Origin: an uncultured Oscillospiraceae bacterium | Lineage (GTDB): Bacteria; Bacillota; Clostridia; Oscillospirales; Oscillospiraceae | DNA length: 64,000 bases | Direction of reading: 5' to 3' | NCBI GenBank assembly: GCA_964386575.1 | Contig: CAYLSA010000002.1 | Location: forward strand, 22,209-86,208 | Shown here: positions 1 through 64,000 of the stretch, piece after piece | Layout: the number at the start of each line of letters is the position of its first letter | How positions within the stretch are numbered: position 1 is the first letter of the stretch | The notes under the pieces: model-generated | Seen by the model: only the letters and a program-made list of their open reading frames with translations | Told to the model about the DNA's origin: nothing | Databases searched by the model: none | Translations under genes and position numbers: made by a program

Positions 1-53
1 ACGATGGTCTGGCCAAATTTCGGCCGATCCTTGATGCCGTAGACAAGATTCAT
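1..53 (-). CDS. 5' end of a nucleobase (uracil/xanthine, NCS2-type) permease gene; continues beyond window
   Basis: ATG at 53 with AAGGAG-like RBS upstream. Translation MNLVYGIKDRPKFGQTIV resembles the N-terminal (E/D)RPxxxQT motif of UraA/PyrP permeases. Sits directly downstream of pyrR, as in Firmicute pyr operons. Confidence 0.45.
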   Translation of the reverse strand, partial: MNLVYGIKDRPKFGQTI

Positions 54-84
54 GGGTTTGCTCTCCTTTTTTCTCTCTTTATTT

Positions 85-624
85 TTAATTGCTTTCAAAC
101 AGTTTCACGCAGGTCTCGCCGTCGGTCTCCTCCAGCCGCACGGACACGACCTCGCCGTGGGCGGTGGGGATGTTTTTGCCGACGAAATCCGGCCGGATGG
201 GAAGCTCGCGGTGGCCGCGGTCGATCAGGGCGAACAGTTGGATGCGCGCCGGACGGCCCAGAGCCATCACAGCCTCCATCGCCGCGCGGGCCGTGCGGCC
301 GGTGTAGATCACATCGTCGCACAAAACCACGGTTTTGCCCGTCACATCGAAATCAAGGCGGGAGCCGCTTACCACCGGACTTTCCGCCACGGTGGAAAGA
401 TCGTCGCGATAAAGCGTGATGTCCAGCTCGCCGACGGGAACCTCCGTGCCCTCGATGCGGCGGAGATTTTCGGCCAGTCGCCGGGCCAGAGGTACGCCGC
501 GCGTGCGGATGCCGATCAGACAAAGGCCGTCCGTGGTCTTGTCCTTCTCCACGATCTGGTGCGCGATGCGCACGAGGGCGCGCTCCGTGGCGGCCTGATC
601 GAGGATCTCCGCGCGAAATTCCAA
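85..624 (-). CDS. pyrR: PyrR bifunctional pyrimidine operon attenuation regulator / uracil phosphoribosyltransferase
   Basis: 179 aa. [20 protein letters not shown] and [15 protein letters not shown]-terminus plus a PRPP-binding [13 protein letters not shown] motif. TTG start with GGGAGG RBS. Confidence 0.9.
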
Positions 625-625
625 T

Positions 626-746
626 GAAAAAAACCTCCCTGCCCGAAGACAAGGAGGTATGATAACACCACAAATAAACCGGTATCATAACGCCTTGCCG
701 ACGGCTCTGCATCAGCTTAAAGACATTTTTGCTATTGCGTATTCTA
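626..746 (-). promoter_or_regulatory. pyrR leader: candidate PyrR-binding hairpin plus attenuator terminator that sequesters the RBS
   Basis: On the minus strand, hairpin CUGAUG-CAGAGC-CGUCGG (698-715) is preceded by UUUAAG and followed by CAAGG, resembling the PyrR binding loop. It is followed by hairpin CCUCCUUG...CAGGGAGG (634-657) and a U7 run (626-633) that ends at the TTG start. Confidence 0.5.
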
Positions 747-769
747 GCACCCTGAGACGGCGTTGTCAA
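741..769 (-). promoter_or_regulatory. sigma-70-type promoter for pyrR
   Basis: TTGACA (764-769) - 17 nt - TAGAAT (741-746), read on the minus strand. Confidence 0.55.
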
Positions 770-850
770 CAAAAAATTTGCTTTTTTTCGGTAAAAAGCT
801 ATAATGAGAGCAATGTATATTGCAAAGGAGCCGGAGCTGTGGCCGAATCC

Positions 851-1888
851 ATGCGCGCGCTGCCGCCCATCGCGCAGCCGCTGATACAATGGTATAAGGA
901 GAACGCCCGTCCCCTGCCCTGGCGCGACGATCCCACGCCCTACCGCGTGTGGGTCTCGGAGATCATGCTTCAGCAAACGCGCATCGAGGCCGCGCGCGGC
1001 TATTTTGAGCGCTTTATGGCGGCGTTGCCGGACATCTACGCGCTGGCGGAGGCCGAGGGCGACACGGTCATGAAGCTGTGGGAGGGCCTTGGCTATTATT
1101 CGCGCGCACGCAATCTCCATAAGGCGGCAAAGCTCATCGTTTCAAGCTATGGCGGCGATCTTCCGGCGGATGCAAACGCCCTGCGCGCGCTGCCCGGCAT
1201 CGGGGATTATACCGCCGGAGCCATCGCCTCCATCGCCTTCGGGCTGCCGGAGCCGGCGGTGGACGGAAATGTGCTGCGCATCTGCGCGCGGCTTTGCGCC
1301 TGCGGCGAGAGCATTGGGGACACGGCTGTGAAAAACCGCTTCCGCGAGGCGCTGCGTGCGCAGTACGATACCGACTGCGCCGCGCTCAGCTCGGGTCTGA
1401 TGGAACTTGGCGAGACGATCTGTCTGCCGGGCACGCCGGACTGTGAGCGCTGCCCCATCGCCGCGCTGTGTGCCGCGCATGCACAAGGACGGGAGACGGA
1501 TTATCCCGTGATGCCGGAGAAAAAGCCCCGCCGCATCGAGGAAAAAACCGTGCTTGTTCTGCATTGCGGCGGCAAAACGGCGCTTTTGCGGCGGCCGGAA
1601 AAGGGGCTGCTTGCGGGCTTGTGGGAGCTTCCGAACCGGTCGGGGCATCTGGACGAGGCCGCCGTGCGCCGCTGGTGCGATGGCAAGGGGCTTGTGCCAA
1701 GCTCCATCACGCCCTGCGGCGAGGCCGTGCATATTTTTTCCCACATCGAATGGCATATGACGGGCTATTGCGTCGATTGCGGCTTTGAGGCGGCGGGTTT
1801 TGAATGGGCGGCGGACGTGGACGCCTACGCTTTGCCGGCGGCGTTTCGCTTTTACCGGCGGCAGATCGGCAGAGAAAGCCAATTGTGA
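851..1888 (+). CDS. mutY: A/G-specific adenine DNA glycosylase MutY
   Basis: PWRxxxxPYRVWVSEIMLQQTR, GLGYYSRARNLH, a HhH-GPD region, a C-x6-C-x2-C-x5-C FeS cluster loop (CLPGTPDCERCPIAALC) and a NUDIX-like C-terminus. ATG at 851 was chosen within the longer ORF 659-1888. Confidence 0.85.
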   Translation: MRALPPIAQPLIQWYKENARPLPWRDDPTPYRVWVSEIMLQQTRIEAARGYFERFMAALPDIYALAEAEGDTVMKLWEGLGYYSRARNLHKAAKLIVSSYGGDLPADANALRALPGIGDYTAGAIASIAFGLPEPAVDGNVLRICARLCACGESIGDTAVKNRFREALRAQYDTDCAALSSGLMELGETICLPGTPDCERCPIAALCAAHAQGRETDYPVMPEKKPRRIEEKTVLVLHCGGKTALLRRPEKGLLAGLWELPNRSGHLDEAAVRRWCDGKGLVPSSITPCGEAVHIFSHIEWHMTGYCVDCGFEAAGFEWAADVDAYALPAAFRFYRRQIGRESQL

Positions 1889-1988
1889 TAAACTTCTGAC
1901 AATATTTCCGGCCACTGCTATTGTCGAAGGGGAGAATTTGTGGTATAAATATTGGGAAAGAACAAAGTGAAAGAGAGGACATGAAATT

Positions 1989-3434
1989 ATGATGACTGGC
2001 GAGCAGTATATCCAAAGCCTGAAAAAGCTCCATCCGCGCATCTATGCCTTCGGCAAGAAGATCGAGGATGTGACGGAGGATCCCATCCTGCGTCCGAGCG
2101 TCAACTCCGTGAAGATGACCTACGATCTGGCCGAGATGCCGGAGTATGAGGGTCTGATGACCACTACGAGCTCCCTCACCGGCAAGAAGATCAACCGCTT
2201 CTGCCACATCCACCAGAGCGCCGAGGATCTGATCCTGAAGGTGAAGATGCAGCGCCTGTGCGGCCAGAAGACCGGCGCGTGCTTCCAGCGCTGCGTTGGC
2301 ATGGACGCGTTCAACTCCGTGTACAACACCGCCTACGAGATCGACAAGGCCCACGGCACGCACTATTTTGAAAACTTCAAGAAATATCTCGAGTACGTCC
2401 AGAACGAAGACCTCGTGGTCGACGGCGCGATGACCGACCCCAAGGGCGACCGCGGTCTGGCCCCCTCTGCGCAGGCGGATAAGGACCTGTTCCTGCACGT
2501 CGTCGAGCGCCGTCCGGACGGCATCGTGGTCCGCGGCGCCAAGGCCCACCAGACCGGCGCGTCGAACAGCCATGAAATTCTGGTCATGCCCACGCAGGCC
2601 ATGAAGGCCGAGGACAAGGACTACGCCGTGGCCTTTGCCGTTCCCATCGACGCCGAGGGCGTGTTCATGATCGTTGGCCGCCAGAGCTGCGACACCCGCA
2701 AGCTTGAGGAAGGCACGCTGGACCGCGGCAACCCCAAGTTCGGCGGCATGGAAGCGCTGGTCGTGTTCGACAACGTGTTCGTTCCCAACGACCGCATCTT
2801 CATGGACGGCGAGTATGAATTTGCCACCATGCTGGTCGAGCGCTTCGCCAGCTATCACCGCCAGAGCTACGGCGGCTGCAAGGTTGGCGTGGGCGATGTT
2901 CTGATCGGCGCGGCGGCCACGGCGGCGGACTACAACGGCGTTCCCAAGGCCAGCCATGTCAAGGACAAGCTCATCGAGATGACCCATCTGAACGAAACGC
3001 TTTACTCCTGCGGCATCGCCTGCTCGGCCAACGGCTGGAAGACCGAATCCGGCAACTACATGGTCGATACCCTGCTGGCGAACGTCTGCAAGCAGAACGT
3101 CACGCGCTTCCCCTATGAGATCGCCCGTCTGGCCGAGGATATCGCCGGCGGCGGCATGGTCACCTGCCCGTCCGAAAGCGATCTGCGCGATCCGGAGCTG
3201 GGGCCGTATGTGGAGAAATATCTGCGCGGCGTCGAGTCCGTTTCCACGGAGGACCGCATCAAGATCTGGCGTCTGATCGAAAACCTCACGCTCGGCACGG
3301 CGGCCGTCGGCTACCGTACGGAGTCCATGCACGGCGCGGGCTCTCCGCAGGCCCAGCGCATCATGATCTCCCGCCAGGGCGACATCGCCGGAAAGAAGGT
3401 CCTTGCCAAGGACATCGTCGGCATCAAAGACTAA
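1989..3434 (+). CDS. abfD: 4-hydroxybutyryl-CoA dehydratase / vinylacetyl-CoA delta-isomerase (AbfD family)
   Basis: 481 aa, collinear with my recollection of Clostridium aminobutyricum AbfD. Shared blocks: MTGEQYIxSLxKL, KMQRLxGQKTxxCFQRCVGMDA, DGAMTDPKGDRGLAPSAQ, GYHRQSYGGCKVGVGDV, YRTESMHGAGSPQAQRIMI. Confidence 0.85.
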   Translation: MMTGEQYIQSLKKLHPRIYAFGKKIEDVTEDPILRPSVNSVKMTYDLAEMPEYEGLMTTTSSLTGKKINRFCHIHQSAEDLILKVKMQRLCGQKTGACFQRCVGMDAFNSVYNTAYEIDKAHGTHYFENFKKYLEYVQNEDLVVDGAMTDPKGDRGLAPSAQADKDLFLHVVERRPDGIVVRGAKAHQTGASNSHEILVMPTQAMKAEDKDYAVAFAVPIDAEGVFMIVGRQSCDTRKLEEGTLDRGNPKFGGMEALVVFDNVFVPNDRIFMDGEYEFATMLVERFASYHRQSYGGCKVGVGDVLIGAAATAADYNGVPKASHVKDKLIEMTHLNETLYSCGIACSANGWKTESGNYMVDTLLANVCKQNVTRFPYEIARLAEDIAGGGMVTCPSESDLRDPELGPYVEKYLRGVESVSTEDRIKIWRLIENLTLGTAAVGYRTESMHGAGSPQAQRIMISRQGDIAGKKVLAKDIVGIKD

Positions 3435-3445
3435 AAACAAAAGCC

Positions 3446-3475
3446 AAAAGGCCGTCCCTCGGGACGGCCTTTTTC
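3446..3475 (+). terminator. rho-independent terminator after abfD
   Basis: Hairpin AGGCCGTCCC-TC-GGGACGGCCT (3449-3470) followed by TTTTT. Confidence 0.75.
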
Positions 3476-3480
3476 CATGC

Positions 3481-3511
3481 AAAAAGCCTCCGGAGCCGAG
3501 CGGTTCCGGAG
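3481..3511 (-). terminator. rho-independent terminator after the SNF transporter gene
   Basis: Minus strand: CTCCGGA...TCCGGAG hairpin followed by a GCTTTTT run (plus-strand A-run 3481-3485). Confidence 0.6.
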
Positions 3512-3524
3512 ACTTTGCGATTTG

Positions 3525-4982
3525 TCAGTTGAAAATGCCGAGGCCGAAGAAGTCGTTGAGCTGGCCGAGCAGCACGAGGATCATGATGATGGGCGCCGTG
3601 AAGCGGATGCCGAAGGAGAAGAACTTGCGCAGCAGCGGCGTTACTTTGCAGCCGGAGGCGATCTCGTCCAGCGTGTAGTCGGGCTTGAGCTCCCAGCCGA
3701 TCATGATGGACATCAAAACCGCGCCGAGCGGCATGGCGATGCCCTCCGCGATGCAGTCGAAGAAGTCCAGCCAGCAATCGTTGAAGCCGTTGATGAAGTA
3801 CTTCTGGAACGGCACCCAAACGCCGTTGGAGCCCAGACCGTCCCACGCCACCAGAATGGCCAGAACGGTGAAGCAGCCACACACGATCCAGGTGATCTTC
3901 GAGCGGTTGACGGTCTTTTTCTTCTCCGTGCGAATGTCGGAAACGTAGGTCACGAGAACCTCGATCAGCGAGATGGACGAGGAGATGGCCGCGATGAACA
4001 CAAGGCCGAAGAAGATCACGCCGAGGATCGCGCCGAGCATGCCCATCGAGCCGAACACGGTCTGCATGGTCTGGAACAGAAGGCCGGGGCCGGACAGCTT
4101 GATCTCGTTCATGGGGATGCCGTTCTGCACGCCGTAGGCCACGGCGGAGGGGATGACGGCAAGGCCGGCCATCAGGGCCACGAGCGTGTCGCAGCCGACG
4201 ATGATGGCGGAGTTTTTCACAAGGTTTTCGCTCTTGGAAAGATAGGAGCCGTAGGTGATCATCGCGCCCATGGCCAGCGACAGCGAGAAGAACATCTGGC
4301 CGCCGGCGGTGGCGAGAACGCTGAGGAAGTTCGGGGCTTTTTCGATGAATCCGGCCTTCACGGCGTAGCCGGGCACGAACATGAATTTAAGGCCCTCGAT
4401 CGCGCCTTCCATGGTGACGGCGCGGATGATGACGATCACGAGCATGACGGCCAGCGCCGGCATACCGATGGTGTTGAATTTTTCAAGTCCGCCGGAAACG
4501 CCGCCGCGGACGATGGCGACGTTGAGCAGGATGAAGATCAGAGTGAACACCACGCAGCCCCAGGGGTTGGTGAGCATGGCGGCGAACAGGGTGTCGCCGG
4601 GCAGCGAGGCCTGCGCAAAGGCGATGTTCGACAGGTTGTAGAAGATGTATTGCAGGCAGTAGCTGCCCAGTACGCAGTAGAACGTGAGGATCAGAAACGG
4701 CGAGATGACGCCCAGCCAGCCGACCCACGCAAAGCGCTTGGACGCGGCCTTATATGCACCGATGATGCCCTTGCCGGTGCGGCGGCCAAGGGACAGCTCC
4801 GCCATCATGATGACCGAGCCTACGAGCAGACCCAAAAGAAGATATACGATCAAGAAGGTGAAGCCACCGCTCTTGCCCATTTTGTAGGGGAAGCCCCAGA
4901 TGTTCCCCAGACCCACGGCAGAGCCGATGGCCGCCATCAGAAAGCCGATGTTGCTGGCCCATGAGTCGCGTTTTGTTTCCAT
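3525..4982 (-). CDS. sodium-dependent transporter, neurotransmitter:sodium symporter (SNF) family
   Basis: 485 aa, multi-TM. N-terminal RDxWxSxxGFxxAAxGSAVGLGNxWxFPY signature. Confidence 0.85.
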   Translation of the reverse strand: METKRDSWASNIGFLMAAIGSAVGLGNIWGFPYKMGKSGGFTFLIVYLLLGLLVGSVIMMAELSLGRRTGKGIIGAYKAASKRFAWVGWLGVISPFLILTFYCVLGSYCLQYIFYNLSNIAFAQASLPGDTLFAAMLTNPWGCVVFTLIFILLNVAIVRGGVSGGLEKFNTIGMPALAVMLVIVIIRAVTMEGAIEGLKFMFVPGYAVKAGFIEKAPNFLSVLATAGGQMFFSLSLAMGAMITYGSYLSKSENLVKNSAIIVGCDTLVALMAGLAVIPSAVAYGVQNGIPMNEIKLSGPGLLFQTMQTVFGSMGMLGAILGVIFFGLVFIAAISSSISLIEVLVTYVSDIRTEKKKTVNRSKITWIVCGCFTVLAILVAWDGLGSNGVWVPFQKYFINGFNDCWLDFFDCIAEGIAMPLGAVLMSIMIGWELKPDYTLDEIASGCKVTPLLRKFFSFGIRFTAPIIMILVLLGQLNDFFGLGIFN

Positions 4983-5120
4983 TGATTTCCCTCCTGGTTT
5001 CTCTTTTCTGTTTTAACGCACAAAATTGATGGTAATAACTATACCATTTTTCGACCAGCTTGGAAAGAAAAATTTGTGCATTTTCAATAATTAAAAAATT
5101 GACAAGACGAAACAAAGAGA

Positions 5121-5160
5121 AATCCCGACGAAGTTTGTGCGCTTCGTCGGGATTTTTTAT
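5121..5160. terminator. bidirectional hairpin terminator downstream of the 5'-nucleotidase gene
   Basis: 13-bp stem AATCCCGACGAAG / CTTCGTCGGGATT flanked by an A-rich run and a T-run. Confidence 0.7.
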
Positions 5161-5179
5161 CAATTTCTGTATATTCTGC

Positions 5180-7342
5180 TCATTCGGCGGGGACCACGCG
5201 TCCGGCCGGGCAGAGCTCATCGGGATAGATGGTGTAGTCGCCCTCGGCCAGGAAGCGGCACCACTGGCGGGCCATTTCTTCCTTGTTCGGCACGATCAGC
5301 AGCGGGCTGTCGTCCGGCACGGAGGACATATCGCCGCCGCCGACCTCCGCCGCACAGCCGACGGTCCAATCGTCGCCGACGAGATACTCGCCGTTTTCAT
5401 AGATCAGCTCATCGCCCACCGTGAGGGACACGATGGCATTCGTGGCCGGATCGTAGGTACATTTGAGGCCCGCGACCTGGAACATATTGTTGTTCTCCTG
5501 TCCGAGCTTTGCGCAGCTGATGGTCATCTTGCTCACAAGCTCCTGCGCCGTGTATTCCGCGTAGTAGATCTTCAGGGGGTTGGCGAAAACGCTCATTGCG
5601 TCCACGAGCGTGATGTCCCCCGGATTGATGCTCGAGCGCACCCAGAAGCCCGGATACAGCGCGATGGAGATGTCGTTTTCCGTCCACAGATCCTGCGCCA
5701 CCCAGAGGATGCCGTCGGCCACAAGGTCGCCCAGATTCGTCTCGTTCGCGCGAACGCCGCCGGCGGGGTTGCCGGTGGAGATGCGGTCGCCGTTGAGATA
5801 ATGCTCCGTGGTGGCCCAGACCTCGGTGTAGCCATCGGCGGCAAGGCGGCCATAGCAGCGGTCGACCGCCGCCTGCACATCCGCATCCGGCTGCACGCCG
5901 GTCACACTGCCGTCCTCATTCGGAACGAGGTTTTCGCAGTCGCGCGCGATGACTTTGCCGTCTTTGAGGAACAGATACAAGATGCCGATGGCCTCGCCCT
6001 TGCAGGATGCCTGGTTGACGATGGGGCCGCGGCCATAGCCGGAGAAGAGCCAGCCCTCGCCATCGTTGATGACGGAGTGGGTGTGGGCATCGATGATGGC
6101 GTCCAGCCCGTCCACCTTCATGGCAAGCTGGGCGGAGTTTGTGTCGTTGGAGGAGGTCTGGGTGCTGTCCGCGCCAAGCCAGCCAACGTGGCCGATCATC
6201 ACAACGGCGCTCGCGCCCTCATCCGCCAGCGCGTCGGCCATGTTCTGGGCCACGGTCTGGGTGGAAAGGCCGGTGAAGTAGGCATCCGTGATGGAGCCGC
6301 CGTCGGTGGATTCGCCGAACAGACCGAGCTTGGTGCCGTTCGCGGTCTCTACGATGGCGCCGTCGTCCAGCGTGTTGCCGCTGGTTTCAAGGTCGTAGCT
6401 TTCCAGATCGAGTGCGTCATAGTTGATGCTGCCGTCGTCATTGAGGCTGAGGCAGTCGTACATATCCACAAATTCCTCCGCGCCAACGGCGGGCTCATAG
6501 GAGGCGGCGTAGGTCGAAAGGGTCACGGGCTCGGCGGCTTTGAGATTTGCCAGCAGGGTCTTGGTGCCCTCGACGTTGCCGATGGCCGCGAGCAGATAGG
6601 TGGTCATGGCCTGATCGGTCAGACCGCCGTCGTTGTTGCCCCAGGTCATGTAGTCATAGATCTTGCTCATGACATAGGGGATGTATTCGCCCTCGTAAAC
6701 GTGGGCTGCGGCATAGCCGCCGGCGTACTGGTCGCCGCCGTTGACGGCCAGAACCAGCGAGTATTTGCCGGAGGCGGCCAGTTGATCCTTTACGCCCTTG
6801 ACATAGGGCTCAAGCTGCATGAAGCCGTGGGTGTCGTTAGTGTGAACGATGGCGACGGTCTCATCCCAGTCGCACACGAACTGGACGTTGCCGATCACAT
6901 CGCCGTTTTCCACGGTATCGGATTCGGAGAAGAACACGACCACGGGGAACGCGGCCTCGACCACGGCGCCGTCCTCGATCTCGAGGCGGTCAACGGTGCA
7001 GCTGTCGTCCACGGTCCACGTCTCGCCGGCGGCCACGGTCTTGTCGCCCAGCGACGGGCCATAATCCTCGCCGGTGTAAAGGCCGTCCAGTGCGCCGTCT
7101 TCGGCGATCTCCGCCGGCTCGATGACGTCCTGACGGATGCGGATGGCGGGCATGGATGTGTCGGTCTCGCCCGAAGCTTCACCGGAGGGTTCACCGGAGG
7201 GCTCGCCGGACGCATCACCGGCCGGAGCCGGTTCCGCCGCCGGAGCCGCTGCGGGCGCTTCCTCCGCCGAGGCCTGCGTTCCGCAGGCGGCCAGAGACAG
7301 CACAAGACATACAGCCAGCAGGAAGCATAGCAGTTTTTTCAT
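5180..7342 (-). CDS. secreted lipoprotein, bifunctional metallophosphatase / 5'-nucleotidase family, with an extra N-terminal module
   Basis: Signal peptide and lipobox MKKLLCFLLAVCLVLSLAAC. Metallophosphoesterase motifs HTNDTHG, NGGDQ, GNND, GHVG, DAHTHS. 5'-nucleotidase C-domain GGVRANETNLGDLVAD. ATG at 7342 was chosen inside ORF 5180-7435. Confidence 0.8.
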   Translation of the reverse strand: MKKLLCFLLAVCLVLSLAACGTQASAEEAPAAAPAAEPAPAGDASGEPSGEPSGEASGETDTSMPAIRIRQDVIEPAEIAEDGALDGLYTGEDYGPSLGDKTVAAGETWTVDDSCTVDRLEIEDGAVVEAAFPVVVFFSESDTVENGDVIGNVQFVCDWDETVAIVHTNDTHGFMQLEPYVKGVKDQLAASGKYSLVLAVNGGDQYAGGYAAAHVYEGEYIPYVMSKIYDYMTWGNNDGGLTDQAMTTYLLAAIGNVEGTKTLLANLKAAEPVTLSTYAASYEPAVGAEEFVDMYDCLSLNDDGSINYDALDLESYDLETSGNTLDDGAIVETANGTKLGLFGESTDGGSITDAYFTGLSTQTVAQNMADALADEGASAVVMIGHVGWLGADSTQTSSNDTNSAQLAMKVDGLDAIIDAHTHSVINDGEGWLFSGYGRGPIVNQASCKGEAIGILYLFLKDGKVIARDCENLVPNEDGSVTGVQPDADVQAAVDRCYGRLAADGYTEVWATTEHYLNGDRISTGNPAGGVRANETNLGDLVADGILWVAQDLWTENDISIALYPGFWVRSSINPGDITLVDAMSVFANPLKIYYAEYTAQELVSKMTISCAKLGQENNNMFQVAGLKCTYDPATNAIVSLTVGDELIYENGEYLVGDDWTVGCAAEVGGGDMSSVPDDSPLLIVPNKEEMARQWCRFLAEGDYTIYPDELCPAGRVVPAE

Positions 7343-7359
7343 CGTGTTCTCCTTTTCAT

Positions 7360-7956
7360 TCAGTCTATTTCGAGGCGCTGCGGCGCACTTGCGGTCTCGC
7401 GGCCGCAGGCGGCGGCACAGCAGCCGTCGATGCAAAAATCGGAGAAGGTCCAGAGGCCCTCGGTCGTAACGTCGTATTCATCCAGTGCCACAAAGCGCTC
7501 CGCGCTCACGGCCTTGACCCAGGCCTCCTTGCGGGCCCACAGGGCGATCAAGGCGCGGGACTGCTCCTCGGGCGCCAGCGCTTCCAGCATCTCGCGCTCC
7601 GCCGGACAAAAGCGCCGCGCGATGGACAGCTTTGCGGGCCGCAGCTCCTGTACGTCCGCGCCCACGGACGCATCGGACAGGGCGCACAGGCATATCTCGT
7701 CCGAATGCGACAGGCTGAACCACGCGTCACCCTGCTCGAAAACCGGCTTTCCGGCTTCCAACAGACGCACGGGCCGGAACGGGTCGAGGCCGTTTTCCTC
7801 CATCACGCGCCGCCACAAAAGCCCCGCTCCCAGCGAGGAAAGGCGCGCGCTTTCGTTTTTGAGCCGCGAGAGATTTTCCCGCCGCCACAGAGGCAGCCGC
7901 TCGATGAGCGCGGCGCGCTCGGTTTTGGGCCGATAGGCATAATACAGCTTCAGCAT
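7360..7956 (-). CDS. 4'-phosphopantetheinyl transferase (Sfp type)
   Basis: FSLSHS, GADVQE and WARKEAWVKA motifs. ATG at 7956 (MLKLYYAY) was chosen inside ORF 7360-8109. Confidence 0.8.
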   Translation of the reverse strand: MLKLYYAYRPKTERAALIERLPLWRRENLSRLKNESARLSSLGAGLLWRRVMEENGLDPFRPVRLLEAGKPVFEQGDAWFSLSHSDEICLCALSDASVGADVQELRPAKLSIARRFCPAEREMLEALAPEEQSRALIALWARKEAWVKAVSAERFVALDEYDVTTEGLWTFSDFCIDGCCAAACGRETASAPQRLEID

Positions 7957-7960
7957 GGTT

Positions 7961-9406
7961 TTACCACCATGGTGTGTACCAGTAATCGTAGATGGAATAG
8001 TTCGTGATGCGGAACAGGCCGAAATCGGCGTGGCGCGCGGGTCGCGCGGACTCGAGTTCGGGATCGTAGATATAGTTGACGCCGTCCTCGGGGATGACCA
8101 CGAAACCATGAGGCGCGTAGTATTCGTTTACCTGCGCTTTCACGATGTAGCAGTTGTAGCCCAGCGCGCGCGCGAGAATGCCGAAGCCCGCGGCATAGTC
8201 GTAGCAGTAGCCGCCGCCGGATTCGAAGAAGCGACGGGCGCGGAAGGAGAACTCGTCATGCACGCCGTCGAAGCCGTAGGTGTACCAGTTGTGGTAGATG
8301 TAGATGTGGTCATGCGTGCAGTACAGGAAGGCCGCGCGCAGAGCGTCCCGATCGCTCTTGTTATCGGCGTCGATCTCAAGCAAAATGCCGCGCACGATCT
8401 CGTCCAGGTCGTCAAGGCCCGTGGTGTAGCAGCCGTTTTCGTCAAACTCCCACTGCTCAAGCCACGCATTGCGCAAAAGGCTGCCGTCTTCCTGCACGTA
8501 ATAAAGCCGTCCGCCGGCGCGGTGGAAGCCCGGTTCAAGCGTTTCGCTGCACCAGTATTCCATGTTCTCGTCGCTGTAGTAGAACTCGTGGATACAACTG
8601 GCCTCGAGTACGTCGGCGTAAAATTCGTGGTCGGCGGGAAGATCGAAGTAGCTGGTGTATTCGCCGCTGAGCAGGATCACGGCCAGATCGCCGCTGCGGC
8701 CGAGTACGCGGTTTAGAATGTGGCAGAACTCCGCCCGCGTTACGGCGGCGTCCGGATAGAATTTGCCGCCCGGCTCGATCCAGCCGCGGTCCACGGCGTT
8801 TTCGATCGCGGCGGCGGCCCAGTGGTCGGTGGTGTCCTCAAAGGCGGGGATGGTGTCCTCCGGCAGACGCTCGACATCCGCGCTGCGGCGGCGGAAGGAG
8901 CCGACATAGGGCTCGTCCATATCGGCCGGCAGGGGCGGATAAAAGCGCGCGAGCATGGTCATCAACTGGGCGCGGCTGAGCATATCGTTGGGGCGGAACT
9001 CGCCCGCCGAATCGGACACCACGCCCCACGCGGTCATGCAGCGGAGAGCCTCGTAAAGTTCGCTGCCCTCGGCCACGTCGGAGAAGGAGCAGGCGCCTTC
9101 GATGGGGTTTTCCAGCAGCGTATACAGCGCCTCGATGGCATCGCCGCGCTTGAGCGGCTCGTCCGGCATGATGCGCGTGAGAAACGGCGACGTGAGATAG
9201 GAAATGTGGTCGTCCGTGTTCAGCTTCGGCAGTGTGCCGGCGGCTGCGGTTTCGCTTTCGCTGCGGGCGGCGGCCACGAGCTTGGTAGAAAGCGCCGGTG
9301 TGGGTGCGGGGTCAACGGAAGCGATGTCCGTCTGGCCGCAGGCGCAAAGCAGCAATGCGAGCAATATGAAAATGGCAAGCGGTGCAAAGCGCTTCAACGG
9401 CGGCAC
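7961..9406 (-). CDS. lipoprotein with SLH-like repeats and a C-terminal transglutaminase-like cysteine protease domain
   Basis: GTG start. Signal and lipobox LLALLLCAC. Two SLH-like units (FSDVAEGSELY...SRAQLMTMLARF; FEDTTDHWAAAAIENAVDRGW...TRAEFCHILNRVL). TGase-core Cys/His/Asp candidates at GGYCYDYA, PHGFV and DPE. Confidence 0.65.
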   Translation of the reverse strand: MPPLKRFAPLAIFILLALLLCACGQTDIASVDPAPTPALSTKLVAAARSESETAAAGTLPKLNTDDHISYLTSPFLTRIMPDEPLKRGDAIEALYTLLENPIEGACSFSDVAEGSELYEALRCMTAWGVVSDSAGEFRPNDMLSRAQLMTMLARFYPPLPADMDEPYVGSFRRRSADVERLPEDTIPAFEDTTDHWAAAAIENAVDRGWIEPGGKFYPDAAVTRAEFCHILNRVLGRSGDLAVILLSGEYTSYFDLPADHEFYADVLEASCIHEFYYSDENMEYWCSETLEPGFHRAGGRLYYVQEDGSLLRNAWLEQWEFDENGCYTTGLDDLDEIVRGILLEIDADNKSDRDALRAAFLYCTHDHIYIYHNWYTYGFDGVHDEFSFRARRFFESGGGYCYDYAAGFGILARALGYNCYIVKAQVNEYYAPHGFVVIPEDGVNYIYDPELESARPARHADFGLFRITNYSIYDYWYTPWW

Positions 9407-9435
9407 ACATCCTTCTGTCTGATTTCGGGGAAATG

Positions 9436-9474
9436 AAAAAGGGGCGGTGCGAGCTTATCACGCCGCCCCAAAAA
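9436..9474. terminator. bidirectional terminator downstream of secreted protein A
   Basis: GGGGCGGTG...CACGCCGCCCC hairpin flanked by AAAAA on both sides (a T-run on the minus strand). Confidence 0.7.
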
Positions 9475-9488
9475 TATCGCTATGGCTT

Positions 9489-11534
9489 TCAGCCGGCCGC
9501 GCCGGCAAGGATCGCGGGCAGAACGCCGTTCGGGTCGTCCACGGAGGCGACGCCCGTCTGCTCGTCGTAGCTTACGTCAAGGCCCAGAAGCTTCAAAAGC
9601 AGACCGATATCAAGCTCCAGCTTGCCGTCTTCGAGCTTCGCGCCCTCGATGTTGAGCTCAACGCCTTCGTTGGCTTCGTCCACCACGATCACAACGCCTT
9701 CGTAGGTCTTGCCGGCCTCAAGCGCGTCGATCTTCGTGCCGGTGGAGAGGTCATAGGCCGGCGCATCGTTGGACATGGCGCAGTCGACATAGATCTCCAA
9801 GCCCTCGCCGCGGATCGAGTCGGGGTCGGCGACGGTGAGACTGTAGAGATTCGAGGTGCCGGTCACATTCCAGACGGAATCGGCGTCGATGTTCATGCGA
9901 ACGCCCCAAACGGTCTCGTAGCTGTCGTTATAGATGAACTTCTGCAGGCTGGTCTCCTCGGCGGTCATCTCGCCGCTGGGTGCGCTCAGCTCGTCCTCAT
10001 CGAGGGCGGCGATCTGGTCGCGCCAGTAGCTGTTCCACGCGGCAAGCGTCGTGCCGACCACGGCGCCGTTCAGTGTGGCGTTTTCGAGCGCGAGATCCAT
10101 TTTGCGCATATAGTCCTCGTGCAGCACGTCGCCATCGACGGTCATGTTGCGGAACACGACCTCGTCGCCAATGTATTCCGTGCCGTCCACGGGGTAGATG
10201 CCGGAGGCCATGGAGTCATAGATGAACTGGCTGTGCACGGCAATGCCGGTGCGGCTGACAAGCTCACAGTCGTCAAAGATCAGCTTGCCGCTGTGGCTGC
10301 GGATGATGGCGCAGGCGCCGGACTGGTAGTCGTTGAGCAGCTTGCTCACGCCGGTGTTTTCCTTGTCCCAGTCGCTCCAGTCGGTGCCGTCGGCAAAGGT
10401 GACATCCTCGCCCATGGTGGAGATATACGCGCCGGTGATCTCGGCCACGGCCTGCGAATCCGGACCGGACATATCCGCGTGCATCATGATGGGCTGGTCA
10501 TACGCGGCGATGACGGTGCGGCCGTCCTCGGTCACGGCGGGGGTGGCAAGGTCGCCGGAGCCGGTGTAGGGCTCGGTGGCCTCGGCGGGCGCGGCGTCGA
10601 GCGGGTCAACGGACAAGATCGCGTTGCGGCAGACCGTAACGCCCACGTTGCCGCCGACCAGACGGCTGCCGTAGATGTGGGTGGTGCAGCCGGCGGCGTC
10701 ATACAGGGCATAGCCGCCGTCGCCAATGTTTTCCACGTCGGAGTTGACCACATACATGGTGGTGGAGGTGTTATCGTAGCTCAAACCGCCCCAGGCATTC
10801 GTGAGCACCTGGGAGTTGAGGAACCAGACGTTGCCGCCCATGAGCAGCAGGGCGCGGGTGTCGTGGTTGATGAAGGTGGAATCCGAGCAGATCAGATCCG
10901 GCAGCTGCGTGGCGTTTTTGTCGCGGGATTTGGAGGGGATATGCACGCTGGGACGGCCGGTGGAGTTGGATTCGATGTAGACGTTATTGAGCGAGATGGA
11001 CTTGCCGTTGAACGCAAGACCCACGCCGGGCGCCGTCTCCTGCGCGGAGTCGGGCAGGGCCTCGTCCTCGTCGTAGCGCATCACGATCACGCTGTTGTAG
11101 CGCTGGCCGTCGGGCGCATCGTAAAGGTCCTCCTCGCCGCCGAGCGAGAACAGCGTTTCCTCGTCGGTGCGGGCGTTGATGACGATGCCGGAGTTGCCAA
11201 CGGTGTTTTCCTCGTCCCAATCCACGCGCGCGCAGTCGATATAGATGCCCTCAAGGGCGTAATCCTCGCCCTCGGTGGGGATGTCGAGCGTGTTGGGGAT
11301 GTCGGCATCGTAAGCGTCCGTGAGATTTTCCGTCAGGGTATAGCCATCGTCGCCGTATTCGATGTAGAGGGCGGCGCGGCTTCCAAGCACATCCACGGCT
11401 CGCGTGGAATTGTCCGGCGGGGCGCTGGTGGCGCGGCCACCCATGGAGGTGTCGGGCATACCGGAGGCATAAGCGCCGAGACTCATCAGCAGAGTCAGCG
11501 CCATGGCGAGAGCTAGGATCCTGCGAGTTTTCAT
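9489..11534 (-). CDS. large secreted protein, paralog A of a three-member family (possible beta-helix); function unknown
   Basis: 681 aa from ATG 11534, with AAAGGAG RBS 8 nt upstream. Signal peptide MKTRRILALAMALTLLMSLGAYA. C-terminal WNVTGTSNLYSLTV motif is shared with paralogs B and C. The tail LLKLLGLDVSYDEQTGVASV resembles a copper-amine-oxidase N-terminal-like 'stalk' motif. Confidence 0.7.
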   Translation of the reverse strand: MKTRRILALAMALTLLMSLGAYASGMPDTSMGGRATSAPPDNSTRAVDVLGSRAALYIEYGDDGYTLTENLTDAYDADIPNTLDIPTEGEDYALEGIYIDCARVDWDEENTVGNSGIVINARTDEETLFSLGGEEDLYDAPDGQRYNSVIVMRYDEDEALPDSAQETAPGVGLAFNGKSISLNNVYIESNSTGRPSVHIPSKSRDKNATQLPDLICSDSTFINHDTRALLLMGGNVWFLNSQVLTNAWGGLSYDNTSTTMYVVNSDVENIGDGGYALYDAAGCTTHIYGSRLVGGNVGVTVCRNAILSVDPLDAAPAEATEPYTGSGDLATPAVTEDGRTVIAAYDQPIMMHADMSGPDSQAVAEITGAYISTMGEDVTFADGTDWSDWDKENTGVSKLLNDYQSGACAIIRSHSGKLIFDDCELVSRTGIAVHSQFIYDSMASGIYPVDGTEYIGDEVVFRNMTVDGDVLHEDYMRKMDLALENATLNGAVVGTTLAAWNSYWRDQIAALDEDELSAPSGEMTAEETSLQKFIYNDSYETVWGVRMNIDADSVWNVTGTSNLYSLTVADPDSIRGEGLEIYVDCAMSNDAPAYDLSTGTKIDALEAGKTYEGVVIVVDEANEGVELNIEGAKLEDGKLELDIGLLLKLLGLDVSYDEQTGVASVDDPNGVLPAILAGAAG

Positions 11535-11571
11535 GAGATGTGCTCCTTTCACTATTAAGATGTATCATCTG

Positions 11572-11600
11572 ATTTTATCACTCCGCAGGGGGCAAAGCAA
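11572..11600 (-). promoter_or_regulatory. promoter for secreted protein A
   Basis: Minus strand: TTGCTT - 17 nt - TAAAAT with an extended TG (TGATAAAAT). Confidence 0.45.
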
Positions 11601-11643
11601 TAATATGGGACGAAAAATGTGGAGAAATTGTGAAAGAAATGCT

Positions 11644-11671
11644 AAAAGACGAAGCCGCGGCTTCGTCTTTT
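11644..11671. terminator. palindromic terminator after the Crp/Fnr gene
   Basis: AAAAGACGAAGC-CGCG-GCTTCGTCTTTT, a perfect palindrome with A and T runs. Confidence 0.75.
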
Positions 11672-11708
11672 AACGCAAGGGATGGTGTTAAACGTAAAAA
11701 TCTATGCG

Positions 11709-12314
11709 TCAATGCGTCGGAGTATCCGGCGCAGGGTCGCCGTTTTCCTTGTCCAGCTCGCGGCGGATGCGGCTGATGGTCTCGGGGGCAATGTGAAGAT
11801 AGGCTGCGACGTATTTGTTCAGTCCGCGCGGCGGGAAATTCGGGTGCTTTTCCAAAAACCACATATAGCGCTCGCGCGCGGAGTTGCAGTGCAGGATCTG
11901 CTTTTCCTCGCGGCTGTCCTGCGCGCAGCGCATAAGGATGGTGAAGAAGCTGTGCTGCATGGCGGGCTCGGTCTCCAGCAGTTTGGCCGCGAATTCTGCC
12001 GGCCACAAAAGCACCTGTGCGCTCGATAGGACCTTGGCCGTGTGGCAGGACGGCGCGTTCAGACCGGAAACCGGCAGCATCGGCGTGCCGGGCGCGTCCG
12101 TGACGCAGTCGATGACCAGTCCGCCGTGTTCATCCGGTTCCACGGCGGCCACCACGCCCGAAAGCAGGAAGCCGACCTCCTGCGGGATGGTACCGTGCTC
12201 ATAGATCACGTCGCCTTTTTTGAAATTGCGTATCGTGGTTTTTTGAAAGATGCGATCCAGCAGATCCTCGTCATCGAGGCCGAGCATATCCTTCAGGATT
12301 TGTTTCAGATCCAT
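11709..12314 (-). CDS. Crp/Fnr family transcriptional regulator
   Basis: 201 aa. N-terminal cNMP-binding-like beta-roll (FKKGDVIYEHGTIPQEVGFLLSGVV). C-terminal HTH (YVAAYLHIAPETISRIRREL). Confidence 0.8.
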   Translation of the reverse strand: MDLKQILKDMLGLDDEDLLDRIFQKTTIRNFKKGDVIYEHGTIPQEVGFLLSGVVAAVEPDEHGGLVIDCVTDAPGTPMLPVSGLNAPSCHTAKVLSSAQVLLWPAEFAAKLLETEPAMQHSFFTILMRCAQDSREEKQILHCNSARERYMWFLEKHPNFPPRGLNKYVAAYLHIAPETISRIRRELDKENGDPAPDTPTH

Positions 12315-12396
12315 TCCATCCCCCTTTTGCGCGAAAGCGGGTTACTTGGTCACCGAGCGTTTTGTATCATTATATGGATATTTCCAAGAAATTTCA

Positions 12397-12410
12397 TTGA
12401 CGCAGATCAA
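12397..12410. promoter_or_regulatory. FNR/CRP-type palindrome upstream of the Crp/Fnr gene
   Basis: TTGAC-GCAG-ATCAA, one mismatch from TTGAT-N4-ATCAA. Lies about 85-95 nt upstream of the ATG at 12314, in an AT-rich stretch. Confidence 0.35.
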
Positions 12411-12452
12411 TCTTTTTATATTTTTTTCAATAATTTTGCAGGATCTATGTGC

Positions 12453-12483
12453 AAAAACTCCGGTGGGCCGAAGTCCACCGGAG
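12453..12483 (-). terminator. rho-independent terminator after secreted protein B
   Basis: Minus strand: CTCCGGTGG-ACTTCGGC-CCACCGGAG followed by TTTTT. Confidence 0.75.
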
Positions 12484-12498
12484 CTGCGCTTCAAGAAC

Positions 12499-15138
12499 TT
12501 AGGCGGCGGGGAAATCCTCGCCGGGGTAATTGGCGGCCATCCAGCTGGCATAATCCATCGCGCCGATCACGACGTTGATGTCGCAGAAGGGGGCGATGTA
12601 GGGGCTGGCGGCGGCGTAGATGTCGTCGGGGATGCCGGCCTGGCTGGCCATGAAGCTGTCGGCCAGGGCATACGCGGCCACATAGTCGCGGAACTCGTCG
12701 AAGTGGGGATAGGTGCCCGCGTCGAGTCCGGCGTTCAGGCTTTCATCCCAACCGGTGGGCATATCGCCGGCCATGGCGGTATCGGCAGCGGCGGGCTCGG
12801 CTACGGCGGGAGCCGCATTGGCGGCGGACCATTCCTCAAAGGTCATGGGGCTGCCGTTGTTGAGCATGCCGTTCCAAAGCATCTCGGCGGGGAAGCTCTC
12901 GTAGTCACCGGCGTAGATCAGAGGCATGAACTCGTTTTCCACGATGTCCTCGGTCATGGTGTCGTTGCCGGCGTCCTCTTCCTTCAGCCACTCGTGCAGG
13001 TATTCGTTGTACGCGTCCACATCGCCGCCGGCGGAAGCCGCGGACTCGGTGGGCTCGACCATGATGATGCCGCTGTCAAGAACGGTGATGGTGCCGTTGA
13101 CGGTGGAGCTGTCGTCCACATCGAGAACGGAGACATAGCTCGTTTCGGTCACGTTCCACACGGCGCCGTTTTTCAGCGTGACGATGACGCCGTTGTTCAC
13201 GGTCTCACTGGCGTAGCAGTTGACGCGGCCGAGATTCTCGCGGCAGCCGTAGGTCAGGCCGTCCTCGCCGACGATGGTGTCGTCGCCATAGGCAAGGGAG
13301 CGGTCCACGCCGTCCACATCATGCTCGCACCAGCCGGAGGAGATGATGCCGGTAAGCTCGGAGCCGTCGAGCGTGAGAACGAGGTTCTTGGACGTGAACT
13401 GGTGGCAGTTGAAGATGTCGCCTTCCAGCGCGGTCTCGCCAACGCAGTCCTGGAAGTAGGCTTCCACGACCTCGTTGTAGTTATACTCGGTGCCGGCGGC
13501 CCACATGGTGCTGGCGGGGCCCCAGTTCTTGGCGGCCGTCACGTCGTGGTTTTCGTCCTTGGGAGCGATGGAATCGTCAAAGGTGATGGAGGTGCCGCCG
13601 AGGGAGCCGGGATCGTCCGAGTCAAAGGCAAGCACGAGCACGGGGGCGTCGATCTTGCAGTTGCGCACGAACAGGTTCGAGCCGGTCGCGCCCATCATCA
13701 TGGTGGAGGAAGAGGCATTTTCGTCCAGGTTGTCCTGGGTGTAGCCGTCGCCGGTGCCCTTGTAGATGAAGGCGATCTCGCCGGCGTTGAGCTCGGAGTC
13801 GGCGCAGAAGGTGATGCCGCCGGCGTTGGAGTGGCACATCACGATGCTCTTGCGCGCGTTGACCACGGTGCCGTTGACATAGGCGGAGGAGGCGTATTCG
13901 TTGGCTTCCACGTTGCCGTAGTCAGCGTTCACGAGGCAGTTGGAGTAGACGTTGATGTTCGCGCCGATGGAGTAGGAGGAGTAGCCCGTGCGGCCCTCGT
14001 CCATGTCCAGAATGTTCAGCTCGCAGTTGCAAAGGGTGTTCTTGCCGGGGAAGTAGTAAAGGCTGTAGTCGTTGGTCTGCGGCAGAGCCACGAGATCGTC
14101 CTCGTCCTCCACGGCGGCCAGCTCTTCCAGGTATTCATCCGTCAGACCCGTCGCGGCCACGGCGAACTCGTCGAGACCCATGATCTCGCCGTCGGCATTG
14201 GCATAGCCCTCGCCCTCGACATAAGCCGCGCTCAGCTCCTTGAGATCCTCGGCTTCGGGAGCCTCGGTGCCGTCCACGGACAGGCAGGCCCAGCCGAAGG
14301 AGTCGATGATGGTGTTGGCATAGTAAACGTCATAGTAGTCGCAGAACTGGCAGGTGCGCACCACGCCGTGCAGACCCAGCACCCAAACGGAGCAGTCCTC
14401 GCCCTCGGGGTCGCCCAGAGAGGTGAGAGTGGAGTCCGTGACATAGATGGTGGGGTAGGAATCGTGGGTGGACAGACCGCCATACAGGCAGGTGCGGGTC
14501 ACGCCGTCGCCGACGACGTCCACGCCGTTGACGAACAGCACGCTGTCGCCGGTGGCCGCAATGGCGCAGCCGTCGCCGGTGAAGTCGTTGCCGCCGGATT
14601 CGTGGTTGCCGGTCTGAAGGATCTCAAACTCGGAATCATCGATGCGATATTCGCCGCCGTTGATGGTGAAAACGCTCATGTTGGGGTCGTCGATCACGAT
14701 CTTGGCGTCGGACAGGCCCTTTTTGTCAAGGTCGCCGTTGACCGCCGCGTCCGCCGCATAAACGCCCTTGTCGTTCGACACGATCAGACTCTTGGTGCTG
14801 TAGTCCATATTGCCGTCGTTCGACTCGGTCATCTTCACCGGGGTGAACACGACCTCACCGGCGTAGGTGCCGGCCGCCTGCGGGACATACGCGCCATCGA
14901 CCGTCATGACGATGAAGTAGCCCTCGGCGCCGGTATAGCCGGCGTTTTTGGCGATGGTCAGGCCGTCGGGATAGGTCTTGACCTCCGTCAGCTCGCTGTA
15001 GGTGGAGAGCGTTTCACCCGCGGGCTCGGCAGAGGGCTCGCCGGAAGGCTCACCGGAGGCCGCCAGAGCGAAGCCGCTCAGACTGGCCAGCAGGCACAGC
15101 GCCATCAGCAAACAGATCAGCTTTCTTGTTCCTTTCAT
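12499..15138 (-). CDS. large secreted protein, paralog B; function unknown
   Basis: 879 aa from ATG 15138, with AAGGAGG RBS. Signal peptide MKGTRKLICLLMALCLLASLSGFALA, then a GEPS linker. Collinear similarity to paralog C (NDFTGDGCAIAATGD vs NDFAGVGAGIAVGGD; AVWNVTETSYVSVLDVDD vs SVWTPNKTCFLTVLDVEE). Carries an extra 172-aa C-terminal extension. Confidence 0.75.
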   Translation of the reverse strand: MKGTRKLICLLMALCLLASLSGFALAASGEPSGEPSAEPAGETLSTYSELTEVKTYPDGLTIAKNAGYTGAEGYFIVMTVDGAYVPQAAGTYAGEVVFTPVKMTESNDGNMDYSTKSLIVSNDKGVYAADAAVNGDLDKKGLSDAKIVIDDPNMSVFTINGGEYRIDDSEFEILQTGNHESGGNDFTGDGCAIAATGDSVLFVNGVDVVGDGVTRTCLYGGLSTHDSYPTIYVTDSTLTSLGDPEGEDCSVWVLGLHGVVRTCQFCDYYDVYYANTIIDSFGWACLSVDGTEAPEAEDLKELSAAYVEGEGYANADGEIMGLDEFAVAATGLTDEYLEELAAVEDEDDLVALPQTNDYSLYYFPGKNTLCNCELNILDMDEGRTGYSSYSIGANINVYSNCLVNADYGNVEANEYASSAYVNGTVVNARKSIVMCHSNAGGITFCADSELNAGEIAFIYKGTGDGYTQDNLDENASSSTMMMGATGSNLFVRNCKIDAPVLVLAFDSDDPGSLGGTSITFDDSIAPKDENHDVTAAKNWGPASTMWAAGTEYNYNEVVEAYFQDCVGETALEGDIFNCHQFTSKNLVLTLDGSELTGIISSGWCEHDVDGVDRSLAYGDDTIVGEDGLTYGCRENLGRVNCYASETVNNGVIVTLKNGAVWNVTETSYVSVLDVDDSSTVNGTITVLDSGIIMVEPTESAASAGGDVDAYNEYLHEWLKEEDAGNDTMTEDIVENEFMPLIYAGDYESFPAEMLWNGMLNNGSPMTFEEWSAANAAPAVAEPAAADTAMAGDMPTGWDESLNAGLDAGTYPHFDEFRDYVAAYALADSFMASQAGIPDDIYAAASPYIAPFCDINVVIGAMDYASWMAANYPGEDFPAA

Positions 15139-15175
15139 GGGATCCTCCTTACAAAAATCCAATTTGGTACTTCCA

Positions 15176-15205
15176 ATTGTAGGGCGCACGTGAAAGTCTT
15201 GTCAA
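15176..15205 (-). promoter_or_regulatory. promoter for secreted protein B
   Basis: Minus strand: TTGACA - 18 nt - TACAAT. Confidence 0.5.
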
Positions 15206-15295
15206 GCATTTTAACGTTGTGCGTGCGGACAAAAACCCCCGTGCTTTTATGTCGATTTTGACGAAAATGGATAAAAATCAAAACTTGTCGTCGTG

Positions 15296-15333
15296 CAAAA
15301 AGCAAAAAAGAGGCAGGGCGTATGGCCCTGCCT
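15296..15333 (-). terminator. rho-independent terminator after the PrsA-like gene
   Basis: Minus strand: AGGCAGGGC-CATAC-GCCCTGCCT followed by CTTTTTTGCTTTTT. Confidence 0.75.
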
Positions 15334-15357
15334 TGGTATATAAGATCGTTGGAAGTA

Positions 15358-16602
15358 TTACAGCGTGGCGAAAAGCTGCGCCAGATCGATCACATCGAAG
15401 CCCTCGGCCCATTCGATCTCGGCGGCTTCGGCGGCCGCGCTGGTGTTCTGGCTGAAGATGTTGTTGAGCGCATAGTCGCGCAGCGTCACATCGTAGCCAT
15501 AGCTGTTCTGGCCCAGAACGCCGTCCGGGTCGAGCGGCAGACGCAGGATGATGTGGTAGCCATAGTCGCTTTCCACCACCTCGCTCAAGCCGAGGTCTTC
15601 ATCCAGGGCGAGAACGCCGTTTTCAAATTCCTCCACCATCTCGCCGGGCAGGAACAGATAACCCTCGGGATGCGTGGCCAGACCGGTGTCCTCGGAATTT
15701 TCGTTCATGAGCTTGTCGAAATAGGCCTCGAACTCGTCGCGCGCGGCGGCAGCGGGATCGACCGGCTCGCCGGAGGCATCGGTCTCGGTCTCGGTCGTGC
15801 CGGCGGCCTCGATGGCGGCCAGCTCCGCGTTTTTCGCCTCGGTCAGCTCGGCCATGAGATACTCGGCCGTCGCGGCCTTTTCGGCGATGGTGTCGTCGTC
15901 CAGCGGCTCGCGCGTCTGGCTGTCCACCGTGAGCAGAAGGATGTGCTTGGCGGCCATGTAGCCCTGCGCGGCGGCCCATTCGAGCACCTGTTCGTCGGTG
16001 ATTTCCGCGGTCTGATATGCAAACAGCGCGCGCTCGGCCAGCATATATTTGGCCAGCTTGAGCTGAAGATCATAGCTCACGCCGGTCTCGGTGAGGTATT
16101 CTTCAAAGGCGGTCTGCTCCTCCTCGCTCAGCTCGCCGTTGCCGTCGCCAAAGAGCTGGTCGGCCTCCATGCGGAGCTCCTCCGCCGCCTGCTCATCCGT
16201 GGGGGTGACGCCGGCCTCGTCCGTCAGGGAGAGGATCATGTGGAAATAGAGCATATCGCTTTGCGCCAGCGAGCGCACGACCTGCTCGTTGGTCATGTTG
16301 ACGTAGTAGACGTTCTGCGCGTCCCAGTCGGTGATCTCGCCGAGCTGGCTTTCCACGCTCTGGCGGCAGTTGTTGAGCCAGTAGTAGTATTCCTCCCACA
16401 GGCATTCAAGGCCGTTCACCGTGCAGATGAGCTCATCGGCGGCATAGGCGTTCGCCGGAGATTTGAGCTGGTCGATGGTGGCGGCGGCCTCCTCCGCGGC
16501 GGAGACGGTCTCGCTGGAGTATTCTTCGATCTTGCTGCCGCAGCCGGACAGGAGAGCGGCCAGCAGACACAGGCACAAAACGGATGCAAGAAGCTTTTTC
16601 AT
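15358..16602 (-). CDS. PrsA/SurA-like lipoprotein with a C-terminal parvulin-type PPIase domain
   Basis: Signal and lipobox LLAALLSGC. C-terminal GYLFLPGEMVEEFENGVLAL...SDYGYHIILRL matches the parvulin PPIC motif. Confidence 0.6.
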   Translation of the reverse strand: MKKLLASVLCLCLLAALLSGCGSKIEEYSSETVSAAEEAAATIDQLKSPANAYAADELICTVNGLECLWEEYYYWLNNCRQSVESQLGEITDWDAQNVYYVNMTNEQVVRSLAQSDMLYFHMILSLTDEAGVTPTDEQAAEELRMEADQLFGDGNGELSEEEQTAFEEYLTETGVSYDLQLKLAKYMLAERALFAYQTAEITDEQVLEWAAAQGYMAAKHILLLTVDSQTREPLDDDTIAEKAATAEYLMAELTEAKNAELAAIEAAGTTETETDASGEPVDPAAAARDEFEAYFDKLMNENSEDTGLATHPEGYLFLPGEMVEEFENGVLALDEDLGLSEVVESDYGYHIILRLPLDPDGVLGQNSYGYDVTLRDYALNNIFSQNTSAAAEAAEIEWAEGFDVIDLAQLFATL

Positions 16603-16679
16603 AATGGTCCCTCGGTAATTAAAATTTGGACTATATCATACCAAATCGCGCACGGTTTGTCCATACGCTTTGAATTCTC

Positions 16680-16708
16680 TTGACGGCGCGCGCGGCGAGT
16701 GGTATCAT
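16680..16708 (+). promoter_or_regulatory. promoter for trkA-trkH
   Basis: TTGACG - 17 nt - TATCAT. Confidence 0.5.
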
Positions 16709-16759
16709 GCAGCGTACCATCCCCTATTTTAATAATGTATGGTAAAGCAGGAGGACAGC

Positions 16760-18118
16760 ATGGAGATCATCATTGTCGGCGCGGGAAAGGTGGGCTACGC
16801 GGTGGCGCAGCAGCTTTGCGCCGAGGGCCACAGCATCACCGTGGTCGATCGACTGCCGGAGCGCATCGAGCTTATCACCGGCACGCTGGATGCCAGCGCC
16901 ATCTGCGACGAGGCCGGCATCGACAGTTTGCGTCTCGCGGGCGCGGCCGGCGCCGATCTGCTCATCGCCGTGACCGATTCCGACGAGGCCAACATCCTCT
17001 GCTGCATGACGGCGCGCAAGCTCGGCGTGAAGCAGGCGGCGGCCCGGGTGCGCCGGCCGGAGCGGGCGCGCGAGGTGTATTTGCTGCGGCAGGAGCTGGG
17101 GCTGATGACGGTCATCAATCCCGATCAGGCGGCGGCGCGGGAGATCTCGCGCGTGCTGCGCTTCCCTTCGGCCTCCACGGTGGAGCCGTTTGCCCGCGGG
17201 CAGGCGGAGCTGGTGGAGTTCACGCTGTCGGAGAAAAATCCCCTGTGTCATATGGCGCTGCGCGATTTCCACAGCACCTATGGCCGCGGCATATTGATCT
17301 GCGGTGTGCGCCGCGGTGCGGAGGTTTGCATCCCCGGCGGCGATTTCGTTTTGCAGGCCGGTGACATCGTGAGCGTGGTGGGCGCGCCGAAGGAGATCCA
17401 TGGCTTTTTCCGCGCCATGGCGATCTTCAAGGGCCGCGTGCGCCGCGTGATGATCCTTGGCGCGAGCCACATCGGCCGGTATCTTGCCGGACAGCTTCTG
17501 GACATGGGCATCCATGTGAAGATCATCGAAAAGGACGCCGATAAGTGCGAGCTGTGCCTTGATGAGCTGCCCAAGGCGGACATCAGCTGCGCCGATGGGG
17601 CCAAGCCCGATGTGCTGCATGAGGAAGGTCTCGGCGAGGCGGACGCCTTCGTGGCGCTCACGGGCTCGGACGAGACGAATCTCATCATGGCCGCGTGGGC
17701 GAAAAGTCAGGGCGTGGAAAAGGTCGTTTGCAAGGTGAACGAGGCGTATTTCCTGCCGCTCGCGTCGTCGTTTGGGCTCGATGAGCCGGTGCGGCCGAGC
17801 AGCATCGCCGCGCAGCAGCTCGTGGCCAGCGTGCGGGGGCTTGAAAACTCCGCGGATGAAAGCGCGCTGGAGAGTTTGCGCCGCATTGTGGACGGAAAGC
17901 TCGAGGCGCTGGAATTTCAGGCGCGCGAGGGCTCGCCGTGCGTGGGCGTGAGCCTTCAAAAGCTGCCCATCCGCAGCGGCGTTCTGGTGGCGGCCATCAT
18001 TCGTACGGGGCACTGCTTCATCCCCGGCGGCGGCGACTGCATCGAGGCCGGTGACCGCGTGATCGCTGTGTCCGGGCACAGGGGCATCCGTGCGCTCGAG
18101 GATATTTTAGAGGGGTAA
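16760..18118 (+). CDS. trkA: Trk potassium uptake system, NAD-binding subunit TrkA
   Basis: Two RCK/KTN units (IIIVGAGKVG; VMILGASHIGRYLA). ATG at 16760 has an AGGAGG RBS. Confidence 0.85.
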   Translation: MEIIIVGAGKVGYAVAQQLCAEGHSITVVDRLPERIELITGTLDASAICDEAGIDSLRLAGAAGADLLIAVTDSDEANILCCMTARKLGVKQAAARVRRPERAREVYLLRQELGLMTVINPDQAAAREISRVLRFPSASTVEPFARGQAELVEFTLSEKNPLCHMALRDFHSTYGRGILICGVRRGAEVCIPGGDFVLQAGDIVSVVGAPKEIHGFFRAMAIFKGRVRRVMILGASHIGRYLAGQLLDMGIHVKIIEKDADKCELCLDELPKADISCADGAKPDVLHEEGLGEADAFVALTGSDETNLIMAAWAKSQGVEKVVCKVNEAYFLPLASSFGLDEPVRPSSIAAQQLVASVRGLENSADESALESLRRIVDGKLEALEFQAREGSPCVGVSLQKLPIRSGVLVAAIIRTGHCFIPGGGDCIEAGDRVIAVSGHRGIRALEDILEG

Positions 18119-18124
18119 CGGGCT

Positions 18125-19579
18125 TTGAATTACCGCTTTGTTGGACGAATTTTGGGCCAGATCCTGCTGATCGAGGCGGCACTGCTTCTGCTGCCGCTTC
18201 TGGCGGCGGCCCTCAGCGGCGAAAATATTCTGCCGTTTCTATACACGGCGCTTTTGGCGGCGGCGCTCGGCGGCGGGCTGATGCTGGTGAAAACGCGCGA
18301 GAACGATTATTACGCGCGCGAGGGCTTTGTGTCCGTGGCGCTGAGCTGGATCGTGATAAGCCTTGTGGGCGCGCTGCCGTTCGTGCTGTCGGGCGACATT
18401 CCGAACTATGTGGATGCACTGTTTGAGATCATTTCCGGCTTTACCACCTGCGGGGCTTCCGTGGTGGCGGAGGTGGAGGGGCTCAGTCGGGGCGTTTTGT
18501 TCTGGCGCAGCTTTTCCCACTGGATCGGCGGCATGGGCGTTCTGGTGTTCATGCTGGCCGTGATGCCCATGAGCGAGGAGCGCAGTATGCACATCGCGCG
18601 CGCGGAGATGCCGGGCCCCGTCAAGGGAAAGCTCGTGCCGCGTATGCGCCGCACGGCGCGTATCCTTTATATCATCTACATCGTGCTCACGGCGGTGCAG
18701 ACCGTGCTGCTGATGGCGGGCGGGATGAGCTTTTTCGACGCGCTGCTGCATTCGTTCGCCACGGCGGGCACCGGCGGCTTCGGTATTCACAGCGCCTCCG
18801 TCGGCTGGTATGACAGCGCGTATATCGACATCGTCATCACGGTTTTTATGCTGCTGTTCGGCATAAATTTCAATCTGTTTTATCTCATTCTGCTCGGAAG
18901 CGCGGTGCGCGCGCTGAAAAACGAGGAGCTTTTGGTCTATCTGGGCCTCGTCTTGTTCGCGGGTTTGACCATCGCGGCGAACATCGCCCCGCTTTACGGC
19001 GGTTTTTTCCCGGCGCTGCGGTATTCGTTTTTCCAAACGGCGTCCATTGTTTCCACCACGGGCTATGCCACGGCGGATTTTAATCTCTGGCCGTCGTATT
19101 CCAAGGCGGTTTTGATCCTGCTCACGATCACGGGTGCGTGCGCCGGATCCACGGCGGGCGGCATGAAGATCAGCCGCGTGGTGCTGCTCGTGAAATACGC
19201 CGTGTTCGTGGTGCAAAAGCAGTTGTCCCCCCACAGCGTCCGCCGCGTCACGCTTGACGGCGAGCGCATGGACGAGCCCACCCTGCGCGCCACCTGCGGG
19301 TATCTGGCGCTGTATTGCATCACGGTGGTGCTGGCGTTTTTGCTTTTGAGTTTGCAGGGCGTGGACATGGAAACGACCTTCACGAGCGTGCTGACCTGCG
19401 TTTCGAATGTGGGGCCGGGGCTTGGCCTTGTCGGGCCGAGCGGGAATTTCGGTTTTTGGAACGCCGGAAGCAAGCTGGTTTTGTCGGCCTGTATGCTGCT
19501 GGGACGGCTTGAGTTTTTCCCGGTTTTGATGCTTTTTGCCCCCGGTGTTTGGACGGGACGGCGCGATGCGCGCTTTTGA
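18125..19579 (+). CDS. trkH: Trk potassium uptake system, membrane subunit TrkH
   Basis: 484 aa, polytopic. Selectivity-filter-like repeats (TTCGAS, TAGTGGFG, STTGYAT, SNVGPGLG). TTG start 6 nt after trkA. Confidence 0.85.
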   Translation: MNYRFVGRILGQILLIEAALLLLPLLAAALSGENILPFLYTALLAAALGGGLMLVKTRENDYYAREGFVSVALSWIVISLVGALPFVLSGDIPNYVDALFEIISGFTTCGASVVAEVEGLSRGVLFWRSFSHWIGGMGVLVFMLAVMPMSEERSMHIARAEMPGPVKGKLVPRMRRTARILYIIYIVLTAVQTVLLMAGGMSFFDALLHSFATAGTGGFGIHSASVGWYDSAYIDIVITVFMLLFGINFNLFYLILLGSAVRALKNEELLVYLGLVLFAGLTIAANIAPLYGGFFPALRYSFFQTASIVSTTGYATADFNLWPSYSKAVLILLTITGACAGSTAGGMKISRVVLLVKYAVFVVQKQLSPHSVRRVTLDGERMDEPTLRATCGYLALYCITVVLAFLLLSLQGVDMETTFTSVLTCVSNVGPGLGLVGPSGNFGFWNAGSKLVLSACMLLGRLEFFPVLMLFAPGVWTGRRDARF

Positions 19580-19606
19580 GACATAGAAAGGACAGAAATT
19601 TTACCT

Positions 19607-20884
19607 ATGACGATCGCACTTATTATTTTTGTTTTGATGTATGTGGGCATGCTGGCGTTTCCCAAAGGCCGCGTGGCCTTCGCTGTGGGCGGCGCGGTTT
19701 GTATGCTGGTGTTCGGCGTTTTGCCGCTGGGCGCGGTGGTGGGAGCCATCAACTGGAACGTGATCCTGATGATCGCGGGCACGATGGGGCTGGTGAGCCT
19801 GTTCATCGAAACCGGTATGCCGGCGCGGCTGGCCGATCTGATGCTGAAAAAGGCGCCGAACGCCTGCTGGGCCATCGTGCTGCTGGCACTGTTTGCGGGC
19901 ATCGTGAGCGCGTTTGTGGATAATGTGGCCACGGTGCTCATGGTCGCGCCGGTGGGCCTTGCCATCAGCCGCAAGCTCGATGTGAACCCCGTGCCGGTCA
20001 TCGTGGCCATCGCGGTCTCGTCCAACTTGCAGGGCGCGGCCACGCTCGTCGGCGACACGACCAGCATCCTGCTCGGCGGCTATGCGGGCATGAGCTTTGT
20101 GGATTTCATCTTCTGGCAGGGCAAATTCTCGATCTTTTGGGCCGTGGAACTCGGCGCGGCGGGAACGGCGTTTATTCTCTATTTCCTGTTCCGCAAGGAG
20201 AAAGCGCCCGTCCTGTCCGAGCGCATGACCGAGGTGGACGATTACGTTCCCGGCTATTTGATGATCGCCGTGGTGGCGCTTTTGATCGCGGCGTCGTTTA
20301 TCACGATCGGCGTGCCGGTGCTGGAGGAGCTGAAAAACGGTTTGATCTGCATGGCGGTGTGTTTGTTTGCGCTGGTGCGCGCGTGCATCCGCCGCCGCGG
20401 CTTTGCGCCGCTGAAGCTGGTGGCCTCGGAGATGGATTACGCCACGCTCGGGATGCTTGCGGGTCTGTTCGTGGTCATCGCGGCCATCGAAAACGCCGGC
20501 ATCATCGACGCTGTGGCGGATTTCTTCGCCCATGTGGGCGGCGGCAGCATCTTTGGTCTTTACACGCTGATCGTGTTTGCCTCGGTGGTGCTGTCGGCCT
20601 TCATCGACAACATCCCCTACGTCGCGGCCATGCTGCCGGTGGTGCAGGGCATCGCACTGCGGCTGGGAGTGGACCCCGTGGTTTTGTATTTCGGCTTGCT
20701 CACGGGCGCCACGCTCGGCGGCAATCTCACGCCCTTCGGCGCCTCGGCCAACGTGGCCGGTATCGGCATTTTGCGCAAGGAGGGCTACGAGGTGAAAAAT
20801 CGCGACTTCTTCCGCATCGGCGTGCCGTTCACGCTCACGGCGGTTTTGATCGGCTATCTGTTCATCTGGTTCGTTTGGGGCTGA
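19607..20884 (+). CDS. ArsB/NhaD-superfamily (CitMHS-like) anion permease
   Basis: 425 aa, about 10-12 TM. Repeated FxDNxxxxxxxxP motifs (SAFVDNVATVLMVAP; SAFIDNIPYVAAMLP). Confidence 0.6.
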   Translation: MTIALIIFVLMYVGMLAFPKGRVAFAVGGAVCMLVFGVLPLGAVVGAINWNVILMIAGTMGLVSLFIETGMPARLADLMLKKAPNACWAIVLLALFAGIVSAFVDNVATVLMVAPVGLAISRKLDVNPVPVIVAIAVSSNLQGAATLVGDTTSILLGGYAGMSFVDFIFWQGKFSIFWAVELGAAGTAFILYFLFRKEKAPVLSERMTEVDDYVPGYLMIAVVALLIAASFITIGVPVLEELKNGLICMAVCLFALVRACIRRRGFAPLKLVASEMDYATLGMLAGLFVVIAAIENAGIIDAVADFFAHVGGGSIFGLYTLIVFASVVLSAFIDNIPYVAAMLPVVQGIALRLGVDPVVLYFGLLTGATLGGNLTPFGASANVAGIGILRKEGYEVKNRDFFRIGVPFTLTAVLIGYLFIWFVWG

Positions 20885-20890
20885 GGGGCC

Positions 20891-20928
20891 AAAAAGAAGC
20901 GGAGCTTCCCGAGGGAAGCTCCGTTTTT
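20891..20928. terminator. bidirectional terminator between the permease and the LysR gene
   Basis: CGGAGCTTCC-CGAG-GGAAGCTCCG flanked by AAAAAG and TTTTT. Confidence 0.75.
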
Positions 20929-20932
20929 GCGT

Positions 20933-21862
20933 TCATCGCGGCGGCAGGTTTTTCTCAAAATCCGCGGCGAGGCGGCGTTCGTTTTCAAAAAAGCCCGACA
21001 CCATGGCGTAAAATTGCAGCGAGGCGGCGCTGAGCAACTTGCCCGCCGGACGCACCATGCCGATGCACGCCTCCGGCAGGGTCTCGCGCACGCGAAGATA
21101 TGTAAGCGGCAGATCGGGGTCGCTTTTGAGCAGCTTCAGATAATGCGACACCGGCGTGATGCTCAGGGCGCCGCCGGAAACGATCATGCTCTGTTCCACG
21201 CGGCCGTCATCGCACTCGAAGATAAGCTGCGGGCGGAAGCGCCCCGTGCGCTCAAGGCCGCCAAACAAAGTGCGGTCGTCGCGCGCCAGATTGCACACGA
21301 AGCGCTGCCCGTCCAGCTCCCGCAGCGAAACAAGGCCGCGTCCGGCCAGCGGGTGGTCGCGCCCGAGCGTGACGATGCGCTCGCAGGAATCAAGGCGGAT
21401 GTATTCAAGATTCGCCTGCTCCACGGTGCCGAAGCAAAAGCCCAGATCGGCCTCGCCCGCCAAAACACAGGCGGCGATCTCGTCGTTGCGGCGGCTGAGT
21501 TCCCGCAGCGACAGGGCGGGATGGTCCGACAGGAAATCCGCCAGAAGGCTCGCCATCAGGTCCACGATGCTGCTCGCCACGCGCACCTGCTCGTTGTATG
21601 CCTGCTCAAAGCGGCGCGTTTCGGCGATGCCCTCGTCCAGCCGGTCGAGCACACTGTCCGCGCAGGACAGGAAGATGCGCCCCGTGGGCGTGAGCTTTAT
21701 CTTGCCGCGCTTGCGCTCAAACAGCGCCACGCCGAGCTCCTGCTCCAGCCGCGTGATCGAAACGGACAGATTCGGTTGGGCCACGTATAAAAGCTCCGCC
21801 GCGCGGGAGATGTTCTCCGTTCGCGCGATGGTGCGGAAGTATTGAAGCTGCTGAAGATCCAT
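20933..21862 (-). CDS. LysR family transcriptional regulator
   Basis: N-terminal HTH: MDLQQLQYFRTIARTENISRAAELLYVAQPNLSVSITRLEQELGVALFER. Confidence 0.85.
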   Translation of the reverse strand: MDLQQLQYFRTIARTENISRAAELLYVAQPNLSVSITRLEQELGVALFERKRGKIKLTPTGRIFLSCADSVLDRLDEGIAETRRFEQAYNEQVRVASSIVDLMASLLADFLSDHPALSLRELSRRNDEIAACVLAGEADLGFCFGTVEQANLEYIRLDSCERIVTLGRDHPLAGRGLVSLRELDGQRFVCNLARDDRTLFGGLERTGRFRPQLIFECDDGRVEQSMIVSGGALSITPVSHYLKLLKSDPDLPLTYLRVRETLPEACIGMVRPAGKLLSAASLQFYAMVSGFFENERRLAADFEKNLPPR

Positions 21863-21878
21863 CGTTTCGCCTTTCGTT

Positions 21879-23630
21879 TCAGGGGTCTATGTTGAATGCG
21901 TCGCGGCAGGCATCGTAGCGCGCCCAGTCGCCGCCGCCGTTCCATGTCATATAGCCGCCGGTCAGTCCCGCATCGAACAGACCGCGGATCTGCGCGCCCA
22001 CGTTTTCGCTGTAGTAGCGGTTGTAGGGCGGTTTGATGGCATCGTAGCACTGGATCCATGTGCGCACGCGCGCGGGCGTGGGACACTCCGTTTGGCGCTC
22101 CACCGCGCCGGCGGCAAAGTATTGATAGATCAGCTCATACGGATGCTCCCACGGGTTCCAGTCGCCGATGGGGCCGTAGTGGTCGGGGTAGGGCATCGCG
22201 CTGATCACGTCCACCACGTTGGAGATGGCGGGCCAGTATTGCCCGTACTGGGCCACATAGGCGTTGGCCGTTTCGCCGAACACATCCGCCGACAGCCATA
22301 CACCGGCCTCGTGCAGATTGTCCGCCGCGTACATCAAAAAGCGCTGGATGGCCTGGGCCTTGGACTCGGAGAAGTGATTTTTGAAGTCCACCGCCGTGGA
22401 GTTTGCGGATTCCGAAATGCCGGAGGGGCAGCGGATATAGTCAAACTGGATCTCGTCAAAGCCGAACCACTCCACGGCCTCGAGCGCCGTGGCCAGCTTG
22501 TACTGCCACGCCTCGCGCGAAAAGGGCGAGAGGAAATAGGAACTGTCCGCCTGCTTGGGCGAGCCGTCGGGATTCGTGATGCCCCAGGCGATGTTGTCAT
22601 CGTAGCAGCGGGGGTCGTTGAAGCAGGTGATGCGGCCGATGACGTAATAGCCCGCCGCCTTGAGCGCGGCGATGGTCTCGGCATAGGTCTCGCGCGCGTT
22701 GCGCGCGGCGTTGTAGGAGGAGGGCGAGAACTGCGCCATCACGTCCGATGGATAGGCCACGGCGCTGCCGTCGATGATGTCCACGCAAAAGGCGTTGATG
22801 CCGCTGTTTGCGGCGGCGTCCAGATAGTTCTGATAGCCCTCGATGCATTCCGGGTCGCTGGGGATATAGAGCGTTTTGCAGGTTTCGGGCATGGCGGTGT
22901 TCGCCGTGAAATCCTTTTCGCGCGCGCGGTAATCCAGCGCGCCGGGGTCGCCGCCGCCGTAGGGGTCGCCGCGATCGGCGTGCAGCGCTTGCAAAGCCTC
23001 GTCCGCCACAGCGGTCGCCTCGGCTTCGTCCTTCGTCACATACTCCGCGCGGATGTAGCCCTCCGCGCCGGCCTCATCCGCCACATGATACATCCGCACC
23101 CGCCCGTCCTCGCGGATGGTGTCGCAGCCGAGCACGGTCAGCGCCGCGCCTTTTTCGGCCAGACGGGAGGTATCCAGCTCGATGCCGTCCGGGGAGAGAT
23201 AGTAGCTTGTGGTCGTGTGAACATACACCATCGGCTCGCGCACGCAGGCTTCATGCGTTTTGGCGATGGCATCGGCGGCAAGATAGCCCTCTGTGCCGTC
23301 CGCAAGGCGGATGTGTTCATACAAAACCGGCACGCCGTGGCCATTTATCTCGCCGCCCTGCTCGATCTCAAGCGCCGTGCCGCGTGCCACGGTCGTAAAC
23401 GGCTCAAAATTTTCGTCGAGCAGCTCAAGCGCCGTGCCGTCGGAGGCGGCGAAGCCGGACAGCCACACGGGCGGTTCGGGTGTGGGTTCCGGTGTGGCGG
23501 TGGGTTCGGGCGTGGGCGTTATGGCGGCGGCCTCGTCCAACTCGCGCAGGGCGCCGAAATTTATATATAGCAGAAGCGCCGCGCACACGCACAACAGCGC
23601 GAGCAGCGCGATTTTCAAAGCCTTGGCCAT
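21879..23630 (-). CDS. membrane-anchored putative glycoside hydrolase (DUF4015-like TIM barrel)
   Basis: N-terminal TM anchor and a TPEPT linker. GFDEIQFDYIRCP and GYYVIGRITCFND blocks are typical of the DUF4015 family. Lies 16 nt upstream of the LysR gene. Confidence 0.65.
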   Translation of the reverse strand: MAKALKIALLALLCVCAALLLYINFGALRELDEAAAITPTPEPTATPEPTPEPPVWLSGFAASDGTALELLDENFEPFTTVARGTALEIEQGGEINGHGVPVLYEHIRLADGTEGYLAADAIAKTHEACVREPMVYVHTTTSYYLSPDGIELDTSRLAEKGAALTVLGCDTIREDGRVRMYHVADEAGAEGYIRAEYVTKDEAEATAVADEALQALHADRGDPYGGGDPGALDYRAREKDFTANTAMPETCKTLYIPSDPECIEGYQNYLDAAANSGINAFCVDIIDGSAVAYPSDVMAQFSPSSYNAARNARETYAETIAALKAAGYYVIGRITCFNDPRCYDDNIAWGITNPDGSPKQADSSYFLSPFSREAWQYKLATALEAVEWFGFDEIQFDYIRCPSGISESANSTAVDFKNHFSESKAQAIQRFLMYAADNLHEAGVWLSADVFGETANAYVAQYGQYWPAISNVVDVISAMPYPDHYGPIGDWNPWEHPYELIYQYFAAGAVERQTECPTPARVRTWIQCYDAIKPPYNRYYSENVGAQIRGLFDAGLTGGYMTWNGGGDWARYDACRDAFNIDP

Positions 23631-23782
23631 GGATCTGCCTCCCCGGTGGGTTTTCTTATATTATAGGCGCTGCGGCGCAATTTGTAAAACAAAAGCGAAA
23701 AAGGGCGGCTCGGATTGTCTTTTCCGCGCCGATGTGGTACAATCGCAGACAATGGTAAAATGCAGCGCAAGGGGGAGATACG

Positions 23783-24964
23783 ATGGATAAAGTTTTTGAT
23801 CTCATCGCCAGGGAGCAGAGGCGGCAGGACGACAATGTCGAGCTGATCGCCAGCGAAAATTTTGTGAGCGAGCGGGTGCTGCGAGCCGTGGGCTCGTGCC
23901 TTACCAATAAATACGCCGAGGGCTACCCCACCGAGCGGGAAACGGGCAGCAAAGGCCGGTATTACGGCGGCTGCCGCTGGGTGGACGAGCTGGAGCAATA
24001 CTGCTGCGACAAGTGGCGCGAGGCGTTCGGAACGGATTATCATGTGAACGTGCAGCCGCACTGCGGCTCCAACGCCAATCTGGCCGCGTTCATGAGCGTG
24101 CTCAAGCCCGGCGATGCGATCTTGTCCATGTCGCTTTCAAACGGCGGCCATCTGACCCACGGTTCGCCCGTCAATTTCAGCGGCAAGCTCTTCCGCATCG
24201 TCAGCTACGATGTCACGAGCGAGGGCTTTATCGACTATGACGATCTGGCGCGCAAAGCGGAAAGCGAGCATCCCGCGCTCATTCTGGCGGGCGCTTCGGC
24301 CTACAGCCGCATCATCGATTTTGAGCGCATCGCCGCCATCGCGCGCGGCTGCGGCGCGTATTTCATGGTGGATATGGCGCACATCGCGGGACTCATCCTC
24401 GCGGGCGACCATCCCTCGCCGTTTGGGCTGGCCGATCTCATCACCACCACCACGCATAAGACCCTGCGCGGTCCGCGCGGCGGTATGATCTTCTGCAAAA
24501 AGGAGCTTGCGCGCAAGCTCGACAGCGCCGTTTTCCCCGGCACGCAGGGCGGCCCGCTCGAGCACGTGATCGCCGGCAAGGCGGTGGCGGCGGAGGAGGC
24601 CTGCACGCCGGAATACCGCGAATACATCCATCAGCTCGTGCGCAACTGCAAGGCCATGTGCGATGAGTTCATCCGCCTCGGCTATGACGTTGTGACCGGC
24701 GGCACGGACAATCATCTGTTCCTGCTTGATTTCTCCAAAACCCATCCGACGCTCACCGGCAAGGCCGTGCAGGATCGGCTGGAGGATTTCAACATCACGC
24801 TCAACAAAAACACCGTGCCCAACGAAACGCGCTCGCCTGCGGAGACCTCCGGCGTGCGCATCGGCACGGCGGCCATGACCACCAAGGGCTATAAGGAAGC
24901 CGATTTCATTGCCGTGGCCGATAAGATCGACGAGGTCATCCGCTCCATGACGGCGGAAAACTGA
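23783..24964 (+). CDS. glyA: serine hydroxymethyltransferase (divergent, short form)
   Basis: ELIASENF, NKYAEGYP, GGHLTHGS and the PLP-lysine motif TTTHKTLRGPRGG. Confidence 0.85.
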   Translation: MDKVFDLIAREQRRQDDNVELIASENFVSERVLRAVGSCLTNKYAEGYPTERETGSKGRYYGGCRWVDELEQYCCDKWREAFGTDYHVNVQPHCGSNANLAAFMSVLKPGDAILSMSLSNGGHLTHGSPVNFSGKLFRIVSYDVTSEGFIDYDDLARKAESEHPALILAGASAYSRIIDFERIAAIARGCGAYFMVDMAHIAGLILAGDHPSPFGLADLITTTTHKTLRGPRGGMIFCKKELARKLDSAVFPGTQGGPLEHVIAGKAVAAEEACTPEYREYIHQLVRNCKAMCDEFIRLGYDVVTGGTDNHLFLLDFSKTHPTLTGKAVQDRLEDFNITLNKNTVPNETRSPAETSGVRIGTAAMTTKGYKEADFIAVADKIDEVIRSMTAEN

Positions 24965-24977
24965 ATCATACAACAAG

Positions 24978-25010
24978 GCCGTCGGACGCAATTGTCCGGC
25001 GGCTTTTGTG
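24978..25010 (+). terminator. terminator after glyA
   Basis: GCCGTCGGAC-GCAATT-GTCCGGCGGC followed by TTTTGTGTG. Confidence 0.6.
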
Positions 25011-25060
25011 TGCCGCGGCTTGACAGAAGCGCCGCCGCGGGGTATTATTGTTTGGCATAT

Positions 25061-25136
25061 CCGGGTGTTGCCCAGTTGGTAGGGCGCCAGCTTTGGGAGC
25101 TGGAGGCCGCGCGTTCGAGTCGCGCCACTCGGACCA
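25061..25136 (+). tRNA. tRNA-Pro (anticodon UGG), CCA encoded
   Basis: Hand-folded cloverleaf. Acceptor CCGGGTG/CACTCGG; D arm GCCC-AGTTGGTA-GGGC; anticodon arm CCAGC-TTTGGGA-GCTGG; T arm GCGCG-TTCGAGT-CGCGC; discriminator A plus CCA. Confidence 0.9.
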
Positions 25137-25140
25137 CGTC

Positions 25141-25464
25141 AGAAGAACGCGGTGGTGTGCAGAGGCTACGCCTCTCGCACAGGCCCGCGTTCTTCTTCCG
25201 TTCAAAACCACGACCACTTTGTTGGGTCGTGGTTTTGTTATAGGGCGGTGGTGTACTGGGGCTTTCATCGGACTCGAAACCAACGCAGTGTTTCGAGTCC
25301 GAAAAGCAGGCGCAGCGGAGCGATTCAGCTTTGGCGTTTACGCCGAAGCGGTTGAGCGCAGCTTGTGCCGACGCGGCCCGCGTTCGTCTTCCGTTCAAAA
25401 CAGCAACCACTTCGTTGGGTTGCTGTTTTGTTATAGGAGCGGTGGTGTGCAGAGGCTACGCCTC
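25141..25464. repeat. tract of repeated hairpin modules downstream of tRNA-Pro
   Basis: 26-nt perfect direct repeat GCGGTGGTGTGCAGAGGCTACGCCTC at 25149-25174 and 25439-25464. A 75/76-nt repeat at 25182-25256 and 25375-25450, each holding a 13-bp A-run/T-run hairpin with three compensatory base-pair changes. Confidence 0.85.
25269..25376 (+). repeat. structured intergenic element, copy 1
   Basis: 12-bp hairpin (25269-25301), then GGCGCAGCGGAGCG, then a 9-bp hairpin GCTTTGGCG-TTTA-CGCCGAAGC, then AGCTTGTGCCGACGCG. Matches the reverse complement of 28441-28566. Confidence 0.8.
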
Positions 25465-25468
25465 GTGT

Positions 25469-25496
25469 AAAAACACCCGCCCTTTGGTCGGGCGGG
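25469..25496 (-). terminator. rho-independent terminator after the PNPOx-family gene
   Basis: Minus strand: CCCGCCC-GACCAAA-GGGCGGG followed by TGTTTTT. Confidence 0.7.
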
Positions 25497-25503
25497 CGGG
25501 ATT

Positions 25504-25896
25504 TCAGAAGGTGTGAACTTCGGGGTCGGCGGTGAAGGAGCTGAAGGTGGCCACGGCGTTTTTCAGGTAAAGCACCTGCGTGTTGCCGTCGTTTTCATCG
25601 TACATGGCGCGCAGACTGGTGTAATCGTCCAGCATGGACTTGCGCGCTTCCACGCGGTCATCCTCCACCAGTTCGCCGGCCACGCGCAGCCACACGCCAT
25701 TTTTGAACGCGCAGATCTCGCATTTGGGGTTGGCGGCGAGCTGCTGGGACACGGGCTTTTTCTTGCCGGTTTGGATGTACAGCTTGCCCTCGAAGATGTG
25801 AGCCGTGCCGAACGGGCGCACGCGGGGCTGGTCGCCCTCCACGGTGGCGAGATAGTAGGTGCCGGCGGCCTTGAGAAATTCGCAGACTTTTTCCAT
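25504..25896 (-). CDS. pyridoxamine 5'-phosphate oxidase family (FMN-binding split barrel) protein
   Basis: 130 aa. YLATVEGDQPRVRPFG...GKLYIQTGKKKPVSQQLAANP pattern typical of small PNPOx-like proteins. Confidence 0.6.
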   Translation of the reverse strand: MEKVCEFLKAAGTYYLATVEGDQPRVRPFGTAHIFEGKLYIQTGKKKPVSQQLAANPKCEICAFKNGVWLRVAGELVEDDRVEARKSMLDDYTSLRAMYDENDGNTQVLYLKNAVATFSSFTADPEVHTF

Positions 25897-25961
25897 GAAA
25901 GGAACCTCCGTTGATTGGATTTAATTGCTTATAGAATACCGCGAAACCCCGCGTTTGTAAA

Positions 25962-25996
25962 GAAAAGCCCGATCCGGTTTCGGATCGGGCTTTTTG
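25962..25996. terminator. bidirectional terminator after the small lipoprotein gene
   Basis: AGCCCGATCCG-GTTT-CGGATCGGGCT flanked by AAAA and TTTTT. Confidence 0.75.
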
Positions 25997-26009
25997 TGAT
26001 TTGGTTGCC

Positions 26010-26438
26010 TTAGGCAGCGGGCTCAGCGGAGGGCTCGCCGGAGGGCTCGCCGGAAGCGCTGGGATCGCCCATGACCATGTTGCTGGTGTCGGCAGCGGGA
26101 GCGCCGGCCTCGACCCAAGCGTCATAGGTCAGGATGATCTCGTTGGAGAACATCGGGGTCAGGTAGGTGCAAGCCTCGACTTCCTCAGCGGTGGTGCAGG
26201 CAGCGATGGCGGCAGTGGCGTTGGCCTTCTCGCTCTCGTTGGGAGCGCCGGCCTCGGCATAAGCGCTGGCATAAGCCTTGTAGCCTTCCAGATCGGCAGC
26301 GGGAGCGGCAGCAGGAGCGGCCTCGGGGGCGGCTTCCACGGCGGGAGCTTCGGTGGTGGCTTCCTCGGCGGTGTCGCCGCAGGCGCACAGAGCAACGACC
26401 ATCATGACGGCCAGAAGCAGAGCGATGAGTTTCTTCAT
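26010..26438 (-). CDS. small secreted lipoprotein (142 aa), unknown function
   Basis: ATG at 26438 with GGAGGA RBS. Signal and lipobox MKKLIALLLAVMMVVALCAC. Ala/Pro/Glu linker, a roughly 60-aa module, and a C-terminal GEPS tail. Driven by a consensus promoter. Confidence 0.7.
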   Translation of the reverse strand: MKKLIALLLAVMMVVALCACGDTAEEATTEAPAVEAAPEAAPAAAPAADLEGYKAYASAYAEAGAPNESEKANATAAIAACTTAEEVEACTYLTPMFSNEIILTYDAWVEAGAPAADTSNMVMGDPSASGEPSGEPSAEPAA

Positions 26439-26487
26439 TTTGTAAATCCTCCAAAAATTTTTGATTGCAATGCCAGTTGCACCCTGC

Positions 26488-26516
26488 ATTATAAGTTGCC
26501 CGGCCGACTTTGTCAA
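26488..26516 (-). promoter_or_regulatory. consensus sigma-70 promoter for the small lipoprotein gene
   Basis: Minus strand: TTGACA - 17 nt - TATAAT, both hexamers perfect. Confidence 0.7.
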
Positions 26517-26528
26517 CCATTCGGCAAG

Positions 26529-26556
26529 AAAAATCCCCCGCGAGGGGGGGATTTTT
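26529..26556. terminator. terminator after the Cthe_2159-family gene
   Basis: AAATCCCCC-GCGA-GGGGGGGATTT hairpin with flanking A and T runs. Confidence 0.65.
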
Positions 26557-26568
26557 AAGCGCTTTTGC

Positions 26569-28407
26569 TCAGAATGGCTGTCCGCCGGGGCCACCGGGGC
26601 CGCCGGGGCCGCCGGGGCCGCCGGGGCCGCCGAAGCCAAAGCCGCGCTCAGAATACGAAACGGACGAGAACGTGAAGGTTTTGGTGGTGCTGCCCGCCGT
26701 GAGCGTATAGGTCTCGCCGATGGTGAAATCGGGGTGGCTGACCACAAGGCAGCTGGCCCAGCGATAGGGCGTGTAGGTCATGACAACGTTCCCCTGCGCG
26801 TCCGTGATGACACACTCGGTGCCCGCGGAAAGGCCGCCGGACAGGGTGAGCACCGCCGCGCACTGGGTAGAGCTGGTGGAGGCGCTCTCCTGCATACCGG
26901 AGTTGCCGCTCGCAGCCAGGATGCCGCCCGTGACAACAAAGCTGCCGCCGGAGTCGATGCCGTTTTCCATGGTGCTGCCGTCGGTGGAGGACGTGATGCG
27001 GCCGCCGTTTATATAGATCGCGCCGTTGGAGTCGATGCCGTCGCCGAGATTGGAGGTGGTGCCGGTGACGAAGATGTCCACCTCGCCGCCGTTCATGGTG
27101 AACACGGCGGAGTTTCCGAAGCCGCCATCGCCGGAGGAGGCGTTGATGCCGTCGTTGACGGAGTAGATGTCGACGTCACCGCCGTTGATGGTAACGGTCC
27201 CGGCCTCGATGCCCTCGAAACAGTCGGAGATGGCAACAACGCCGCTTTGGATGATGAGATCGGTGTCGGAATGGATGGCGTCATCGGACGAGCAGATGTC
27301 GAGCGTGCAGTCGGCGATCTCAACCATACCGGCCGCGTGGATGCAGTCGTCTGCGCTGTTGAGAGTCAGGGTGCCGCCGGAAATGGCGATCGCGCCGTCG
27401 GCCTTGATGGCCTTGCAGCTTTCTTCGGGCAGGTCGTAGGTTTCCGTGCTGGCCGAGCCGAAGCCGAAGCCGGGGCCGCCCATGCCGCCGGAGTCAACGC
27501 GCCGGATGGCGTTGCCGCCGCCGCCTGCGCAGAGGATGTCAAGTGTGCCGCCGGAGATGACCACATCGCCGTCCGATTGCAGGCCGTCAAAGCCGGAATC
27601 GATGGTCACCGTGCCGCCGGAGATGGTGAGCAGGCTGTCGGTCTTTATGCCGTCGCCGCCGCAGGTGACGGTAAGAGTGCCGGAGGAAAGCGTAAAGTCC
27701 ACGGCGTCCACGCCGCGCTCCCCGGCTGCGAGGGTCGCTGTGCTGCCGCAGAGCGTGACCGTCTCGCCTTTGAGGGCATCGGTTCCCGCGCTTACATTCA
27801 GCGTGCCGCCGGAGAGGGTAACGATGCCGTCGCCCTTGGCCTTCACACCGAGATCGGCCGCGGTCACATTCACGGTGCCGCCCGTGAGCGTGAGCGCATC
27901 CGAGCAGCGCAGACCCGCGCCCGCCGCCGCCAGCGAAAGCGTGCCGCTGCCGCGCACCGTCACGGCGCTTTTCGACTCAAGGGCCACGCCGTTTTCGTCC
28001 GCCGGAGCGCTCTGGCGAAGGGTGTTTTCGCCGGACAGCGTGAGCGTAAGGGATGCGCAGTCGCGCGCATACAGCGCCCAGATGCCGCCGGAAATGGAAA
28101 CGCCGTTCAAAATCAGCTCCACATCGCCCGCGCAGTCGATCGTGATGCAGCCGTCCAGCGCGCCGGAGAGGCAATAGACTCCGGCCTTGGAGATGAGCAG
28201 CTCGTCGTTTTGAAGCGCCGCACCCTTGCCGCCGATCTGGGCCCGGTCGCCGGACAGAACGATGGAAACGGCCTCGCCCGCGGCAACAGGCTCCGAGGCG
28301 GCCGCGCCGGTCGGGTCGATGACCGCGATGGTGTCGCTCTCCGCTGCGCAGCCCGCAAGCAGCGCAAGGGACATACATAATAGAAGAATAAACAATTTTT
28401 TCATCAT
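26569..28407 (-). CDS. carbohydrate-binding beta-helix lipoprotein, Cthe_2159-like family
   Basis: Start MMKKLFILLLCMSLALLAGC at 28407. Repeated GGT(L/V)x(I/V)xxxxD(G/A)Ixx units, including GDGIDSNGAIYINGG. (GPG)n C-terminal tail. Confidence 0.7.
   Translation of the reverse strand: MMKKLFILLLCMSLALLAGCAAESDTIAVIDPTGAAASEPVAAGEAVSIVLSGDRAQIGGKGAALQNDELLISKAGVYCLSGALDGCITIDCAGDVELILNGVSISGGIWALYARDCASLTLTLSGENTLRQSAPADENGVALESKSAVTVRGSGTLSLAAAGAGLRCSDALTLTGGTVNVTAADLGVKAKGDGIVTLSGGTLNVSAGTDALKGETVTLCGSTATLAAGERGVDAVDFTLSSGTLTVTCGGDGIKTDSLLTISGGTVTIDSGFDGLQSDGDVVISGGTLDILCAGGGGNAIRRVDSGGMGGPGFGFGSASTETYDLPEESCKAIKADGAIAISGGTLTLNSADDCIHAAGMVEIADCTLDICSSDDAIHSDTDLIIQSGVVAISDCFEGIEAGTVTINGGDVDIYSVNDGINASSGDGGFGNSAVFTMNGGEVDIFVTGTTSNLGDGIDSNGAIYINGGRITSSTDGSTMENGIDSGGSFVVTGGILAASGNSGMQESASTSSTQCAAVLTLSGGLSAGTECVITDAQGNVVMTYTPYRWASCLVVSHPDFTIGETYTLTAGSTTKTFTFSSVSYSERGFGFGGPGGPGGPGGPGGPGGQPF
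26585..26629. repeat. 9-bp tandem repeat (CCGGGGCCR x5) inside the 3' end of the Cthe_2159-family gene
   Basis: Read directly from the sequence. Encodes GGPGGPGGPGGPGGPGG. Confidence 0.9.
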
Positions 28408-28413
28408 GCCTTG

Positions 28414-28442
28414 ATAATAACGGCCAGGGAAAGCTTTGTCAA
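28414..28442 (-). promoter_or_regulatory. promoter for the Cthe_2159-family gene
   Basis: Minus strand: TTGACA - 17 nt - TATTAT. The -35 hexamer overlaps the end of repeat element copy 2. Confidence 0.5.
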
Positions 28443-28566
28443 GCGCGTCGGCGCAAGCGCGTCGGCGCAAGCTTCGCTGTGACTCGCTTCGGCGTGAACG
28501 CCAAAGCTCGCCCGCTCCGCTGCGCCTCCTCTTCCAAACCGAATCGCTTCGCTGGATTCGATTTGG
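28441..28566 (-). repeat. structured intergenic element, copy 2 (inverted relative to copy 1)
   Basis: The reverse complement has the same order as copy 1: 12-bp hairpin (28534-28566), GGCGCAGCGGAGCG (28513-28526), the AGCTTTGGCGTTCACGCCGAAGCG hairpin (28485-28508), then AGCTTGCGCCGACGCG duplicated in tandem (14-nt unit x2 at 28441-28468). Confidence 0.8.
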
Positions 28567-28588
28567 ATACCTTGCCGACGCAAGCGCC

Positions 28589-28627
28589 AAAAAGAAACCG
28601 GCACAGCTCCTTGCGGAGCCGTGCCGG
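28589..28627 (-). terminator. rho-independent terminator after the peptide-binding protein gene
   Basis: Minus strand: CCGGCACGGCTCC-GCAA-GGAGCTGTGCCGG followed by TTTCTTTTT. Confidence 0.75.
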
Positions 28628-28662
28628 CGAATGCTAAGGTTTATTTCTCAGTGGAGACGAAC

Positions 28663-30435
28663 TTAGGCGTCCCAGCCCTCATAACGGCCGTACTGAGGAT
28701 CGTTGTTGCCGGAGACGGTGGTGAACATCTCGAGCATGTTGATGGGGTCGTTGAAGTCGGCGATCCAGCCTTCGCGGGCCACATCGTAGTTGCCGGCCTT
28801 ACGCTCTTCCAGGAACACGTTCCAGTCCATGACGGAGATGGTCATGTCGATGCCCAGAGCAGCGAAGTCCTGCTGCATGGACTCGGCGACGGCCACGTGG
28901 CCGGTGTTCTCGTTAACGATGTAGTCGAGCAGCAGCGGGGTCTCGTCGGACAGCATGCCGTCCTCGTCGAACTGGAAGCCGGCGGCCTTCAGCAGCGTGC
29001 GAGCGCGCTCCAGAGTGCCCTCGTAATCGTTGTTGATGCCGTAAGCGTCGTAGTAGCTGCTGTCAGCGCCCTTGAACACGCCGCCGTTGCCGTCGGCCAT
29101 GCCGGCGGGGATGTAGGAGTCAGCGGCGACCTGGCCGGTCTGGCCAACGTTCTCGCAGATGTAGTCGCGGTCGATGAGGATGTTCAGAGCCTCGCGCATG
29201 CAGGCGGCTTCCTCGGGGGTCTTGTCAGCGAACAGGTCGCTGGTGACGTTGAAGGCGACATAGTAGGTGCCGAGGTTGTCAACAACATAGAACTCGGGGT
29301 TGTCGATCAGGGAAGCGGTCTCGTCGGTGGGGACGGAGTCGATGAAGTCCACGTCGCCGGCGTTGTAGGCGGCATAGATGGCAGTGTCGTCCGCGGAGAG
29401 CATGTACTCAAGGGTCTCGACGGTGACGTTGTCAGCATCGTACCAGTAGGGGTTCTTGGTGTAGGTCATGGAGGTGTCGTGGCTCCAGCCGGTGCAGACA
29501 TAAGCGCCGTTGGACACGAAGCCGGCCTCGGTGCACCAGGCGCCGGGGTTGGTTTCCCAATCGGCAGCGGCCTCAACAGAGGACTGCTTCACGGGGTAGA
29601 AGGTGGGGAAAGCCATCAGGTCTTCCATGTAAGCGCAGGGAGCGGACAGAACGAACTCGAGGGTCACGTCGTCAATGGCGGTGACAGCCAGCTCGTCGGG
29701 GTAGCCGGCGAAGCCGGAGAACATGTAGCCGTAGTCAGCGGCGGTGGCGGTGGAAGCGGCGCGCTTCCAGGAGTACTCGAAGTCGGCGGCGGTCAGATCG
29801 GAGCCGTCGGACCACTTCAGACCCTCCTGCAGGGTCACGGTGTAGGTCAGGCCGTCCTCGCTCAGCTCGTAGCCGGTGGCGCAGGCGGGAGTGGTGACGC
29901 CGTCTTCGGTGTAGGTGTACAGACCGGAGAAGGAGTTAACAGCCAGGCAGGCGCCGTCAACGGAGGAGTTGAGAGCGGGGTCGAGGTAATCGGGCTCGGA
30001 AGCGAGGTTGATGCGCAGGGTGGTGGCGCTGGGAGCGTCCTCACCGAGGGTGGCGTACATGAAGAACTTGTTGCCGAAGAGGTTGGAATAGATGCCCTCG
30101 ACATAGGACTTCTGCATATAGACGTCGTTGTAGTAGTAGACGGGGATGACGCCGTAGTTGGACATCAGGATGTCCTCGGCCTTGTGCATCAGGTCAACAC
30201 GAGCGGCGAAATCGGTGGTGGTCTTGATCTCTTCGATCAGCGCGTCATACAGGGCCCAGTCGTTGACGGGGTCGATGAACGCGTCGCTGACGAGATCAGC
30301 AGCGTTCGGGATCTCCTCGGTGGTCTCTTCCACCGCGGTGGTGGGCTCTTCGGCCGCGGGCTCTTTCTGGGCACCGCAGGCGCACAGAGCGAAGACCATG
30401 GTCAAAGCAAGGAGAAGTGCAAGGATCTTCTTCAT
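28663..30435 (-). CDS. ABC transporter substrate-binding lipoprotein, family 5 (peptide/nickel, OppA/DppA-like)
   Basis: ATG at 30435 with GGAGGA RBS. Signal and lipobox MKKILALLLALTMVFALCAC. About 590 aa, with family-5 SBP blocks (LRINLASEPDYLDPA, YTVTLQEGLKWSDGS). Confidence 0.8.
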   Translation of the reverse strand: MKKILALLLALTMVFALCACGAQKEPAAEEPTTAVEETTEEIPNAADLVSDAFIDPVNDWALYDALIEEIKTTTDFAARVDLMHKAEDILMSNYGVIPVYYYNDVYMQKSYVEGIYSNLFGNKFFMYATLGEDAPSATTLRINLASEPDYLDPALNSSVDGACLAVNSFSGLYTYTEDGVTTPACATGYELSEDGLTYTVTLQEGLKWSDGSDLTAADFEYSWKRAASTATAADYGYMFSGFAGYPDELAVTAIDDVTLEFVLSAPCAYMEDLMAFPTFYPVKQSSVEAAADWETNPGAWCTEAGFVSNGAYVCTGWSHDTSMTYTKNPYWYDADNVTVETLEYMLSADDTAIYAAYNAGDVDFIDSVPTDETASLIDNPEFYVVDNLGTYYVAFNVTSDLFADKTPEEAACMREALNILIDRDYICENVGQTGQVAADSYIPAGMADGNGGVFKGADSSYYDAYGINNDYEGTLERARTLLKAAGFQFDEDGMLSDETPLLLDYIVNENTGHVAVAESMQQDFAALGIDMTISVMDWNVFLEERKAGNYDVAREGWIADFNDPINMLEMFTTVSGNNDPQYGRYEGWDA

Positions 30436-30657
30436 TTGTTTTTCCTCCAATTAAGAATTTTTATAACAGACCCGCACGGGGCGGGCCCCGTCATACAGAA
30501 AGGACAGGGGTTTGACCTGTGGGTCAAACGGCAAGAGGGCCGGCCCTCTTGATGGCTTTTCGGCGCTTAGTCTATAATTGGGGACATTATATTATAGCTT
30601 TTGCCGAAAAACAAGGCGAATGGATTTTTTTGTTCAGTTTGTTGTGTTTGTGGGGGT

Positions 30658-31642
<985 letters not shown>

Positions 31643-31650
<8 letters not shown>

Positions 31651-32659
31651 GGCTTTCCCCTCCTTCCCCGGCCTCCAGCATGGCTTTGACGTTCATCCAG
31701 CAGGCGGCTTTGTGGTTTTCGTTGATGGTCAGCTCCTCCGGCATCTCCGTCAGGCAGATCTTCATGGCCGCGTCGCAGCGGGCGCAGAAGGCGCAACCTT
31801 CGGGCATGTTGAGCATGTTGATGGGTGTGCCCGCGATGGGGATGAGCTTTTTCTTCATGTTGTTGATGCTCGGGATGGAACGCAGCAGACCTTTGGTGTA
31901 TTCGTGCTTGGCGTTGTAGAAGATCTCGTCTGCCGTGCCGCGCTCGCAGATGCGGCCGCCGTACATGACCACGATGTTGTCGCACATATCGGCGATGACG
32001 CCGAGGTCGTGCGTCACGAGGATGACGGCCATGCCGAGCTTTTTCTGCAGATCCTGCATCAGCTCGAGGATCTGCGCCTGAATGGTCACGTCCAGCGCGG
32101 TGGTGGGCTCGTCGGCGATGAGGATGTCGGGCTCGCACGCCAGCGCCATGGCGATCATCACGCGCTGCCGCATACCGCCGGACAGCTCATAGGGGTATTG
32201 CTTGACGCGCTTTTCCGGCTCGTTGATGCCCACCAGCTCCAGCATCTCCACGGCGCGGGCCTTGGCCTCGGCGCCTTTTTTGTCGGTGTGCAGCTCGATG
32301 GCTTCGCACAGCTGGTTGCCGATGGTGAAAACGGGGTTGAGGCTGGTCATGGGGTCCTGGAAAATGATCGAGCAGCATTTGCCGCGGAAGTGGCGCATTT
32401 TGCGCTCGGACCATTCGGTGATCTCCTCACCTTTATACTTAATGCTGCCGCTGACGATCTTGCCGGTGTCGGCCAGGATCTGCATGATGGAGTACGCAGT
32501 CACGGACTTGCCGGAGCCGGATTCGCCCACGATGCCGAGGATCTCGCCGGGGTCAAGGTCGAAGCTCACACCGTTGACGGCCTGCACCTCGCCGGAGTCG
32601 GTAAAGAAGGATGTGTGCAGATCCTGCACGCTTAAAAGATGTTCACTCATGCCGCTCAC
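31643..32659 (-). CDS. peptide ABC transporter ATP-binding protein (OppD/DppD-like)
   Basis: Walker A GESGSGKS, signature [15 protein letters not shown], Walker [13 protein letters not shown]. Confidence 0.85.
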
Positions 32660-33732
32660 CTCTTCAGTTTGGGGTCGAAGGCGTCGCGCAGACCGTCGCC
32701 GAGCAGGTTGAGACTCAGCACGATCAGGCAGATCGCCACAGCCGGGAACACCAGCTTATACGGATAGCTCTGCAAGCCCTCGCGCGCGGCGTTGGCCAGC
32801 GAGCCAAGCGACGGCATGGGCGCCTGAATGCCAAGGCCCACGAAGCTGAGGTAGCTTTCCGTGAAGATGGCCGAGGGGATCTGCAGGGCGGTGGACACGA
32901 TGATAACGGAGATGCAGTTGGGAAGGATGTGCTTGCGGATGATGCGGCCGGGCTTTGCGCCGATGGAGCGCGCGGCGAGGATGTATTCGTTTTCCTTGAT
33001 GGAAAGGATCTGGCCGCGGATCAGGCGGGACATGCCCACCCAGTACAGAAGACCGAACACGATGAAAAGCGAGACCATGTTCGTGCCGAGTGAGGCGAGG
33101 AACGTGCCGCTTTTGAAGTGGAGCACTTCCTTCAAAACCACGGACAGCAAGATCACGATGAGCATATCGGGCAGCGCGTAGATGATGTCCACGATGCGCA
33201 TCATGATAAGGTCTACCTTGCCGCCTAAATAGCCGGATATACTGCCGTAGAGCATACCGATGATAAGAACGATGATACTGGCAAACAGACCGACGACCAG
33301 CGAAACGCGCGTGCCGTACACCACGCGGACGAAATAGTCGCGGCACTGCTCATCGGTGCCGAAGATGTGCGGGAAGCGGGTGCCGCCGTCTTCAATGTAT
33401 TTCTGCTCGGCCTCGCTGTAGGTGAAGGGGGCGAGATTCTTCGCGCCCTTGTCGCGCTTGCCGTTTACGGAGAGAATTTCCTCATAGCCGTAGGGAACGA
33501 TCATGGGCGCGATGATGATGGTCAGAACGATGATCACGAGCAGCACGATGCTCATGACGGCCAGCGGGTTTTTGAACAGCTTGCGCATACCGTCTTTGAA
33601 GAAGGAGGTGCTTTCGCTCATAACATCCTGCTGGCGCTTTTCCTCCTCGGTGGCGGGCTCGAATTTTTTCAGATCGAGCTGAAGGCTGAGAATCTGCTTT
33701 TTGGGAACGGAATTGGTGTCAACGTCTTTCAT
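32656..33732 (-). CDS. peptide ABC transporter permease (OppC/DppC-like)
   Basis: BPD-type permease with N-terminal extension. GTDxxGRD motif (FGTDEQCRDYF) and EAA-like loop (ARSIGAKPGRIIRKHILPN). Confidence 0.85.
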   Translation of the reverse strand: MKDVDTNSVPKKQILSLQLDLKKFEPATEEEKRQQDVMSESTSFFKDGMRKLFKNPLAVMSIVLLVIIVLTIIIAPMIVPYGYEEILSVNGKRDKGAKNLAPFTYSEAEQKYIEDGGTRFPHIFGTDEQCRDYFVRVVYGTRVSLVVGLFASIIVLIIGMLYGSISGYLGGKVDLIMMRIVDIIYALPDMLIVILLSVVLKEVLHFKSGTFLASLGTNMVSLFIVFGLLYWVGMSRLIRGQILSIKENEYILAARSIGAKPGRIIRKHILPNCISVIIVSTALQIPSAIFTESYLSFVGLGIQAPMPSLGSLANAAREGLQSYPYKLVFPAVAICLIVLSLNLLGDGLRDAFDPKLKR

Positions 33733-33748
33733 GAGGCTCCTCCTTTCG

Positions 33749-34660
33749 TTAATCGTAGTTGATGCGCGGGTCGACCAGCTTGTAAAGCAGGTCGCAGATG
33801 AGGTTCGCGGCCACCATCAGCACGGACAGGAAGATGGTCGTGGCCATGATGAGGGGATAGTCGCGGTTGTTGATGCCGCTGATGAACTTGCTGCCGAGAC
33901 CGCCGATGGTGAAGATGGTCTCGACGACCATGGAGCCGGTGATGATGTAGGCGATCTGGGGGCCGGCATAAGTGATGACGGGGATGAGGGAGTTGCGCAG
34001 CGCGTGCTTGAAGATCATCTTCCACTTGGCTACGCCCTTGGCGCGGGCCGTGCGGATATAGTCCTGGCTGAGCGCGTCAAGCATACTGGTTTTGGACAGA
34101 CGCGTGATGTAGGCCATGGGATAGGCCGCCAGTGCGATGACCGGCAGGAAGTAGCTCGCGCCGTCGGCACTCCAAACGGGGAACCAGCCGAGCTTGATGC
34201 AGAACACCAGCAGCAGAAGCGTTGCCAAAACGAAGCTCGGCACCGCCGTGAAGAGCGTGGAGCAGAAAATGATGACGCGGTCGGGGAATTTGTTTCGCAT
34301 CAGCGCGGCCAGCGAACCGAAGATCGTTCCGCATACCAGCGCCACGGCGATGGCCATCAGACCAAGTTTGGCGGAGGTGGGGAAGGATTCGCCGATGATG
34401 GCGGAAATCTCACGGCCGTTTTTCAGCGACACGCCCAGATCCCCCTGAAACAGCTGCTTGAGATAGTTCACAAACTGCACGGGCACGGGCTTATCCAGTC
34501 CGTAGCGGGCTTCCAGTGCCGCAATGGTGTTCGCGTCCAGAGCCTTTTCGCTGTTGAAAGGGCCGCCCGGGACGGCGTTCATGGTGAAAAACGTGATGGC
34601 GCATATAATGAAAACCGTTAATATGGCCAAAAGGATACGCTTGACGATATATCGTGCCAT
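33749..34660 (-). CDS. peptide ABC transporter permease (OppB/DppB-like)
   Basis: MARYIVKRILLAILTVF N-terminus. EAA loop DYIRTARAKGVAKWKMIFKHALRNS. Confidence 0.85.
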   Translation of the reverse strand: MARYIVKRILLAILTVFIICAITFFTMNAVPGGPFNSEKALDANTIAALEARYGLDKPVPVQFVNYLKQLFQGDLGVSLKNGREISAIIGESFPTSAKLGLMAIAVALVCGTIFGSLAALMRNKFPDRVIIFCSTLFTAVPSFVLATLLLLVFCIKLGWFPVWSADGASYFLPVIALAAYPMAYITRLSKTSMLDALSQDYIRTARAKGVAKWKMIFKHALRNSLIPVITYAGPQIAYIITGSMVVETIFTIGGLGSKFISGINNRDYPLIMATTIFLSVLMVAANLICDLLYKLVDPRINYD

Positions 34661-34947
34661 ATCCTCTCTCCTTTCTGATTGATTTCCGTATTTTGTTTAT
34701 GAACGGCCATTCTGTCGGAAACGGCTGTCATTTCCAAACAGCTGGCGTATATAAAACCAGCGTATATTTTAGCATACAAAAGCCCCGAGGTCAAGGCTTA
34801 ATGCACGCCCACGGTGAACATTCGTGCGCGCAGGGCGGTTATACCATATAATATATCCGAAAACGGGCGGAAAAGCGGACACAATATCTTGCGCATAGCG
34901 CAGATTTCAGGTAAACTGGGCATGAACGATAAAAGGAGGGACATCTT

Positions 34948-36048
34948 ATGGCTTCCAAGGTTTACTGGTCCGATATGCGCACGCCCGAGGGCGGGCAGTC
35001 GATGCTTCAAAAGCTGGAAAAGCTGCTCAAGGCATCGGATTTTGAATCGGTTCCCATGCGGGGGAAATATGTGGCCATCAAGCTGCATTTCGGCGAGCCG
35101 GGCAATCTGGCGTTTCTGCGGCCCAACTGGGCCCGCTGTGTGGCGGATGCGGTGAAGGAAAAGGGCGGCAAGCCTTTCCTGACCGACTGCAACACGCTGT
35201 ATCCCGGCCGGCGCAAGGATGCGCTGGAGCATCTGGAATCGGCGCAGGAAAATGGTTTCTCGCCGCTGAGCACCGGCTGCCAGATCATCATTGCGGACGG
35301 TCTGCGCGGCACGGAGGAAACGCTCGTTCCCGTGGCGGGCGGCGAGTATGTGAAAGAGGCGAAGATCGGCGCGGCCATCATGGAGGCCGATGTGTTCATC
35401 AGTCTCACCCACTTCAAAGGCCACGAGGCCACCGGCTTCGGCGGCGCGCTGAAAAACATCGGCATGGGCTCCGGCAGCCGCGCCGGTAAAATGGAGCAGC
35501 ACGCCGACGGTAAGCCCGAAGTGACGGAAAAGGCCTGCATCGGCTGCCGCCGCTGCGGCAAAAACTGCGCCCAGAGCGCCATCGATTATCCCAAGGGCAA
35601 GGCCGTCATCGACCATAGCAAGTGCGTCGGCTGCGGTCGCTGCATCGGCGCGTGCCCCATGGACGCCATCCACGCCGGCGAAAGCAGCTCCAACGAGCGC
35701 CTTTGCCGCAAGATGGCCGAGTACGCCAAGGCCGTGTGCGATGGGCGCCCCTGCTACCACATCGCCATCGTGACGGACGTGTCTCCGGTTTGCGACTGCT
35801 ACGGCTCGAACGATCTGCCCATCGTGCCGAACATCGGTATGTTCGTGTCGTCCGACCCTGTGGCCCTCGATCAGGCCTGCGCCGACGCGGTGAACGCCGC
35901 GCCCGTCATCCCCGGCAGTCTCATCGGCGATCATCCCCACGGTGACCATTTCCACGCCGCGAACCCCGATGTGGACTGGCGCGTCACGCTCGAGCACGCG
36001 GAAAAGCTCGGTCTCGGCACCCGCGAGTATGAGCTGGTGAAGCTGTAA
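34948..36048 (+). CDS. DUF362-family protein with an inserted 2x[4Fe-4S] ferredoxin domain
   Basis: VAIKLHFGEPGNLAFLRP and FLTDCNTLY blocks. CIGCRRCGKNC and CVGCGRCIGACP cluster motifs. Confidence 0.7.
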   Translation: MASKVYWSDMRTPEGGQSMLQKLEKLLKASDFESVPMRGKYVAIKLHFGEPGNLAFLRPNWARCVADAVKEKGGKPFLTDCNTLYPGRRKDALEHLESAQENGFSPLSTGCQIIIADGLRGTEETLVPVAGGEYVKEAKIGAAIMEADVFISLTHFKGHEATGFGGALKNIGMGSGSRAGKMEQHADGKPEVTEKACIGCRRCGKNCAQSAIDYPKGKAVIDHSKCVGCGRCIGACPMDAIHAGESSSNERLCRKMAEYAKAVCDGRPCYHIAIVTDVSPVCDCYGSNDLPIVPNIGMFVSSDPVALDQACADAVNAAPVIPGSLIGDHPHGDHFHAANPDVDWRVTLEHAEKLGLGTREYELVKL

Positions 36049-36081
36049 TAAATCAATATAGCGCCGCTTTCTAAAGCGAAA

Positions 36082-36125
36082 CAAAAGTCCTGTTCGGCTT
36101 TTCTGCCGAACAGGACTTTTTCTTT
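36082..36125. terminator. bidirectional terminator between the DUF362 and GNAT genes
   Basis: 14-bp stem AAGTCCTGTTCGGC / GCCGAACAGGACTT with flanking A and T runs. Confidence 0.8.
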
Positions 36126-36164
36126 TATACAATATAAATTATGCGAATATCGCGCCGCCGGCGC

Positions 36165-36668
36165 CTATTGTATTTTCAGATACATATAGTCGAAGGGGAT
36201 ATCCTCATTTCCGATCTTAAAGAAGCTTTCATGCGTGCCGAGTTTCTGAAAGCCGAATTTCTCATACAGATGGATCGCGGACGCGTTGTCGCTGCGAACC
36301 TGCAGATCGATCCCGTCAAAGGAATTTTCCCGGGCAAAGCGGATGATCGCATCCAGCAGGAGATGGCCGACGCCCTTGTTCCAATACGCCCGCAGCACAG
36401 CGATCCCCAGATCGCCGCGGTGCTGCATCCGGCGCGGCAAGCGGCTCAAGCCGGCATCGCCCACGATCCGGCCGTTGTCTTTCGCAACCAGCATGATCTC
36501 GTCGCAGGAGTTCTCCGCCTGTTTGATATGCGCCGCTTCTTCTTCGACTGTAAAGGGCAGGCCCTCCGCGCCGAAGGTGAGATTGTCCGTTTCGCCGCCG
36601 ATCTGCCTGAGATATTCCAGCATCGCCGCCGCATCCATGGGGGATGCTTTTTCGATCACGATACTCAT
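36165..36668 (-). CDS. GNAT family N-acetyltransferase
   Basis: 167 aa from ATG 36668. Acetyl-CoA motif A region VLRAYWNKGVGHLLLD. C-terminal HLYEKFGFQ. Confidence 0.8.
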   Translation of the reverse strand: MSIVIEKASPMDAAAMLEYLRQIGGETDNLTFGAEGLPFTVEEEAAHIKQAENSCDEIMLVAKDNGRIVGDAGLSRLPRRMQHRGDLGIAVLRAYWNKGVGHLLLDAIIRFARENSFDGIDLQVRSDNASAIHLYEKFGFQKLGTHESFFKIGNEDIPFDYMYLKIQ

Positions 36669-36706
36669 GCCGCTCTCTCCTTCCGAAAATGTCCTGCCAT
36701 CGTTTT

Positions 36707-38311
36707 TCACAGCGTTTCGAATATCGCCGCGCCCCGATTCATGAGCCAGCGCCAGCACAGCCACGCGGCCAGCGCCAGAACGACCGTCACAGCCGCGAGA
36801 TACACCGTCGGGGACAAAACATCCACCAGCGGCCAATAGCCCAGCGCCGGCACGAGCGCCAGCAGCCATCCGCCAAACAGCGTGACCGTTACGGCCATGC
36901 TCTGCTTGACGGGCTGGGTCTCGCTCGTCCAGGAGAAATTCGGCTTGCGCAGTCCGAGCATCAGACCCAGTGTGCCCATCAGCGCGATGAACGCAAGCGA
37001 CGCGGCCATAAGCAGCACGCTTGTGAGCGCATCGAGCCGCAAAACGACGGCCAGCGCCACGCCCAGCAGCACCGCCGCCGGAACGTTTAGCAGAAAATGC
37101 ATCGCATCCTTGGCCCGCAGTACGTCCTTCGCTCGCACCGGCAGGCTTTGCAGCAGCCACAGGCTCTTGCCCTCGAGCGCCACGGACGGCGCAGAGATCG
37201 TGTTCATCGACGCGGCCAGGCAGAGCATCGAGGCGGCCAGCACCGGCAGCATGGCGGAGACCACGGGAAGCTCCTGTGCGGCCATTTCGACATAACCGCG
37301 CAGAAGGTCGAGCTTTATCAGCGCAAAAACGGCCACGGCGGCCATGAGGATCAGGCCGAGTCCCGTGTTTAGCATATAGGTGGAGCTGGACGCGAAGCGG
37401 CGCAGTTCCTTGCGCAGAAGCGTGACGTGGATGCCGCGCTGCTTTGCCTCGCGGCGGCGGTAGGCGGTCTTCCTCTCGCCGGAGGTGGCGGTGGTGATGC
37501 GCAGAAAACTGCGGGACATGACGAGCATCAGTGCGGCAAAGCACACCGCGGCGATCGCGATCGTGACCAGAAGTCCCACGACACTGCCGCAGGCGGCGCT
37601 GCCGAGCTGATACAGCGGCCAAAGCGAGTTCTGCACGGCCTGTGCCACGGCCTCGGCGTTTGCGACGATCGACTGGATGCAGCTTGAAAGCTTGTAATAG
37701 AAAAAGTAGTATACAACGATGAACGCGAGCGACAGAAGCACCGTTATGAAGCTGCGGTTTTTCAGCTTCGTGGACAGCAGTGCCACCAACCAGCCGAGCG
37801 CGCAGGTGAGCACCAGCACAAATATGCCGATCACCAGCAGCAAAACAAGCTGCGCAAGCAGCGCGCCGATCGTTCCGCCGCTGCAAAACCACGGCACGAC
37901 CATGGCCGGGACGAACGCGATGGCCTCGTACAAAAGGCCCATGGCGTAAACGCCCGTCATGCGCACGAGCAGAAGCTTCACCGGCGGGATGGGCATGGAC
38001 AAAAGCAGGTCGTTATCCTTGGCCAGATACAGGCTCGCATAGGTGTTGAACACGCTGCCGAACACGCCCAGAACGATGGAAAACAGCGCACACAGGATGT
38101 AATACACCCTTTCGTAGCCCAGCGGGGCAAGGCCCTGATACAGCATGAGTTCGAACATCCCTATGACCACGCCGAGCAGTGCGAAGATGGCGATGTAGAG
38201 CGCGACCATGCCGATCGTGCCGCTTTTAGAGCGCAGGGCGCCGGTTTTGCGGCTGCGGAAGTAGAACTGGTTTAGCTCAAGGAATTGTTTTTTCAGCAGA
38301 GCTTTCAGCAT
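36707..38311 (-). CDS. large polytopic permease of an ABC-2-type exporter
   Basis: 534 aa, at least 10 predicted TM segments. Immediately downstream of the ATPase gene (3-nt gap). Confidence 0.6.
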   Translation of the reverse strand: MLKALLKKQFLELNQFYFRSRKTGALRSKSGTIGMVALYIAIFALLGVVIGMFELMLYQGLAPLGYERVYYILCALFSIVLGVFGSVFNTYASLYLAKDNDLLLSMPIPPVKLLLVRMTGVYAMGLLYEAIAFVPAMVVPWFCSGGTIGALLAQLVLLLVIGIFVLVLTCALGWLVALLSTKLKNRSFITVLLSLAFIVVYYFFYYKLSSCIQSIVANAEAVAQAVQNSLWPLYQLGSAACGSVVGLLVTIAIAAVCFAALMLVMSRSFLRITTATSGERKTAYRRREAKQRGIHVTLLRKELRRFASSSTYMLNTGLGLILMAAVAVFALIKLDLLRGYVEMAAQELPVVSAMLPVLAASMLCLAASMNTISAPSVALEGKSLWLLQSLPVRAKDVLRAKDAMHFLLNVPAAVLLGVALAVVLRLDALTSVLLMAASLAFIALMGTLGLMLGLRKPNFSWTSETQPVKQSMAVTVTLFGGWLLALVPALGYWPLVDVLSPTVYLAAVTVVLALAAWLCWRWLMNRGAAIFETL

Positions 38312-38314
38312 GGC

Positions 38315-39019
38315 TCAGCCCTCCAGCTCCAAAAATACGCTCTCGAGCGAGGCGTCGCCGCGCACCTCGTCCATCGCTCCGGCGCGGATGAGACGGCCGG
38401 ATTTGATGATGGCGACCTTGTCGCACAGCTTCTCGGCCACTTCCAGAACGTGGGTGGAGAAGAAGATCGCGCCGCCGTTATCGCACAGCTCGCGCATCAT
38501 TCCCTTGAGCGTGTGGGCGGCTTTCGGGTCAAGACCCACGAACGGCTCATCCATCACGATCAGCTCCGGCGCGTGCAGCCACGCGGCGATGATGGCAAGC
38601 TTCTGCTTCATGCCGTGGGAATAGGCGCTGATGGGCTGGCCCAGATCGTCCGTCAGCTCAAAGGCGGCGGCGTAGCGCTCGATGCGCTCGGTACGCGCTT
38701 CGGCGGACACGGCGAAGATGTCGGCGATGAAATTCAGATAGCCGATGCCGGTCATGAAGTCGTAAAGATCGGGATTGTCCGGGATATAGGCCAGACGTTT
38801 TTTGCCCTCCAGCGGTCTCTCGCGCACGCTTTCGCCGGCGATGAAAACCTCGCCCGCGTCCGGACGCAAAATGCCCGCGATGCACTTGAGTGTGGTAGTC
38901 TTGCCGGCGCCGTTGTGGCCGATGAAAGCGTAGATCTCGCCCGGCTCGATGCGCAGCGTGAGATCGTCCACGGCCTTCACATCGCCATATTTCTTGGTAA
39001 GATTCTCAATACGCAGCAT
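38315..39019 (-). CDS. ABC transporter ATP-binding protein (ABC-2 / drug-exporter type)
   Basis: Walker A GHNGAGKTT, signature YSHGMKQKLAI, Walker B LIVMDEPFVGLD. Confidence 0.85.
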   Translation of the reverse strand: MLRIENLTKKYGDVKAVDDLTLRIEPGEIYAFIGHNGAGKTTTLKCIAGILRPDAGEVFIAGESVRERPLEGKKRLAYIPDNPDLYDFMTGIGYLNFIADIFAVSAEARTERIERYAAAFELTDDLGQPISAYSHGMKQKLAIIAAWLHAPELIVMDEPFVGLDPKAAHTLKGMMRELCDNGGAIFFSTHVLEVAEKLCDKVAIIKSGRLIRAGAMDEVRGDASLESVFLELEG

Positions 39020-39022
39020 GGG

Positions 39023-39595
39023 TCACACCTCCTCGTCCGACGGCGCGATATCCTGCACTGCACCAAGCTGCTCGGCGGCCGCGCGGCAAAGCACGGAGCC
39101 CACGATCAGCAGCGCGCCCAATGTGATCGAGCCGTCCAGACTGAAGCGGAACGCCGCGTCATAAAGTCCCGGCACGAACGCCTGCGCGATGCCCCAGCCA
39201 ATGGCCGAAACGAGCATCGTGCCGTAGGGCACGGCGATGGCCAGAATGCCAAGGCGCTTGAGCTCTTTGGCTCCGGCGACGGTGAAGGGCGTTCCGGCCG
39301 CGAGGACGTTTTTGAAGTAAAGCTCACCGAAGCGGCTGACCACGCATTCCGCCGCGGCCATCAGCATCCCGACGACCATGGTGCCGTACAGCATGGACAT
39401 GGTCATATCCGCGCTCTGCTCAATGAGCCCGTGGATGGACACGCCGCCGAGTTTGAAGCTATCCTCGGGCAAAATGGCCACGCTCACGATGCCGACAACG
39501 CAGCCGATCGCGCCCACAAGGCAGCAGATGTAGATGATCTTGCTCAGGATGCGGCCGATCTTGGCGAGCACCTGCAAGGTTTTCAAACTTTTCAC
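39023..39595 (-). CDS. small integral membrane protein, unknown function
   Basis: GTG at 39595 is preferred over the TTG at 39646 because of an AGGAGG RBS 9 nt upstream. Four to five hydrophobic segments. Confidence 0.5.
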   Translation of the reverse strand: MKSLKTLQVLAKIGRILSKIIYICCLVGAIGCVVGIVSVAILPEDSFKLGGVSIHGLIEQSADMTMSMLYGTMVVGMLMAAAECVVSRFGELYFKNVLAAGTPFTVAGAKELKRLGILAIAVPYGTMLVSAIGWGIAQAFVPGLYDAAFRFSLDGSITLGALLIVGSVLCRAAAEQLGAVQDIAPSDEEV

Positions 39596-39658
39596 GATTC
39601 TTTTCCTCCTGTCATTACTCTCGATACCATTTAATATAGCGCACAACGTGCGTCCGGG

Positions 39659-40291
39659 TCAGACATAGCCCGCCGGGTCTTCCGGCAGAGCGGCATCCTT
39701 TTGGGGGATGATCCCGGTGCGGTCGTCCGCCGGAGCCTTCGCGCCGATCACGAGCCGCCGGAACATCGAGCCGAGCAGCTCCGCCTGCTGCGCCTGCGTG
39801 TAATGCACCAGGTCACAGGCGATCATGCAGCAAAGGCCGTGGGTGTAAACAACGAGGCTGGAAAACAGCCAGTGGGCATTGTCCTCCGAAAGGCCGAAGC
39901 TCGTCTGCAGAAGCTCGATCATCCGTCCCAGCAGCCCCTCGGCCTGAACGTAATGCATGAGCGGGTTTTCCGCGCCGGGACGCATGAACAGCAGCGCGTA
40001 AAGCTTCGGCTCCTCGTCGGCGAAGTGCAGACACTCAAGTCCAAACCCCTTAAACGGCGGATTCATGGCCATCCCATCCTCGGCGTAGCGGTCGAACTTG
40101 GCGCGCGCGGTGTCCATGGCGGCGCGGCGGATGTCCTCCACGCTTTGGAAGTGGGTGAACACGCTCGGGGCCGAGGCGTTCAGCCGGCGCCCCAGCTCCT
40201 GCGCCGTGATGGATTCGATGGAGCTTTCGCGGATGATGTCCAGCGCTGCGTCCAGCAGCGCCTCGCGGGTGTATTTCGGTTTGGCCGGCAT
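39659..40291 (-). CDS. TetR/AcrR family transcriptional regulator
   Basis: N-terminal HTH: REALLDAALDIIRESSIESITAQELGRRLNASAPSVFTHFQS. Confidence 0.85.
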   Translation of the reverse strand: MPAKPKYTREALLDAALDIIRESSIESITAQELGRRLNASAPSVFTHFQSVEDIRRAAMDTARAKFDRYAEDGMAMNPPFKGFGLECLHFADEEPKLYALLFMRPGAENPLMHYVQAEGLLGRMIELLQTSFGLSEDNAHWLFSSLVVYTHGLCCMIACDLVHYTQAQQAELLGSMFRRLVIGAKAPADDRTGIIPQKDAALPEDPAGYV

Positions 40292-40336
40292 AGGCTCGCC
40301 TCCAATGCTTAATTGATGTTTCGTAACGCCTGTTTC

Positions 40337-40378
40337 TTAACGCGCGTTAATAATACGCCTGTGTGCCGTCCTTGTCAA
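40337..40378 (-). promoter_or_regulatory. promoter of the TetR-ABC operon with an overlapping palindromic operator candidate
   Basis: Minus strand: TTGACA (40373-40378) - 17 nt - TATTAT (40350-40355). Abutted by the perfect 14-bp palindrome TTAACGCGCGTTAA (40337-40350). Confidence 0.5.
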
Positions 40379-40464
40379 GAGGGAATATGGGCAAAAAGCG
40401 CTTAATCTGATGAAGATTTTGGTGAACAAATTTGGCGTTTTGACGAAAGTTTTCAATTTTTCCC

Positions 40465-40493
40465 TTGAAGTGGGTTACATAATGTGCTAAAAT
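40465..40493 (+). promoter_or_regulatory. promoter for secreted protein C
   Basis: TTGAAG - 17 nt - TAAAAT. Confidence 0.5.
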
Positions 40494-40536
40494 CGTTGCG
40501 CTTGAAAGCAAACCAAAAGGAGAAAGGAAGACTGCA

Positions 40537-42768
40537 ATGAAGAAAACAACCAAGCTGTTTGCGCTCGTGACGGCATTTTGCATGCTGCTGTCGCTCGGCG
40601 CACTGGCCGCCTCCGGCGAGGCGGAAGAATACGACGTCAACGCCGCCCGTCAGGAAGCGTTCGGCATCGTGACGGCTTCCGGCGAGGCCTCGGCCTCCGA
40701 GGAGATCACCTATGACAACTATGTGGACGAGTCGGCGAGCTATGACCGCTTTGTCTTCGACGGCACCACCTACGGCGCGCATGACGGCTATCTCACCGTC
40801 ACGGTCGAGGGCGTGGAGGTCGATCCCTCGGCGCTCGACGGCGAATACAGCGATGTTGTGTTCACCGTGACCGGCCAGATCCCCGCCTTTGTGGACGGCT
40901 ACGCCTCCGCTTACCGCACCGCGCTGTATTACGATGCGGACGGCCTGAACGAGGATCTTTCCGTCACCGCCGCCGTGCTCGAGGGCGAGTATGACGACGA
41001 AGGCGCTTCCGATCTTTACATCGAGTCGCTGAACAAAAACTTCGAGGGCATCATCTTCGGCGGCGGCGAATACACCATCGACGGTTTGCGCATGGTGGCC
41101 GAGGGCAACGGCGCGAACGACTTTGCCGGCGTGGGTGCGGGCATCGCGGTCGGCGGCGATGCGACTGTCACCGTCAACGACTATGAGTTCATCGCCCACG
41201 GCATCATCCGCCACGGCGTGTTCGTCGGCGGCGACGATCTTCAGAACCCGGCCGAGCTGACCGTGAACAACGGTCTCATCCTCACGGGCAACCCCGTGGA
41301 CGAAAACGGCGAGGCCATGTATCAGCCGGAATCCGGTATGTCCATGTATGCCTCCCCCTGGATGCTTGGCATCGAGCCGACCGCCGAGGTGCGCTCGCAG
41401 CTGATGGCCTCCACCGGCATTGCCACCTATAACGACACCGTGATCGTGTCCTCCGGCTGGGGTGTTGTGTCCTCCGACGCAGTGGACGGCGGCGAACACT
41501 GGGGCGACTACACCATCCAGATGAATCTCAACGACTGCATCCTGGACTTCACCGGCAACTCCGGCTATGTGTCCTATGCCATTGGCGCCACGCATAACAC
41601 CTTCACCAACTGCATCATCGGCAACGCCATCGCCTCCGGCGCGCTGGACGATACCATTGAATATGTCAAGGACGAATACGACTACGATCTGGGCTATGAG
41701 TCCGACGTGGAGATCGACGCCGACGGCCGCGCCTACAACACCACCTATGCGCTCATCGTGGCGAACGAAACCTCCGGCGGCACCTTCGACAACTGCATCT
41801 ACACCGGCCAGTACGGCGTGATGTACCACAAGACCAACAACGTCTCCTATGTTCCCGGCGCGACCGACAACTCGTCCGATGAGCTGTTTGCCGACGGCAG
41901 CACCGAGATCCGCGACAGCGAGTTCTACACCAAGGGCGCGGCGCTGCTCGTGAAGGCCTGCACCCCCGTCATCAACGTGGAGAACACCAAGTTTGAGTCC
42001 GAGTCCGGCGTTATCGTGCAGCTTGCCACCTGCGATGACCCCGGTATGGGCAGCCGCTACTTCAGCGAAAAACTCGATCTGACCGCGCCGGTCGAGGCCG
42101 ACCCCGCGTACGATCCCTATGACTACAACACCAAAAACCAGACCATCTTCTCCTACAACGTCAAGAACATGATCAACGACGTTCAGGTCTCCTTCACCGA
42201 CTGCAACGGCGATACCGCGCTCAACGGCGATTTCTACAACTCCATCTCCGTTTCCACCACCGGCGAGGGCATGACCTGGTTTGGCCAGAACCTCATCCTG
42301 AACTTCTCCAACTGCGAGATCAACGGCAACGCCAGCTCCTCCTCCGCCCTGCATAACGCCTACACCGGCTACTACGATGCCGAGGGCAATGAAGTCGAGG
42401 CCGATTCTCTGGAAGAAGCCATCGAAAAGGGCGCCGTGGAAGGCCGCATCACCTCCGACAACGCCACCTATCTCGGCTGGATGACCAACACCATCTCCGC
42501 GCCCGTGAACAACGGCGTTTGGGTCTGCCTGTCGGACGGCTCCGTCTGGACGCCGAACAAGACCTGCTTCCTCACCGTTCTCGATGTGGAGGAAGGCTCC
42601 GTCATCAACGGCAACGTCACCATCGACGGTGAGATCGTGGACGTCACGGCCGGTGGCCACTGGACCGGCAACATCAAGGTCATGCCCGCCGGCGGCATCG
42701 ATGTTGTGGATATCGAAGGCGAAAGCTATGTCGCCCTCGACGCGCTGAAGGCGTTCCTCGGCCTGTAA
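40537..42768 (+). CDS. large secreted protein, paralog C; function unknown
   Basis: 743 aa. Signal peptide MKKTTKLFALVTAFCMLLSLGALA. Collinear with paralog B, and shares the C-terminal WxxxxxxxxLTVLDV motif. Confidence 0.75.
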   Translation: MKKTTKLFALVTAFCMLLSLGALAASGEAEEYDVNAARQEAFGIVTASGEASASEEITYDNYVDESASYDRFVFDGTTYGAHDGYLTVTVEGVEVDPSALDGEYSDVVFTVTGQIPAFVDGYASAYRTALYYDADGLNEDLSVTAAVLEGEYDDEGASDLYIESLNKNFEGIIFGGGEYTIDGLRMVAEGNGANDFAGVGAGIAVGGDATVTVNDYEFIAHGIIRHGVFVGGDDLQNPAELTVNNGLILTGNPVDENGEAMYQPESGMSMYASPWMLGIEPTAEVRSQLMASTGIATYNDTVIVSSGWGVVSSDAVDGGEHWGDYTIQMNLNDCILDFTGNSGYVSYAIGATHNTFTNCIIGNAIASGALDDTIEYVKDEYDYDLGYESDVEIDADGRAYNTTYALIVANETSGGTFDNCIYTGQYGVMYHKTNNVSYVPGATDNSSDELFADGSTEIRDSEFYTKGAALLVKACTPVINVENTKFESESGVIVQLATCDDPGMGSRYFSEKLDLTAPVEADPAYDPYDYNTKNQTIFSYNVKNMINDVQVSFTDCNGDTALNGDFYNSISVSTTGEGMTWFGQNLILNFSNCEINGNASSSSALHNAYTGYYDAEGNEVEADSLEEAIEKGAVEGRITSDNATYLGWMTNTISAPVNNGVWVCLSDGSVWTPNKTCFLTVLDVEEGSVINGNVTIDGEIVDVTAGGHWTGNIKVMPAGGIDVVDIEGESYVALDALKAFLGL

Positions 42769-42784
42769 GCGAAAGCAAAATCAA

Positions 42785-42818
42785 AGGCTCGGAGCAATCG
42801 CTCCGAGCCTTTTTGTTT
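42785..42818. terminator. terminator between paralog C and the DUF4349 gene
   Basis: AGGCTCGGAG-CAATCG-CTCCGAGCCT followed by TTTTGTTTG. Confidence 0.75.
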
Positions 42819-42834
42819 GTCAGAAAGCACTTTA

Positions 42835-43803
42835 TCAATCGGTTCTGTCGGTTTTGTCCTGCGGGGTGGCGTAGGTCTGCGGGGGATAGTTGGGCTTTGC
42901 GGCGCGGCGCTTGCGGCGGCGGATGAGCAGGATCACGACCAGCGCGATCACACCCAGCAGCACGAGCACCGGCAGCGAGATGAGGATGAATTCCAGCAGA
43001 TCGGAGAAAAAGCGCCCGATGCCGCGCAGGGTGCGCGAAAAGCCGCGCGCGATGTTCGCCCAGTAGCCGAGCTCCTCGGTTTCCACGATCTCCTCGACCT
43101 CCTCGACCGTCAGATGCAGCGTGGAGTAGCTGATGAGACTGTCCCAGCCGCGCAGATCGGTGGTCAGGCTTTCGATGTTGTAGCGCACCTCGGCCAGCCG
43201 GTCTTCGATGTCCAGCATATCCTCGACCGTTTCGGCCTTTTCCAGCATGGCCAGCAGCCGGTCCTCCTCCGTGCGGTAAACGGCGAGACGGCTTTCCGTG
43301 TCGTAATACGCGCTGGCCACGTTTTCGGCCGTGATGGAACAGTGGGACACATGGCCAAGCTCGGAAAGACCCGCGGTCACGCTCTCAAAGCTTTCGCGCG
43401 GGATGCGGATGGTGTATTCCGCCGAGCGCAGGCTGTTTGCGTGGTAATAGCCGCCGCGCAGGCTGCTCGCTTCCAGAAAACCGCCGGTCTGCTCGATGAG
43501 CGACTGCACGGCCTCGCAGCAGGCGTCAAATTCCAGGGTCTCGATCTCGGCGTGGCCGGTGTAGATGATCTTGGAGGTGTCGATATCCGTGGAAGATCCG
43601 GCAGTGTTGCCCGCGGAGCCAACGGAAAAGTCCGCGGCGGACTCCGGCGCCCCGTTTTCAAGCGGCGCGGAATCCGCGACCTCATAGGCCTCCTCCGTTA
43701 TGGCGTAGGTACCTTCGGACGGGGCGCGGTCGGCGCTTTTGCCGCAGGCGCATAGTCCGGCCAACGCGAGCAGGGCGAGAATGAGAGCAAGGGCTTTCTT
43801 CAT
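42835..43803 (-). CDS. DUF4349-family lipoprotein with a C-terminal TM anchor
   Basis: Signal and lipobox LLALAGLCAC. Blocks KIIYTGHAEIETLEFD, YTIRIPRESFESV and DIEDRLAEVRYNIESL. C-terminal TM segment and an RRRKRR stop-transfer sequence. Confidence 0.75.
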   Translation of the reverse strand: MKKALALILALLALAGLCACGKSADRAPSEGTYAITEEAYEVADSAPLENGAPESAADFSVGSAGNTAGSSTDIDTSKIIYTGHAEIETLEFDACCEAVQSLIEQTGGFLEASSLRGGYYHANSLRSAEYTIRIPRESFESVTAGLSELGHVSHCSITAENVASAYYDTESRLAVYRTEEDRLLAMLEKAETVEDMLDIEDRLAEVRYNIESLTTDLRGWDSLISYSTLHLTVEEVEEIVETEELGYWANIARGFSRTLRGIGRFFSDLLEFILISLPVLVLLGVIALVVILLIRRRKRRAAKPNYPPQTYATPQDKTDRTD

Positions 43804-43821
43804 ATTCGTATCCTCCGTTTG

Positions 43822-43870
43822 AAAAAAATCCGCTTCGTTTCATGGGTTTTGGTCATAAGACGAAGCGGAT
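43822..43870 (-). terminator. terminator-like hairpin after proS (large loop)
   Basis: Minus strand: ATCCGCTTCG...CGAAGCGGAT (10-bp stem, 23-nt loop) followed by TTTTTTT. Because it lies just upstream of the DUF4349 RBS, read-through is possible. Confidence 0.45.
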
Positions 43871-43889
43871 GTTTATTTTGTTCCCGATT

Positions 43890-45326
43890 TTAGTAGGCGA
43901 CGCCCCAGAAAATGTCCGTGGTGCATTCCTTGCCGCAGATGGGGCAGCGGCCCGTGGTGCCGGACTGGTCAAGCGGCATGCAGCGGCTGGACACGCCGGC
44001 CTTTTCCTTCATGCCAAGCTCGCATTCGAGACTGCCGCACCATTTCGTGCGGGCAAAGCCGCCGCCGTTTTGCACCATCTGCTGCACGTCCTGCCAGGTC
44101 TCCAGTGCGTAGGTGTGCTCGGCCAGATTCTTCTCGGCCATGGCGTAGAGATTGTCGTGAACGTCCTGCAAAAGCTTGGGTATGGCGGTCTCAAGCTCCG
44201 CGAGGGGGACGAATACCTTCTCGCCGTTGTCGCGCCGCGCCACGCAGCACTGGTCCTTTTCCATGTCCTTCGGGCCGATCTCCACGCGCAGGGGCACGCC
44301 CTTCATCTCGTACTCCGCGAACTTCCAGCCGGGGGAGTTGTCGGAATCGTCGAGCTTGACGCGCAGACCGAGAGCCTCGATGCGGGCCTTGAGCGCTTCG
44401 GCTGCCTCGGTCACGCCGGGCTTATGCTGCGCGATGGGCAGCACGACCACCTGCGTGGGCGCGATGGCGGGCGGCAGAACAAGGCCGTTGTTGTCGCTGT
44501 GGGTCATGATGACGGCGCCGATCAGACGCGTGGAGGAGCCCCACGAGGTCTGGAACGGATATTGCAGGGTGTTGTCGCGTCCGGTGAAGGTGACGTCATA
44601 GGCGCGGGAGAACTTGTCGCCGAAGAAGTGGCTGGTGCCGGACTGCAGGGCCTTGTGGTCCTTCATCATGCACTCGATGGTGTAGGTGGCCTCCGCCCCG
44701 GCGAATTTTTCTTTGTCGGTTTTGCGGCCCTTGACCACGGGCATGGCCAGCGCGTCGCGGCAGAAATCGGCGTAGCAGTTGAGCTGCTGCTCGGTTTCGG
44801 CAATGGCCTCCTCGGCCGTTTCGTGGATGGTGTGGCCTTCCTGCCACCAGAACTCGCGCGAGCGCAGGAACGGCCGCGTGGTCTTTTCCCAGCGGATGAC
44901 GGAGCACCACTGGTTGTAAAGCATGGGAAGCTGGCGCCAGCTTTGCAGAATGTTGTGCCAATGGTCGCAGAACATGGTCTCGGACGTGGGCCGGAAGGCC
45001 AGACGCTCCTCCAGCTCCTCGCTGCCGCCGTGGGTGATCCACGCCACTTCCGGCGCGAAGCCCTCGACCAGCTCGCCCTCCTTTTTCAGAAGGCTCTCCG
45101 GGATCAAAACCGGCATGGCCACGTTCACATGGCCGGTTTTCTTGAACATGCCGTCCATGATGCGCTGGATATTTTCCCAGATCGCGTAGCCATAGGGCCG
45201 CAGGATGAGAAAGCCCTTAACGGAGGCGTAGTCCACCAGCTCCGCCTTGCGGCAGATGTCGGTGTACCACTGGGCGAAATCGTCCTCCATGTTGGTGATC
45301 TGCTCGACTTTTTTGTCCTTTGCCAT
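43890..45326 (-). CDS. proS: proline--tRNA ligase, archaeal/eukaryote-like type
   Basis: 478 aa from ATG 45326. DFAQWYTDICRKAELVDY, RPTSET and SWGxSTR blocks. C-terminal zinc-ribbon-like CxxC...CPICG, ending in Tyr. Confidence 0.85.
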   Translation of the reverse strand: MAKDKKVEQITNMEDDFAQWYTDICRKAELVDYASVKGFLILRPYGYAIWENIQRIMDGMFKKTGHVNVAMPVLIPESLLKKEGELVEGFAPEVAWITHGGSEELEERLAFRPTSETMFCDHWHNILQSWRQLPMLYNQWCSVIRWEKTTRPFLRSREFWWQEGHTIHETAEEAIAETEQQLNCYADFCRDALAMPVVKGRKTDKEKFAGAEATYTIECMMKDHKALQSGTSHFFGDKFSRAYDVTFTGRDNTLQYPFQTSWGSSTRLIGAVIMTHSDNNGLVLPPAIAPTQVVVLPIAQHKPGVTEAAEALKARIEALGLRVKLDDSDNSPGWKFAEYEMKGVPLRVEIGPKDMEKDQCCVARRDNGEKVFVPLAELETAIPKLLQDVHDNLYAMAEKNLAEHTYALETWQDVQQMVQNGGGFARTKWCGSLECELGMKEKAGVSSRCMPLDQSGTTGRCPICGKECTTDIFWGVAY

Positions 45327-45382
45327 AATATATCCTCTCTGATCTGCGGCCTGCGCGGGCCGCCTCATTTTCGTAACAACTT

Positions 45383-45411
45383 ATTTTATATGTGTGCGCC
45401 GAGCTTGTCAA
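45383..45411 (-). promoter_or_regulatory. promoter for proS
   Basis: Minus strand: TTGACA - 17 nt - TAAAAT. Confidence 0.55.
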
Positions 45412-45417
45412 GCCGGA

Positions 45418-45448
45418 TTGACGCGGCGCGGGAAATATGGTATATAAT
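45418..45448 (+). promoter_or_regulatory. promoter for the DUF1700-like gene (divergent from proS)
   Basis: TTGACG - 17 nt - TATATA (overlapping TATAAT). Confidence 0.5.
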
Positions 45449-45497
45449 AATATTCGTAGTATTTTACACTTTCTTCGATTCGAGCGGGAGGCACGAC

Positions 45498-46310
45498 TTG
45501 AACAAACAACGATTTCTGGCGGAGCTGCGGCGGCTGCTCGTTTTTATGACGGAGTCCGACCGTGCCATCGTCATGGAAAAATACACCGCCAAGTTTGACG
45601 CGGCAGGTGAGGATGGCGAGGCGGCACTGATCGAAAAGCTCGGCTCGCCCACAAAGGTGGCCATTTCGCTCTCGCGCGGCTATGTGGCCGGACAGATCAC
45701 GGCCGAGAGCAAACAGCGCGAGGCGCTGAAAAAGGCGGAAAAAACCGCCCGTGCGGCCAAGACCGTCTCCGCGGACGATTATGACCCCGGCGCCATAGAC
45801 GATGACCCCATCGCCATCATCATGCGCTCGCTGGACGAGGCGGCCGAGGACCCCGACGATGAGATCGAGGAATACGGCGCGGATGAGGATGACGACGACG
45901 AATACGACGATTACGATGAGGACGACGAATACGAGCGTCCCTATCGTCCGGCGTATCGCCGCGTGGGTGCGCCCATGCCGAAGGCCGCGGGCGTCACGGT
46001 GCTTTCGCTGATCCTGCTCATCGCGGGCGTTCCCCTCGCGGCGCTCACGCTGGGCGTGGCGCTGGTGTGGCTGCTGCCGGGTGCGGCGGGCGTGATCGCG
46101 GCGGGACTGGCCGCCATCGGTGCGCTGTGGTGTCTGGGCTATATGGCGGATGCGCTGCTGCTTCTGGCGCTGGCGTTTTTGATTCTGGCCTTGGCGCTGC
46201 TGCTGGTGTTCGGCGGCGTTTGGCTTGACGTGAAGCTGATCGGGCTGTTCGTTCGCGGCGTGCGGGCGCTTTGCGACGCGCTGCTTGGAAGAAAGGTGGC
46301 CGTGGAATGA
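45498..46310 (+). CDS. DUF1700-like membrane protein with a hyper-acidic linker
   Basis: TTG start at 45498 with GGGAGG RBS. N-terminus LNKQRFLAELRRLL...ESDRAIVMEKYTAKFD resembles DUF1700. D/E/Y-rich stretch, then about 4 TM segments. This is only the 3' third of the 822-aa track ORF 43842-46310. Confidence 0.6.
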   Translation: MNKQRFLAELRRLLVFMTESDRAIVMEKYTAKFDAAGEDGEAALIEKLGSPTKVAISLSRGYVAGQITAESKQREALKKAEKTARAAKTVSADDYDPGAIDDDPIAIIMRSLDEAAEDPDDEIEEYGADEDDDDEYDDYDEDDEYERPYRPAYRRVGAPMPKAAGVTVLSLILLIAGVPLAALTLGVALVWLLPGAAGVIAAGLAAIGALWCLGYMADALLLLALAFLILALALLLVFGGVWLDVKLIGLFVRGVRALCDALLGRKVAVE

Positions 46311-46516
46311 ATGCGATGAGAAAAGTTTGGAAGATCTTCGCGCTTTTGGCGCTGGTTTGTCTGCTTCTGGGCGTGGCGCTCACGGCGGCGGGTTTCTTCG
46401 CGGGCAGCTCGCCTGTGACCGTGATGAACCACGGATATCTGGACGAATATTTCGTGCGCCTTGAGACCAACTGGAACATCTTCCTGCGCGATCTGAGCGC
46501 GATTTTCGGCGGATAA
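46307..46516 (+). CDS. small membrane protein (69 aa), unknown function
   Basis: ATG overlaps the upstream stop (ATGA). One TM segment: WKIFALLALVCLLLGVALTAAGFFA. Confidence 0.45.
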   Translation: MNAMRKVWKIFALLALVCLLLGVALTAAGFFAGSSPVTVMNHGYLDEYFVRLETNWNIFLRDLSAIFGG

Positions 46517-46530
46517 GCGAATATTTTCTA

Positions 46531-46560
46531 CCGGCACGGGCTTTCTGTGCCGGCATTTTT
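46531..46560 (+). terminator. rho-independent terminator
   Basis: CCGGCAC-GGGCTTTCT-GTGCCGG followed by CATTTTT. Confidence 0.7.
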
Positions 46561-46612
46561 GCGTTTCGGGGCTTTTTGAATGAAAAAACGGCAAAATTTA
46601 AGCAAAAACCCC

Positions 46613-46641
46613 TTGCAATCGGGCGGCGATGGTGTTATCAT
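46613..46641 (+). promoter_or_regulatory. promoter for the ACT-hom-lysC operon
   Basis: TTGCAA - 17 nt - TATCAT. Confidence 0.5.
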
Positions 46642-46684
46642 GTTCGCACGTTATGGACATTTAACCGCCACGGAGGGACAATCT

Positions 46685-47128
46685 ATGCCGGAAAACAACA
46701 AAAAATACTATCTTGTGGAGGGCAGCGCGCTGCCGGAGGTGTTCATCCGCGTCACGCAGGCGCGCGAGCTTTTGGACACGGGACGGGCCCAAACCGTTGC
46801 GGAGGCGGCGGCCATGGCCGGCATATCCCGCAGCGCGTATTATAAATACCGCGATACCGTTTTGCCGTTTCGCGATCTCGGCCGCGGCCGCATCGTCACA
46901 TTCCAGCTTCTTTTGGAGGATGTGGCGGGGATGCTCTCGGCGGTGCTGGCGCTGTTTTCAAGCCACGGCGCGAACATCCTGACCATCAACCAGTCCATCC
47001 CCTCCAACGGCACCGCGCCCGTCACCATCACGGCGGACACGGCTTCGCTGAATGTTTCCACGGAGGCGCTGCTTTCAAGCGTTTCGGCCTTGGAGGGCAT
47101 CATCAAGGCATCGGTTCTGGCGGGGTGA
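46685..47128 (+). CDS. UPF0735-type ACT domain protein (PheB-like)
   Basis: 147 aa. KKYYLVEGSALPEVFIRV, GISRSAYYKYRDTVLPF and a C-terminal ACT fold. Confidence 0.8.
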   Translation: MPENNKKYYLVEGSALPEVFIRVTQARELLDTGRAQTVAEAAAMAGISRSAYYKYRDTVLPFRDLGRGRIVTFQLLLEDVAGMLSAVLALFSSHGANILTINQSIPSNGTAPVTITADTASLNVSTEALLSSVSALEGIIKASVLAG

Positions 47129-48312
47129 GGCAGATGGAGAAAAAGAGATTTGCGGTTTTGGGCTATGGCACGGTGGGCAAGGCCGTTTGCCGCGTTTGGA
47201 GCGAGCTTTCGGACGCACCCTTGGCGCAGGGGCCGATCCTGGTGCGCCGGGCGCATGAGCCGGATGAATTTTCCGCGTTTATGACGGACGATTTCGCCGC
47301 CATCGAGGCCGATCCGAGCGTGGCCGTCGTGGCGGAGGTCATGGGCGGCACGGACGCGGCGTGGGAGTATTCCCGTCGGGCGCTGCTGGCCGGAAAAAGC
47401 GTGGTTTCGTCGAACAAGGCGCTCGCCGCCGAGCGCGGAGCCGAGCTTTGTGCGCTGGCGCATCGGATGGGCGTGAGTTATCGCTTCGAGGCAGCCGTTT
47501 GCGGCGGTATCCCGCTGCTCGCCCCGCTCACGGAATCGCTTGCATCCAACCGCGTGGACGAGCTGTGCGGCATTTTTAACGGCACCACGAACTATATCCT
47601 CACGGCCATGGAACGCGAGGGTGTTTCCTATGCCGAGGCCCTCTCCCGCGCGCAGGCGCTGGGCTATGCCGAGGCCGACCCCACCGCCGATGTGCAGGGG
47701 CATGACGCCGGACGCAAAACGGCGCTGCTCGGCTCGCTGGCGTTCGGAAGGCGCGTGCGCTTTGAAGATATGTCGGTTTCCGGCATCACGGAGATCACGC
47801 CGGCGGATCTGGAGCTGGCGGACGCGCTGGGCTACGGCGTGAAGCTGCTGGGCCGCACGGGACGCGGCGCGGCGGGGATCTATGCCTTTGTTGAGCCGCA
47901 TCTGGTGCCGAAGGGCGCGATGCTCGGCGCGGTGAGCGGCGTGATGAATGCCTGCGTCATTCAGGCCAGTGCCGCCGGAGAACTGATGTTCTATGGCCCC
48001 GGCGCGGGCGGACGAGCCACGGCCAGCGCCGTTTGCGCGGATATTCTGGCCGCCGCGCGGCATCCGGGCGACTGCATGGAACTTTCGGGCGAGGACGCGG
48101 CGCTGCTGCCGCCGGAGACGATCGAGTCGCGCTGGTATGTGCGTGCCGAGGCGCAGCCGGATGTGCTTTTGGCGGCCTTTCCCGAGGCCGAGCCGGTCTA
48201 TGGCTCCAGCGGCGCGTGCGCGTTTATCACGGGGCCGTGTTTGCCCTCGGCGCTGGCGGCGGGACTTGAGGCTGTGAAGGGCGCGGTCGCGTGGCGCGTT
48301 TGGCAGCCGTGA
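47125..48312 (+). CDS. hom: homoserine dehydrogenase
   Basis: NAD-binding FAVLGYGTVGKAV, catalytic-domain blocks GIFNGTTNYILT and ADPTADVQGHDAGRK. The start could instead be the ATG at 47134. Confidence 0.85.
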   Translation: MRQMEKKRFAVLGYGTVGKAVCRVWSELSDAPLAQGPILVRRAHEPDEFSAFMTDDFAAIEADPSVAVVAEVMGGTDAAWEYSRRALLAGKSVVSSNKALAAERGAELCALAHRMGVSYRFEAAVCGGIPLLAPLTESLASNRVDELCGIFNGTTNYILTAMEREGVSYAEALSRAQALGYAEADPTADVQGHDAGRKTALLGSLAFGRRVRFEDMSVSGITEITPADLELADALGYGVKLLGRTGRGAAGIYAFVEPHLVPKGAMLGAVSGVMNACVIQASAAGELMFYGPGAGGRATASAVCADILAAARHPGDCMELSGEDAALLPPETIESRWYVRAEAQPDVLLAAFPEAEPVYGSSGACAFITGPCLPSALAAGLEAVKGAVAWRVWQP

Positions 48313-48368
48313 ATAGAATGGAGTGGGCCGAGGGCCCATATATGAGCGAATAAGGGGAATCCATATAT

Positions 48369-49577
48369 ATGTTGATCGTACAAAAATTCGGCGGCTCCTC
48401 CGTGGCGGACACGAGCCGTATCAAAAATGTGGCCGCGATCATCGCGGAGACATACTTAGCCGGAAACGAGCTGGTGGTGGTCCTGTCCGCCCAGGGCGAC
48501 ACCACGGACGAGCTTTTGGAAAAGGCCGCGGAGCTGAACGCCTCGCCCTCGCGGCGGGAGCTGGATATGCTGCTTTCCACGGGCGAGCAGCAGTCCATCG
48601 CGCTGATGGCCATGTGTCTGGAGGCGATGGGACTGCCGGTCGTGTCGCTCACCGGATGGCAGGCCGGAATGCGAACGGACGCGGCCTATGGCGATGCGCG
48701 CATCCGACGCATCGACACGGAGCGCCTGCGGCGCGAGCTGGATATGAAGCGCATCGTGCTGGTGGCGGGCTTTCAGGGCATTACGAAATTCGACGATGTC
48801 ACAACGCTGGGCCGCGGCGGCTCCGATGCCACGGCGGTGGCGCTTGCGGCGGCGCTGCACGCCGATCGCTGCCAGATATTCACCGATGTCGAGGGCGTAT
48901 ACACCGCCGACCCGCGCAAGGTGCCGAACGCGCGCAAGCTTGAGGAGATCAGCTGCGACGAGATGCTGGAGCTGGCATCGATGGGGGCGCAGGTTTTGAT
49001 GAACCGCTCCGTGCAGCTGGCCAAGCGATACGGGGTGGAGCTGGAGGTTTTGTCCTCCACGGCGCGAAAGAGTGGAACGATAGTCAAGGAGGTCACGAAA
49101 GACATGGAAGAGATGAAGATCACCGGCATTGCCAAGGATGAAAAGGTCGCCCGCATCACGGTCGAGGGTCTGTCCGACACGCCGGGCGCGGCGTTTAAGG
49201 TGTTCGGGGCCATCGCCCGTCAGGGCGTGAACGTGGATGTTATCATTCAGGCCAACGGCCGCAACGGCCGCAACGATATGTCCTTCACCGTGGCCCAGGC
49301 GGACGCGGAAAAGGCGCGCGAGGCCGCCATGAGCAAGCAGAGCGTGCTGGGCTTTGAAAACGTGTCCATCGACCCGGATATCGCCAAGGTGAGCGTGGTG
49401 GGTGCGGGCATGATGTCCAACTCCGCCATCGCGGCGCTGGTGTTCGAGGCGCTCAACGATGAAAACATCAACATCCAGATGATCTCCACCAGCGAGATAA
49501 AGCTCTCCGTTATCCTCGCGCAGGGACAGGCCGACCGCGCCGTGGCGGCTATCCACCGCAAATTCTTCGAGAATTAA
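48369..49577 (+). CDS. lysC: aspartate kinase
   Basis: IVQKFGGSSV N-terminus, LGRGGSDATAVALA block, and two C-terminal ACT domains. Confidence 0.9.
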   Translation: MLIVQKFGGSSVADTSRIKNVAAIIAETYLAGNELVVVLSAQGDTTDELLEKAAELNASPSRRELDMLLSTGEQQSIALMAMCLEAMGLPVVSLTGWQAGMRTDAAYGDARIRRIDTERLRRELDMKRIVLVAGFQGITKFDDVTTLGRGGSDATAVALAAALHADRCQIFTDVEGVYTADPRKVPNARKLEEISCDEMLELASMGAQVLMNRSVQLAKRYGVELEVLSSTARKSGTIVKEVTKDMEEMKITGIAKDEKVARITVEGLSDTPGAAFKVFGAIARQGVNVDVIIQANGRNGRNDMSFTVAQADAEKAREAAMSKQSVLGFENVSIDPDIAKVSVVGAGMMSNSAIAALVFEALNDENINIQMISTSEIKLSVILAQGQADRAVAAIHRKFFEN

Positions 49578-49625
49578 AAATTGTAACTTTTTTAATTCTT
49601 CGACAAAATCCAACATCTTGTGCAT

Positions 49626-49667
49626 GGCATCCCAGACCGACACAATCGGCTGGGATGCCTGATTTTT
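49626..49667 (+). terminator. rho-independent terminator after lysC
   Basis: GGCATCCCAG...CTGGGATGCC (10-bp stem) followed by TGATTTTT. Confidence 0.8.
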
Positions 49668-49765
49668 CAAGGAAAATTTGTAGTTGACAAGATTTGCATA
49701 CTGTGTTACTTTGTTTCTATATCGTAACCGAATTGTAACTTTTATCACGCGCGAGGTGTCATATC

Positions 49766-52189
49766 ATGAGTCAATCCACCACCCTGTTCTCCGCGCTCAC
49801 GGCGGCCCAGCTTGCCGCGATGAACGCCGAGCAGATCGTGAAAATGGGGCGCGAACTCGTCTCCCAACTGGACAGTTGTCCGGAGGATTTCCACGGCAAC
49901 ATCTGGCCCGGCAGTATTCATTTTAATGAGGACGGAAAGGCTGTTTTGTGCTCCCGCAGCGATGCACCGGTGTCCGAGCGCACGCCCGAGCAGATCGAGT
50001 ATATGGCGCCGGAGGCGTTTTGGGAAAACCGCTTCAGCCGCAGCGCCGATCTTTACAGCATCGCCCTTGTGATGTACACCGCCTACAACGGCGGTCATTT
50101 GCCGTTTATCACCTCGTCGGAACCGACGGATGTGGAACGTGCCCAAGCCCTGCGCACGCGCATGAAGGGCGGCGAGATCGTTCCGCCGGCGGGCGCGAGC
50201 GAGGCCGTGGCCGCGATCTTGCGCCGCGCACTCTGCTACAGTCCCGATGAGCGCTATCTCACGCCGCAGGCCATGCTGCACGATCTGGGCGAGACGGATG
50301 AGTCGCTGCCCTCCGAAGCGCCGGACGATGAGCAGGCGGCCGATCCCGAAGCGGCGGCGGCTGCGGCGGCGACCGGCATGGCCGGCGTGTCCGTGGTGGC
50401 AGAGCTGGCGGCCATTCCGAAGGAGAGCGTGCGCCCCGTGGAGGCGGAGGCGGGCGTGAGCGCAAGCAGCATTTTGCTGGAAAAAGAACTGCATGATCTG
50501 GATGAGCCCGCGGCCAAGAGCGCAAAGCCTGCATCGGAACCGCTGCGCGAGATCTTCACCGAAGCGGCAGAGCCGGAACCGGCAGCGCCCGAGGTGCAGG
50601 CCGAGCCCGAGGCGGAAACGCCGGTGATGGAGGAGCCCGCGGCGGAGGAAGCGCCGCAGGCCGAGCCCGTGGCGGAAGAACCCAAGCCCGCCAAAAAGCC
50701 GCAGCCCGAGAAAAAGTCGCAACCGGTATCGCAGATGGGCGGCAAAAAGAAGAAAAAGAACAAGACCGCGCCCAAGCCGGTCGAGGGCATCGTGGACATC
50801 CCCGCCGCGCCGGTCGAGACAAAGCCCGCTGAGGAAATAAAGCCCCTTGAGCCGAAGGCGCCGGAGAAAAAGCCGGTGTCTACGGCCAAAACAACCCCCA
50901 AGGCAACACCCAAGAGCGCACCTAAGAAGCAATACACCGTTCAAAAGGACATCGACCGCCGTCAGGAGGCGGCCGTGCGCCGCAAAAACCGCAGCGGTGC
51001 GGCCATCGCTATCGGCGTTGGCGTGGTGGTCATCGCAGGATTGATCACCGTGGCGGCGTATTCGCTGGGCGCATTCGAAAAGGAAGCGCCCGTGGCGCTC
51101 GTGACGGCATCTCCGGCCGCCGAGGCTACAGCGCAGCCCACCGAAGCGCCTACGCCTGTGCCCGAACAACCCAGCTATCGCTTCACGGCCACGGCCGTCG
51201 GCTTTGACTGGGATGAGCTGAAAAATGTCGGACTGGCTGTGCTGGAAAGCGAGGAGGCGTTTGATGCGGCCGTGGCCGCGGCCGAGAAGGCCGGACTTGA
51301 AAACGCATGGCTTGGCGCGCGCTATCTCGAAGCGGACGATGCACCGAACGGCGAGGCCGGCTGGTACTGGCTGGACGGCACGCAGCTTCCCGAAAACAGC
51401 GCCTTCTGGGCCGAGGGCGAGCCTTCGGCATCGGCCGGCGGACGGTTGATGATGCGCCGCGCGCCGGATAAGAGCTGGCGGTTTTATTCCGTGACGCGCG
51501 AGCAATTTGACGATAGCGAGTTCGAACGGCTCGGCTGCATCACGGACGGCAGCGGCATGGCGGCCATCCCCAGCCCGACACCCGAACCCACGGCGGAGCC
51601 CACGCCCGAGCCCACGGAAGAGCCGAGCGGCAACGCCAATTCCTACACCTACTATGCGCCGGTATCGGCGGCCACGGCGGCCCCGACCAGCGTTCCCACG
51701 ACCGTTCCGACCGCGGTGCCTACTGCAGCGCCGACGGCCGTACCCACCGCCGTGCCCACGGCGGAGCCCACGCCCACGCCCGCGACAGAGAAATATAGTG
51801 TGGCCAGCAAGGGCAAATCGTGGACGGATGCCAACGCGGCCGGCTCGATGGCGATCGTGAGCAGCGCCGAGGACTTCACGGCCATCACGCAATTCCTTAA
51901 TGACTACAACACTACGCATACGGATGCGCCGGTGAAGAATGTGTGGCTCGGGGCCGAATACAAGGCGGCCGAGGGCGAGAAGGTTGCCGGTTGGTACTGG
52001 TCGAATGGCGCGGTGCTTTCGACGAGTGACTCTAACTGGGCCGCCGGTGAAGCTTCCAAGACCGCGGGCTGCAAGCTGATGCTGCGTCTGGTGGACGGCA
52101 CGTGGAAGTACTACGCCGTGACGGATGCGGAGTTTACCGCTGACAGCACGACCTATGCCAACACCGCCGCGCTCGCACCCAAGAGCTGA
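49766..52189 (+). CDS. single-pass membrane protein: N-terminal truncated pseudokinase (C-lobe only), long P/E/A/K-rich linker, TM helix, two C-type-lectin-like extracytoplasmic repeats
   Basis: HGNIWPGSI in place of HRDxKPxN, and CSRS in place of DFG, but YMAPE, ADLYSIALVMY and SPDERY are retained. TM segment AAIAIGVGVVVIAGLITVAAYSL. Repeats carry WLGA...GWYW(L/S)(D/N)G...(F/N)WA(E/A)GE(P/A)S. Confidence 0.7.
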   Translation: MSQSTTLFSALTAAQLAAMNAEQIVKMGRELVSQLDSCPEDFHGNIWPGSIHFNEDGKAVLCSRSDAPVSERTPEQIEYMAPEAFWENRFSRSADLYSIALVMYTAYNGGHLPFITSSEPTDVERAQALRTRMKGGEIVPPAGASEAVAAILRRALCYSPDERYLTPQAMLHDLGETDESLPSEAPDDEQAADPEAAAAAAATGMAGVSVVAELAAIPKESVRPVEAEAGVSASSILLEKELHDLDEPAAKSAKPASEPLREIFTEAAEPEPAAPEVQAEPEAETPVMEEPAAEEAPQAEPVAEEPKPAKKPQPEKKSQPVSQMGGKKKKKNKTAPKPVEGIVDIPAAPVETKPAEEIKPLEPKAPEKKPVSTAKTTPKATPKSAPKKQYTVQKDIDRRQEAAVRRKNRSGAAIAIGVGVVVIAGLITVAAYSLGAFEKEAPVALVTASPAAEATAQPTEAPTPVPEQPSYRFTATAVGFDWDELKNVGLAVLESEEAFDAAVAAAEKAGLENAWLGARYLEADDAPNGEAGWYWLDGTQLPENSAFWAEGEPSASAGGRLMMRRAPDKSWRFYSVTREQFDDSEFERLGCITDGSGMAAIPSPTPEPTAEPTPEPTEEPSGNANSYTYYAPVSAATAAPTSVPTTVPTAVPTAAPTAVPTAVPTAEPTPTPATEKYSVASKGKSWTDANAAGSMAIVSSAEDFTAITQFLNDYNTTHTDAPVKNVWLGAEYKAAEGEKVAGWYWSNGAVLSTSDSNWAAGEASKTAGCKLMLRLVDGTWKYYAVTDAEFTADSTTYANTAALAPKS

Positions 52190-52205
52190 GCAATGAAAAA
52201 ATCAA

Positions 52206-52236
52206 CAGGCGCCGAAACTCTCGGCGCCTGTGTTTT
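52206..52236 (+). terminator. rho-independent terminator
   Basis: CAGGCGCCGA-AACTC-TCGGCGCCTG followed by TGTTTT. Confidence 0.75.
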
Positions 52237-52347
52237 GCCCGTAAAGAATTTTTCCGCTTTTGTTCATGCATTTGTCACAAGTGTGAGATACTATAAGCAT
52301 GACGGCATCGGAGAGCGATGCCAGTATGAAAGCAGGGAGGCAGCATT

Positions 52348-53832
52348 ATGAACGAAATGAACGAAAACAAGATGCCGGATCCCGAACAGGACTCTACCGG
52401 CTATTTCCGCCCGGAGGAAAAGCGCGAGGATTACAGCGATGCGGCTTTTTCGCCCGTGAGCGAGGAAAACGCGGGCTATGTTTACAGCCCCGGCCATAGT
52501 TGCTCGGCCGTGGGGATGCCCGAAACGAAGGAAAAAAAGCGTATGTCCGTGGGGGCGATCGTGGCGATCTGCGTGGTTTGCGCGCTGGTGGCCTGCGCGC
52601 TCGGCGTGGGCGGTACGCTTCTGATGACCCGCCAGGACGACAGCGCCGTGCTTCCCACGGTGGTCGAGGAGCAAGAGGACAGCGTCAAGCAAAACACGGT
52701 AAAGCCCGTGCTTGTCACCAGTTCCACGCTCGACTCCAGCGTGATGTCCGCCGAGGACATTTACGAAATGGCCTGCGAGCAGGTCGTCGGCGTGACCACG
52801 GAGATCACAGCCTATAACATCTTCGGCCAGCAGGTCAGCGGCGTGGTTTCCGGCACCGGCTTCATCATCACGGACGACGGCTACATCCTCACAAACTACC
52901 ACGTCATCGAAGAAGCCTACGAAGGCGGCTATGACATCGCCGTGCTCACGCACGACGGCACGGAATACGCCGCAGAGGTCGTGGGTGTGGAAAGCGAGAA
53001 CGATCTGGCGGTTCTGAAGATCGACGCGGTGGGCCTTAACGCCGTGACGCTCGGCGACTCCAACGAGATGAAGGTCGGCCAGACCATCTATACTGTCGGC
53101 AATCCGCTCGGCGAGCTGGATTACACCATGACCACCGGCATCGTGTCCGCCATGGACCGCAGCATCCGCACCGACTCGAACACCTCCGTGAATATGTTCC
53201 AGATCGACGCGGCGGTCAACTCCGGCAACTCCGGCGGCCCGATCTATAACGTTTACGGCCAGGTCATCGGCATCGTAACGGCCAAATACAGTTCCACCGG
53301 CGTGGAGGGCCTTGGCTTCGGCATCCCCATTTCCGATGCGCACTACATCGCCAATGAGCTCATCACGAACGGCTATGTGTCCGGCAAGGCCTATATGGGC
53401 ATCACGGTCGGTACCGTGTCGTCCAGCGCGGCGCGGTATTATAACATGGTCGAGGGCGCGATGGTCCAGAGCGTGACCGAGGGCGGCTGCGCCGAGGCGG
53501 CCGGCTTGCAGCCCGGCGACATCATCACCGCCGTTGGCGAGACCGAGATCACCAGCCAAAGCGAACTGATCTCCGCCATCCGCAAGTATCACGCCGGCGA
53601 CACTGCGCAGCTCACGGTGTTCCGTGCGCAGGAATATCTGACCTTCACCATCACCTTCGACGAGGCGCTGCCCGAGGAGGAAACGACCGAGGAGAACGGC
53701 GCTGTGCAGGACGAGGACGGCAACTACTCCGCCTCCGGCGAGATGGGCCCCGGCCGGTATTACGAATACCACGGCAACGTCGATCCCGGCGATCTGGAGG
53801 ACTTCTTCGGCAGTTTCTTCGGCCGCGGCTGA
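52348..53832 (+). CDS. htrA: membrane-anchored HtrA/DegP-family serine protease with PDZ domain
   Basis: TM anchor. Catalytic triad contexts TNYHVI, DLAVLKI and GNSGGP. C-terminal PDZ domain (GLQPGDIITAVG). Confidence 0.85.
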   Translation: MNEMNENKMPDPEQDSTGYFRPEEKREDYSDAAFSPVSEENAGYVYSPGHSCSAVGMPETKEKKRMSVGAIVAICVVCALVACALGVGGTLLMTRQDDSAVLPTVVEEQEDSVKQNTVKPVLVTSSTLDSSVMSAEDIYEMACEQVVGVTTEITAYNIFGQQVSGVVSGTGFIITDDGYILTNYHVIEEAYEGGYDIAVLTHDGTEYAAEVVGVESENDLAVLKIDAVGLNAVTLGDSNEMKVGQTIYTVGNPLGELDYTMTTGIVSAMDRSIRTDSNTSVNMFQIDAAVNSGNSGGPIYNVYGQVIGIVTAKYSSTGVEGLGFGIPISDAHYIANELITNGYVSGKAYMGITVGTVSSSAARYYNMVEGAMVQSVTEGGCAEAAGLQPGDIITAVGETEITSQSELISAIRKYHAGDTAQLTVFRAQEYLTFTITFDEALPEEETTEENGAVQDEDGNYSASGEMGPGRYYEYHGNVDPGDLEDFFGSFFGRG

Positions 53833-53843
53833 CAAAACGATAT

Positions 53844-53888
53844 AAAAACAGGGTGCGTTGGAGCCGTTCCAACGCACCCTGTCTTTTT
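53844..53888. terminator. bidirectional terminator between htrA and the SDR gene
   Basis: 13-bp stem CAGGGTGCGTTGG / CCAACGCACCCTG with an A-run and a T-run. Confidence 0.8.
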
Positions 53889-53896
53889 ATCCGATT

Positions 53897-54676
53897 TTAA
53901 TATCCCACGATGGAGGCGCCGCCGTCGACCACGATGGTCTGGCCGGTGGTATTCGCGGACCAGTCCGAGCAAAGGAACAGCGCGGACGAGGCGATCTCGT
54001 AAGGCGTGTTCATCACGCGGCCCGTGGGCACATAGTTCATGATGGGAGGCGGATTGCCGCCGGGGCCCTCATGCGGCGTGGTCACGCCGGTGTCAAAGCT
54101 GGCCGTGCCGCCGGGAGCCACGGCATTGACGCGCACGCCCAGATGGCCCCATTCGCTGGCCGCCTGCATCGAAAGCGCGACCACCGCGCCCTTCGAGGCG
54201 CTGTATGCCGCCGAGCACATCGGGGGAACCATGCCGCGGATGCCGGCCATGGAGGCGATGTTCAAGATCGCGCCGCCCTGCTGTTTCATGGACTGCTTGA
54301 CGACCTGTTGCATCATGAAGAAGCAGCCGCGTGCGTTGGTGGCGAACACGCGGTCGAAATCTTCGGCGCTCAGTTCCAGCGCGTCGCCGCCGGTCATCAC
54401 GCCGGCCGCCTGGATCAAAACGGCGATCTCGCCCAGCTCCGCGCGGATGCGCTCGACCACGGGGGCGATGGCATCGGGCTGGGAAACATCCAGCGCGTAG
54501 GGATGCACGTCGCCGGAATCGGCGAGCATGGCGGCGGCTTTTTCGATCTTTTCGGCGCTGCGGCCGATCATGGCCACGGTGGCGCCGGACTGGGCCAGAA
54601 GGTCGGCACAGGCAAAGCCGATGCCGCTGCCCGCGCCGGTCACAACGGCAACTTTGCCGGTGAAATCAATGAGCAT
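53897..54676 (-). CDS. SDR family oxidoreductase
   Basis: TGAGSGIG cofactor motif, NIAS, and the YSASK catalytic motif. Confidence 0.85.
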   Translation of the reverse strand: MLIDFTGKVAVVTGAGSGIGFACADLLAQSGATVAMIGRSAEKIEKAAAMLADSGDVHPYALDVSQPDAIAPVVERIRAELGEIAVLIQAAGVMTGGDALELSAEDFDRVFATNARGCFFMMQQVVKQSMKQQGGAILNIASMAGIRGMVPPMCSAAYSASKGAVVALSMQAASEWGHLGVRVNAVAPGGTASFDTGVTTPHEGPGGNPPPIMNYVPTGRVMNTPYEIASSALFLCSDWSANTTGQTIVVDGGASIVGY

Positions 54677-54816
54677 ATGGATATCCTCCTCTGTTTTTGT
54701 TTCCTGGGTTTATTTTACCGCAAACAGGGTCTGTGCGCAAGACTTCCTTTGCCGCGCGGGCTTTACAGCGCGGACGGATTTGATTATAATAAGAAGCAGA
54801 ACAGGAGGCGAAAAAC

Positions 54817-55731
54817 ATGATCGAACGATCGGATTTTTTCGGTTATGAGAAATATGTCATCCGCGTGGGCGAGTTGGCGGTGTCCGTGCTCACGCTGGGC
54901 GCGACGGTGAGCGCCATCGAATTCCACGGCAAGCCCGTGGCGCTTGGGTATGAAACGGCGCAGGAATATCTCGACTGCGACAGTTGCGCGGGCGCCATCG
55001 TCGGGCGTGTGGCGGGCCGCGTGGCCGGGGCGCGCTTTTCGATGAACGGCAAGGAATATAAGCTCGAGGCAAACGAGGGCGAGAACCATCTGCACGGCGG
55101 CCCCAACAGCTTCGACAAGCGCCGCTGGACGGCGGAGATCCAGGCCCCGAACCGCATCCGCTTTGTGCTGCCCTCGCCCGATGGCGACAACGGTTACCCC
55201 GGCAATCTGCTCACGGCGGTCAGCTATTCGATCCTCAACGACACGCTGCACATCGACTTCGAGGCCGACACCGGCGCGGACACGCCCTTTGCACCCACCA
55301 GCCACATCTATTTCAATCTCGGCGGCACGGAGGATATTCTGTCCACGCGTCTGGCCGTGAATGCCGCGCAGTATTTGCCGCTGGGGCCCGACGGGCTGCC
55401 GCTGGGCGAGGCCGAGGCCGTGCAGGGCGACTATGATTTTTCCGAGCTGCGGCCCCTTGGCCGCGACTACGACGACTGCTTCGTGCTTTCCGGCAAGCAG
55501 GCCGCCATGGCGGAGGACGGTGGCGTGGGTGTTGCGATGCGCACGGACTTCCCCATGCTCATCCTCTATACCGGTGGAAAACTCAACGCCCCGCTGCACA
55601 AAAGCCAGGGCTTCTGTCTGGAGCCGTCGTTTGGCCCGGACTGCCTGAACCGGCCGGAGCCGCCCATCTTGCACAAGGGCGAGATGTTCCGCCGCTTCGC
55701 GGAGTATCGCTTCTATCGCCGCGAGGAATAA
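54817..55731 (+). CDS. aldose 1-epimerase (galactose mutarotase) family protein
   Basis: GENHLHGGPNSFDKRRW, HIYFNL and FCLEP blocks. AGGAGG RBS. Confidence 0.8.
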   Translation: MIERSDFFGYEKYVIRVGELAVSVLTLGATVSAIEFHGKPVALGYETAQEYLDCDSCAGAIVGRVAGRVAGARFSMNGKEYKLEANEGENHLHGGPNSFDKRRWTAEIQAPNRIRFVLPSPDGDNGYPGNLLTAVSYSILNDTLHIDFEADTGADTPFAPTSHIYFNLGGTEDILSTRLAVNAAQYLPLGPDGLPLGEAEAVQGDYDFSELRPLGRDYDDCFVLSGKQAAMAEDGGVGVAMRTDFPMLILYTGGKLNAPLHKSQGFCLEPSFGPDCLNRPEPPILHKGEMFRRFAEYRFYRREE

Positions 55732-55790
55732 AAATGGCAGTATGAAGCGCGCAGCACATCATCATTCAGCACAGGGCGAGGAGTCATCTT

Positions 55791-56663
55791 ATGGAATGGC
55801 AGCAGCTAGAGTATTTTTGTGAAACAGCTAAAATGGAGCATATCACCCGCGCGGCGGAAAAGCTTCATATATCCCAGCCGTCTCTGAGCACGGCGATCCG
55901 GCGTTTGGAGCTTGAGCTGGGTGTGCGGCTTTTTGACCGGCAGGGACGGAACATAAAGCTCAATCGCTATGGCGAGGCGTTCCTGGCCAAGGTGGAGCCG
56001 GCGCTGAAGCTGCTGGAGGATGGGCGGCAGGAGCTGCGTGCAATGGCCTCGGACGCGGAAAACCGCATTATGATATCTACGCCGTCGCTGTATTCCGACC
56101 CCGCCATCATGAAGCACCTGCTGACCCAGCACCCCAATCTGGTCATTAACCAGATCTATGTCACGGAAGCAACGCTGGTACAGATGCTGAAAAACAACAA
56201 GCTCGATTTCTGTGTGACATCGCTGGAGCTGAACGATGAGCAGGTCAACTGCGAGAATCTGCGCAGCGAGAACATGATGCTTCTGGTCAGCGGCGAGCAT
56301 CCCTTGGCCGAGCGAACGGTGGTTCGCCTGGCGGATTGCCGGAACGAGCTGTTTATAACCGATATTGCCGGCAGCGCTTATCGAAAGAATCTGGAACGCT
56401 GCTGCCGGGCGGCTGGCTTTGTGCCGAAGTGTGCCTATGAAGGCGCCGGAATCCGCGATGTCATGGAGGCTGTGTCGCAGGGGATATGCGTGGCTATGGT
56501 TCCCGAACCGGCGCTGGCGACCAATACGGCATCGGATGTTCGGGGGATACGGATCGTGGATCCGTCGTACTCCATCACACTGAAAATGTATTGGCCTAAA
56601 AACAAGGTGGAGCGGAGGGTGGTCTCCTCTGTTCGCCAGATCATTATGGAACATTTCCGCTGA
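55791..56663 (+). CDS. LysR family transcriptional regulator
   Basis: HTH: MEWQQLEYFCETAKMEHITRAAEKLHISQPSLSTAIRRLELELGVRLFDR. Confidence 0.85.
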   Translation: MEWQQLEYFCETAKMEHITRAAEKLHISQPSLSTAIRRLELELGVRLFDRQGRNIKLNRYGEAFLAKVEPALKLLEDGRQELRAMASDAENRIMISTPSLYSDPAIMKHLLTQHPNLVINQIYVTEATLVQMLKNNKLDFCVTSLELNDEQVNCENLRSENMMLLVSGEHPLAERTVVRLADCRNELFITDIAGSAYRKNLERCCRAAGFVPKCAYEGAGIRDVMEAVSQGICVAMVPEPALATNTASDVRGIRIVDPSYSITLKMYWPKNKVERRVVSSVRQIIMEHFR

Positions 56664-56691
56664 GGAAGCTCTAACGGAAAACGATCTTGAG

Positions 56692-56718
56692 CCCGTCCGC
56701 TCCTGCGGACGGGTTTTT
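56692..56718 (+). terminator. rho-independent terminator after the LysR gene
   Basis: CCCGTCCGC-TCCT-GCGGACGGG followed by TTTTT. Confidence 0.8.
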
Positions 56719-56785
56719 ATATGTTACAGGCTATGAATTTTGGGGCTCATAGCTAACACCGAATAGATACGCAATAATTAGATAT

Positions 56786-56813
56786 TTGACAAACAAAGAT
56801 ACTCCGTTAATAT
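56786..56813 (+). promoter_or_regulatory. promoter for the TRASH / flavoprotein / ABC operon
   Basis: TTGACA - 16 nt - TAATAT in an AT-rich intergenic region. Confidence 0.45.
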
Positions 56814-56860
56814 AAAAGTAAACCTGAAAGTACAAATCGAAAAGAGAGGTGTCAGCAGCC

Positions 56861-57055
56861 ATGGAAGGATTTTGTCATTATTGCGGACGGCCCATAAAAG
56901 GGGAGCCGGAGATCATCGTTCGCCGCGGCAAAAAGAAGGTTTACTGCTCGGACTTTTGCTTTAAGCTTGATTTTTACGATGCGCCGGTGATCACCTATGA
57001 GGCGCTGAAGGATATGTACAGGCAGCGCTGCATTGAAGTGTGGCTGGACGATTGA
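56861..57055 (+). CDS. stand-alone TRASH / zf-FCS-like metal-binding mini-protein (64 aa)
   Basis: C-x2-C-x20-C-x3-C spacing (CHYC...YCSDFC). An alternative GTG start lies at 56849. Confidence 0.55.
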   Translation: MEGFCHYCGRPIKGEPEIIVRRGKKKVYCSDFCFKLDFYDAPVITYEALKDMYRQRCIEVWLDD

Positions 57056-57073
57056 ATTAGGGGGGATTAACAG

Positions 57074-58870
57074 GTGGTTAAAAATATGGAAGAACTGGCG
57101 GATCGGATCCTTGAAACCGATTTTCTGATCATCGGCGGCGGCCTCGTTGGCTGTATGGCAGCGCTGCGGGCGAAAAAGAACGATCCCAAGATCGATGTGA
57201 CCATTATCGACAAGGCGAAAATGGAATACGCCGGAGACGGAGTTGGTCTGGATAACTTCAACATGGTCCCGCTGCATAAGGAGGATATGTACAAAGACTA
57301 TAGCGAGGAGGATGCCAGCAAAGCAACGTTCGGCGCGAACCGTCTGCATGGACTGGTAAATCCCCGCTTGGATGCCGTTTCAATGCGCAATGCCTATATC
57401 TCCCTTCCGTTGCTGGAGGAGGTTGGTGTTCGGGTGCGCGAGGATGACGGCGCTCTCTACATCCTTCAGGCTTATCGCCGCGGTGTGAACTGGGGCCGTG
57501 TTGAGTATGACGAAAACGGCCAGCCCTGTGAGCCCCGCTTTGGCTCGCTTTCGCGCGGCTCGGATCTGAAGCAGCGGCTGGGCGCCGCGGTTCGGGCCAA
57601 TGGGACCCATGTTCTCGATCGAACGATGGTAACGAGTGTTGTGACGAACGATGGCGTGGCGGTGGGCGCTACGGCAATCAATACGCGAACGAACGAATTT
57701 GTGTTCATTAAGGCAAAAACTGTGCTCATCAGCACTGGACAGGTGGCGCGGCTGTATCCCTACCAGTGGGCGCCGTATCCCAACAATCTGTTTTACTCCG
57801 TGGCATCGCCGGTGAACCACGGCGGCGGCCACATTGCGGCACTGAATGCTGGGGCGAAGCTGGTAACGATGGATATGTGCAATGTATACAACGTTACGAA
57901 GGGCGTGAACCACAGCAGCGGCGGTGGCGGCTGCAACTGGTTTTTCCGCATGTATAACTCCAAAGGTGAATCGCTGGAGGACAAGTATCCGGAAAGAATG
58001 GTCACAAAGATCGGCGGCACCATTCCCGGCGTGAACTATCTGTTTGGGCCGGGCATTGAGGACGCCGAGGTGCTGAAGGATGTGATACTGTCCTATAAGG
58101 ACAAGGCAGAGCCGGACACGGTGAACGCGGTTTATTTCACGGCGGCGACCGAGCCGACAAGAGCACTGAAGTTCCATAAGCTTGCCGGCGGGCTCACCAA
58201 TGAAAAGCCGAGCGAATGTGTTCATGTTTTCACGGGTCTTACGCAGGCGGGTAACGGCATCCTGCGCGAAAACGAGGTGTCCGAGACCGGTGTGAAGAAT
58301 CTGTTCGCGGCTGGTGCCTGCGTGGGCGCGGGCGGATCGGCTGGCTTCACATGGGCTTGCTTGGTGGCGGATCGGGTGTCGGACATTATTAAGAACATCC
58401 CTGCGCCGACCATTGGCGACGAACAGCTTCAGCAGGTGGCGGCAACAAAGCAGTGGGTCTATGCGCCCTATAAGCGGGAAGGCGGCTATGCCGTGGACCC
58501 GCTGGAGATGGAGGACTACGTCCGGCGTATCAACATGGATTATGTGGGCCTGTTCAAATATACTTCGAAGATGGAGCGGGGGCTTGAGCTTCTTAACCGC
58601 GTGAAGGAGAACGCTGTGCCGCAGCTTACGGCGAACACGCCGCACGAGCTGATGCGCGCGATCGAGGCACAGCAGATTTTGGAGATATCCCAAATGCACA
58701 TCCAGTCTTCTCTGATGCGAACAGAAAGCCGTCTTGTGCCTGTGCACTACCGTGTGGAGTATCCCGAACGGGATCCGAAGTGGGAAAACATGGTGATCCA
58801 GTGCGCCAAAGCGGATGGGCGGACGAAATACGAGATCGTAAAACTGAGCGAAACTGTAAAGGATATGTGA
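57074..58870 (+). CDS. FAD-dependent oxidoreductase, APS-reductase alpha (AprA) / fumarate-reductase flavoprotein-like
   Basis: Dinucleotide fold DFLIIGGGLVGCMAALRA...IIDKAKMEYAGDGVGLDNFN, AprA-like. About 595 aa. C-terminal helical capping region. The start could instead be the ATG at 57086. Confidence 0.65.
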   Translation: MVKNMEELADRILETDFLIIGGGLVGCMAALRAKKNDPKIDVTIIDKAKMEYAGDGVGLDNFNMVPLHKEDMYKDYSEEDASKATFGANRLHGLVNPRLDAVSMRNAYISLPLLEEVGVRVREDDGALYILQAYRRGVNWGRVEYDENGQPCEPRFGSLSRGSDLKQRLGAAVRANGTHVLDRTMVTSVVTNDGVAVGATAINTRTNEFVFIKAKTVLISTGQVARLYPYQWAPYPNNLFYSVASPVNHGGGHIAALNAGAKLVTMDMCNVYNVTKGVNHSSGGGGCNWFFRMYNSKGESLEDKYPERMVTKIGGTIPGVNYLFGPGIEDAEVLKDVILSYKDKAEPDTVNAVYFTAATEPTRALKFHKLAGGLTNEKPSECVHVFTGLTQAGNGILRENEVSETGVKNLFAAGACVGAGGSAGFTWACLVADRVSDIIKNIPAPTIGDEQLQQVAATKQWVYAPYKREGGYAVDPLEMEDYVRRINMDYVGLFKYTSKMERGLELLNRVKENAVPQLTANTPHELMRAIEAQQILEISQMHIQSSLMRTESRLVPVHYRVEYPERDPKWENMVIQCAKADGRTKYEIVKLSETVKDM

Positions 58871-58882
58871 TGGTGACTGCCG

Positions 58883-59164
58883 ATGTTTAATATGAAAGTA
58901 AACTACGGGCCGAAGGTAGATGCGGCCAGATGCACGGGCTGCGGCAAGTGCTACGATATGTGTCCTATGGATGTGTTCGGCTATGATGAAAGCACCCATA
59001 CGCTGACGGTAGACTATGCGGCGGAATGTCAGATGTGCTGCTATTGCGAGACGGTGTGTCCGGAGGTGGCCATTGATGTTCAGTTCCCGCTGGGACATCT
59101 GATCGATTTTGGCATAGAGCCGGACAAGATCACGCAGCGCAGTCGTTTTCTGGAGGAAGATTGA
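58883..59164 (+). CDS. 2x[4Fe-4S] ferredoxin-type small subunit (AprB-like partner)
   Basis: CTGCGKCYDMCP and CQMCCYCETVCP motifs. Lies 12 nt downstream of the flavoprotein gene. Confidence 0.75.
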   Translation: MFNMKVNYGPKVDAARCTGCGKCYDMCPMDVFGYDESTHTLTVDYAAECQMCCYCETVCPEVAIDVQFPLGHLIDFGIEPDKITQRSRFLEED

Positions 59165-59228
59165 GGCAAACCTGCCGCCTGCCTGCCAACCATAGAGCAG
59201 CTGCGGCGGCAAGAGAAAGGAACTTTCT

Positions 59229-60206
59229 ATGGTAAAGTACATTATCAAACGCTTGTTTATGATGATTGCTGTCACGCTGGGCGTCATGCTGTTTGTGTTC
59301 TTTTTCCAGTCGGTCTCACCGGACGATCCCACGGCGGCGATCCTAGGCGAAGGCGCCACGGACGAGCAGCGAATGGCGCTGCGGGCGGAACTTGGATTGG
59401 ATGATCCTGTGATCGTGCAGTTTGCGCGCTATGTGTGGAATTTCGTGACAAAGGGCGATTTGGGAACATCCTATAAATCCAATCTGCCGGTCATGGATGA
59501 GCTGCTTTCACGCTTTCCTGTTACCTTTGAGCTTGCGATTGGATCGGTGCTTTTGGGCGTGATCATTGGCGTTCCGTTAGGCGTTTTATCGGCTGTCAAG
59601 GAATACTCTGTTTTTGACAGCGTGATCCTCGCGTTTTCCGTTTTTGCGCGTTCCATGCCGACGTTCTGGCTGGGCCTTATTATGATCTCGCTGTTCTCCG
59701 TTAAGCTCGGGTGGCTGCCAAGCTATGGCATTATGAGCTGGAAAGGCTGGATCATGCCAACGATCGTGGTGTGTGTGGCAACGATGTCCAGTCTGGTGCG
59801 AACGACCCGCTCGAGTATGCTGGAGGTGATCCGGCAGGATTATATCCGCACGGCTCGCGCCAAGGGGCAAACGGAAAAGAAGATTATCATCCGCCACGCG
59901 CTGCGCAACTCCATGATCCCCATTGTCAACACGATCGGCAACACGATGGGTATTCAGCTTGGCGGTGCACTGGTGATCGAGTCGGTGTTCGGCATGCCCG
60001 GCATAGGGAAGTATGCCGTGGACGCGATATCCGCGAGAAATTACCCGGCTGTGACCGGCAGCGTGGTGTTTTTGGCCATCGTGTTTTCGGTTGTGAATCT
60101 GATTGTCGATATCAGTTACACGGCGATCGATCCGAGGCTGCGTTCGTCCATCATCGGAGAGAGTCGGAAAAAAAGCAGACGGGCGCGCGCCGCGCAGGAG
60201 GGATGA
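59229..60206 (+). CDS. peptide-type ABC transporter permease (OppB/DppB-like)
   Basis: MVKYIIKRLFMMIAVTL N-terminus. EAA loop DYIRTARAKGQTEKKIIIRHALRNS. Confidence 0.85.
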   Translation: MVKYIIKRLFMMIAVTLGVMLFVFFFQSVSPDDPTAAILGEGATDEQRMALRAELGLDDPVIVQFARYVWNFVTKGDLGTSYKSNLPVMDELLSRFPVTFELAIGSVLLGVIIGVPLGVLSAVKEYSVFDSVILAFSVFARSMPTFWLGLIMISLFSVKLGWLPSYGIMSWKGWIMPTIVVCVATMSSLVRTTRSSMLEVIRQDYIRTARAKGQTEKKIIIRHALRNSMIPIVNTIGNTMGIQLGGALVIESVFGMPGIGKYAVDAISARNYPAVTGSVVFLAIVFSVVNLIVDISYTAIDPRLRSSIIGESRKKSRRARAAQEG

Positions 60207-60209
60207 AGC

Positions 60210-61121
60210 ATGGCAAAACGAATGACCCCTGCAATGGAGCGCATAAACAAAGCCAATACTACCCGCAGTGGACGGCAGAAGGAATTTACCTTTACCCGTG
60301 ATGCGTGGATGCGCTTCAAGCGAAACAAAACGGCTGTGATCGGGCTCGTTATGATCGTTATCATCCTGCTCGTGGCGGCTTTCGCGCCATGGCTTTGCCC
60401 TTATGATTACACGGAAACGGACTATCTGGCGGCCAACCAGAAGCCCAGTGCGGAGCACTGGTTCGGAACGGACAATCTTGGCCGCGACCTGTTCAGCCGC
60501 TGCATCTACGGCACAAGGATCTCGGTTCCCTTGGGCATCATATGCATGGTGTTCGGCTGCTTGACTGGTGGCTTTTTGGGCATGGTGGCTGCTTATTTTG
60601 CCGGTGCGACAGATAATATCATCATGCGCATTATGGATGTTTTGCAGGCGATTCCCGGCACGCTGCTTGCTATCGTGGTCATTGCCACGCTCGGAAACGG
60701 AACGACGCAGCTAGTCATCGCGTTGCTTATCAGCTCCATGCCGATGATGGCAAAAACTTTCCGTGCGGCGATTTTCACGGTGCGCAGCGCGGATTACATG
60801 GAATCCTGCCGCTCCATCGGCGCGGGGAATATGCGCCTTATGATCCATCACGCGCTTCCTAATGCGCTGGGCCACATCATCATTTTTGCCGTCAGCAGCA
60901 TACCCAGCACCATCATGATCATCACCAGTCTGAGTTATATCGGGCTTGGCATCCAGCCGCCGGCACCTGAATGGGGCGCGCTGCTGTCCGCCGGGAAAAA
61001 CTACTTCATGTCGTATGGCTACATGGTTTTGTATCCCGGACTGATGATCATGTTTACGGTTTTGGCCTTCAATCTTTTCGGCGACGGTCTGCGCGATGCG
61101 CTTGACCCGCGGCTTAAGTAA
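60210..61121 (+). CDS. peptide-type ABC transporter permease (OppC/DppC-like)
   Basis: HWFGTDNLGRDLFSR motif. EAA loop SCRSIGAGNMRLMIHHALPN. Confidence 0.85.
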   Translation: MAKRMTPAMERINKANTTRSGRQKEFTFTRDAWMRFKRNKTAVIGLVMIVIILLVAAFAPWLCPYDYTETDYLAANQKPSAEHWFGTDNLGRDLFSRCIYGTRISVPLGIICMVFGCLTGGFLGMVAAYFAGATDNIIMRIMDVLQAIPGTLLAIVVIATLGNGTTQLVIALLISSMPMMAKTFRAAIFTVRSADYMESCRSIGAGNMRLMIHHALPNALGHIIIFAVSSIPSTIMIITSLSYIGLGIQPPAPEWGALLSAGKNYFMSYGYMVLYPGLMIMFTVLAFNLFGDGLRDALDPRLK

Positions 61122-61138
61122 CACCGGGAGGAGAAAGC

Positions 61139-62182
61139 ATGAAAAAGAAAACAAAAACCGGACTTGGTCCTCCTCCGCTCGTTGAGACGCCCGCGGTGGA
61201 TATTCCGGACGATGCCGTTATTACCGTTAAGGATCTGGTCGTCCACTATGAGACGAACGAAGGTGTTGTGGAGGCGGTCAACGGTGTGTCGCTGGAGCTG
61301 AAAAAGGGCGACTGCTTTGGTCTGATCGGAGAGACCGGCGCGGGGAAAACAACGATCGCGCTTTCGATCATGGGGCTGCTACCTTATCCGCCAAGCCATA
61401 TTATTCAGGGGCGTGTGTATCTGAACAAGGAGGATCTGCTCGAAAAAACTGAAGAACAGATGCGCAAGCTGCGCGGCAAGAAGATGAGCATGATCTTCCA
61501 GGACCCGATGACAGCGCTCAATCCCGTTCATAAGGTTGGCGACCAGATCGCAGAGATCATTCGCATCCATCAGGGCGTATCGGCGGCGGAGGCGGCGGCA
61601 AAGGCAACGGAGATGCTGGAAATGGTCGGCGTTCCTGGCGACCGCTACAACGATTATCCTCACCAGTTTTCCGGCGGCATGAAGCAGCGTGTTATCATTG
61701 CTATCGCCATTGCCTGCCAGCCGGAGATCATCATCGCGGACGAGCCAACAACGGCACTGGATGTCACGATCCAGGCGCAGGTGCTGGATATGATGAAGGA
61801 GCTTGTGCACAAGTTTGGCACAACGCTGCTCATGATCACGCATGATTTTGGCGTGGTCGCGGAGATCTGCAATAAGTGCGCGGTCATATACGCGGGGCAG
61901 GTCGTGGAGGTGGGAACGGTTCGGCAGGTATTCAAAAACCCGTCGCACCCGTATACCATCGGCCTTTTTGATTCCATTCCCGATGTGGACCAGCAGACGG
62001 ATCGTCTTAAGCCGATCAAGGGCATGGTGGCCAATCCGATGGATCTGCCGCCGTGTTGCAGCTTCTATGACCGGTGTGAATTCTGCAAAAGCATGTGCCG
62101 CGATGTAGACCCCGGCTACATTGAGGTCGAGCCAGGCCATTTGGTCAAATGTCTGCATCCGCAGAGGAAGGGCGGTGAGTGA
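61139..62182 (+). CDS. peptide-type ABC transporter ATP-binding protein (OppD-like)
   Basis: Walker A GETGAGKTT, signature FSGGMKQRVIIAIAI, Walker [13 protein letters not shown]. Confidence 0.85.
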   Translation: MKKKTKTGLGPPPLVETPAVDIPDDAVITVKDLVVHYETNEGVVEAVNGVSLELKKGDCFGLIGETGAGKTTIALSIMGLLPYPPSHIIQGRVYLNKEDLLEKTEEQMRKLRGKKMSMIFQDPMTALNPVHKVGDQIAEIIRIHQGVSAAEAAAKATEMLEMVGVPGDRYNDYPHQFSGGMKQRVIIAIAIACQPEIIIADEPTTALDVTIQAQVLDMMKELVHKFGTTLLMITHDFGVVAEICNKCAVIYAGQVVEVGTVRQVFKNPSHPYTIGLFDSIPDVDQQTDRLKPIKGMVANPMDLPPCCSFYDRCEFCKSMCRDVDPGYIEVEPGHLVKCLHPQRKGGE

Positions 62183-63162
62183 GCGTGGCTTTGATCGAGC
62201 TGAAGCATTTGAAAAAGTATTTCAACACGGCGTCGGGTGTCCTTCACGCGGTGGACGATGTGACCATGTCGATCGGTGAAGGAAAGACCATGGGCGTTGT
62301 GGGCGAATCTGGCTGCGGAAAATCCTCGCTTGGAAAAACGGTTCTTCATCTGCTGGAGCCGACCTCCGGCGAGATATGGTTTGATGGCCGGGAAATTTCC
62401 AAAATGAATAAGTCACTTTTCAAAGAGACACGTACGCAGATGCAAATGGTGTTTCAGGATCCGTATGCCTCGCTGGATCCCCGAAAAACTGTCAGTCAGA
62501 CCATCGCAGAGCCACTTGTGATCCATAAGCGGTGCCGGTCGAAGGAGGAGCTGAAGAAAAAGGTCCGGGAGCTCATGGATACGGTTGGCTTGGCGTCGCG
62601 TATGTCCAATACCTACCCGCATGAGATGGACGGCGGCCGACGCCAGCGCGTGGGCATTGCACGTGCGCTTGCATTGGAGCCACGATTCATTGTTTGCGAT
62701 GAGCCGGTGTCCGCGCTGGATGTGTCCATCCAGGCTCAGGTGTTGAATCTGTTGCAGGATCTGCAAAGAGAGAAGAATCTCACCTATATGTTCATCACGC
62801 ATGACCTTTCCGTTGTGCGGCATATCTCCGACGAGATCTGCGTGATGTATCTTGGCCAGGTCGTTGAGCAGGCCACCGCGCAGGAGCTGTTCACGCATAC
62901 CCTGCATCCCTATTCACAGGCGCTTCTGTCGGCAAGACCCGGCATCGATCTGGATAACAGAAAAGAACGTATCATACTCAAAGGGGAGCTTACGTCCCCG
63001 ATTAATCCACCGAAGAACTGTCGGTTCTGTGCGCGCTGCATCTATGCCACGGAGGAGTGCAGACAGACCGAGCCCGAGCTGACCGATGTGGGCAATGGCC
63101 ACAGAGTGGCCTGCCATAAGGTGAAAACACTTACGGATGTTCCGGCGCTGCCGAACAAATAA
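62179..63162 (+). CDS. peptide-type ABC transporter ATP-binding protein (OppF-like)
   Basis: GTG start overlaps the upstream stop. Walker A GESGCGKSS, signature MDGGRRQRVGIARAL, Walker B FIVCDEPVSALD. Confidence 0.85.
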   Translation: MSVALIELKHLKKYFNTASGVLHAVDDVTMSIGEGKTMGVVGESGCGKSSLGKTVLHLLEPTSGEIWFDGREISKMNKSLFKETRTQMQMVFQDPYASLDPRKTVSQTIAEPLVIHKRCRSKEELKKKVRELMDTVGLASRMSNTYPHEMDGGRRQRVGIARALALEPRFIVCDEPVSALDVSIQAQVLNLLQDLQREKNLTYMFITHDLSVVRHISDEICVMYLGQVVEQATAQELFTHTLHPYSQALLSARPGIDLDNRKERIILKGELTSPINPPKNCRFCARCIYATEECRQTEPELTDVGNGHRVACHKVKTLTDVPALPNK

Positions 63163-63178
63163 AAACAGGAGGAAAACA

Positions 63179-64000
63179 ATGAAGAAACTCGTGTCCTTAA
63201 TCCTCGCGCTTGCCATGCTCTTTGTTCTGATGACTGGCTGCGGAAGTCAGACGGAGCAAGAACCTGCCTCTGTGGAGGCCGAACCCACGGTGGAAGAAGT
63301 CGTGGAGGAAGCGACCAAAGCTCCGGCCGAAGAGGGGACGTCGGATGAAACATTGGTCGTCTGCCTGTCCGAAGAGCCGTCGCAGCTTATCAAAACGATC
63401 GCTGAGATCGGCAATTCCGGCCTGTATGTCAGCAGTGCCATGGTAGATTCCCTGCTCTGGTACGACAGCGAAAAGGGTATTCAGCCGAACATTATCACAG
63501 AATGGGAATGGCTTGATAATCTGCATCTTCAGGTCAAGCTCCGCGAGGATGTTACGGCGCATGACGGCACACCTCTCACGGCGAACGACCTTTACTATAC
63601 CTGCAAGATCGCGGTTGAGTCCGGCATTACGGATACCAATATGCTTGATCTCAACGAATGCTCGGTCGTGGACGAACACACCGCTATCATTGGCTTGAAC
63701 CAGCCCTATGCCACGTTCGTTGATAAGCTGTGCAACGACGGCTTCCTCACGCCGGTCAGCGAAAGCGCTGTGGAAAGCGCAGGTGGCCTGGAAGCGGCAG
63801 TGCGCGCGCCGAAGATTTTCACCGGCCCGTATATCTTTGACGAATGGGTCGAGGGCCAGTATATCCGCCTTGTTCGAAACGATAACTACTGGAACAGCGA
63901 TCGCTGCGGCTATTATAAGTATATTGAGTATACCTTCGTTCCCGATGCGGCCACCCGCGCGATGGCCCTGCAGAGCGGCGACGTGGACGTGGCGGTCGAT
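63179..64000 (+). CDS. family-5 ABC substrate-binding lipoprotein, 5' part (runs off window)
   Basis: My own translation from ATG 63179, since this ORF has no stop in the window and is absent from the track: MKKLVSLILALAMLFVLMTGCGSQTEQ... followed by SBP_bac_5-like blocks (VKLREDVTAHDGTPLTANDLYYT; GPYIFDEWVEGQYIRLVRNDNYW). Confidence 0.75.
   Translation, partial: MKKLVSLILALAMLFVLMTGCGSQTEQEPASVEAEPTVEEVVEEATKAPAEEGTSDETLVVCLSEEPSQLIKTIAEIGNSGLYVSSAMVDSLLWYDSEKGIQPNIITEWEWLDNLHLQVKLREDVTAHDGTPLTANDLYYTCKIAVESGITDTNMLDLNECSVVDEHTAIIGLNQPYATFVDKLCNDGFLTPVSESAVESAGGLEAAVRAPKIFTGPYIFDEWVEGQYIRLVRNDNYWNSDRCGYYKYIEYTFVPDAATRAMALQSGDVDVAVD

Follow-up and report, generated by a model that had tools for sequence, protein, structure and literature searches.

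The kinase C-lobe alone can serve as a protein-binding unit, and the KIND domain sets the precedent for this (PMC3415841, PMC11231147). The cataloguing of bacterial pseudokinases has only just begun. The current classification of bacterial kinases, as laid out in the accessible part of the source, comprises 42 families, seven of which are pseudokinase families, and starts from full kinase-domain matches; nothing resembling an N-lobe-less family was found in that part. According to the accessible portions of two sources (10.1101/2025.01.12.632604; PMC12599244), several described pseudokinases are membrane-associated and have their transmembrane (TM) segment on the C-terminal side of the kinase-like domain; text searches of these portions gave no mention of lectin, SH3 or truncation, no N-lobe loss is described in them, and that of the review does not deal with Clostridia. 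In C. difficile, CD2148 is a second, degenerate Hanks-like membrane protein that has no PASTA domains. It shows no autophosphorylation; PrkC phosphorylates it in vitro, and phosphorylation by PrkC is in turn modulated by CD2148 (PMC9674922). We found no prior description in the literature of the putative N-lobe-less receptor family presented below.

The gene and its upstream region

The gene is located in a 64-kb window (the whole stretch of DNA that was analysed) from an uncultured Oscillospiraceae bacterium. The position and length of its open reading frame, first proposed in a sequence-only reading, were reproduced exactly, and a protein identical to its product (P0001) is present in a public NCBI assembly. 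The features of the locus are as follows:

46580..49577, + strand: upstream syntenic block encoding an ACT-domain protein, homoserine dehydrogenase and aspartokinase (lysC), by Pfam
~49626..49668, + strand: lysC terminator-like hairpin plus T-run (GGCATCCCAGACCG...CGGCTGGGATGCC, then TGATTTTTC), read from the sequence
49753..49758, + strand: Shine-Dalgarno-like GAGGTG, 7 nt 5′ of the ATG at 49766, read from the sequence
49766..52189, + strand: whole gene, 807 aa in the ORF listing, for an N-lobe-less pseudokinase with a linker, a TM helix and two C-type-lectin-like domains (CTLDs)
49802..50293, + strand: kinase C-lobe-only domain, aa ~13-176, helices αD/αE to αI, by Pfam, PDB, AF2 and Foldseek
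49892..49918, + strand: degenerate catalytic loop HGNIWPGSI (aa 43-51) in place of HRDxKPxN, by alignments
49952..49960, + strand: SRS (aa 63-65) where active relatives align their DFG, without the metal-binding Asp
50000..50023, + strand: P+1/APE segment YMAPEAFW (YMAPE at aa 79-83), with APE kept and followed by a family-specific FW, by conservation
50129..50170, + strand: predicted αG helix DVERAQALRTRMKG (aa 122-135; AF2 helix 122-133) with the motif R..A(L)R.RM(K)G
50294..50995, + strand: Ala/Glu/Pro/Lys-rich cytoplasmic linker (aa 177-410), by composition
50933..50950, + strand: juxtamembrane motif YTVQKD (aa 390-395)
50999..51073, + strand: single TM helix (aa ~412-436), Kyte-Doolittle maximum 2.63 over 19 aa
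51173..51556, + strand: CTLD 1 (aa ~470-597) with WLGA, GWYWLDG and GEPS
51557..51784, + strand: Pro/Thr-rich linker between the two CTLDs (aa 598-673), by Pfam PT repeat (E 7e-7, above gathering)
51785..52165, + strand: CTLD 2 (aa ~674-800) with WLGA, GWYWSNG, GEAS and a single Cys, C769, by AF2, Foldseek and profiles
52205..52237, + strand: terminator-like hairpin (ACAGGCGCCGAAACTCTCGGCGCCTGT), then GTTTTG, between the pseudokinase gene and htrA
52348..53832, + strand: htrA-type serine protease (Trypsin_2 2e-36, PDZ_2 8e-15), by Pfam

The lysC stop is at 49577, which leaves a gap of 188 nt in front of the ATG of the pseudokinase gene. Since lysC, its terminator and the Shine-Dalgarno sequence occupy this region (GC content 0.44 over 49450-49749), there is no room for an N-lobe upstream. 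A three-frame translation revealed stops in all frames; the 3′ end of lysC, the terminator and stops were all that the three frames contained, and a hidden or frameshifted N-lobe was accordingly rejected. The first reading had considered such an N-lobe unlikely; the upstream sequence now excludes it. The hallmarks of the N-lobe (Gly-rich loop, β3 VAIK lysine and αC glutamate) were absent from both the protein and the upstream DNA.

The same start (MSQSTT...) is shared with nine orthologs, and the ACT/hom/lysC block is also found upstream of orthologs. Among the top 150 representatives of 50%-identity clusters, about 110 likewise begin without an N-lobe. N-terminal extensions in P0099, P0114, P0126, P0069 and P0109 were considered as relic N-lobes and rejected: they are 50-150 residues long and consist of acidic low-complexity sequence, and even in relatives with extensions the kinase HMM aligns only from position ~132-140. 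We regard the loss of the N-lobe as ancestral to the whole of this large family.

One could suppose that the gene is an artefact or is decaying, i.e., that a kinase was truncated by a frameshift, an assembly error or a recent deletion. Only the C-terminal half of a kinase is indeed present, and the Pfam Pkinase score (28.0) is below the gathering threshold of 31.7 (PK_Tyr_Ser-Thr, PF07714, scores 26.4 bits, above its cut-off of 23.1). This supposition, to which we give next to no credence, is refuted by the upstream gap described above, by the identical start in orthologs from independent assemblies, by the presence of 145 loci in a one-genome-per-species collection and by dN/dS values well below 1 (0.09-0.43 across every region of the gene in comparisons with orthologs).

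The kinase C-lobe and its family

The proposal that the N-terminal region corresponds to the C-lobe of Hanks-type kinases only was confirmed by Pfam, PDB and AF2/Foldseek searches. Residues 77-173 matched positions 161-261 of the 263-position Pfam Pkinase profile (PF00069, E 1.8e-6), and the best PDB sequence match was to residues 183-309 of M. tuberculosis PknB (E 3e-4). In a full-length kinase HMM of 320 positions, the domain covered positions 128-312; it starts at the hinge/αD, with 42 residues preceding the catalytic-loop His, as had been noted before. The AF2 models, which were built on shallow alignments (15 and 17 sequences), reached a pLDDT of 90.9 for the N-domain and of 95 for the ectodomain repeat considered below. 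Foldseek searches with the N-domain model matched at least 1995 kinase structures over ~180 aligned columns, with TM scores of 0.7 on the query and ~0.5 on the target; the aligned part of the target was the C-lobe.

Alignments placed HGNIWPGSI at the HRDxKPxN position, where it had first been read. The family consensus of this loop, HG[GN][IV][WR]P[GD]N[IV], is among the most conserved elements (3.0 bits). The DFG region reads KLGDFG in the nearest active kinases, VLGEGS in most orthologs and VLCSRS here. The CSRS motif initially assigned to the DFG position is present (aa 62-65), but its register has to be corrected, S63-R64-S65 being the equivalent and C62 lying one residue earlier. The motifs listed as retained, YMAPE (79-83), ADLYSIALVMY (94-104) and SPDERY (159-164), were all found, and the core residues E83 (the APE Glu), D95 (the αF Asp) and R163 (the αH-αI Arg) are invariant. 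Family-wide conservation is highest in the catalytic loop, the P+1/APE-FW segment, αF and αG. In YMAPEAFW, conservation of the P, E, F and W reaches 90% or more among 112 members (3.2 bits). The αG segment, which aligns to αG of PknB, shows family-wide conservation of 90% or more at its R, A, R, M and G (R124/A127/R131/M132/G134, in a numbering one below that of P0001), and R125, A128, L129, R130, R132, M133, K134 and G135 are invariant in the 15-sequence alignment. The pseudo-activation segment is not conserved across the family (2.1 bits), so a conserved phospho-acceptor in it finds no support. No other part of the protein is under as tight a constraint as the C-lobe, with its dN/dS of 0.09-0.24.

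Since the N-lobe and both the catalytic (HRD) and the metal-binding (DFG) aspartates are lost, the C-lobe is predicted from both sequence and model to be unable to bind ATP normally or to transfer phosphate. The earlier suggestion that phosphorylation capacity is gone is therefore well supported by the sequence.

The combination of domains, which had not been recognised at first, is not unique to this genome but belongs to a recurrent, unannotated family. Almost all of its 145 loci come from metagenome-assembled genomes of gut Oscillospiraceae/Clostridia. A few are labelled Alloprevotella, E. coli, Collinsella, etc.; all of these originate from one “cleanbin” project, probably reflect mis-binning and were not taken to indicate a wide taxonomic range. 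As far as sequence comparison goes, the C-lobe goes back to a clade of Clostridial Hanks kinases and has lost the ATP-binding N-lobe completely, together with the catalytic and metal-binding aspartates.

Some relatives carry C-lobe-only modules next to an intact kinase domain, whose active status was assigned from motifs only. In P0027, three C-lobe-only modules stand back to back behind an intact kinase (HRDIKP, DFG), and every one of them begins at the same hinge/αD boundary as the window protein; P0046 combines an intact kinase with two such modules and P0060 with one. These fusions point to a role of the C-lobe as a docking partner or pseudosubstrate of an active kinase. The giant multi-repeat proteins P0056, P0120 and P0145 have “C-lobe only” scores that are too low and were left out of the evidence.

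Linker, membrane helix and ectodomains

The region that follows the C-lobe has the Ala/Glu/Pro/Lys-rich composition ascribed to it previously; its length, put at ~290 aa, was measured to be ~235 aa. The linker (dN/dS 0.26-0.41) contains islands that are conserved in orthologs, ETDExLPS and GVSASSILxEKEL. Of 95 family members, 47 have a motif of the form Y-x-[VIL]-x-[KR]-[DSNE], represented here by YTVQKD, at a distance of ~25 aa from the TM helix on its N-terminal side, with 0.6 expected from shuffles. Hydropathy analysis bore out the single TM helix. The Arg/Lys cluster RRQEAAVRRKNRS on its N-terminal side indicates, by hydropathy and the positive-inside rule only, an N-in/C-out topology.

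The two extracytoplasmic repeats are 34% identical to each other (pairwise E 1e-20), and WLGA and GWYWLDG are invariant. A Pfam scan of repeat 2 of the window protein gave no match; Lectin_C (PF00059) matched six of 17 subfamily repeats and 44 of 77 members of the wider family (best 2e-12). Assignment of the C-type lectin fold required the PDB profile search, AF2/Foldseek and the wider family. Of 59 PDB matches of the repeat profile, 57 were C-type lectin domains (best 2e-4), and the top 47 Foldseek PDB matches of the repeat model were all CTLDs, with modest scores (E 2e-3 and weaker, TM 0.5-0.6). The lectin-like fold proposed for the repeats was thus upheld. Their description as cysteine-less holds for the absence of disulfides but not strictly, since each repeat has one unpaired Cys; C591 of CTLD 1 occupies the canonical C4 position and is partnerless, and the single Cys of CTLD 2 is C769.

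Of the Ca2+ ligands, CTLD 1 keeps EPS alone, E[ND] and ND being absent, and in CTLD 2 even the EPN equivalent is lost and reads EAS. A full Ca2+/sugar site was found in none of 24 subfamily domains versus 36 of 60 CTLDs of the wider family, where the intact pattern in distant relatives is EP[SNT]..E[ND]..W-x-x-ND, with an EPS variant as in DCIR. C1 is likewise absent from all 24 subfamily domains; C1 and C4 are both kept in 25 of 60 domains of distant relatives, and C2 in two of 60. By these counts, the subfamily of the window protein lost a Ca2+/sugar site and a disulfide that many relatives retain. Ligand binding by its CTLDs is a conjecture, and any such binding would have to be non-canonical because the canonical site and disulfide are gone. 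The first reading had suggested glycan or envelope sensing. Glycan sensing by the window protein is not established, both CTLDs being devoid of the canonical E/N/D ligands. Envelope sensing would fit better because positional orthologs bear bacterial SH3 wall-binding repeats instead.

In the family as a whole, ectodomains are of the Lectin_C type in the 44 members given above and of the bacterial SH3 (SH3_3) type in 31 of 77. The type swaps between relatives and the C-lobe stays; SH3b orthologs occupy the same hom-lysC-X-htrA position. The ectodomains thus appear, from their sequences, to be interchangeable modules of a wall-binding type.

These ectodomains bring up a different reading of the protein, as a pure surface anchor or adhesin that binds host mucin, dietary glycans or its own wall and in which the C-lobe is an inert plug. 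Ectodomains of the CTLD and SH3b types are of the adhesin or wall-binding kind. Surface proteins of Gram-positive bacteria typically have Pro/Thr stalks, and those of the window protein fit a surface anchor. Nor was a partner kinase found: an HMM built from 11 full-length relatives matched this ORF alone in the 64-kb window and revealed no N-lobe-bearing kinase ORF beside the gene in 87 loci, and Pfam scans of 24 window proteins detected no second kinase, no PP2C and no FHA protein. However, an inert plug would not be expected to evolve under the tightest constraint (dN/dS 0.09 versus 0.2-0.3 for the CTLDs), to have a substrate-binding face that is near-invariant across 112 members or to be retained while the ectodomain type swaps. 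In addition, the C-lobe-only modules fused to active kinases occur in relatives without a TM helix by hydropathy scan. We therefore consider the anchor reading unlikely.

Neighbouring htrA, proposed role and known systems

The htrA protease gene reported downstream was identified as such by Pfam, and it adjoins in 15 of the 17 subfamily loci that have enough downstream DNA. In the wider family, no htrA was found nearby in more than 55 loci. The neighbourhood is therefore conserved in the closest subfamily and not beyond it, and the link is weaker than initially implied. The hairpin with its GTTTTG and the 158-nt gap between the two genes suggest that they are probably transcribed separately. 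An htrA operon was rejected on account of the intervening hairpin and the missing link in the wider family, and coupling to htrA was retained as a minor rival only. According to this rival, the pseudokinase receptor works together with the HtrA encoded beside it: it would use its ectodomain to sense envelope or secretion stress and would regulate or recruit this extracytoplasmic quality-control protease. It would account for the persistence of a same-strand htrA in the 15 loci despite the CTLD-to-SH3b switch and differing outer flanks, and in one locus (L010) a PrsA/parvulin-like lipoprotein, another secretion-folding factor, stands in place of htrA. Apart from the probable separate transcription and the absence of htrA near the wider-family genes, hom-lysC is always part of the htrA block, which argues for inherited gene order rather than functional coupling. 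A partnership with HtrA is, in our opinion, improbable.

The whole of the data is best explained, and here our confidence is a little better than even, by a non-catalytic single-pass membrane receptor or adaptor with a docking C-lobe. The interaction role is inferred from the fusions to active kinases and from the conservation of the former substrate-binding face, of which the remodelled catalytic loop, the P+1/APE loop, αF and αG are kept. By analogy with the eukaryotic KIND domain, the C-lobe would be a protein-docking module. Its target in trans may be an active Hanks kinase from the parent clade, for which it would serve as a pseudosubstrate, heterodimer partner or scaffold; alternatively, it may bind substrates of that kinase. 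The long disordered linker and the juxtamembrane YTVQKD may add docking sites. On the other side of the membrane, the two CTLDs on Pro/Thr stalks would be placed in or on the cell wall, where binding of a cell-wall or surface glycopolymer could position or gate the cytoplasmic docking module.

The family indicates that a kinase C-lobe can persist alone under strong selection in bacteria, in receptors that would carry two interchangeable wall- or glycan-binding-type ectodomains in a major, largely uncultured gut lineage (Oscillospiraceae). It offers a handle on kinase C-lobes as docking modules, with natural fusions hinting at the partner, and on the ligands of bacterial animal-type CTLDs, many of which have an apparently intact EPS/ND Ca2+ site. 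Its proteins are now annotated as “hypothetical” or mis-scored as kinase fragments.

Among known systems, the best sequence and structure matches of the repeats are to animal C-type lectin receptors of the CLEC4 group (DCIR/CLEC4A, BDCA-2/CLEC4C, MCL). Shared with these lectins are WLGA, which resembles WIGL, WYWLDG, which resembles WxWxDG, and the EPS found in DCIR, and relatives also share the E[ND]/ND Ca2+ ligands and the C1-C4 cysteines. Unlike CLEC4 lectins, the window CTLDs have no disulfides, have lost four of the five Ca2+-site ligands and are bacterial, tandem and carried on PT stalks.

The overall topology is that of the PASTA receptor kinases (PknB/PrkC/Stk1), in which a cytoplasmic domain with the kinase fold is connected through a juxtamembrane linker and one TM helix to wall-binding ectodomain repeats. 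In contrast to these, the window protein lacks an N-lobe, catalytic residues and PASTA repeats (a Pfam scan of it gave no PASTA match) and has CTLDs, replaced by SH3b in relatives. NCBIfam PknB_PASTA_kin (NF033483) scored 26.8 against a cut-off of 450, with a match to the C-lobe only. CD2148 shows that, in Clostridia, a real kinase can have a partner whose own catalysis is doubtful (PMC9674922). Compared by description, its kinase domain (aa 1-278) is full-length and comprises Hanks subdomains I-XI, whereas the window protein has the C-lobe only.

The bacterial pseudokinase families ActPs1-3 (including MviN/MurJ), GLW, CP1, DYD and DLHK are likewise Hanks-derived, with VAIK/HRD/DFG degraded. 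In the accessible parts of their descriptions, they are presented with both lobes (MviN, for example, forms an N-lobe back-to-back dimer), unlike the C-lobe-only window protein, and come mainly from Actinobacteria, Proteobacteria and Cyanobacteria rather than gut Clostridia. The same parts set them apart by other motifs (for instance, GLW for HRD), taxa and domain partners.

The closest functional and structural concept is KIND (PMC3415841, PMC11231147), which is also a kinase C-lobe with neither N-lobe nor catalysis and whose function is to mediate protein-protein interactions. The Pfam KIND model was absent among the matches of the window protein at E<=1, and the closest relatives of its C-lobe are bacterial Hanks kinases; its origin is thus separate from that of KIND. 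Tentatively, and with rather less than even confidence, we propose that the family is the first prokaryotic counterpart of KIND: an independently evolved C-lobe as the cytoplasmic output of single-pass gut-Clostridia receptors that would signal without catalysis and would recruit, sequester or present substrates to a separate active Hanks kinase. If the family is such a counterpart, cell wall or glycans would be read by the ectodomains of lectin-like or SH3b type, and the receptor-kinase relationship would be hard-wired in cis in fusions such as P0027. The two systems differ in setting, since KIND is eukaryotic (holozoan) and cytosolic and the window protein is bacterial, membrane-anchored and equipped with an ectodomain. 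They also differ in the interaction surface: KIND lacks the αG helix and has a formin peptide in its place (PMC3415841), whereas in the window protein αG is predicted to be present and is highly conserved.

A kinase C-lobe without an N-lobe

The open reading frame proved to be real and encodes a product of 807 aa. It is listed below with the elements that surround it.

49577: end of lysC
about 49626-49668: hairpin with a T-run
7 nt before the ATG: GAGGTG
49766-52189 (+): window gene
52205-52237: GC-rich hairpin followed by GTTTTG, between the window gene and htrA

Since lysC ends close by, a hairpin follows it, stops occur in all three frames of the upstream DNA and GAGGTG lies near the ATG, no N-lobe can hide upstream. 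The frameshifted N-lobe that the sequence-only reading had raised against its own interpretation is thus absent. The motifs listed by that reading were all found at the expected places: HGNIWPGSI (aa 43-51), C-SRS (aa 62-65), YMAPE (aa 79-83), ADLYSIALVMY (aa 94-104) and SPDERY (aa 159-164). C-SRS does occupy the DFG position, but the strict equivalent of DFG is SRS rather than CSRS. The linker is also present, though its length is ~235 aa and not 290. The single transmembrane (TM) helix that had been proposed is placed by hydropathy at aa ~412-436; together with the positive-inside rule, this predicts an N-in/C-out topology.

Sequence searches recover just the C-terminal half of the kinase domain. 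Residues 77-173 matched positions 161-261 of the 263 of Pfam Pkinase (E 1.8e-6; 28.0 bits, below the cut-off of 31.7), PK_Tyr_Ser-Thr scored 26.4 bits (above its cut-off of 23.1), and the NCBIfam scan brought no family anywhere near its cut-off. Among solved structures, M. tuberculosis PknB matched best, in its C-lobe (residues 183-309, E 3e-4). On a 320-position HMM made from 11 full-length relatives, the alignment of the window protein begins at position 128 (hinge/αD). An AlphaFold2 model of aa 1-185, built from 15 family sequences, had a mean pLDDT of 90.9 and retrieved at least 1995 protein-kinase matches with about 180 columns aligned. Normalised to the query, the TM-score was about 0.7; normalised to the targets of roughly 265-285 residues, it was about 0.5. 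A C-lobe is expected to give this pattern. The C-lobe originally called by eye is thus borne out by profiles, model and structure matches.

As judged from sequence and model, conventional kinase activity is ruled out because the ATP-binding lobe, the catalytic Asp and the metal-binding Asp are all missing, which supports the earlier statement that the protein can no longer phosphorylate. We consider its non-catalytic architecture to be nearly certain.

A family of C-lobe-only receptors and their ectodomains

A word-indexed search returned only 20 relatives; when an HMM was run exhaustively against 1.84 billion cluster representatives, 123 had E<1e-30. In about 110 of the best 150 representatives the kinase-like domain stands at residues 1-25 and is followed by one TM helix. 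The catalytic loop of these N-lobe-less members reads HG[GN][IV][WR]P[GD]N[IV], DFG is replaced by x-x-S after a conserved LG, and APE is kept, with a family-specific FW after it. Scores are lower for the nearest full-length kinases (HRDIKPxNI, KLGDFG), whose ectodomains are different, e.g., LRR, InlB-repeat, TPR or dockerin. Occasional relatives have N-terminal extensions, which we rejected as relic N-lobes, the sequence being acidic and of low complexity.

A pattern scan of a one-genome-per-species collection detected 145 family loci, nearly all in MAGs of uncultured Oscillospiraceae/Clostridiales from the gut of human, rabbit, deer, chicken, sheep and horse; the nearest one shows 91% identity in the N-domain. 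Where the proteins have a public name, it is 'hypothetical protein'. The contigs of seven relative loci (L010, L039, L040, L044, L052, L054 and L086) are labelled Alloprevotella, Collinsella, Bacteroidaceae, Hallerella, E. coli and Phascolarctobacterium, while their gene content agrees with Oscillospiraceae loci. Since all seven come from one 'cleanbin' submission series, their bins are probably mislabelled.

The dN/dS of the C-lobe is 0.09 against the closest ortholog (dS 0.54) and 0.15-0.24 against others. Across the linker, TM plus first C-type-lectin-like domain (CTLD1), Pro/Thr (PT) linker and CTLD2 it ranges from 0.13 to 0.43, with 0.20 to 0.33 for the two CTLD-containing regions. The whole gene is under purifying selection, which is strongest on the C-lobe.

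The extracellular repeats, one at aa ~470-597 and the other at aa ~674-800, share 34% identity (E 1e-20). A profile of 17 repeats matched C-type lectin domains in 57 of its 59 PDB hits, the best being CLEC4C (2e-4) and DCIR (2.8e-4). The AlphaFold2 model of repeat 2 had a pLDDT of 95, and its top 47 Foldseek matches were all CTLDs (e.g., MBP-1, MCL, DCIR, TC14, CD23 and CD69), with modest scores (E 2e-3 and weaker, TM-score 0.5-0.6). The proposed C-type lectin fold therefore stands. The repeats had also been described as cysteine-less: there is no Cys pair, yet each contains one unpaired Cys.

Among 77 N-lobe-less members scanned, 44 carry Pfam Lectin_C (best 2e-12) and 31 carry bacterial SH3_3. 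SH3b-bearing members, P0016 and P0020 among them, are encoded at the chromosomal position that the window gene has in its own genome, so one ectodomain type has replaced the other while the cytoplasmic module was conserved. EP[S/N/T]...E[N/D]...W-x-x-ND, which by sequence corresponds to the ligands of the canonical Ca2+/carbohydrate site, is found in 36 of 60 wider-family CTLDs, and DCIR has the same EPS variant of this site. The canonical C1 and C4 cysteines are retained in 25 of the 60, and the C2-C3 pair is almost always missing. In the closest subfamily, neither the full site nor C1 is present in any CTLD (0/24 each). In the window protein, CTLD1 retains nothing but EPS and a C4-position Cys, and CTLD2 reads EAS.

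The window protein is degenerate on both sides of the membrane, since its C-lobe lacks the parts needed for catalysis and its CTLDs lack the canonical site and disulfide; it is a pseudokinase inside and, by canonical criteria, a pseudo-lectin outside. The sequence-only reading was confirmed in its finding and largely right in its interpretation, and the combination that it did not recognise is recurrent. The protein is one doubly degenerate member of a family that had no name before, the C-lobe-only pseudokinase receptors of gut Clostridia.

Conserved face, kinase fusions and gene neighbourhood

Over 112 members, conservation reaches 3.0 bits in the catalytic loop, 3.2 bits in P+1/APE-FW, 3.1 bits in αF and 3.0 bits in the αG helix R..A(L)R.RM(K)G. 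Together they make up the face with which kinases bind their substrates and partners. Conservation of the pseudo-activation segment SDAPVSxR is confined to the subfamily and does not extend family-wide, so we propose no universal phospho-site there. A juxtamembrane motif (YTVQKD in the window protein) is present in 47 of 95 members (0.6 expected by chance).

The most informative clue to how the protein works comes from natural fusions. In relative P0027 (locus L088, 234-3377), a complete kinase domain with HRDIKP and DFG intact is followed directly by three C-lobe-only modules, each beginning, as the window protein does, at the hinge/αD boundary:

aa 305-485: first C-lobe-only module
aa 486-675: second C-lobe-only module
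aa 676-865: third C-lobe-only module

Relatives P0046 and P0060 combine an intact kinase with two modules and one module, respectively. Rosetta-stone logic makes an active kinase domain the working partner of the C-lobe-only modules in this clade. We propose that the window protein's C-lobe may dock an active Hanks kinase in trans, serving as its pseudosubstrate, heterodimer partner or scaffold, or may dock the substrates of that kinase, and that the ectodomain would tether this module or gate it in response to a ligand of the cell wall or surface. Conserved linker islands are possibly further docking sites. We regard the docking mechanism as evenly poised between right and wrong.

The one to three modules of these fusion proteins lie back-to-back and have degenerate catalytic loops, the kinase domain being judged intact by its motifs; P0027 also carries a C-terminal DUF285 region. 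Such tandem arrays of kinase half-domains may merit study on their own account. Giant proteins P0056 (2911 aa), P0120 (2573 aa), P0145 (6172 aa), P0128 and P0141 show 4-10 weak repeated matches to the APE-to-αI part of the C-lobe; these are low-scoring, possibly of eukaryotic origin or from another phylum, and were left out as evidence.

The block of ACT protein, hom, lysC, window gene and htrA is kept in the closest subfamily, with htrA next in 15 of the 17 loci with enough downstream sequence. The neighbourhood noted earlier is thus conserved at close range, but distant members lie elsewhere (e.g., in a guaB/mnmA/mnmG/thiamine-pyrophosphokinase group or a BMP-type ABC transporter group), and a hairpin and a 158-nt gap separate the two genes. 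We therefore read the htrA link as inherited gene order and at most a weak functional hint. At L010, the locus of a 54%-identical ortholog, the downstream gene (8663-9925 (+)) is instead a PrsA/parvulin-like lipoprotein (YGYHIILR), assigned by eye; like HtrA, it belongs to the factors that fold proteins or control their quality outside the cytoplasm.

No other Hanks kinase is encoded in the 64-kb window or adjoins a family gene at any of 87 loci. Pfam scans of 24 window proteins revealed amino-acid biosynthesis, tRNA synthetase, ABC/Opp transport and redox genes and no PP2C or FHA protein. In the L035-L048 group, whose distant subfamily proteins have about 450-475 aa and a single CTLD, the family gene at about 5992 is directly preceded, on the same strand at 11 loci, by a gene for a small lipoprotein of ~162 aa (cluster c13, about 5413-5908 (+)); the two may be functional partners within this subfamily.

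Three other regions of the window drew attention:

26569-28590 (-): 672-aa protein with three Cthe_2159 carbohydrate-binding domain family matches (E 7e-50)
40537-42768 (+): 743-aa ORF with a good coding signature (GC3 0.85) and no Pfam match at 1e-5
55791-64000 (+): genes with GC3 0.63-0.70 versus 0.78-0.88 in most other window genes, including a LysR regulator, a FAD-binding fumarate-reductase-like protein and an Opp/Dpp-type ABC transporter

The first adjoins a family-5 solute-binding protein and is therefore probably part of a glycan-uptake locus. The second is possibly a conserved, uncharacterised protein; at relative loci L001 and L002, proS has a neighbouring ORF of 745 aa, similar in size and likewise free of Pfam matches. 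The third, from about 55.8 kb to the window end, may have been horizontally acquired.

Relation to known systems

What makes these results valuable is chiefly the family and the clue from kinase fusions, and less the single window gene, whose product we class as a pseudokinase or KIND-like module. The closest concept is the KIND domain, in which a kinase C-lobe stands by itself and serves to bind partners (PMC3415841, PMC11231147). Membership was rejected: the KIND model gave no match to the window protein in the Pfam scan, αG is predicted in the family and missing from KIND, and the family's relatives are bacterial Hanks kinases. The resemblance is convergent.

The bacterial kinome Atlas (10.1101/2025.01.12.632604) and the 2025 pseudokinase review (PMC12599244) together describe seven pseudokinase families (ActPs1-3, GLW, CP1, DYD and DLHK). 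On text search, neither source mentions lectin or SH3 ectodomains or truncation, and the word Clostridia is absent from the review. Targeted literature searches, with subscription journals outside their coverage, retrieved nothing relevant on N-lobe-less bacterial kinases or Oscillospiraceae lectin receptors. A precedent is provided by C. difficile CD2148, a Hanks-like membrane protein of doubtful catalytic ability; a PASTA kinase phosphorylates it and is in turn modulated by it (PMC9674922), but the kinase domain of CD2148 is full-length.

Follow-up and report, generated by a model that had tools for sequence, protein, structure and literature searches.

A conserved trio of Cys4 protein, flavoprotein and ferredoxin beside an Opp/Dpp-type importer in an Oscillospiraceae-type bacterium, with a possible ferredoxin-linked role in carboxylate catabolism

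A three-gene enzyme cassette in the DNA of an Oscillospiraceae-type bacterium belongs to a tight, unnamed family that is widespread in anaerobes. Its flavoprotein has the fold of PAPS reductase and of APS reductase, an enzyme of sulfate respiration, and its active site is that of neither these enzymes nor the fumarate reductases. The best explanation for the cassette, which we put forward tentatively and at somewhat less than even confidence, is a ferredoxin-linked redox step in the catabolism of an imported carboxylated compound. We infer the substrate and the direction of the reaction from gene context only.

Within the window (the whole analyzed stretch of 64,000 nucleotides), a LysR gene is followed by the cassette and then by an Opp/Dpp-type ABC importer whose substrate-binding protein (SBP) is a lipoprotein. 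The LysR regulator, Cys4 protein, flavoprotein, ferredoxin and five-gene importer listed in an earlier note on this DNA were all found on the + strand where it had placed them:

55791..56663, +: LysR-family transcriptional regulator, 290 aa (Pfam HTH_1 2e-21, LysR_substrate 4e-31)
56689..56716, +: intrinsic-terminator-like hairpin 3' of LysR, 12-bp stem with 8 GC pairs, T-run (from sequence)
56786..56813, +: sigma-70-like promoter candidate TTGACA-16-TAATAT in the AT-rich spacer after LysR (10/12 consensus positions)
56861..57055, +: small Cys4 (CxxC-x24-CxxxC) zinc-ribbon-like protein, 64 aa (conserved trio partner)
57074..58870, +: FAD flavoprotein, 598 aa, AprA/PAPS-reductase-like fold, predicted catalytic subunit (Pfam FAD_binding_2, Succ_DH_flav_C)
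58883..59164, +: 2x[4Fe-4S] ferredoxin-type subunit, 93 aa (Pfam Fer4 families, two Cys motifs)
59229..60206, +: Opp/Dpp-type ABC permease, OppB/DppB/NikB-like (BPD_transp_1 6e-41; NCBIfam Opp2B 319 bits, under the cut-off of 350)
60210..61121, +: Opp/Dpp-type ABC permease, OppC/DppC/GsiD-like (OppC_N, BPD_transp_1; GsiD 290 bits, under the cut-off)
61139..62182, +: ABC ATPase, OppD-like (ABC_tran, oligo_HPY)
62179..63162, +: ABC ATPase, OppF/DppF-like (ABC_tran, oligo_HPY), overlapping the preceding gene by 4 bp
63179..64000, +, cut by the window end: family-5 SBP lipoprotein (SBP_bac_5), lipobox LMTGC, full length 537 aa in the overlapping contig L104

The best NCBIfam match of the LysR protein was GltC-like (187 bits), far under the cut-off of 350. 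That the gene has its own terminator and is followed by an AT-rich promoter region had been noted before, and both statements agree with the hairpin and the promoter candidate listed above. The latter is a consensus match only, and such sites were not more frequent in the region than in shuffles. Behind the promoter gap, junctions between genes range from -4 to 64 bp, and this spacing, together with the lack of terminators, suggests that the trio and the ABC genes are co-transcribed.

The block differs in composition from its surroundings. GC content in 1-kb windows was 0.546 +/- 0.010 at 56-64 kb versus 0.609 +/- 0.027 at 1-55 kb (Mann-Whitney p = 1e-5), and the GC3 of the locus genes in the window was 0.66-0.70 (0.63-0.76 including the downstream genes in L104) versus 0.78-0.88 for 38 flanking genes. 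The shift starts exactly at LysR (GC3 0.70), the first gene of the low-GC3 block. The compositional deviation described earlier is thus real, and the 60-nt GC counts behind it were reproduced (0.433, 0.417, 0.567, 0.617 and 0.80). GC3 and the scarcity of close homologues make the proposed lateral acquisition plausible, although neither mobility genes nor a flanking tRNA turned up.

The locus does not stop at the window edge. Contig L104 overlaps positions 61663-64000 with identity at 2338/2338 bases, and in it the low-GC3 block runs on with four more enzyme genes. Two of them encode UGSC-domain paralogues in which FGSC replaces the Sec/Cys motif; a SnoaL_4 (NTF2/SnoaL-like) protein comes next, followed by an OYE-type Fe-S flavoenzyme. 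The window block makes up the first 8.2 kb of a predicted operon of about 15.5 kb. As the earlier note had claimed, sat, qmo and dsr were absent; the check covered the locus, an extension of 8.6 kb and about 25 other annotated genes of the window.

The "AprAB-like pair" of the earlier note proved to be a trio. In 26 of 29 complete homologous loci, both the small Cys4 protein and the ferredoxin adjoin the flavoprotein, with the Cys4 gene directly upstream. Hosts of the trio include Bacillota, Deltaproteobacteria/Syntrophus, Dehalococcoidia and Bathyarchaeia, and the flavoproteins are 42-69% identical across phyla. No characterized member of the family was found. The small Cys4 protein (open reading frame 56849-57055) likely starts at ATG 56861 behind a GAGAGG ribosome-binding site. 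Its homologues, 40-75% identical to it across phyla, all keep the four cysteines. The family is tiny and specific: 1.84 billion representatives yielded just 11 clusters at E <= 1e-3. The Cys4 pattern reported before stands, but the TRASH label attached to it is weak, because the Pfam scores were sub-threshold (zf-FCS 1e-3, Arc_trans_TRASH 2e-3 to 4e-3). Its conserved position makes the protein a putative third (gamma) subunit of the flavoenzyme. The ferredoxin has a conserved C-terminal extension, and its eight cluster cysteines are kept in homologues. It lacks the AprB tail, scoring 28.6 bits against the NCBIfam aprB cut-off of 135 and matching profile positions 5-65 of 132.

The flavoprotein (598 aa with the GTG start, 594 aa with an ATG start at 57086) is nearest to APS/PAPS reductase alpha subunits, as had been proposed. 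The family profile matched 8a8o_A (3.6e-42) and 1jnr_A (2.2e-36) in the PDB, and Foldseek searches with an AF2 model (pLDDT 90.1) returned 8a8o_A, 1jnr_A and 2fja_A at the top, with TM 0.72-0.83 (0.77-0.83 for 8a8o_A) and about 20-22% identity. However, the likeness does not extend beyond the fold. AprA active-site residues (PMC2211403) were mapped by HMMER alignments and 1jnr numbering, and their conservation was counted over 117 family sequences. The equivalent of Arg-A265 was V274 in all 117, that of Trp-A234 was F240 in 115, and that of His-A398 was I/V/L389 in 113; the Asn-A74 equivalent was retained in 90. The four dicarboxylate residues of fumarate reductase are absent as well: the positions of FrdA H232, R287, H355 and R390 hold Y, a variable residue, G and G in the family, which rules out fumarate reductase identity. 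The replacement of both sets of residues indicates that the flavoprotein belongs neither with the APS/PAPS reductases nor with the fumarate reductases, and it falls outside families of known function. A near-invariant family loop (Y272, V274, K276, N279-H280-S281-S282-GGG-C287-N288-W289) is predicted to lie in the substrate channel, as judged from ungapped alignment with residues 266-283 of AprA. Three acidic residues, E123, D124 and D125, are invariant and belong to an insertion aligned with the channel-lining loop of PAPS reductase (PMC10322725).

The importer gives little guidance to the substrate. The SBP scored far under every curated cut-off, with weak best matches to GsiB, NikA and CntA. 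SBPs that adjoin the trio elsewhere are only 23-27% identical to it, while the flavoproteins of these loci are 58-69% identical, suggesting that the transporter is not co-inherited with the trio. A survey of 41 non-redundant trio loci gave the following neighbors:

GlmE-like mutase: 17 of 41 loci
B12-binding proteins: 15 of 41 loci
TRAP DctM: 10 of 41 loci
TRAP DctP: 9 of 41 loci
TRAP DctQ: 9 of 41 loci
PrpD: 9 of 41 loci
Opp permeases: 8 of 41 loci
OYE-type (enoate-reductase-type) enzymes: 8 of 41 loci
AFOR (aldehyde:ferredoxin oxidoreductase): 7 of 41 loci

PrpD (a hydratase/dehydratase family), OYE enzymes of the enoate-reductase type and AFOR all act on carboxylic or enoic acids, and TRAP transporters need an acidic group on their substrate. 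TRAP carboxylate transporters occur in about as many loci as Opp systems. The GlmE-like genes are non-canonical, B12 glutamate-mutase-like. Mutase, PrpD and TRAP genes, dominant in the family neighborhoods, are absent from the window locus. Its layout has an independent replicate, locus L065, with MarR, a UGSC-domain protein (44% identical), the trio (flavoprotein 63% identical), a full Opp-type ABC system and Amidohydro_2. Candidate electron partners elsewhere are a NuoF-like protein (L071) and ACAD with EtfAB (L001).

In the favored scheme, a compound bound by the lipoprotein would be imported, and the UGSC-domain and SnoaL-like proteins would turn it into a small carboxylated intermediate. 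The FAD subunit may then catalyze a two-electron oxidation or reduction of a C-C/C=C bond (enoate-type) next to a carboxyl or carbonyl group, with the two [4Fe-4S] clusters of the small subunit relaying electrons to or from soluble ferredoxin. The Cys4 protein would be a structural zinc subunit and might take the place of the AprB tail that the ferredoxin lacks. The OYE-type enzyme could carry out a second ene-reduction, linked to NAD(P)H, and LysR may sense the substrate or an intermediate. The dicarboxylate-binding residues of all known fumarate/succinate-type enzymes are absent, and another mode of substrate binding would be required for classical enoate chemistry.

A rather doubtful, though still sizeable, alternative is that the trio oxidizes or reductively forms the C-N bond in an imported compound: an amino acid, either as such or derived from a dipeptide, an opine-like secondary amine or a betaine. 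This would be L-aspartate oxidase chemistry, the idea of the earlier note. L-aspartate oxidase belongs to the same superfamily as the flavoprotein, yet the flavoprotein lacks the four residues with which NadB/Frd enzymes hold the alpha- and beta-carboxylates. The usual partner is homologous to an amino-acid mutase, but the alignment shows that it has lost Glu171, which in GlmE binds the amino group. M24 and S15 peptidases and Amidohydro_2 recur around the trio, and together with E123/D124/D125 and the GlmE-like partner they are equally compatible with C-N chemistry on an amine-bearing substrate. The Opp/Dpp-type importer and the best matches of its SBP would also suit such a substrate, but the SBPs vary from locus to locus, TRAP systems occur about as often, and no opine-type or Amadori-type enzymes are nearby. 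A peptide or opine substrate thus found no specific support.

The relationship to PAPS and APS reductases, the nearest characterized relatives, also raises the question of sulfur. Flavin-N5/sulfite chemistry of the AprA type on a C-S or O-S bond, such as reductive desulfonation of an imported sulfonate, would agree with the retained asparagine, and sulfonates are among the compounds that TRAP systems can transport. On a Sinorhizobium plasmid, a homologue at 27% identity lies within a sulfate/sulfonate cluster and shows the same order of small protein, flavoprotein and ferredoxin. Moreover, a clade at 48% identity adjoins an aldehyde dehydrogenase and a glycyl-radical enzyme that scored 586 bits on the sulfopropanediol dehydratase model (cut-off 1000); this enzyme, however, scored higher on the hydroxyproline dehydratase model and reached no cut-off. 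The arginine and histidine that hold the sulfate oxygens have given way to hydrophobic residues in all or almost all members, tryptophan is phenylalanine, and no sulfite reductase, sulfite exporter, sat, dsr, qmo or cys gene was seen in the 41 neighborhoods, making this reading improbable. Still far less likely is a true APS/PAPS reductase with a role in sulfur assimilation, comparable to the methanogen enzyme or to the 'AprAB-like' complex of the DiSCo study. Sulfur-assimilation neighbors are reported for that complex (PMC8477390) and are absent from the window locus. The best sequence and fold matches, and the label 'adenylylsulfate reductase subunit A' given to homologues in some sources, point that way. 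However, NCBIfam scores (PRK08275, 196 bits; aprA-type PRK06854, 143 bits) are far under the cut-offs of 587 and 557, the family does not preserve the catalytic arginine and histidine, the adenine clamp region or His446/Phe448, and the ferredoxin has no AprB tail. The earlier view that the locus is not part of sulfate reduction was supported. It is also very unlikely that the trio itself acts on no organic substrate and feeds low-potential electrons to B12 mutase reactivation, a glycyl-radical activase or the OYE enzyme. In 17 loci it does adjoin B12 mutase-like genes, and its neighbors also include MutL-like reactivases, a glycyl-radical enzyme plus activase and, in L071, the NuoF-like diaphorase. 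Nevertheless, the strongly conserved capping domain and channel loop of a 600-aa flavoprotein imply a specific small-molecule substrate, the window locus has no radical enzyme, and in L054 paralogues of the trio and of the mutase were duplicated together, which argues for co-diversifying specificity rather than a shared utility.

As the earlier note had concluded, no named pathway fits the locus. The trio is far better conserved than the surrounding transporters and partner enzymes, suggesting that it probably acts not on the imported molecule itself, but on an intermediate that several feeder routes share.

All genes that the earlier note had read in the locus were confirmed on the + strand by the ORF list, Pfam and NCBIfam. 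The window proteins were recorded from a 96-kb NCBI contig. The genes inside the window were as follows.

Genes of the locus inside the window
55791-56663, + strand, LysR regulator (Pfam, NCBIfam)
56849-57055, + strand, small Cys-rich ORF (ORF list)
57074-58870, + strand, FAD_binding_2/Succ_DH_flav_C flavoprotein, 598 aa (Pfam)
58883-59164, + strand, two-cluster ferredoxin, 93 aa (Pfam)
+ strand, two Opp/Dpp-type permeases and two ATPases with oligo_HPY domain (Pfam)
63179 to beyond the window end, + strand, family-5 binding lipoprotein

The 64-aa product of the small ORF starts from the ATG at 56861, which is preceded by a GAGAGG ribosome-binding site, and the same product was called by gene callers in a 96%-identical contig. 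The first protein combines an N-terminal HTH_1 domain with a LysR substrate-binding domain, as expected for a LysR-type regulator, and reached no NCBIfam equivalog cut-off. Downstream of this gene, where the earlier note had placed a terminator and an AT-rich promoter region, a strong hairpin with a T-run was found at 56689-56716 and a candidate promoter, a TTGACA-16-TAATAT site, at 56786-56813 within an AT-rich spacer. Two BPD_transp_1 permeases, two oligo_HPY ATPases and an SBP_bac_5 protein identify the transporter as an Opp/Dpp (PepT-family) importer, which scored below the substrate-specific equivalog cut-offs for Dpp, Opp, Gsi, Nik and Cnt. Searches of the leaders for riboswitches or known RNAs found none in the window between 54 and 64 kb, in L104, or in the related contigs L050 and L065; a rydB match (27 bits, threshold 50) was dismissed as chance.

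The Logan contig L104 matched window positions 61663-64000 at 2338 of 2338 bases and continued for 8.9 kb. The downstream genes that it revealed were the following.

Genes seen in L104
L104, family-5 binding protein (SBP) at its full length of 537 aa
L104:3305-4978 and 5133-6764 (64967-68426, just beyond the window), two UGSC-domain paralogues, 557 and 543 aa
L104, beyond the window, SnoaL_4 (NTF2-like) protein, 244 aa
L104, beyond the window, OYE-type Fe-S flavoenzyme, 668 aa
L104, convergent MATE gene, with GC3 back towards the host value

Because L104 continues the low-GC3 block, which comprises about 15.5 kb and 13 genes in window and L104 together, the locus extends past the window end. 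The gene spacing and a lack of terminators between the genes suggest that they are co-transcribed. The trio is embedded in a LysR-headed, importer-equipped and compositionally foreign operon.

The five 60-nt GC counts that had first hinted at a compositional shift were reproduced almost exactly, and the shift itself was borne out when GC and GC3 were measured systematically. In 1-kb steps, GC was 0.546 +/- 0.010 between 56 and 64 kb and 0.609 +/- 0.027 upstream (p = 1e-5). GC3 was 0.78-0.88 in all 38 flanking genes versus 0.66-0.70 in the locus genes inside the window, with the drop starting exactly at LysR. The earlier sample of 78% GC is explained by the gene for an 807-aa protein (49766-52189) with a long Pro/Ala/Glu/Lys-rich low-complexity region and a local GC of up to 0.80; this protein had no match at E <= 1e-10 in NCBIfam, the sole library tried. 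A 659-aa antisense ORF (57380-59359, - strand) lies over the flavoprotein gene, and many more long ORFs lie opposite real genes in the window. They are artefacts of GC-rich coding DNA; the coding strand of such ORFs was settled by a GC3 test.

The flanks contain housekeeping genes (homoserine dehydrogenase, aspartate kinase, HtrA, SDR, galactose mutarotase), and several window genes define the host context.

Host-context genes in the window
1989-3434, HpaB/AbfD-family protein
16739-19579, TrkA/TrkH
25061-25136, tRNA-Pro(TGG)
43890-45368, - strand, prolyl-tRNA synthetase (ProRS)
47125-49577, homoserine dehydrogenase and aspartate kinase

ProRS was 83-92% identical to proteins of Oscillospiraceae/Oscillibacter-type MAGs. 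The flavoprotein had only two close relatives (96% and 88% identity), the next identity being 69%. The contrast between the host-like ProRS and the few close relatives of the flavoprotein fits a block that is accessory and was probably acquired laterally. No tRNA or mobility gene was found at the block edges.

The homology search yielded about 170 clusters of 58-69% identical flavoproteins, none of which carried a functional name. Homologues were found by database searches in Dethiobacteria, Moorellales, Syntrophorhabdaceae and Bathyarchaeia, and by genome and metagenome scans in Deltaproteobacteria, Syntrophus, Syntrophomonadaceae, Sporobacter and Dehalococcoidaceae. A genome scan with a single sequence detected no homologues, and a profile-based repeat search added no new ones. 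In homologous loci the gene order was small Cys4 protein, flavoprotein, ferredoxin. The earlier note had described an AprAB-like pair; the two subunits are present, but the unit is a trio that includes the Cys4 protein, since 26 of the 29 family genes that were complete and had sufficient flanking sequence had both partners next to them.

Across phyla, the small protein shared 40-75% identity with the one in the window. In the alignment, the CxxC...CxxxC motif was invariant, as was a YCSDFCFKL-FYD-P core. A TRASH/zf-FCS-like CxxC-x(19-24)-CxxxC motif was present and conserved in all homologues, with Pfam scores below threshold (zf-FCS, 19.4 bits versus 22.4; Arc_trans_TRASH, 18.4 versus 27). 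Among 1.84 billion representative proteins, only 11 relatives were found at E <= 1e-3. The small Cys4 protein is specific to the trio enzyme.

Literature searches on AprA-like enzymes, glutamate-mutase-like enzymes and gene-cluster combinations returned only the AprAB-like complex of sulfur assimilation and unrelated work, and no paper describing the trio family. The trio is an Fe-S flavoenzyme of three components, conserved and as yet unnamed; no characterised member was found.

Some homologues contain in-frame stops (TGA at the N203 position, TAA codons). Selenocysteine was considered and rejected, as the stops align with no conserved Cys; judged from the alignment, these homologues are pseudogenes or errors. 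A second flavoprotein copy in one related contig (L057:17290-19083), with an in-frame TGA at the N203 position and a split ferredoxin, is probably a decaying paralogue and not a selenoprotein.

In sequence and profile comparisons, the flavoprotein was closest to the PAPS reductase alpha subunit of Methanothermococcus thermolithotrophicus (8a8o, 3.6e-42), followed by Archaeoglobus fulgidus AprA (1jnr, 2.2e-36) and by the flavoproteins of succinate dehydrogenase, fumarate reductase and L-aspartate oxidase (2e-20 to 5.6e-12). An AlphaFold model built with 117 family sequences (pLDDT 90.1) gave the same ranking of structures, with TM scores of 0.72-0.83 against APS and PAPS reductases. The top Foldseek matches were 8a8o_A, 1jnr_A, 2fja_A and 3gyx_A (TM 0.69-0.83), which gives the protein a fumarate-reductase-type FAD fold whose domains are arranged as in AprA.

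Arg-A265 and His-A398 of AprA are invariant catalytic residues that hold the sulfate group (PMC2211403), and the AprA active-site residues are reported to be retained in the methanogen PAPS reductase (PMC10322725). HMMER alignments, anchored at the conserved flanks, served to map the residues; the numbering (His398) was checked on 1jnr. In AprA, Asn-A74 and Trp-A234 lie on the re-face of the flavin.

AprA active-site residues and their equivalents in the window flavoprotein
Asn-A74, N63, kept in 90 of 117 family sequences
Trp-A234, Phe240, in 115 of 117 family sequences
Arg-A265, Val274, in 117 of 117 family sequences
His-A398, Leu389, Ile/Val/Leu in 113 of 117 family sequences

Neither Arg-A265 nor His-A398, which mark APS/PAPS reductase alpha subunits, is thus kept in the window protein. 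The segment with His-A446 and Phe-A448 is deleted relative to AprA, and AprA 266-283, which contacts ribose and adenine, aligns with a nearly invariant family loop (K276, N279-H280-S281-S282-GGG(G)-C287-N288-W289). The AMP channel of AprA (Val-A273, Gly-A274, the Leu-A278/Arg-A317 clamp, His-A446, Phe-A448) likewise seems to be missing. These pocket assignments rest on alignment.

The dicarboxylate site of E. coli FrdA, which consists of His232, Arg287, His355 and Arg390, was not recognizable either: when the protein is aligned to Sdh1 (7d6v_A) and to the conserved motifs, the four positions hold Y272, a variable residue (position 300), G/T390 and G424. The position of the covalent-FAD histidine is occupied by Tyr or Trp in the family. 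Scores against curated NCBIfam models were far below the cut-offs for aprA TIGR02061 (75.6 bits versus 641.75), PRK06854 (142.9 versus 557), PRK08275 (196 versus 587) and sdhA_frdA (76 versus 567). No SdhB/FrdB-type iron-sulfur partner was present, the partner being the 2x[4Fe-4S] ferredoxin. The latter carries all eight cluster Cys of both motifs in 93 aa, lacks the C-terminal tail of AprB, and scored 28.6 bits against the aprB model (cut-off 135), covering profile positions 5-65 of 132. Because active-site residues are replaced, NCBIfam scores are low and the AprB tail is missing, membership in the AprAB, Frd/Sdh and NadB families was rejected. By these tests, the trio is neither a sulfonucleotide reductase nor a fumarate reductase.

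The M. thermolithotrophicus enzyme (MtPAPSR; PMC10322725) is the best match in sequence and fold (TM 0.77-0.83), and shares with the trio an FAD alpha subunit whose partner, the beta subunit, is a small 2x[4Fe-4S] protein of ferredoxin type, and a non-covalent flavin (no His at the FrdA His44 position). However, identity is about 22%, the catalytic Arg (RVKD) and His (GGHGQAG) of MtPAPSR correspond to Val274 and Leu/Ile389, and the trio flavoprotein differs in its channel loop and in a long insertion (residues ~120-165), which is conserved. The trio also has the additional Cys4 protein, and sulfate-activation genes are absent nearby. AprAB (A. fulgidus 1jnr/2fja; Desulfovibrio gigas 3gyx) has the same overall fold (TM 0.72-0.78), the same wiring logic from FAD via one [4Fe-4S] cluster to the next, and an Asn-A74 that the family mostly keeps. 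It differs at Trp-A234, at Arg-A265 and at His-A398 (Phe, Val and Ile/Val/Leu in the family), in His-A446 and Phe-A448, which remain unaligned, in the AprB tail that the 93-aa ferredoxin lacks, and in its association with qmo, sat and dsr, which are absent here. The resemblance of the trio to AprAB is limited to fold and electron wiring.

The "AprAB-like" complexes of sulfur assimilation (PRK08275/PRK13800-type) also combine an AprA-like flavoprotein with a short, tail-less ferredoxin, and occur among genes for sulfate/sulfonate transport and assimilation (DiSCo, PMC8477390). In contrast, the trio shows only about 27% identity to them, no sulfur-gene setting, and a different, TRASH-like small partner. 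A 27%-identical homologue on Sinorhizobium americanum plasmid B (L107; NZ_CP013109.1, 287312-289592) is preceded by a DUF971 protein and followed by a ferredoxin of 77 aa and then by a HEAT-repeat protein, all in a sulfate/sulfonate ABC and TauD cluster. The order of small protein, flavoprotein and ferredoxin is therefore also found in the AprA-like clade with a sulfur link. This homologue retains the His-A398 equivalent, which the trio family has lost, and its small partner is the DUF971 protein.

Frd/Sdh, L-aspartate oxidase and TcuA belong to the same superfamily (FAD_binding_2 plus Succ_DH_flav_C) and are two-electron flavin enzymes acting on carboxylates; the trio flavoenzyme, in our view, would most likely work in the same way. 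Similarity to them is weaker (50-76 bits in PDB; TcuA 25 bits), the His/Arg/His/Arg dicarboxylate site and the covalent-FAD histidine are absent from the trio, and its ferredoxin replaces the SdhB/FrdB- or TcuB-type subunit of Frd/Sdh and TcuA. Active-site residues, small subunit, context and the missing sulfur link set the trio family apart.

Gene context was examined in 41 non-redundant loci, in which ORFs were called by conservation and clustered, and clusters were named from precomputed Pfam labels. The most frequent neighbours were a Met_asp_mut_E protein of ~480 aa (17 loci), B12-binding proteins (15), TRAP DctM (10), DctP (9) and DctQ (9), MmgE/PrpD (9), Opp-type permeases (8), OYE-type Fe-S flavoenzymes (8), aldehyde:ferredoxin oxidoreductases (AFOR, 7) and SBP_bac_5 proteins (7). 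SDRs, Fe-ADH, M24 peptidase, Amidohydro_2, SnoaL_4 and sigma-54 or LysR regulators also recurred. The reported absence of sat, qmo and dsr held for the locus and its extension, where cysC, cysD, asr and sulfate transporter genes were not found either; the window elsewhere is partly annotated.

In Deltaproteobacteria and Syntrophus loci, the order small protein, flavoprotein, ferredoxin, B12 subunit, mutase recurred. The mutase-like protein matched Clostridium cochlearium GlmE (1cb7_B) at 3.6e-101. Of the residues that bind the substrate in this enzyme (Arg66, Arg100, Arg149, Glu171, Tyr181), Arg100 and Arg149 are retained, Arg66 is changed to Gly, Glu171 to Ala and Tyr181 to His (and Tyr177 to Asp), so that the glutamate mutase substrate site is not intact. 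The GlmE-like protein (L055:12660-14099, L004:12712-14154, L051:7426-8901 and 13 others in alignment A4) is probably an adenosylcobalamin mutase of new specificity. In one contig (L054; ENA ERZ27257304 k141_1432622, 1-16000), three trio paralogues are interleaved with three mutase-like paralogues, suggesting co-diversification of enzyme pairs; PrpD, SnoaL_4 and M24 genes lie within the same 16 kb or so. L055 combines a Mo-hydroxylase, an aconitase-type hydratase and the mutase. A nicotinate-fermentation reading, considered for L055 only, has no application to the window locus.

L058, L006 and L009, from MAGs of Sporobacter and Syntrophomonadaceae, represent a 48%-identity clade. Here (about 2300-16100), genes for a TRAP system, for a glycyl-radical enzyme and its activase, and for an aldehyde dehydrogenase flank the trio, as do those for an AsnC regulator and for an MtgC-like corrinoid protein. 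No curated cut-off was reached by the glycyl-radical enzyme (HypD, 610 bits versus 1100; HpsG, 586 versus 1000).

The window layout had one independent replicate, L065, with a 63% identical flavoprotein. It encodes MarR, a UGSC-domain protein that shares 44% identity with those of the locus, the trio, a complete Opp-type system and Amidohydro_2. Trio-adjacent SBPs were 23-27% identical to the locus SBP, barely above the 24% of the SBP from a second, unrelated Opp/Dpp operon in the window (28663-34660, - strand; GC3 0.82-0.86, host-like).

In both UGSC paralogues of the locus, the UGSC domain is N-terminal and has FGSC instead of the Sec/Cys motif, and the C-terminal part of ~400 aa is without annotation. 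With the third example (L065:7913-9625), these proteins span 540-570 aa, with Phe or Ala (FGSC or AASC) at the Sec/Cys position and the motifs ATVEKIAINAVMAGC and GWTCSM in the conserved C-terminal part. They had no sequence match in PDB and no further Pfam match even at E = 10. That they are diverged fused mutases was rejected by hhalign against the GlmE-like alignment (probability 0.1%). The downstream OYE-type enzyme (Oxidored_FMN plus Pyr_redox_2, 668 aa) resembles BaiCD, BilR and clostridial enoate reductases. Its substrate cannot be assigned, since its scores were about half the curated cut-offs (BilR long form, 403 bits versus 750; BaiCD, 392 versus 825); no other bai or bil genes were present.

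Because the trio enzyme is much better conserved than the transporters and partner enzymes, it would most likely act on an intermediate common to several feeder routes. The company of PrpD (hydratase/dehydratase-type), of OYE enzymes of the enoate-reductase type, of AFOR, which reduces acids, and of TRAP systems, which depend on carboxylates, suggests that this substrate may be a small carboxylated compound. The reaction would be two-electron C-C/C=C chemistry, which is dominant in the superfamily, with the two [4Fe-4S] clusters as the path of the electrons to ferredoxin or from it. We tentatively favor such a ferredoxin-linked two-electron C-C/C=C step on a shared carboxylated intermediate.

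The earlier note had instead envisaged an imported amino-acid- or opine-like compound. Its C-N oxidation by the trio, for which peptidase neighbours, an invariant E-D-D triplet in the flavoprotein and the amino-acid-mutase ancestry of the GlmE-like partner speak, is in our view unlikely. Organosulfonate chemistry is a still weaker candidate; no sulfate or sulfite genes were seen beside the trio in the 41 related loci. It is very improbable that the trio is an electron-supply module for radical enzymes. A true APS or PAPS reductase, close as the fold is, can practically be discounted. Part of the probability goes to none of these readings. There may be a somewhat less than even chance that two statements hold jointly: that the trio founds a new enzyme class in the AprA branch of the fumarate-reductase superfamily, with a reaction so far not ascribed to this superfamily, and that it forms the redox core of a modular anaerobic pathway that has yet to be described, whose other core enzyme would elsewhere be a new GlmE-derived adenosylcobalamin mutase, a role filled here by UGSC-domain proteins.

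Automatic pipelines label proteins of the family "adenylylsulfate reductase subunit A" or "fumarate reductase flavoprotein", and metagenomic surveys that rely on such labels can wrongly register sulfate reduction or fumarate respiration. Simple checks of residues (Val274, Ile/Leu389, Phe240), of the NHSSGGGGCNW loop and of the Cys4 gene upstream tell the family apart from both. The locus is a compact version with its own regulator and importer, so that SBP and LysR could be used in a search for the substrate. Conservation of the family reaches from Bacillota to Bathyarchaeia, and a GlmE-like partner without the amino-group ligand recurs. This wide conservation and the links to GlmE-like proteins, PrpD, enoate reductases and acid transporters suggest an unrecognised route by which organic acids or amino-acid derivatives are fermented or reduced in guts, digesters and sediments.
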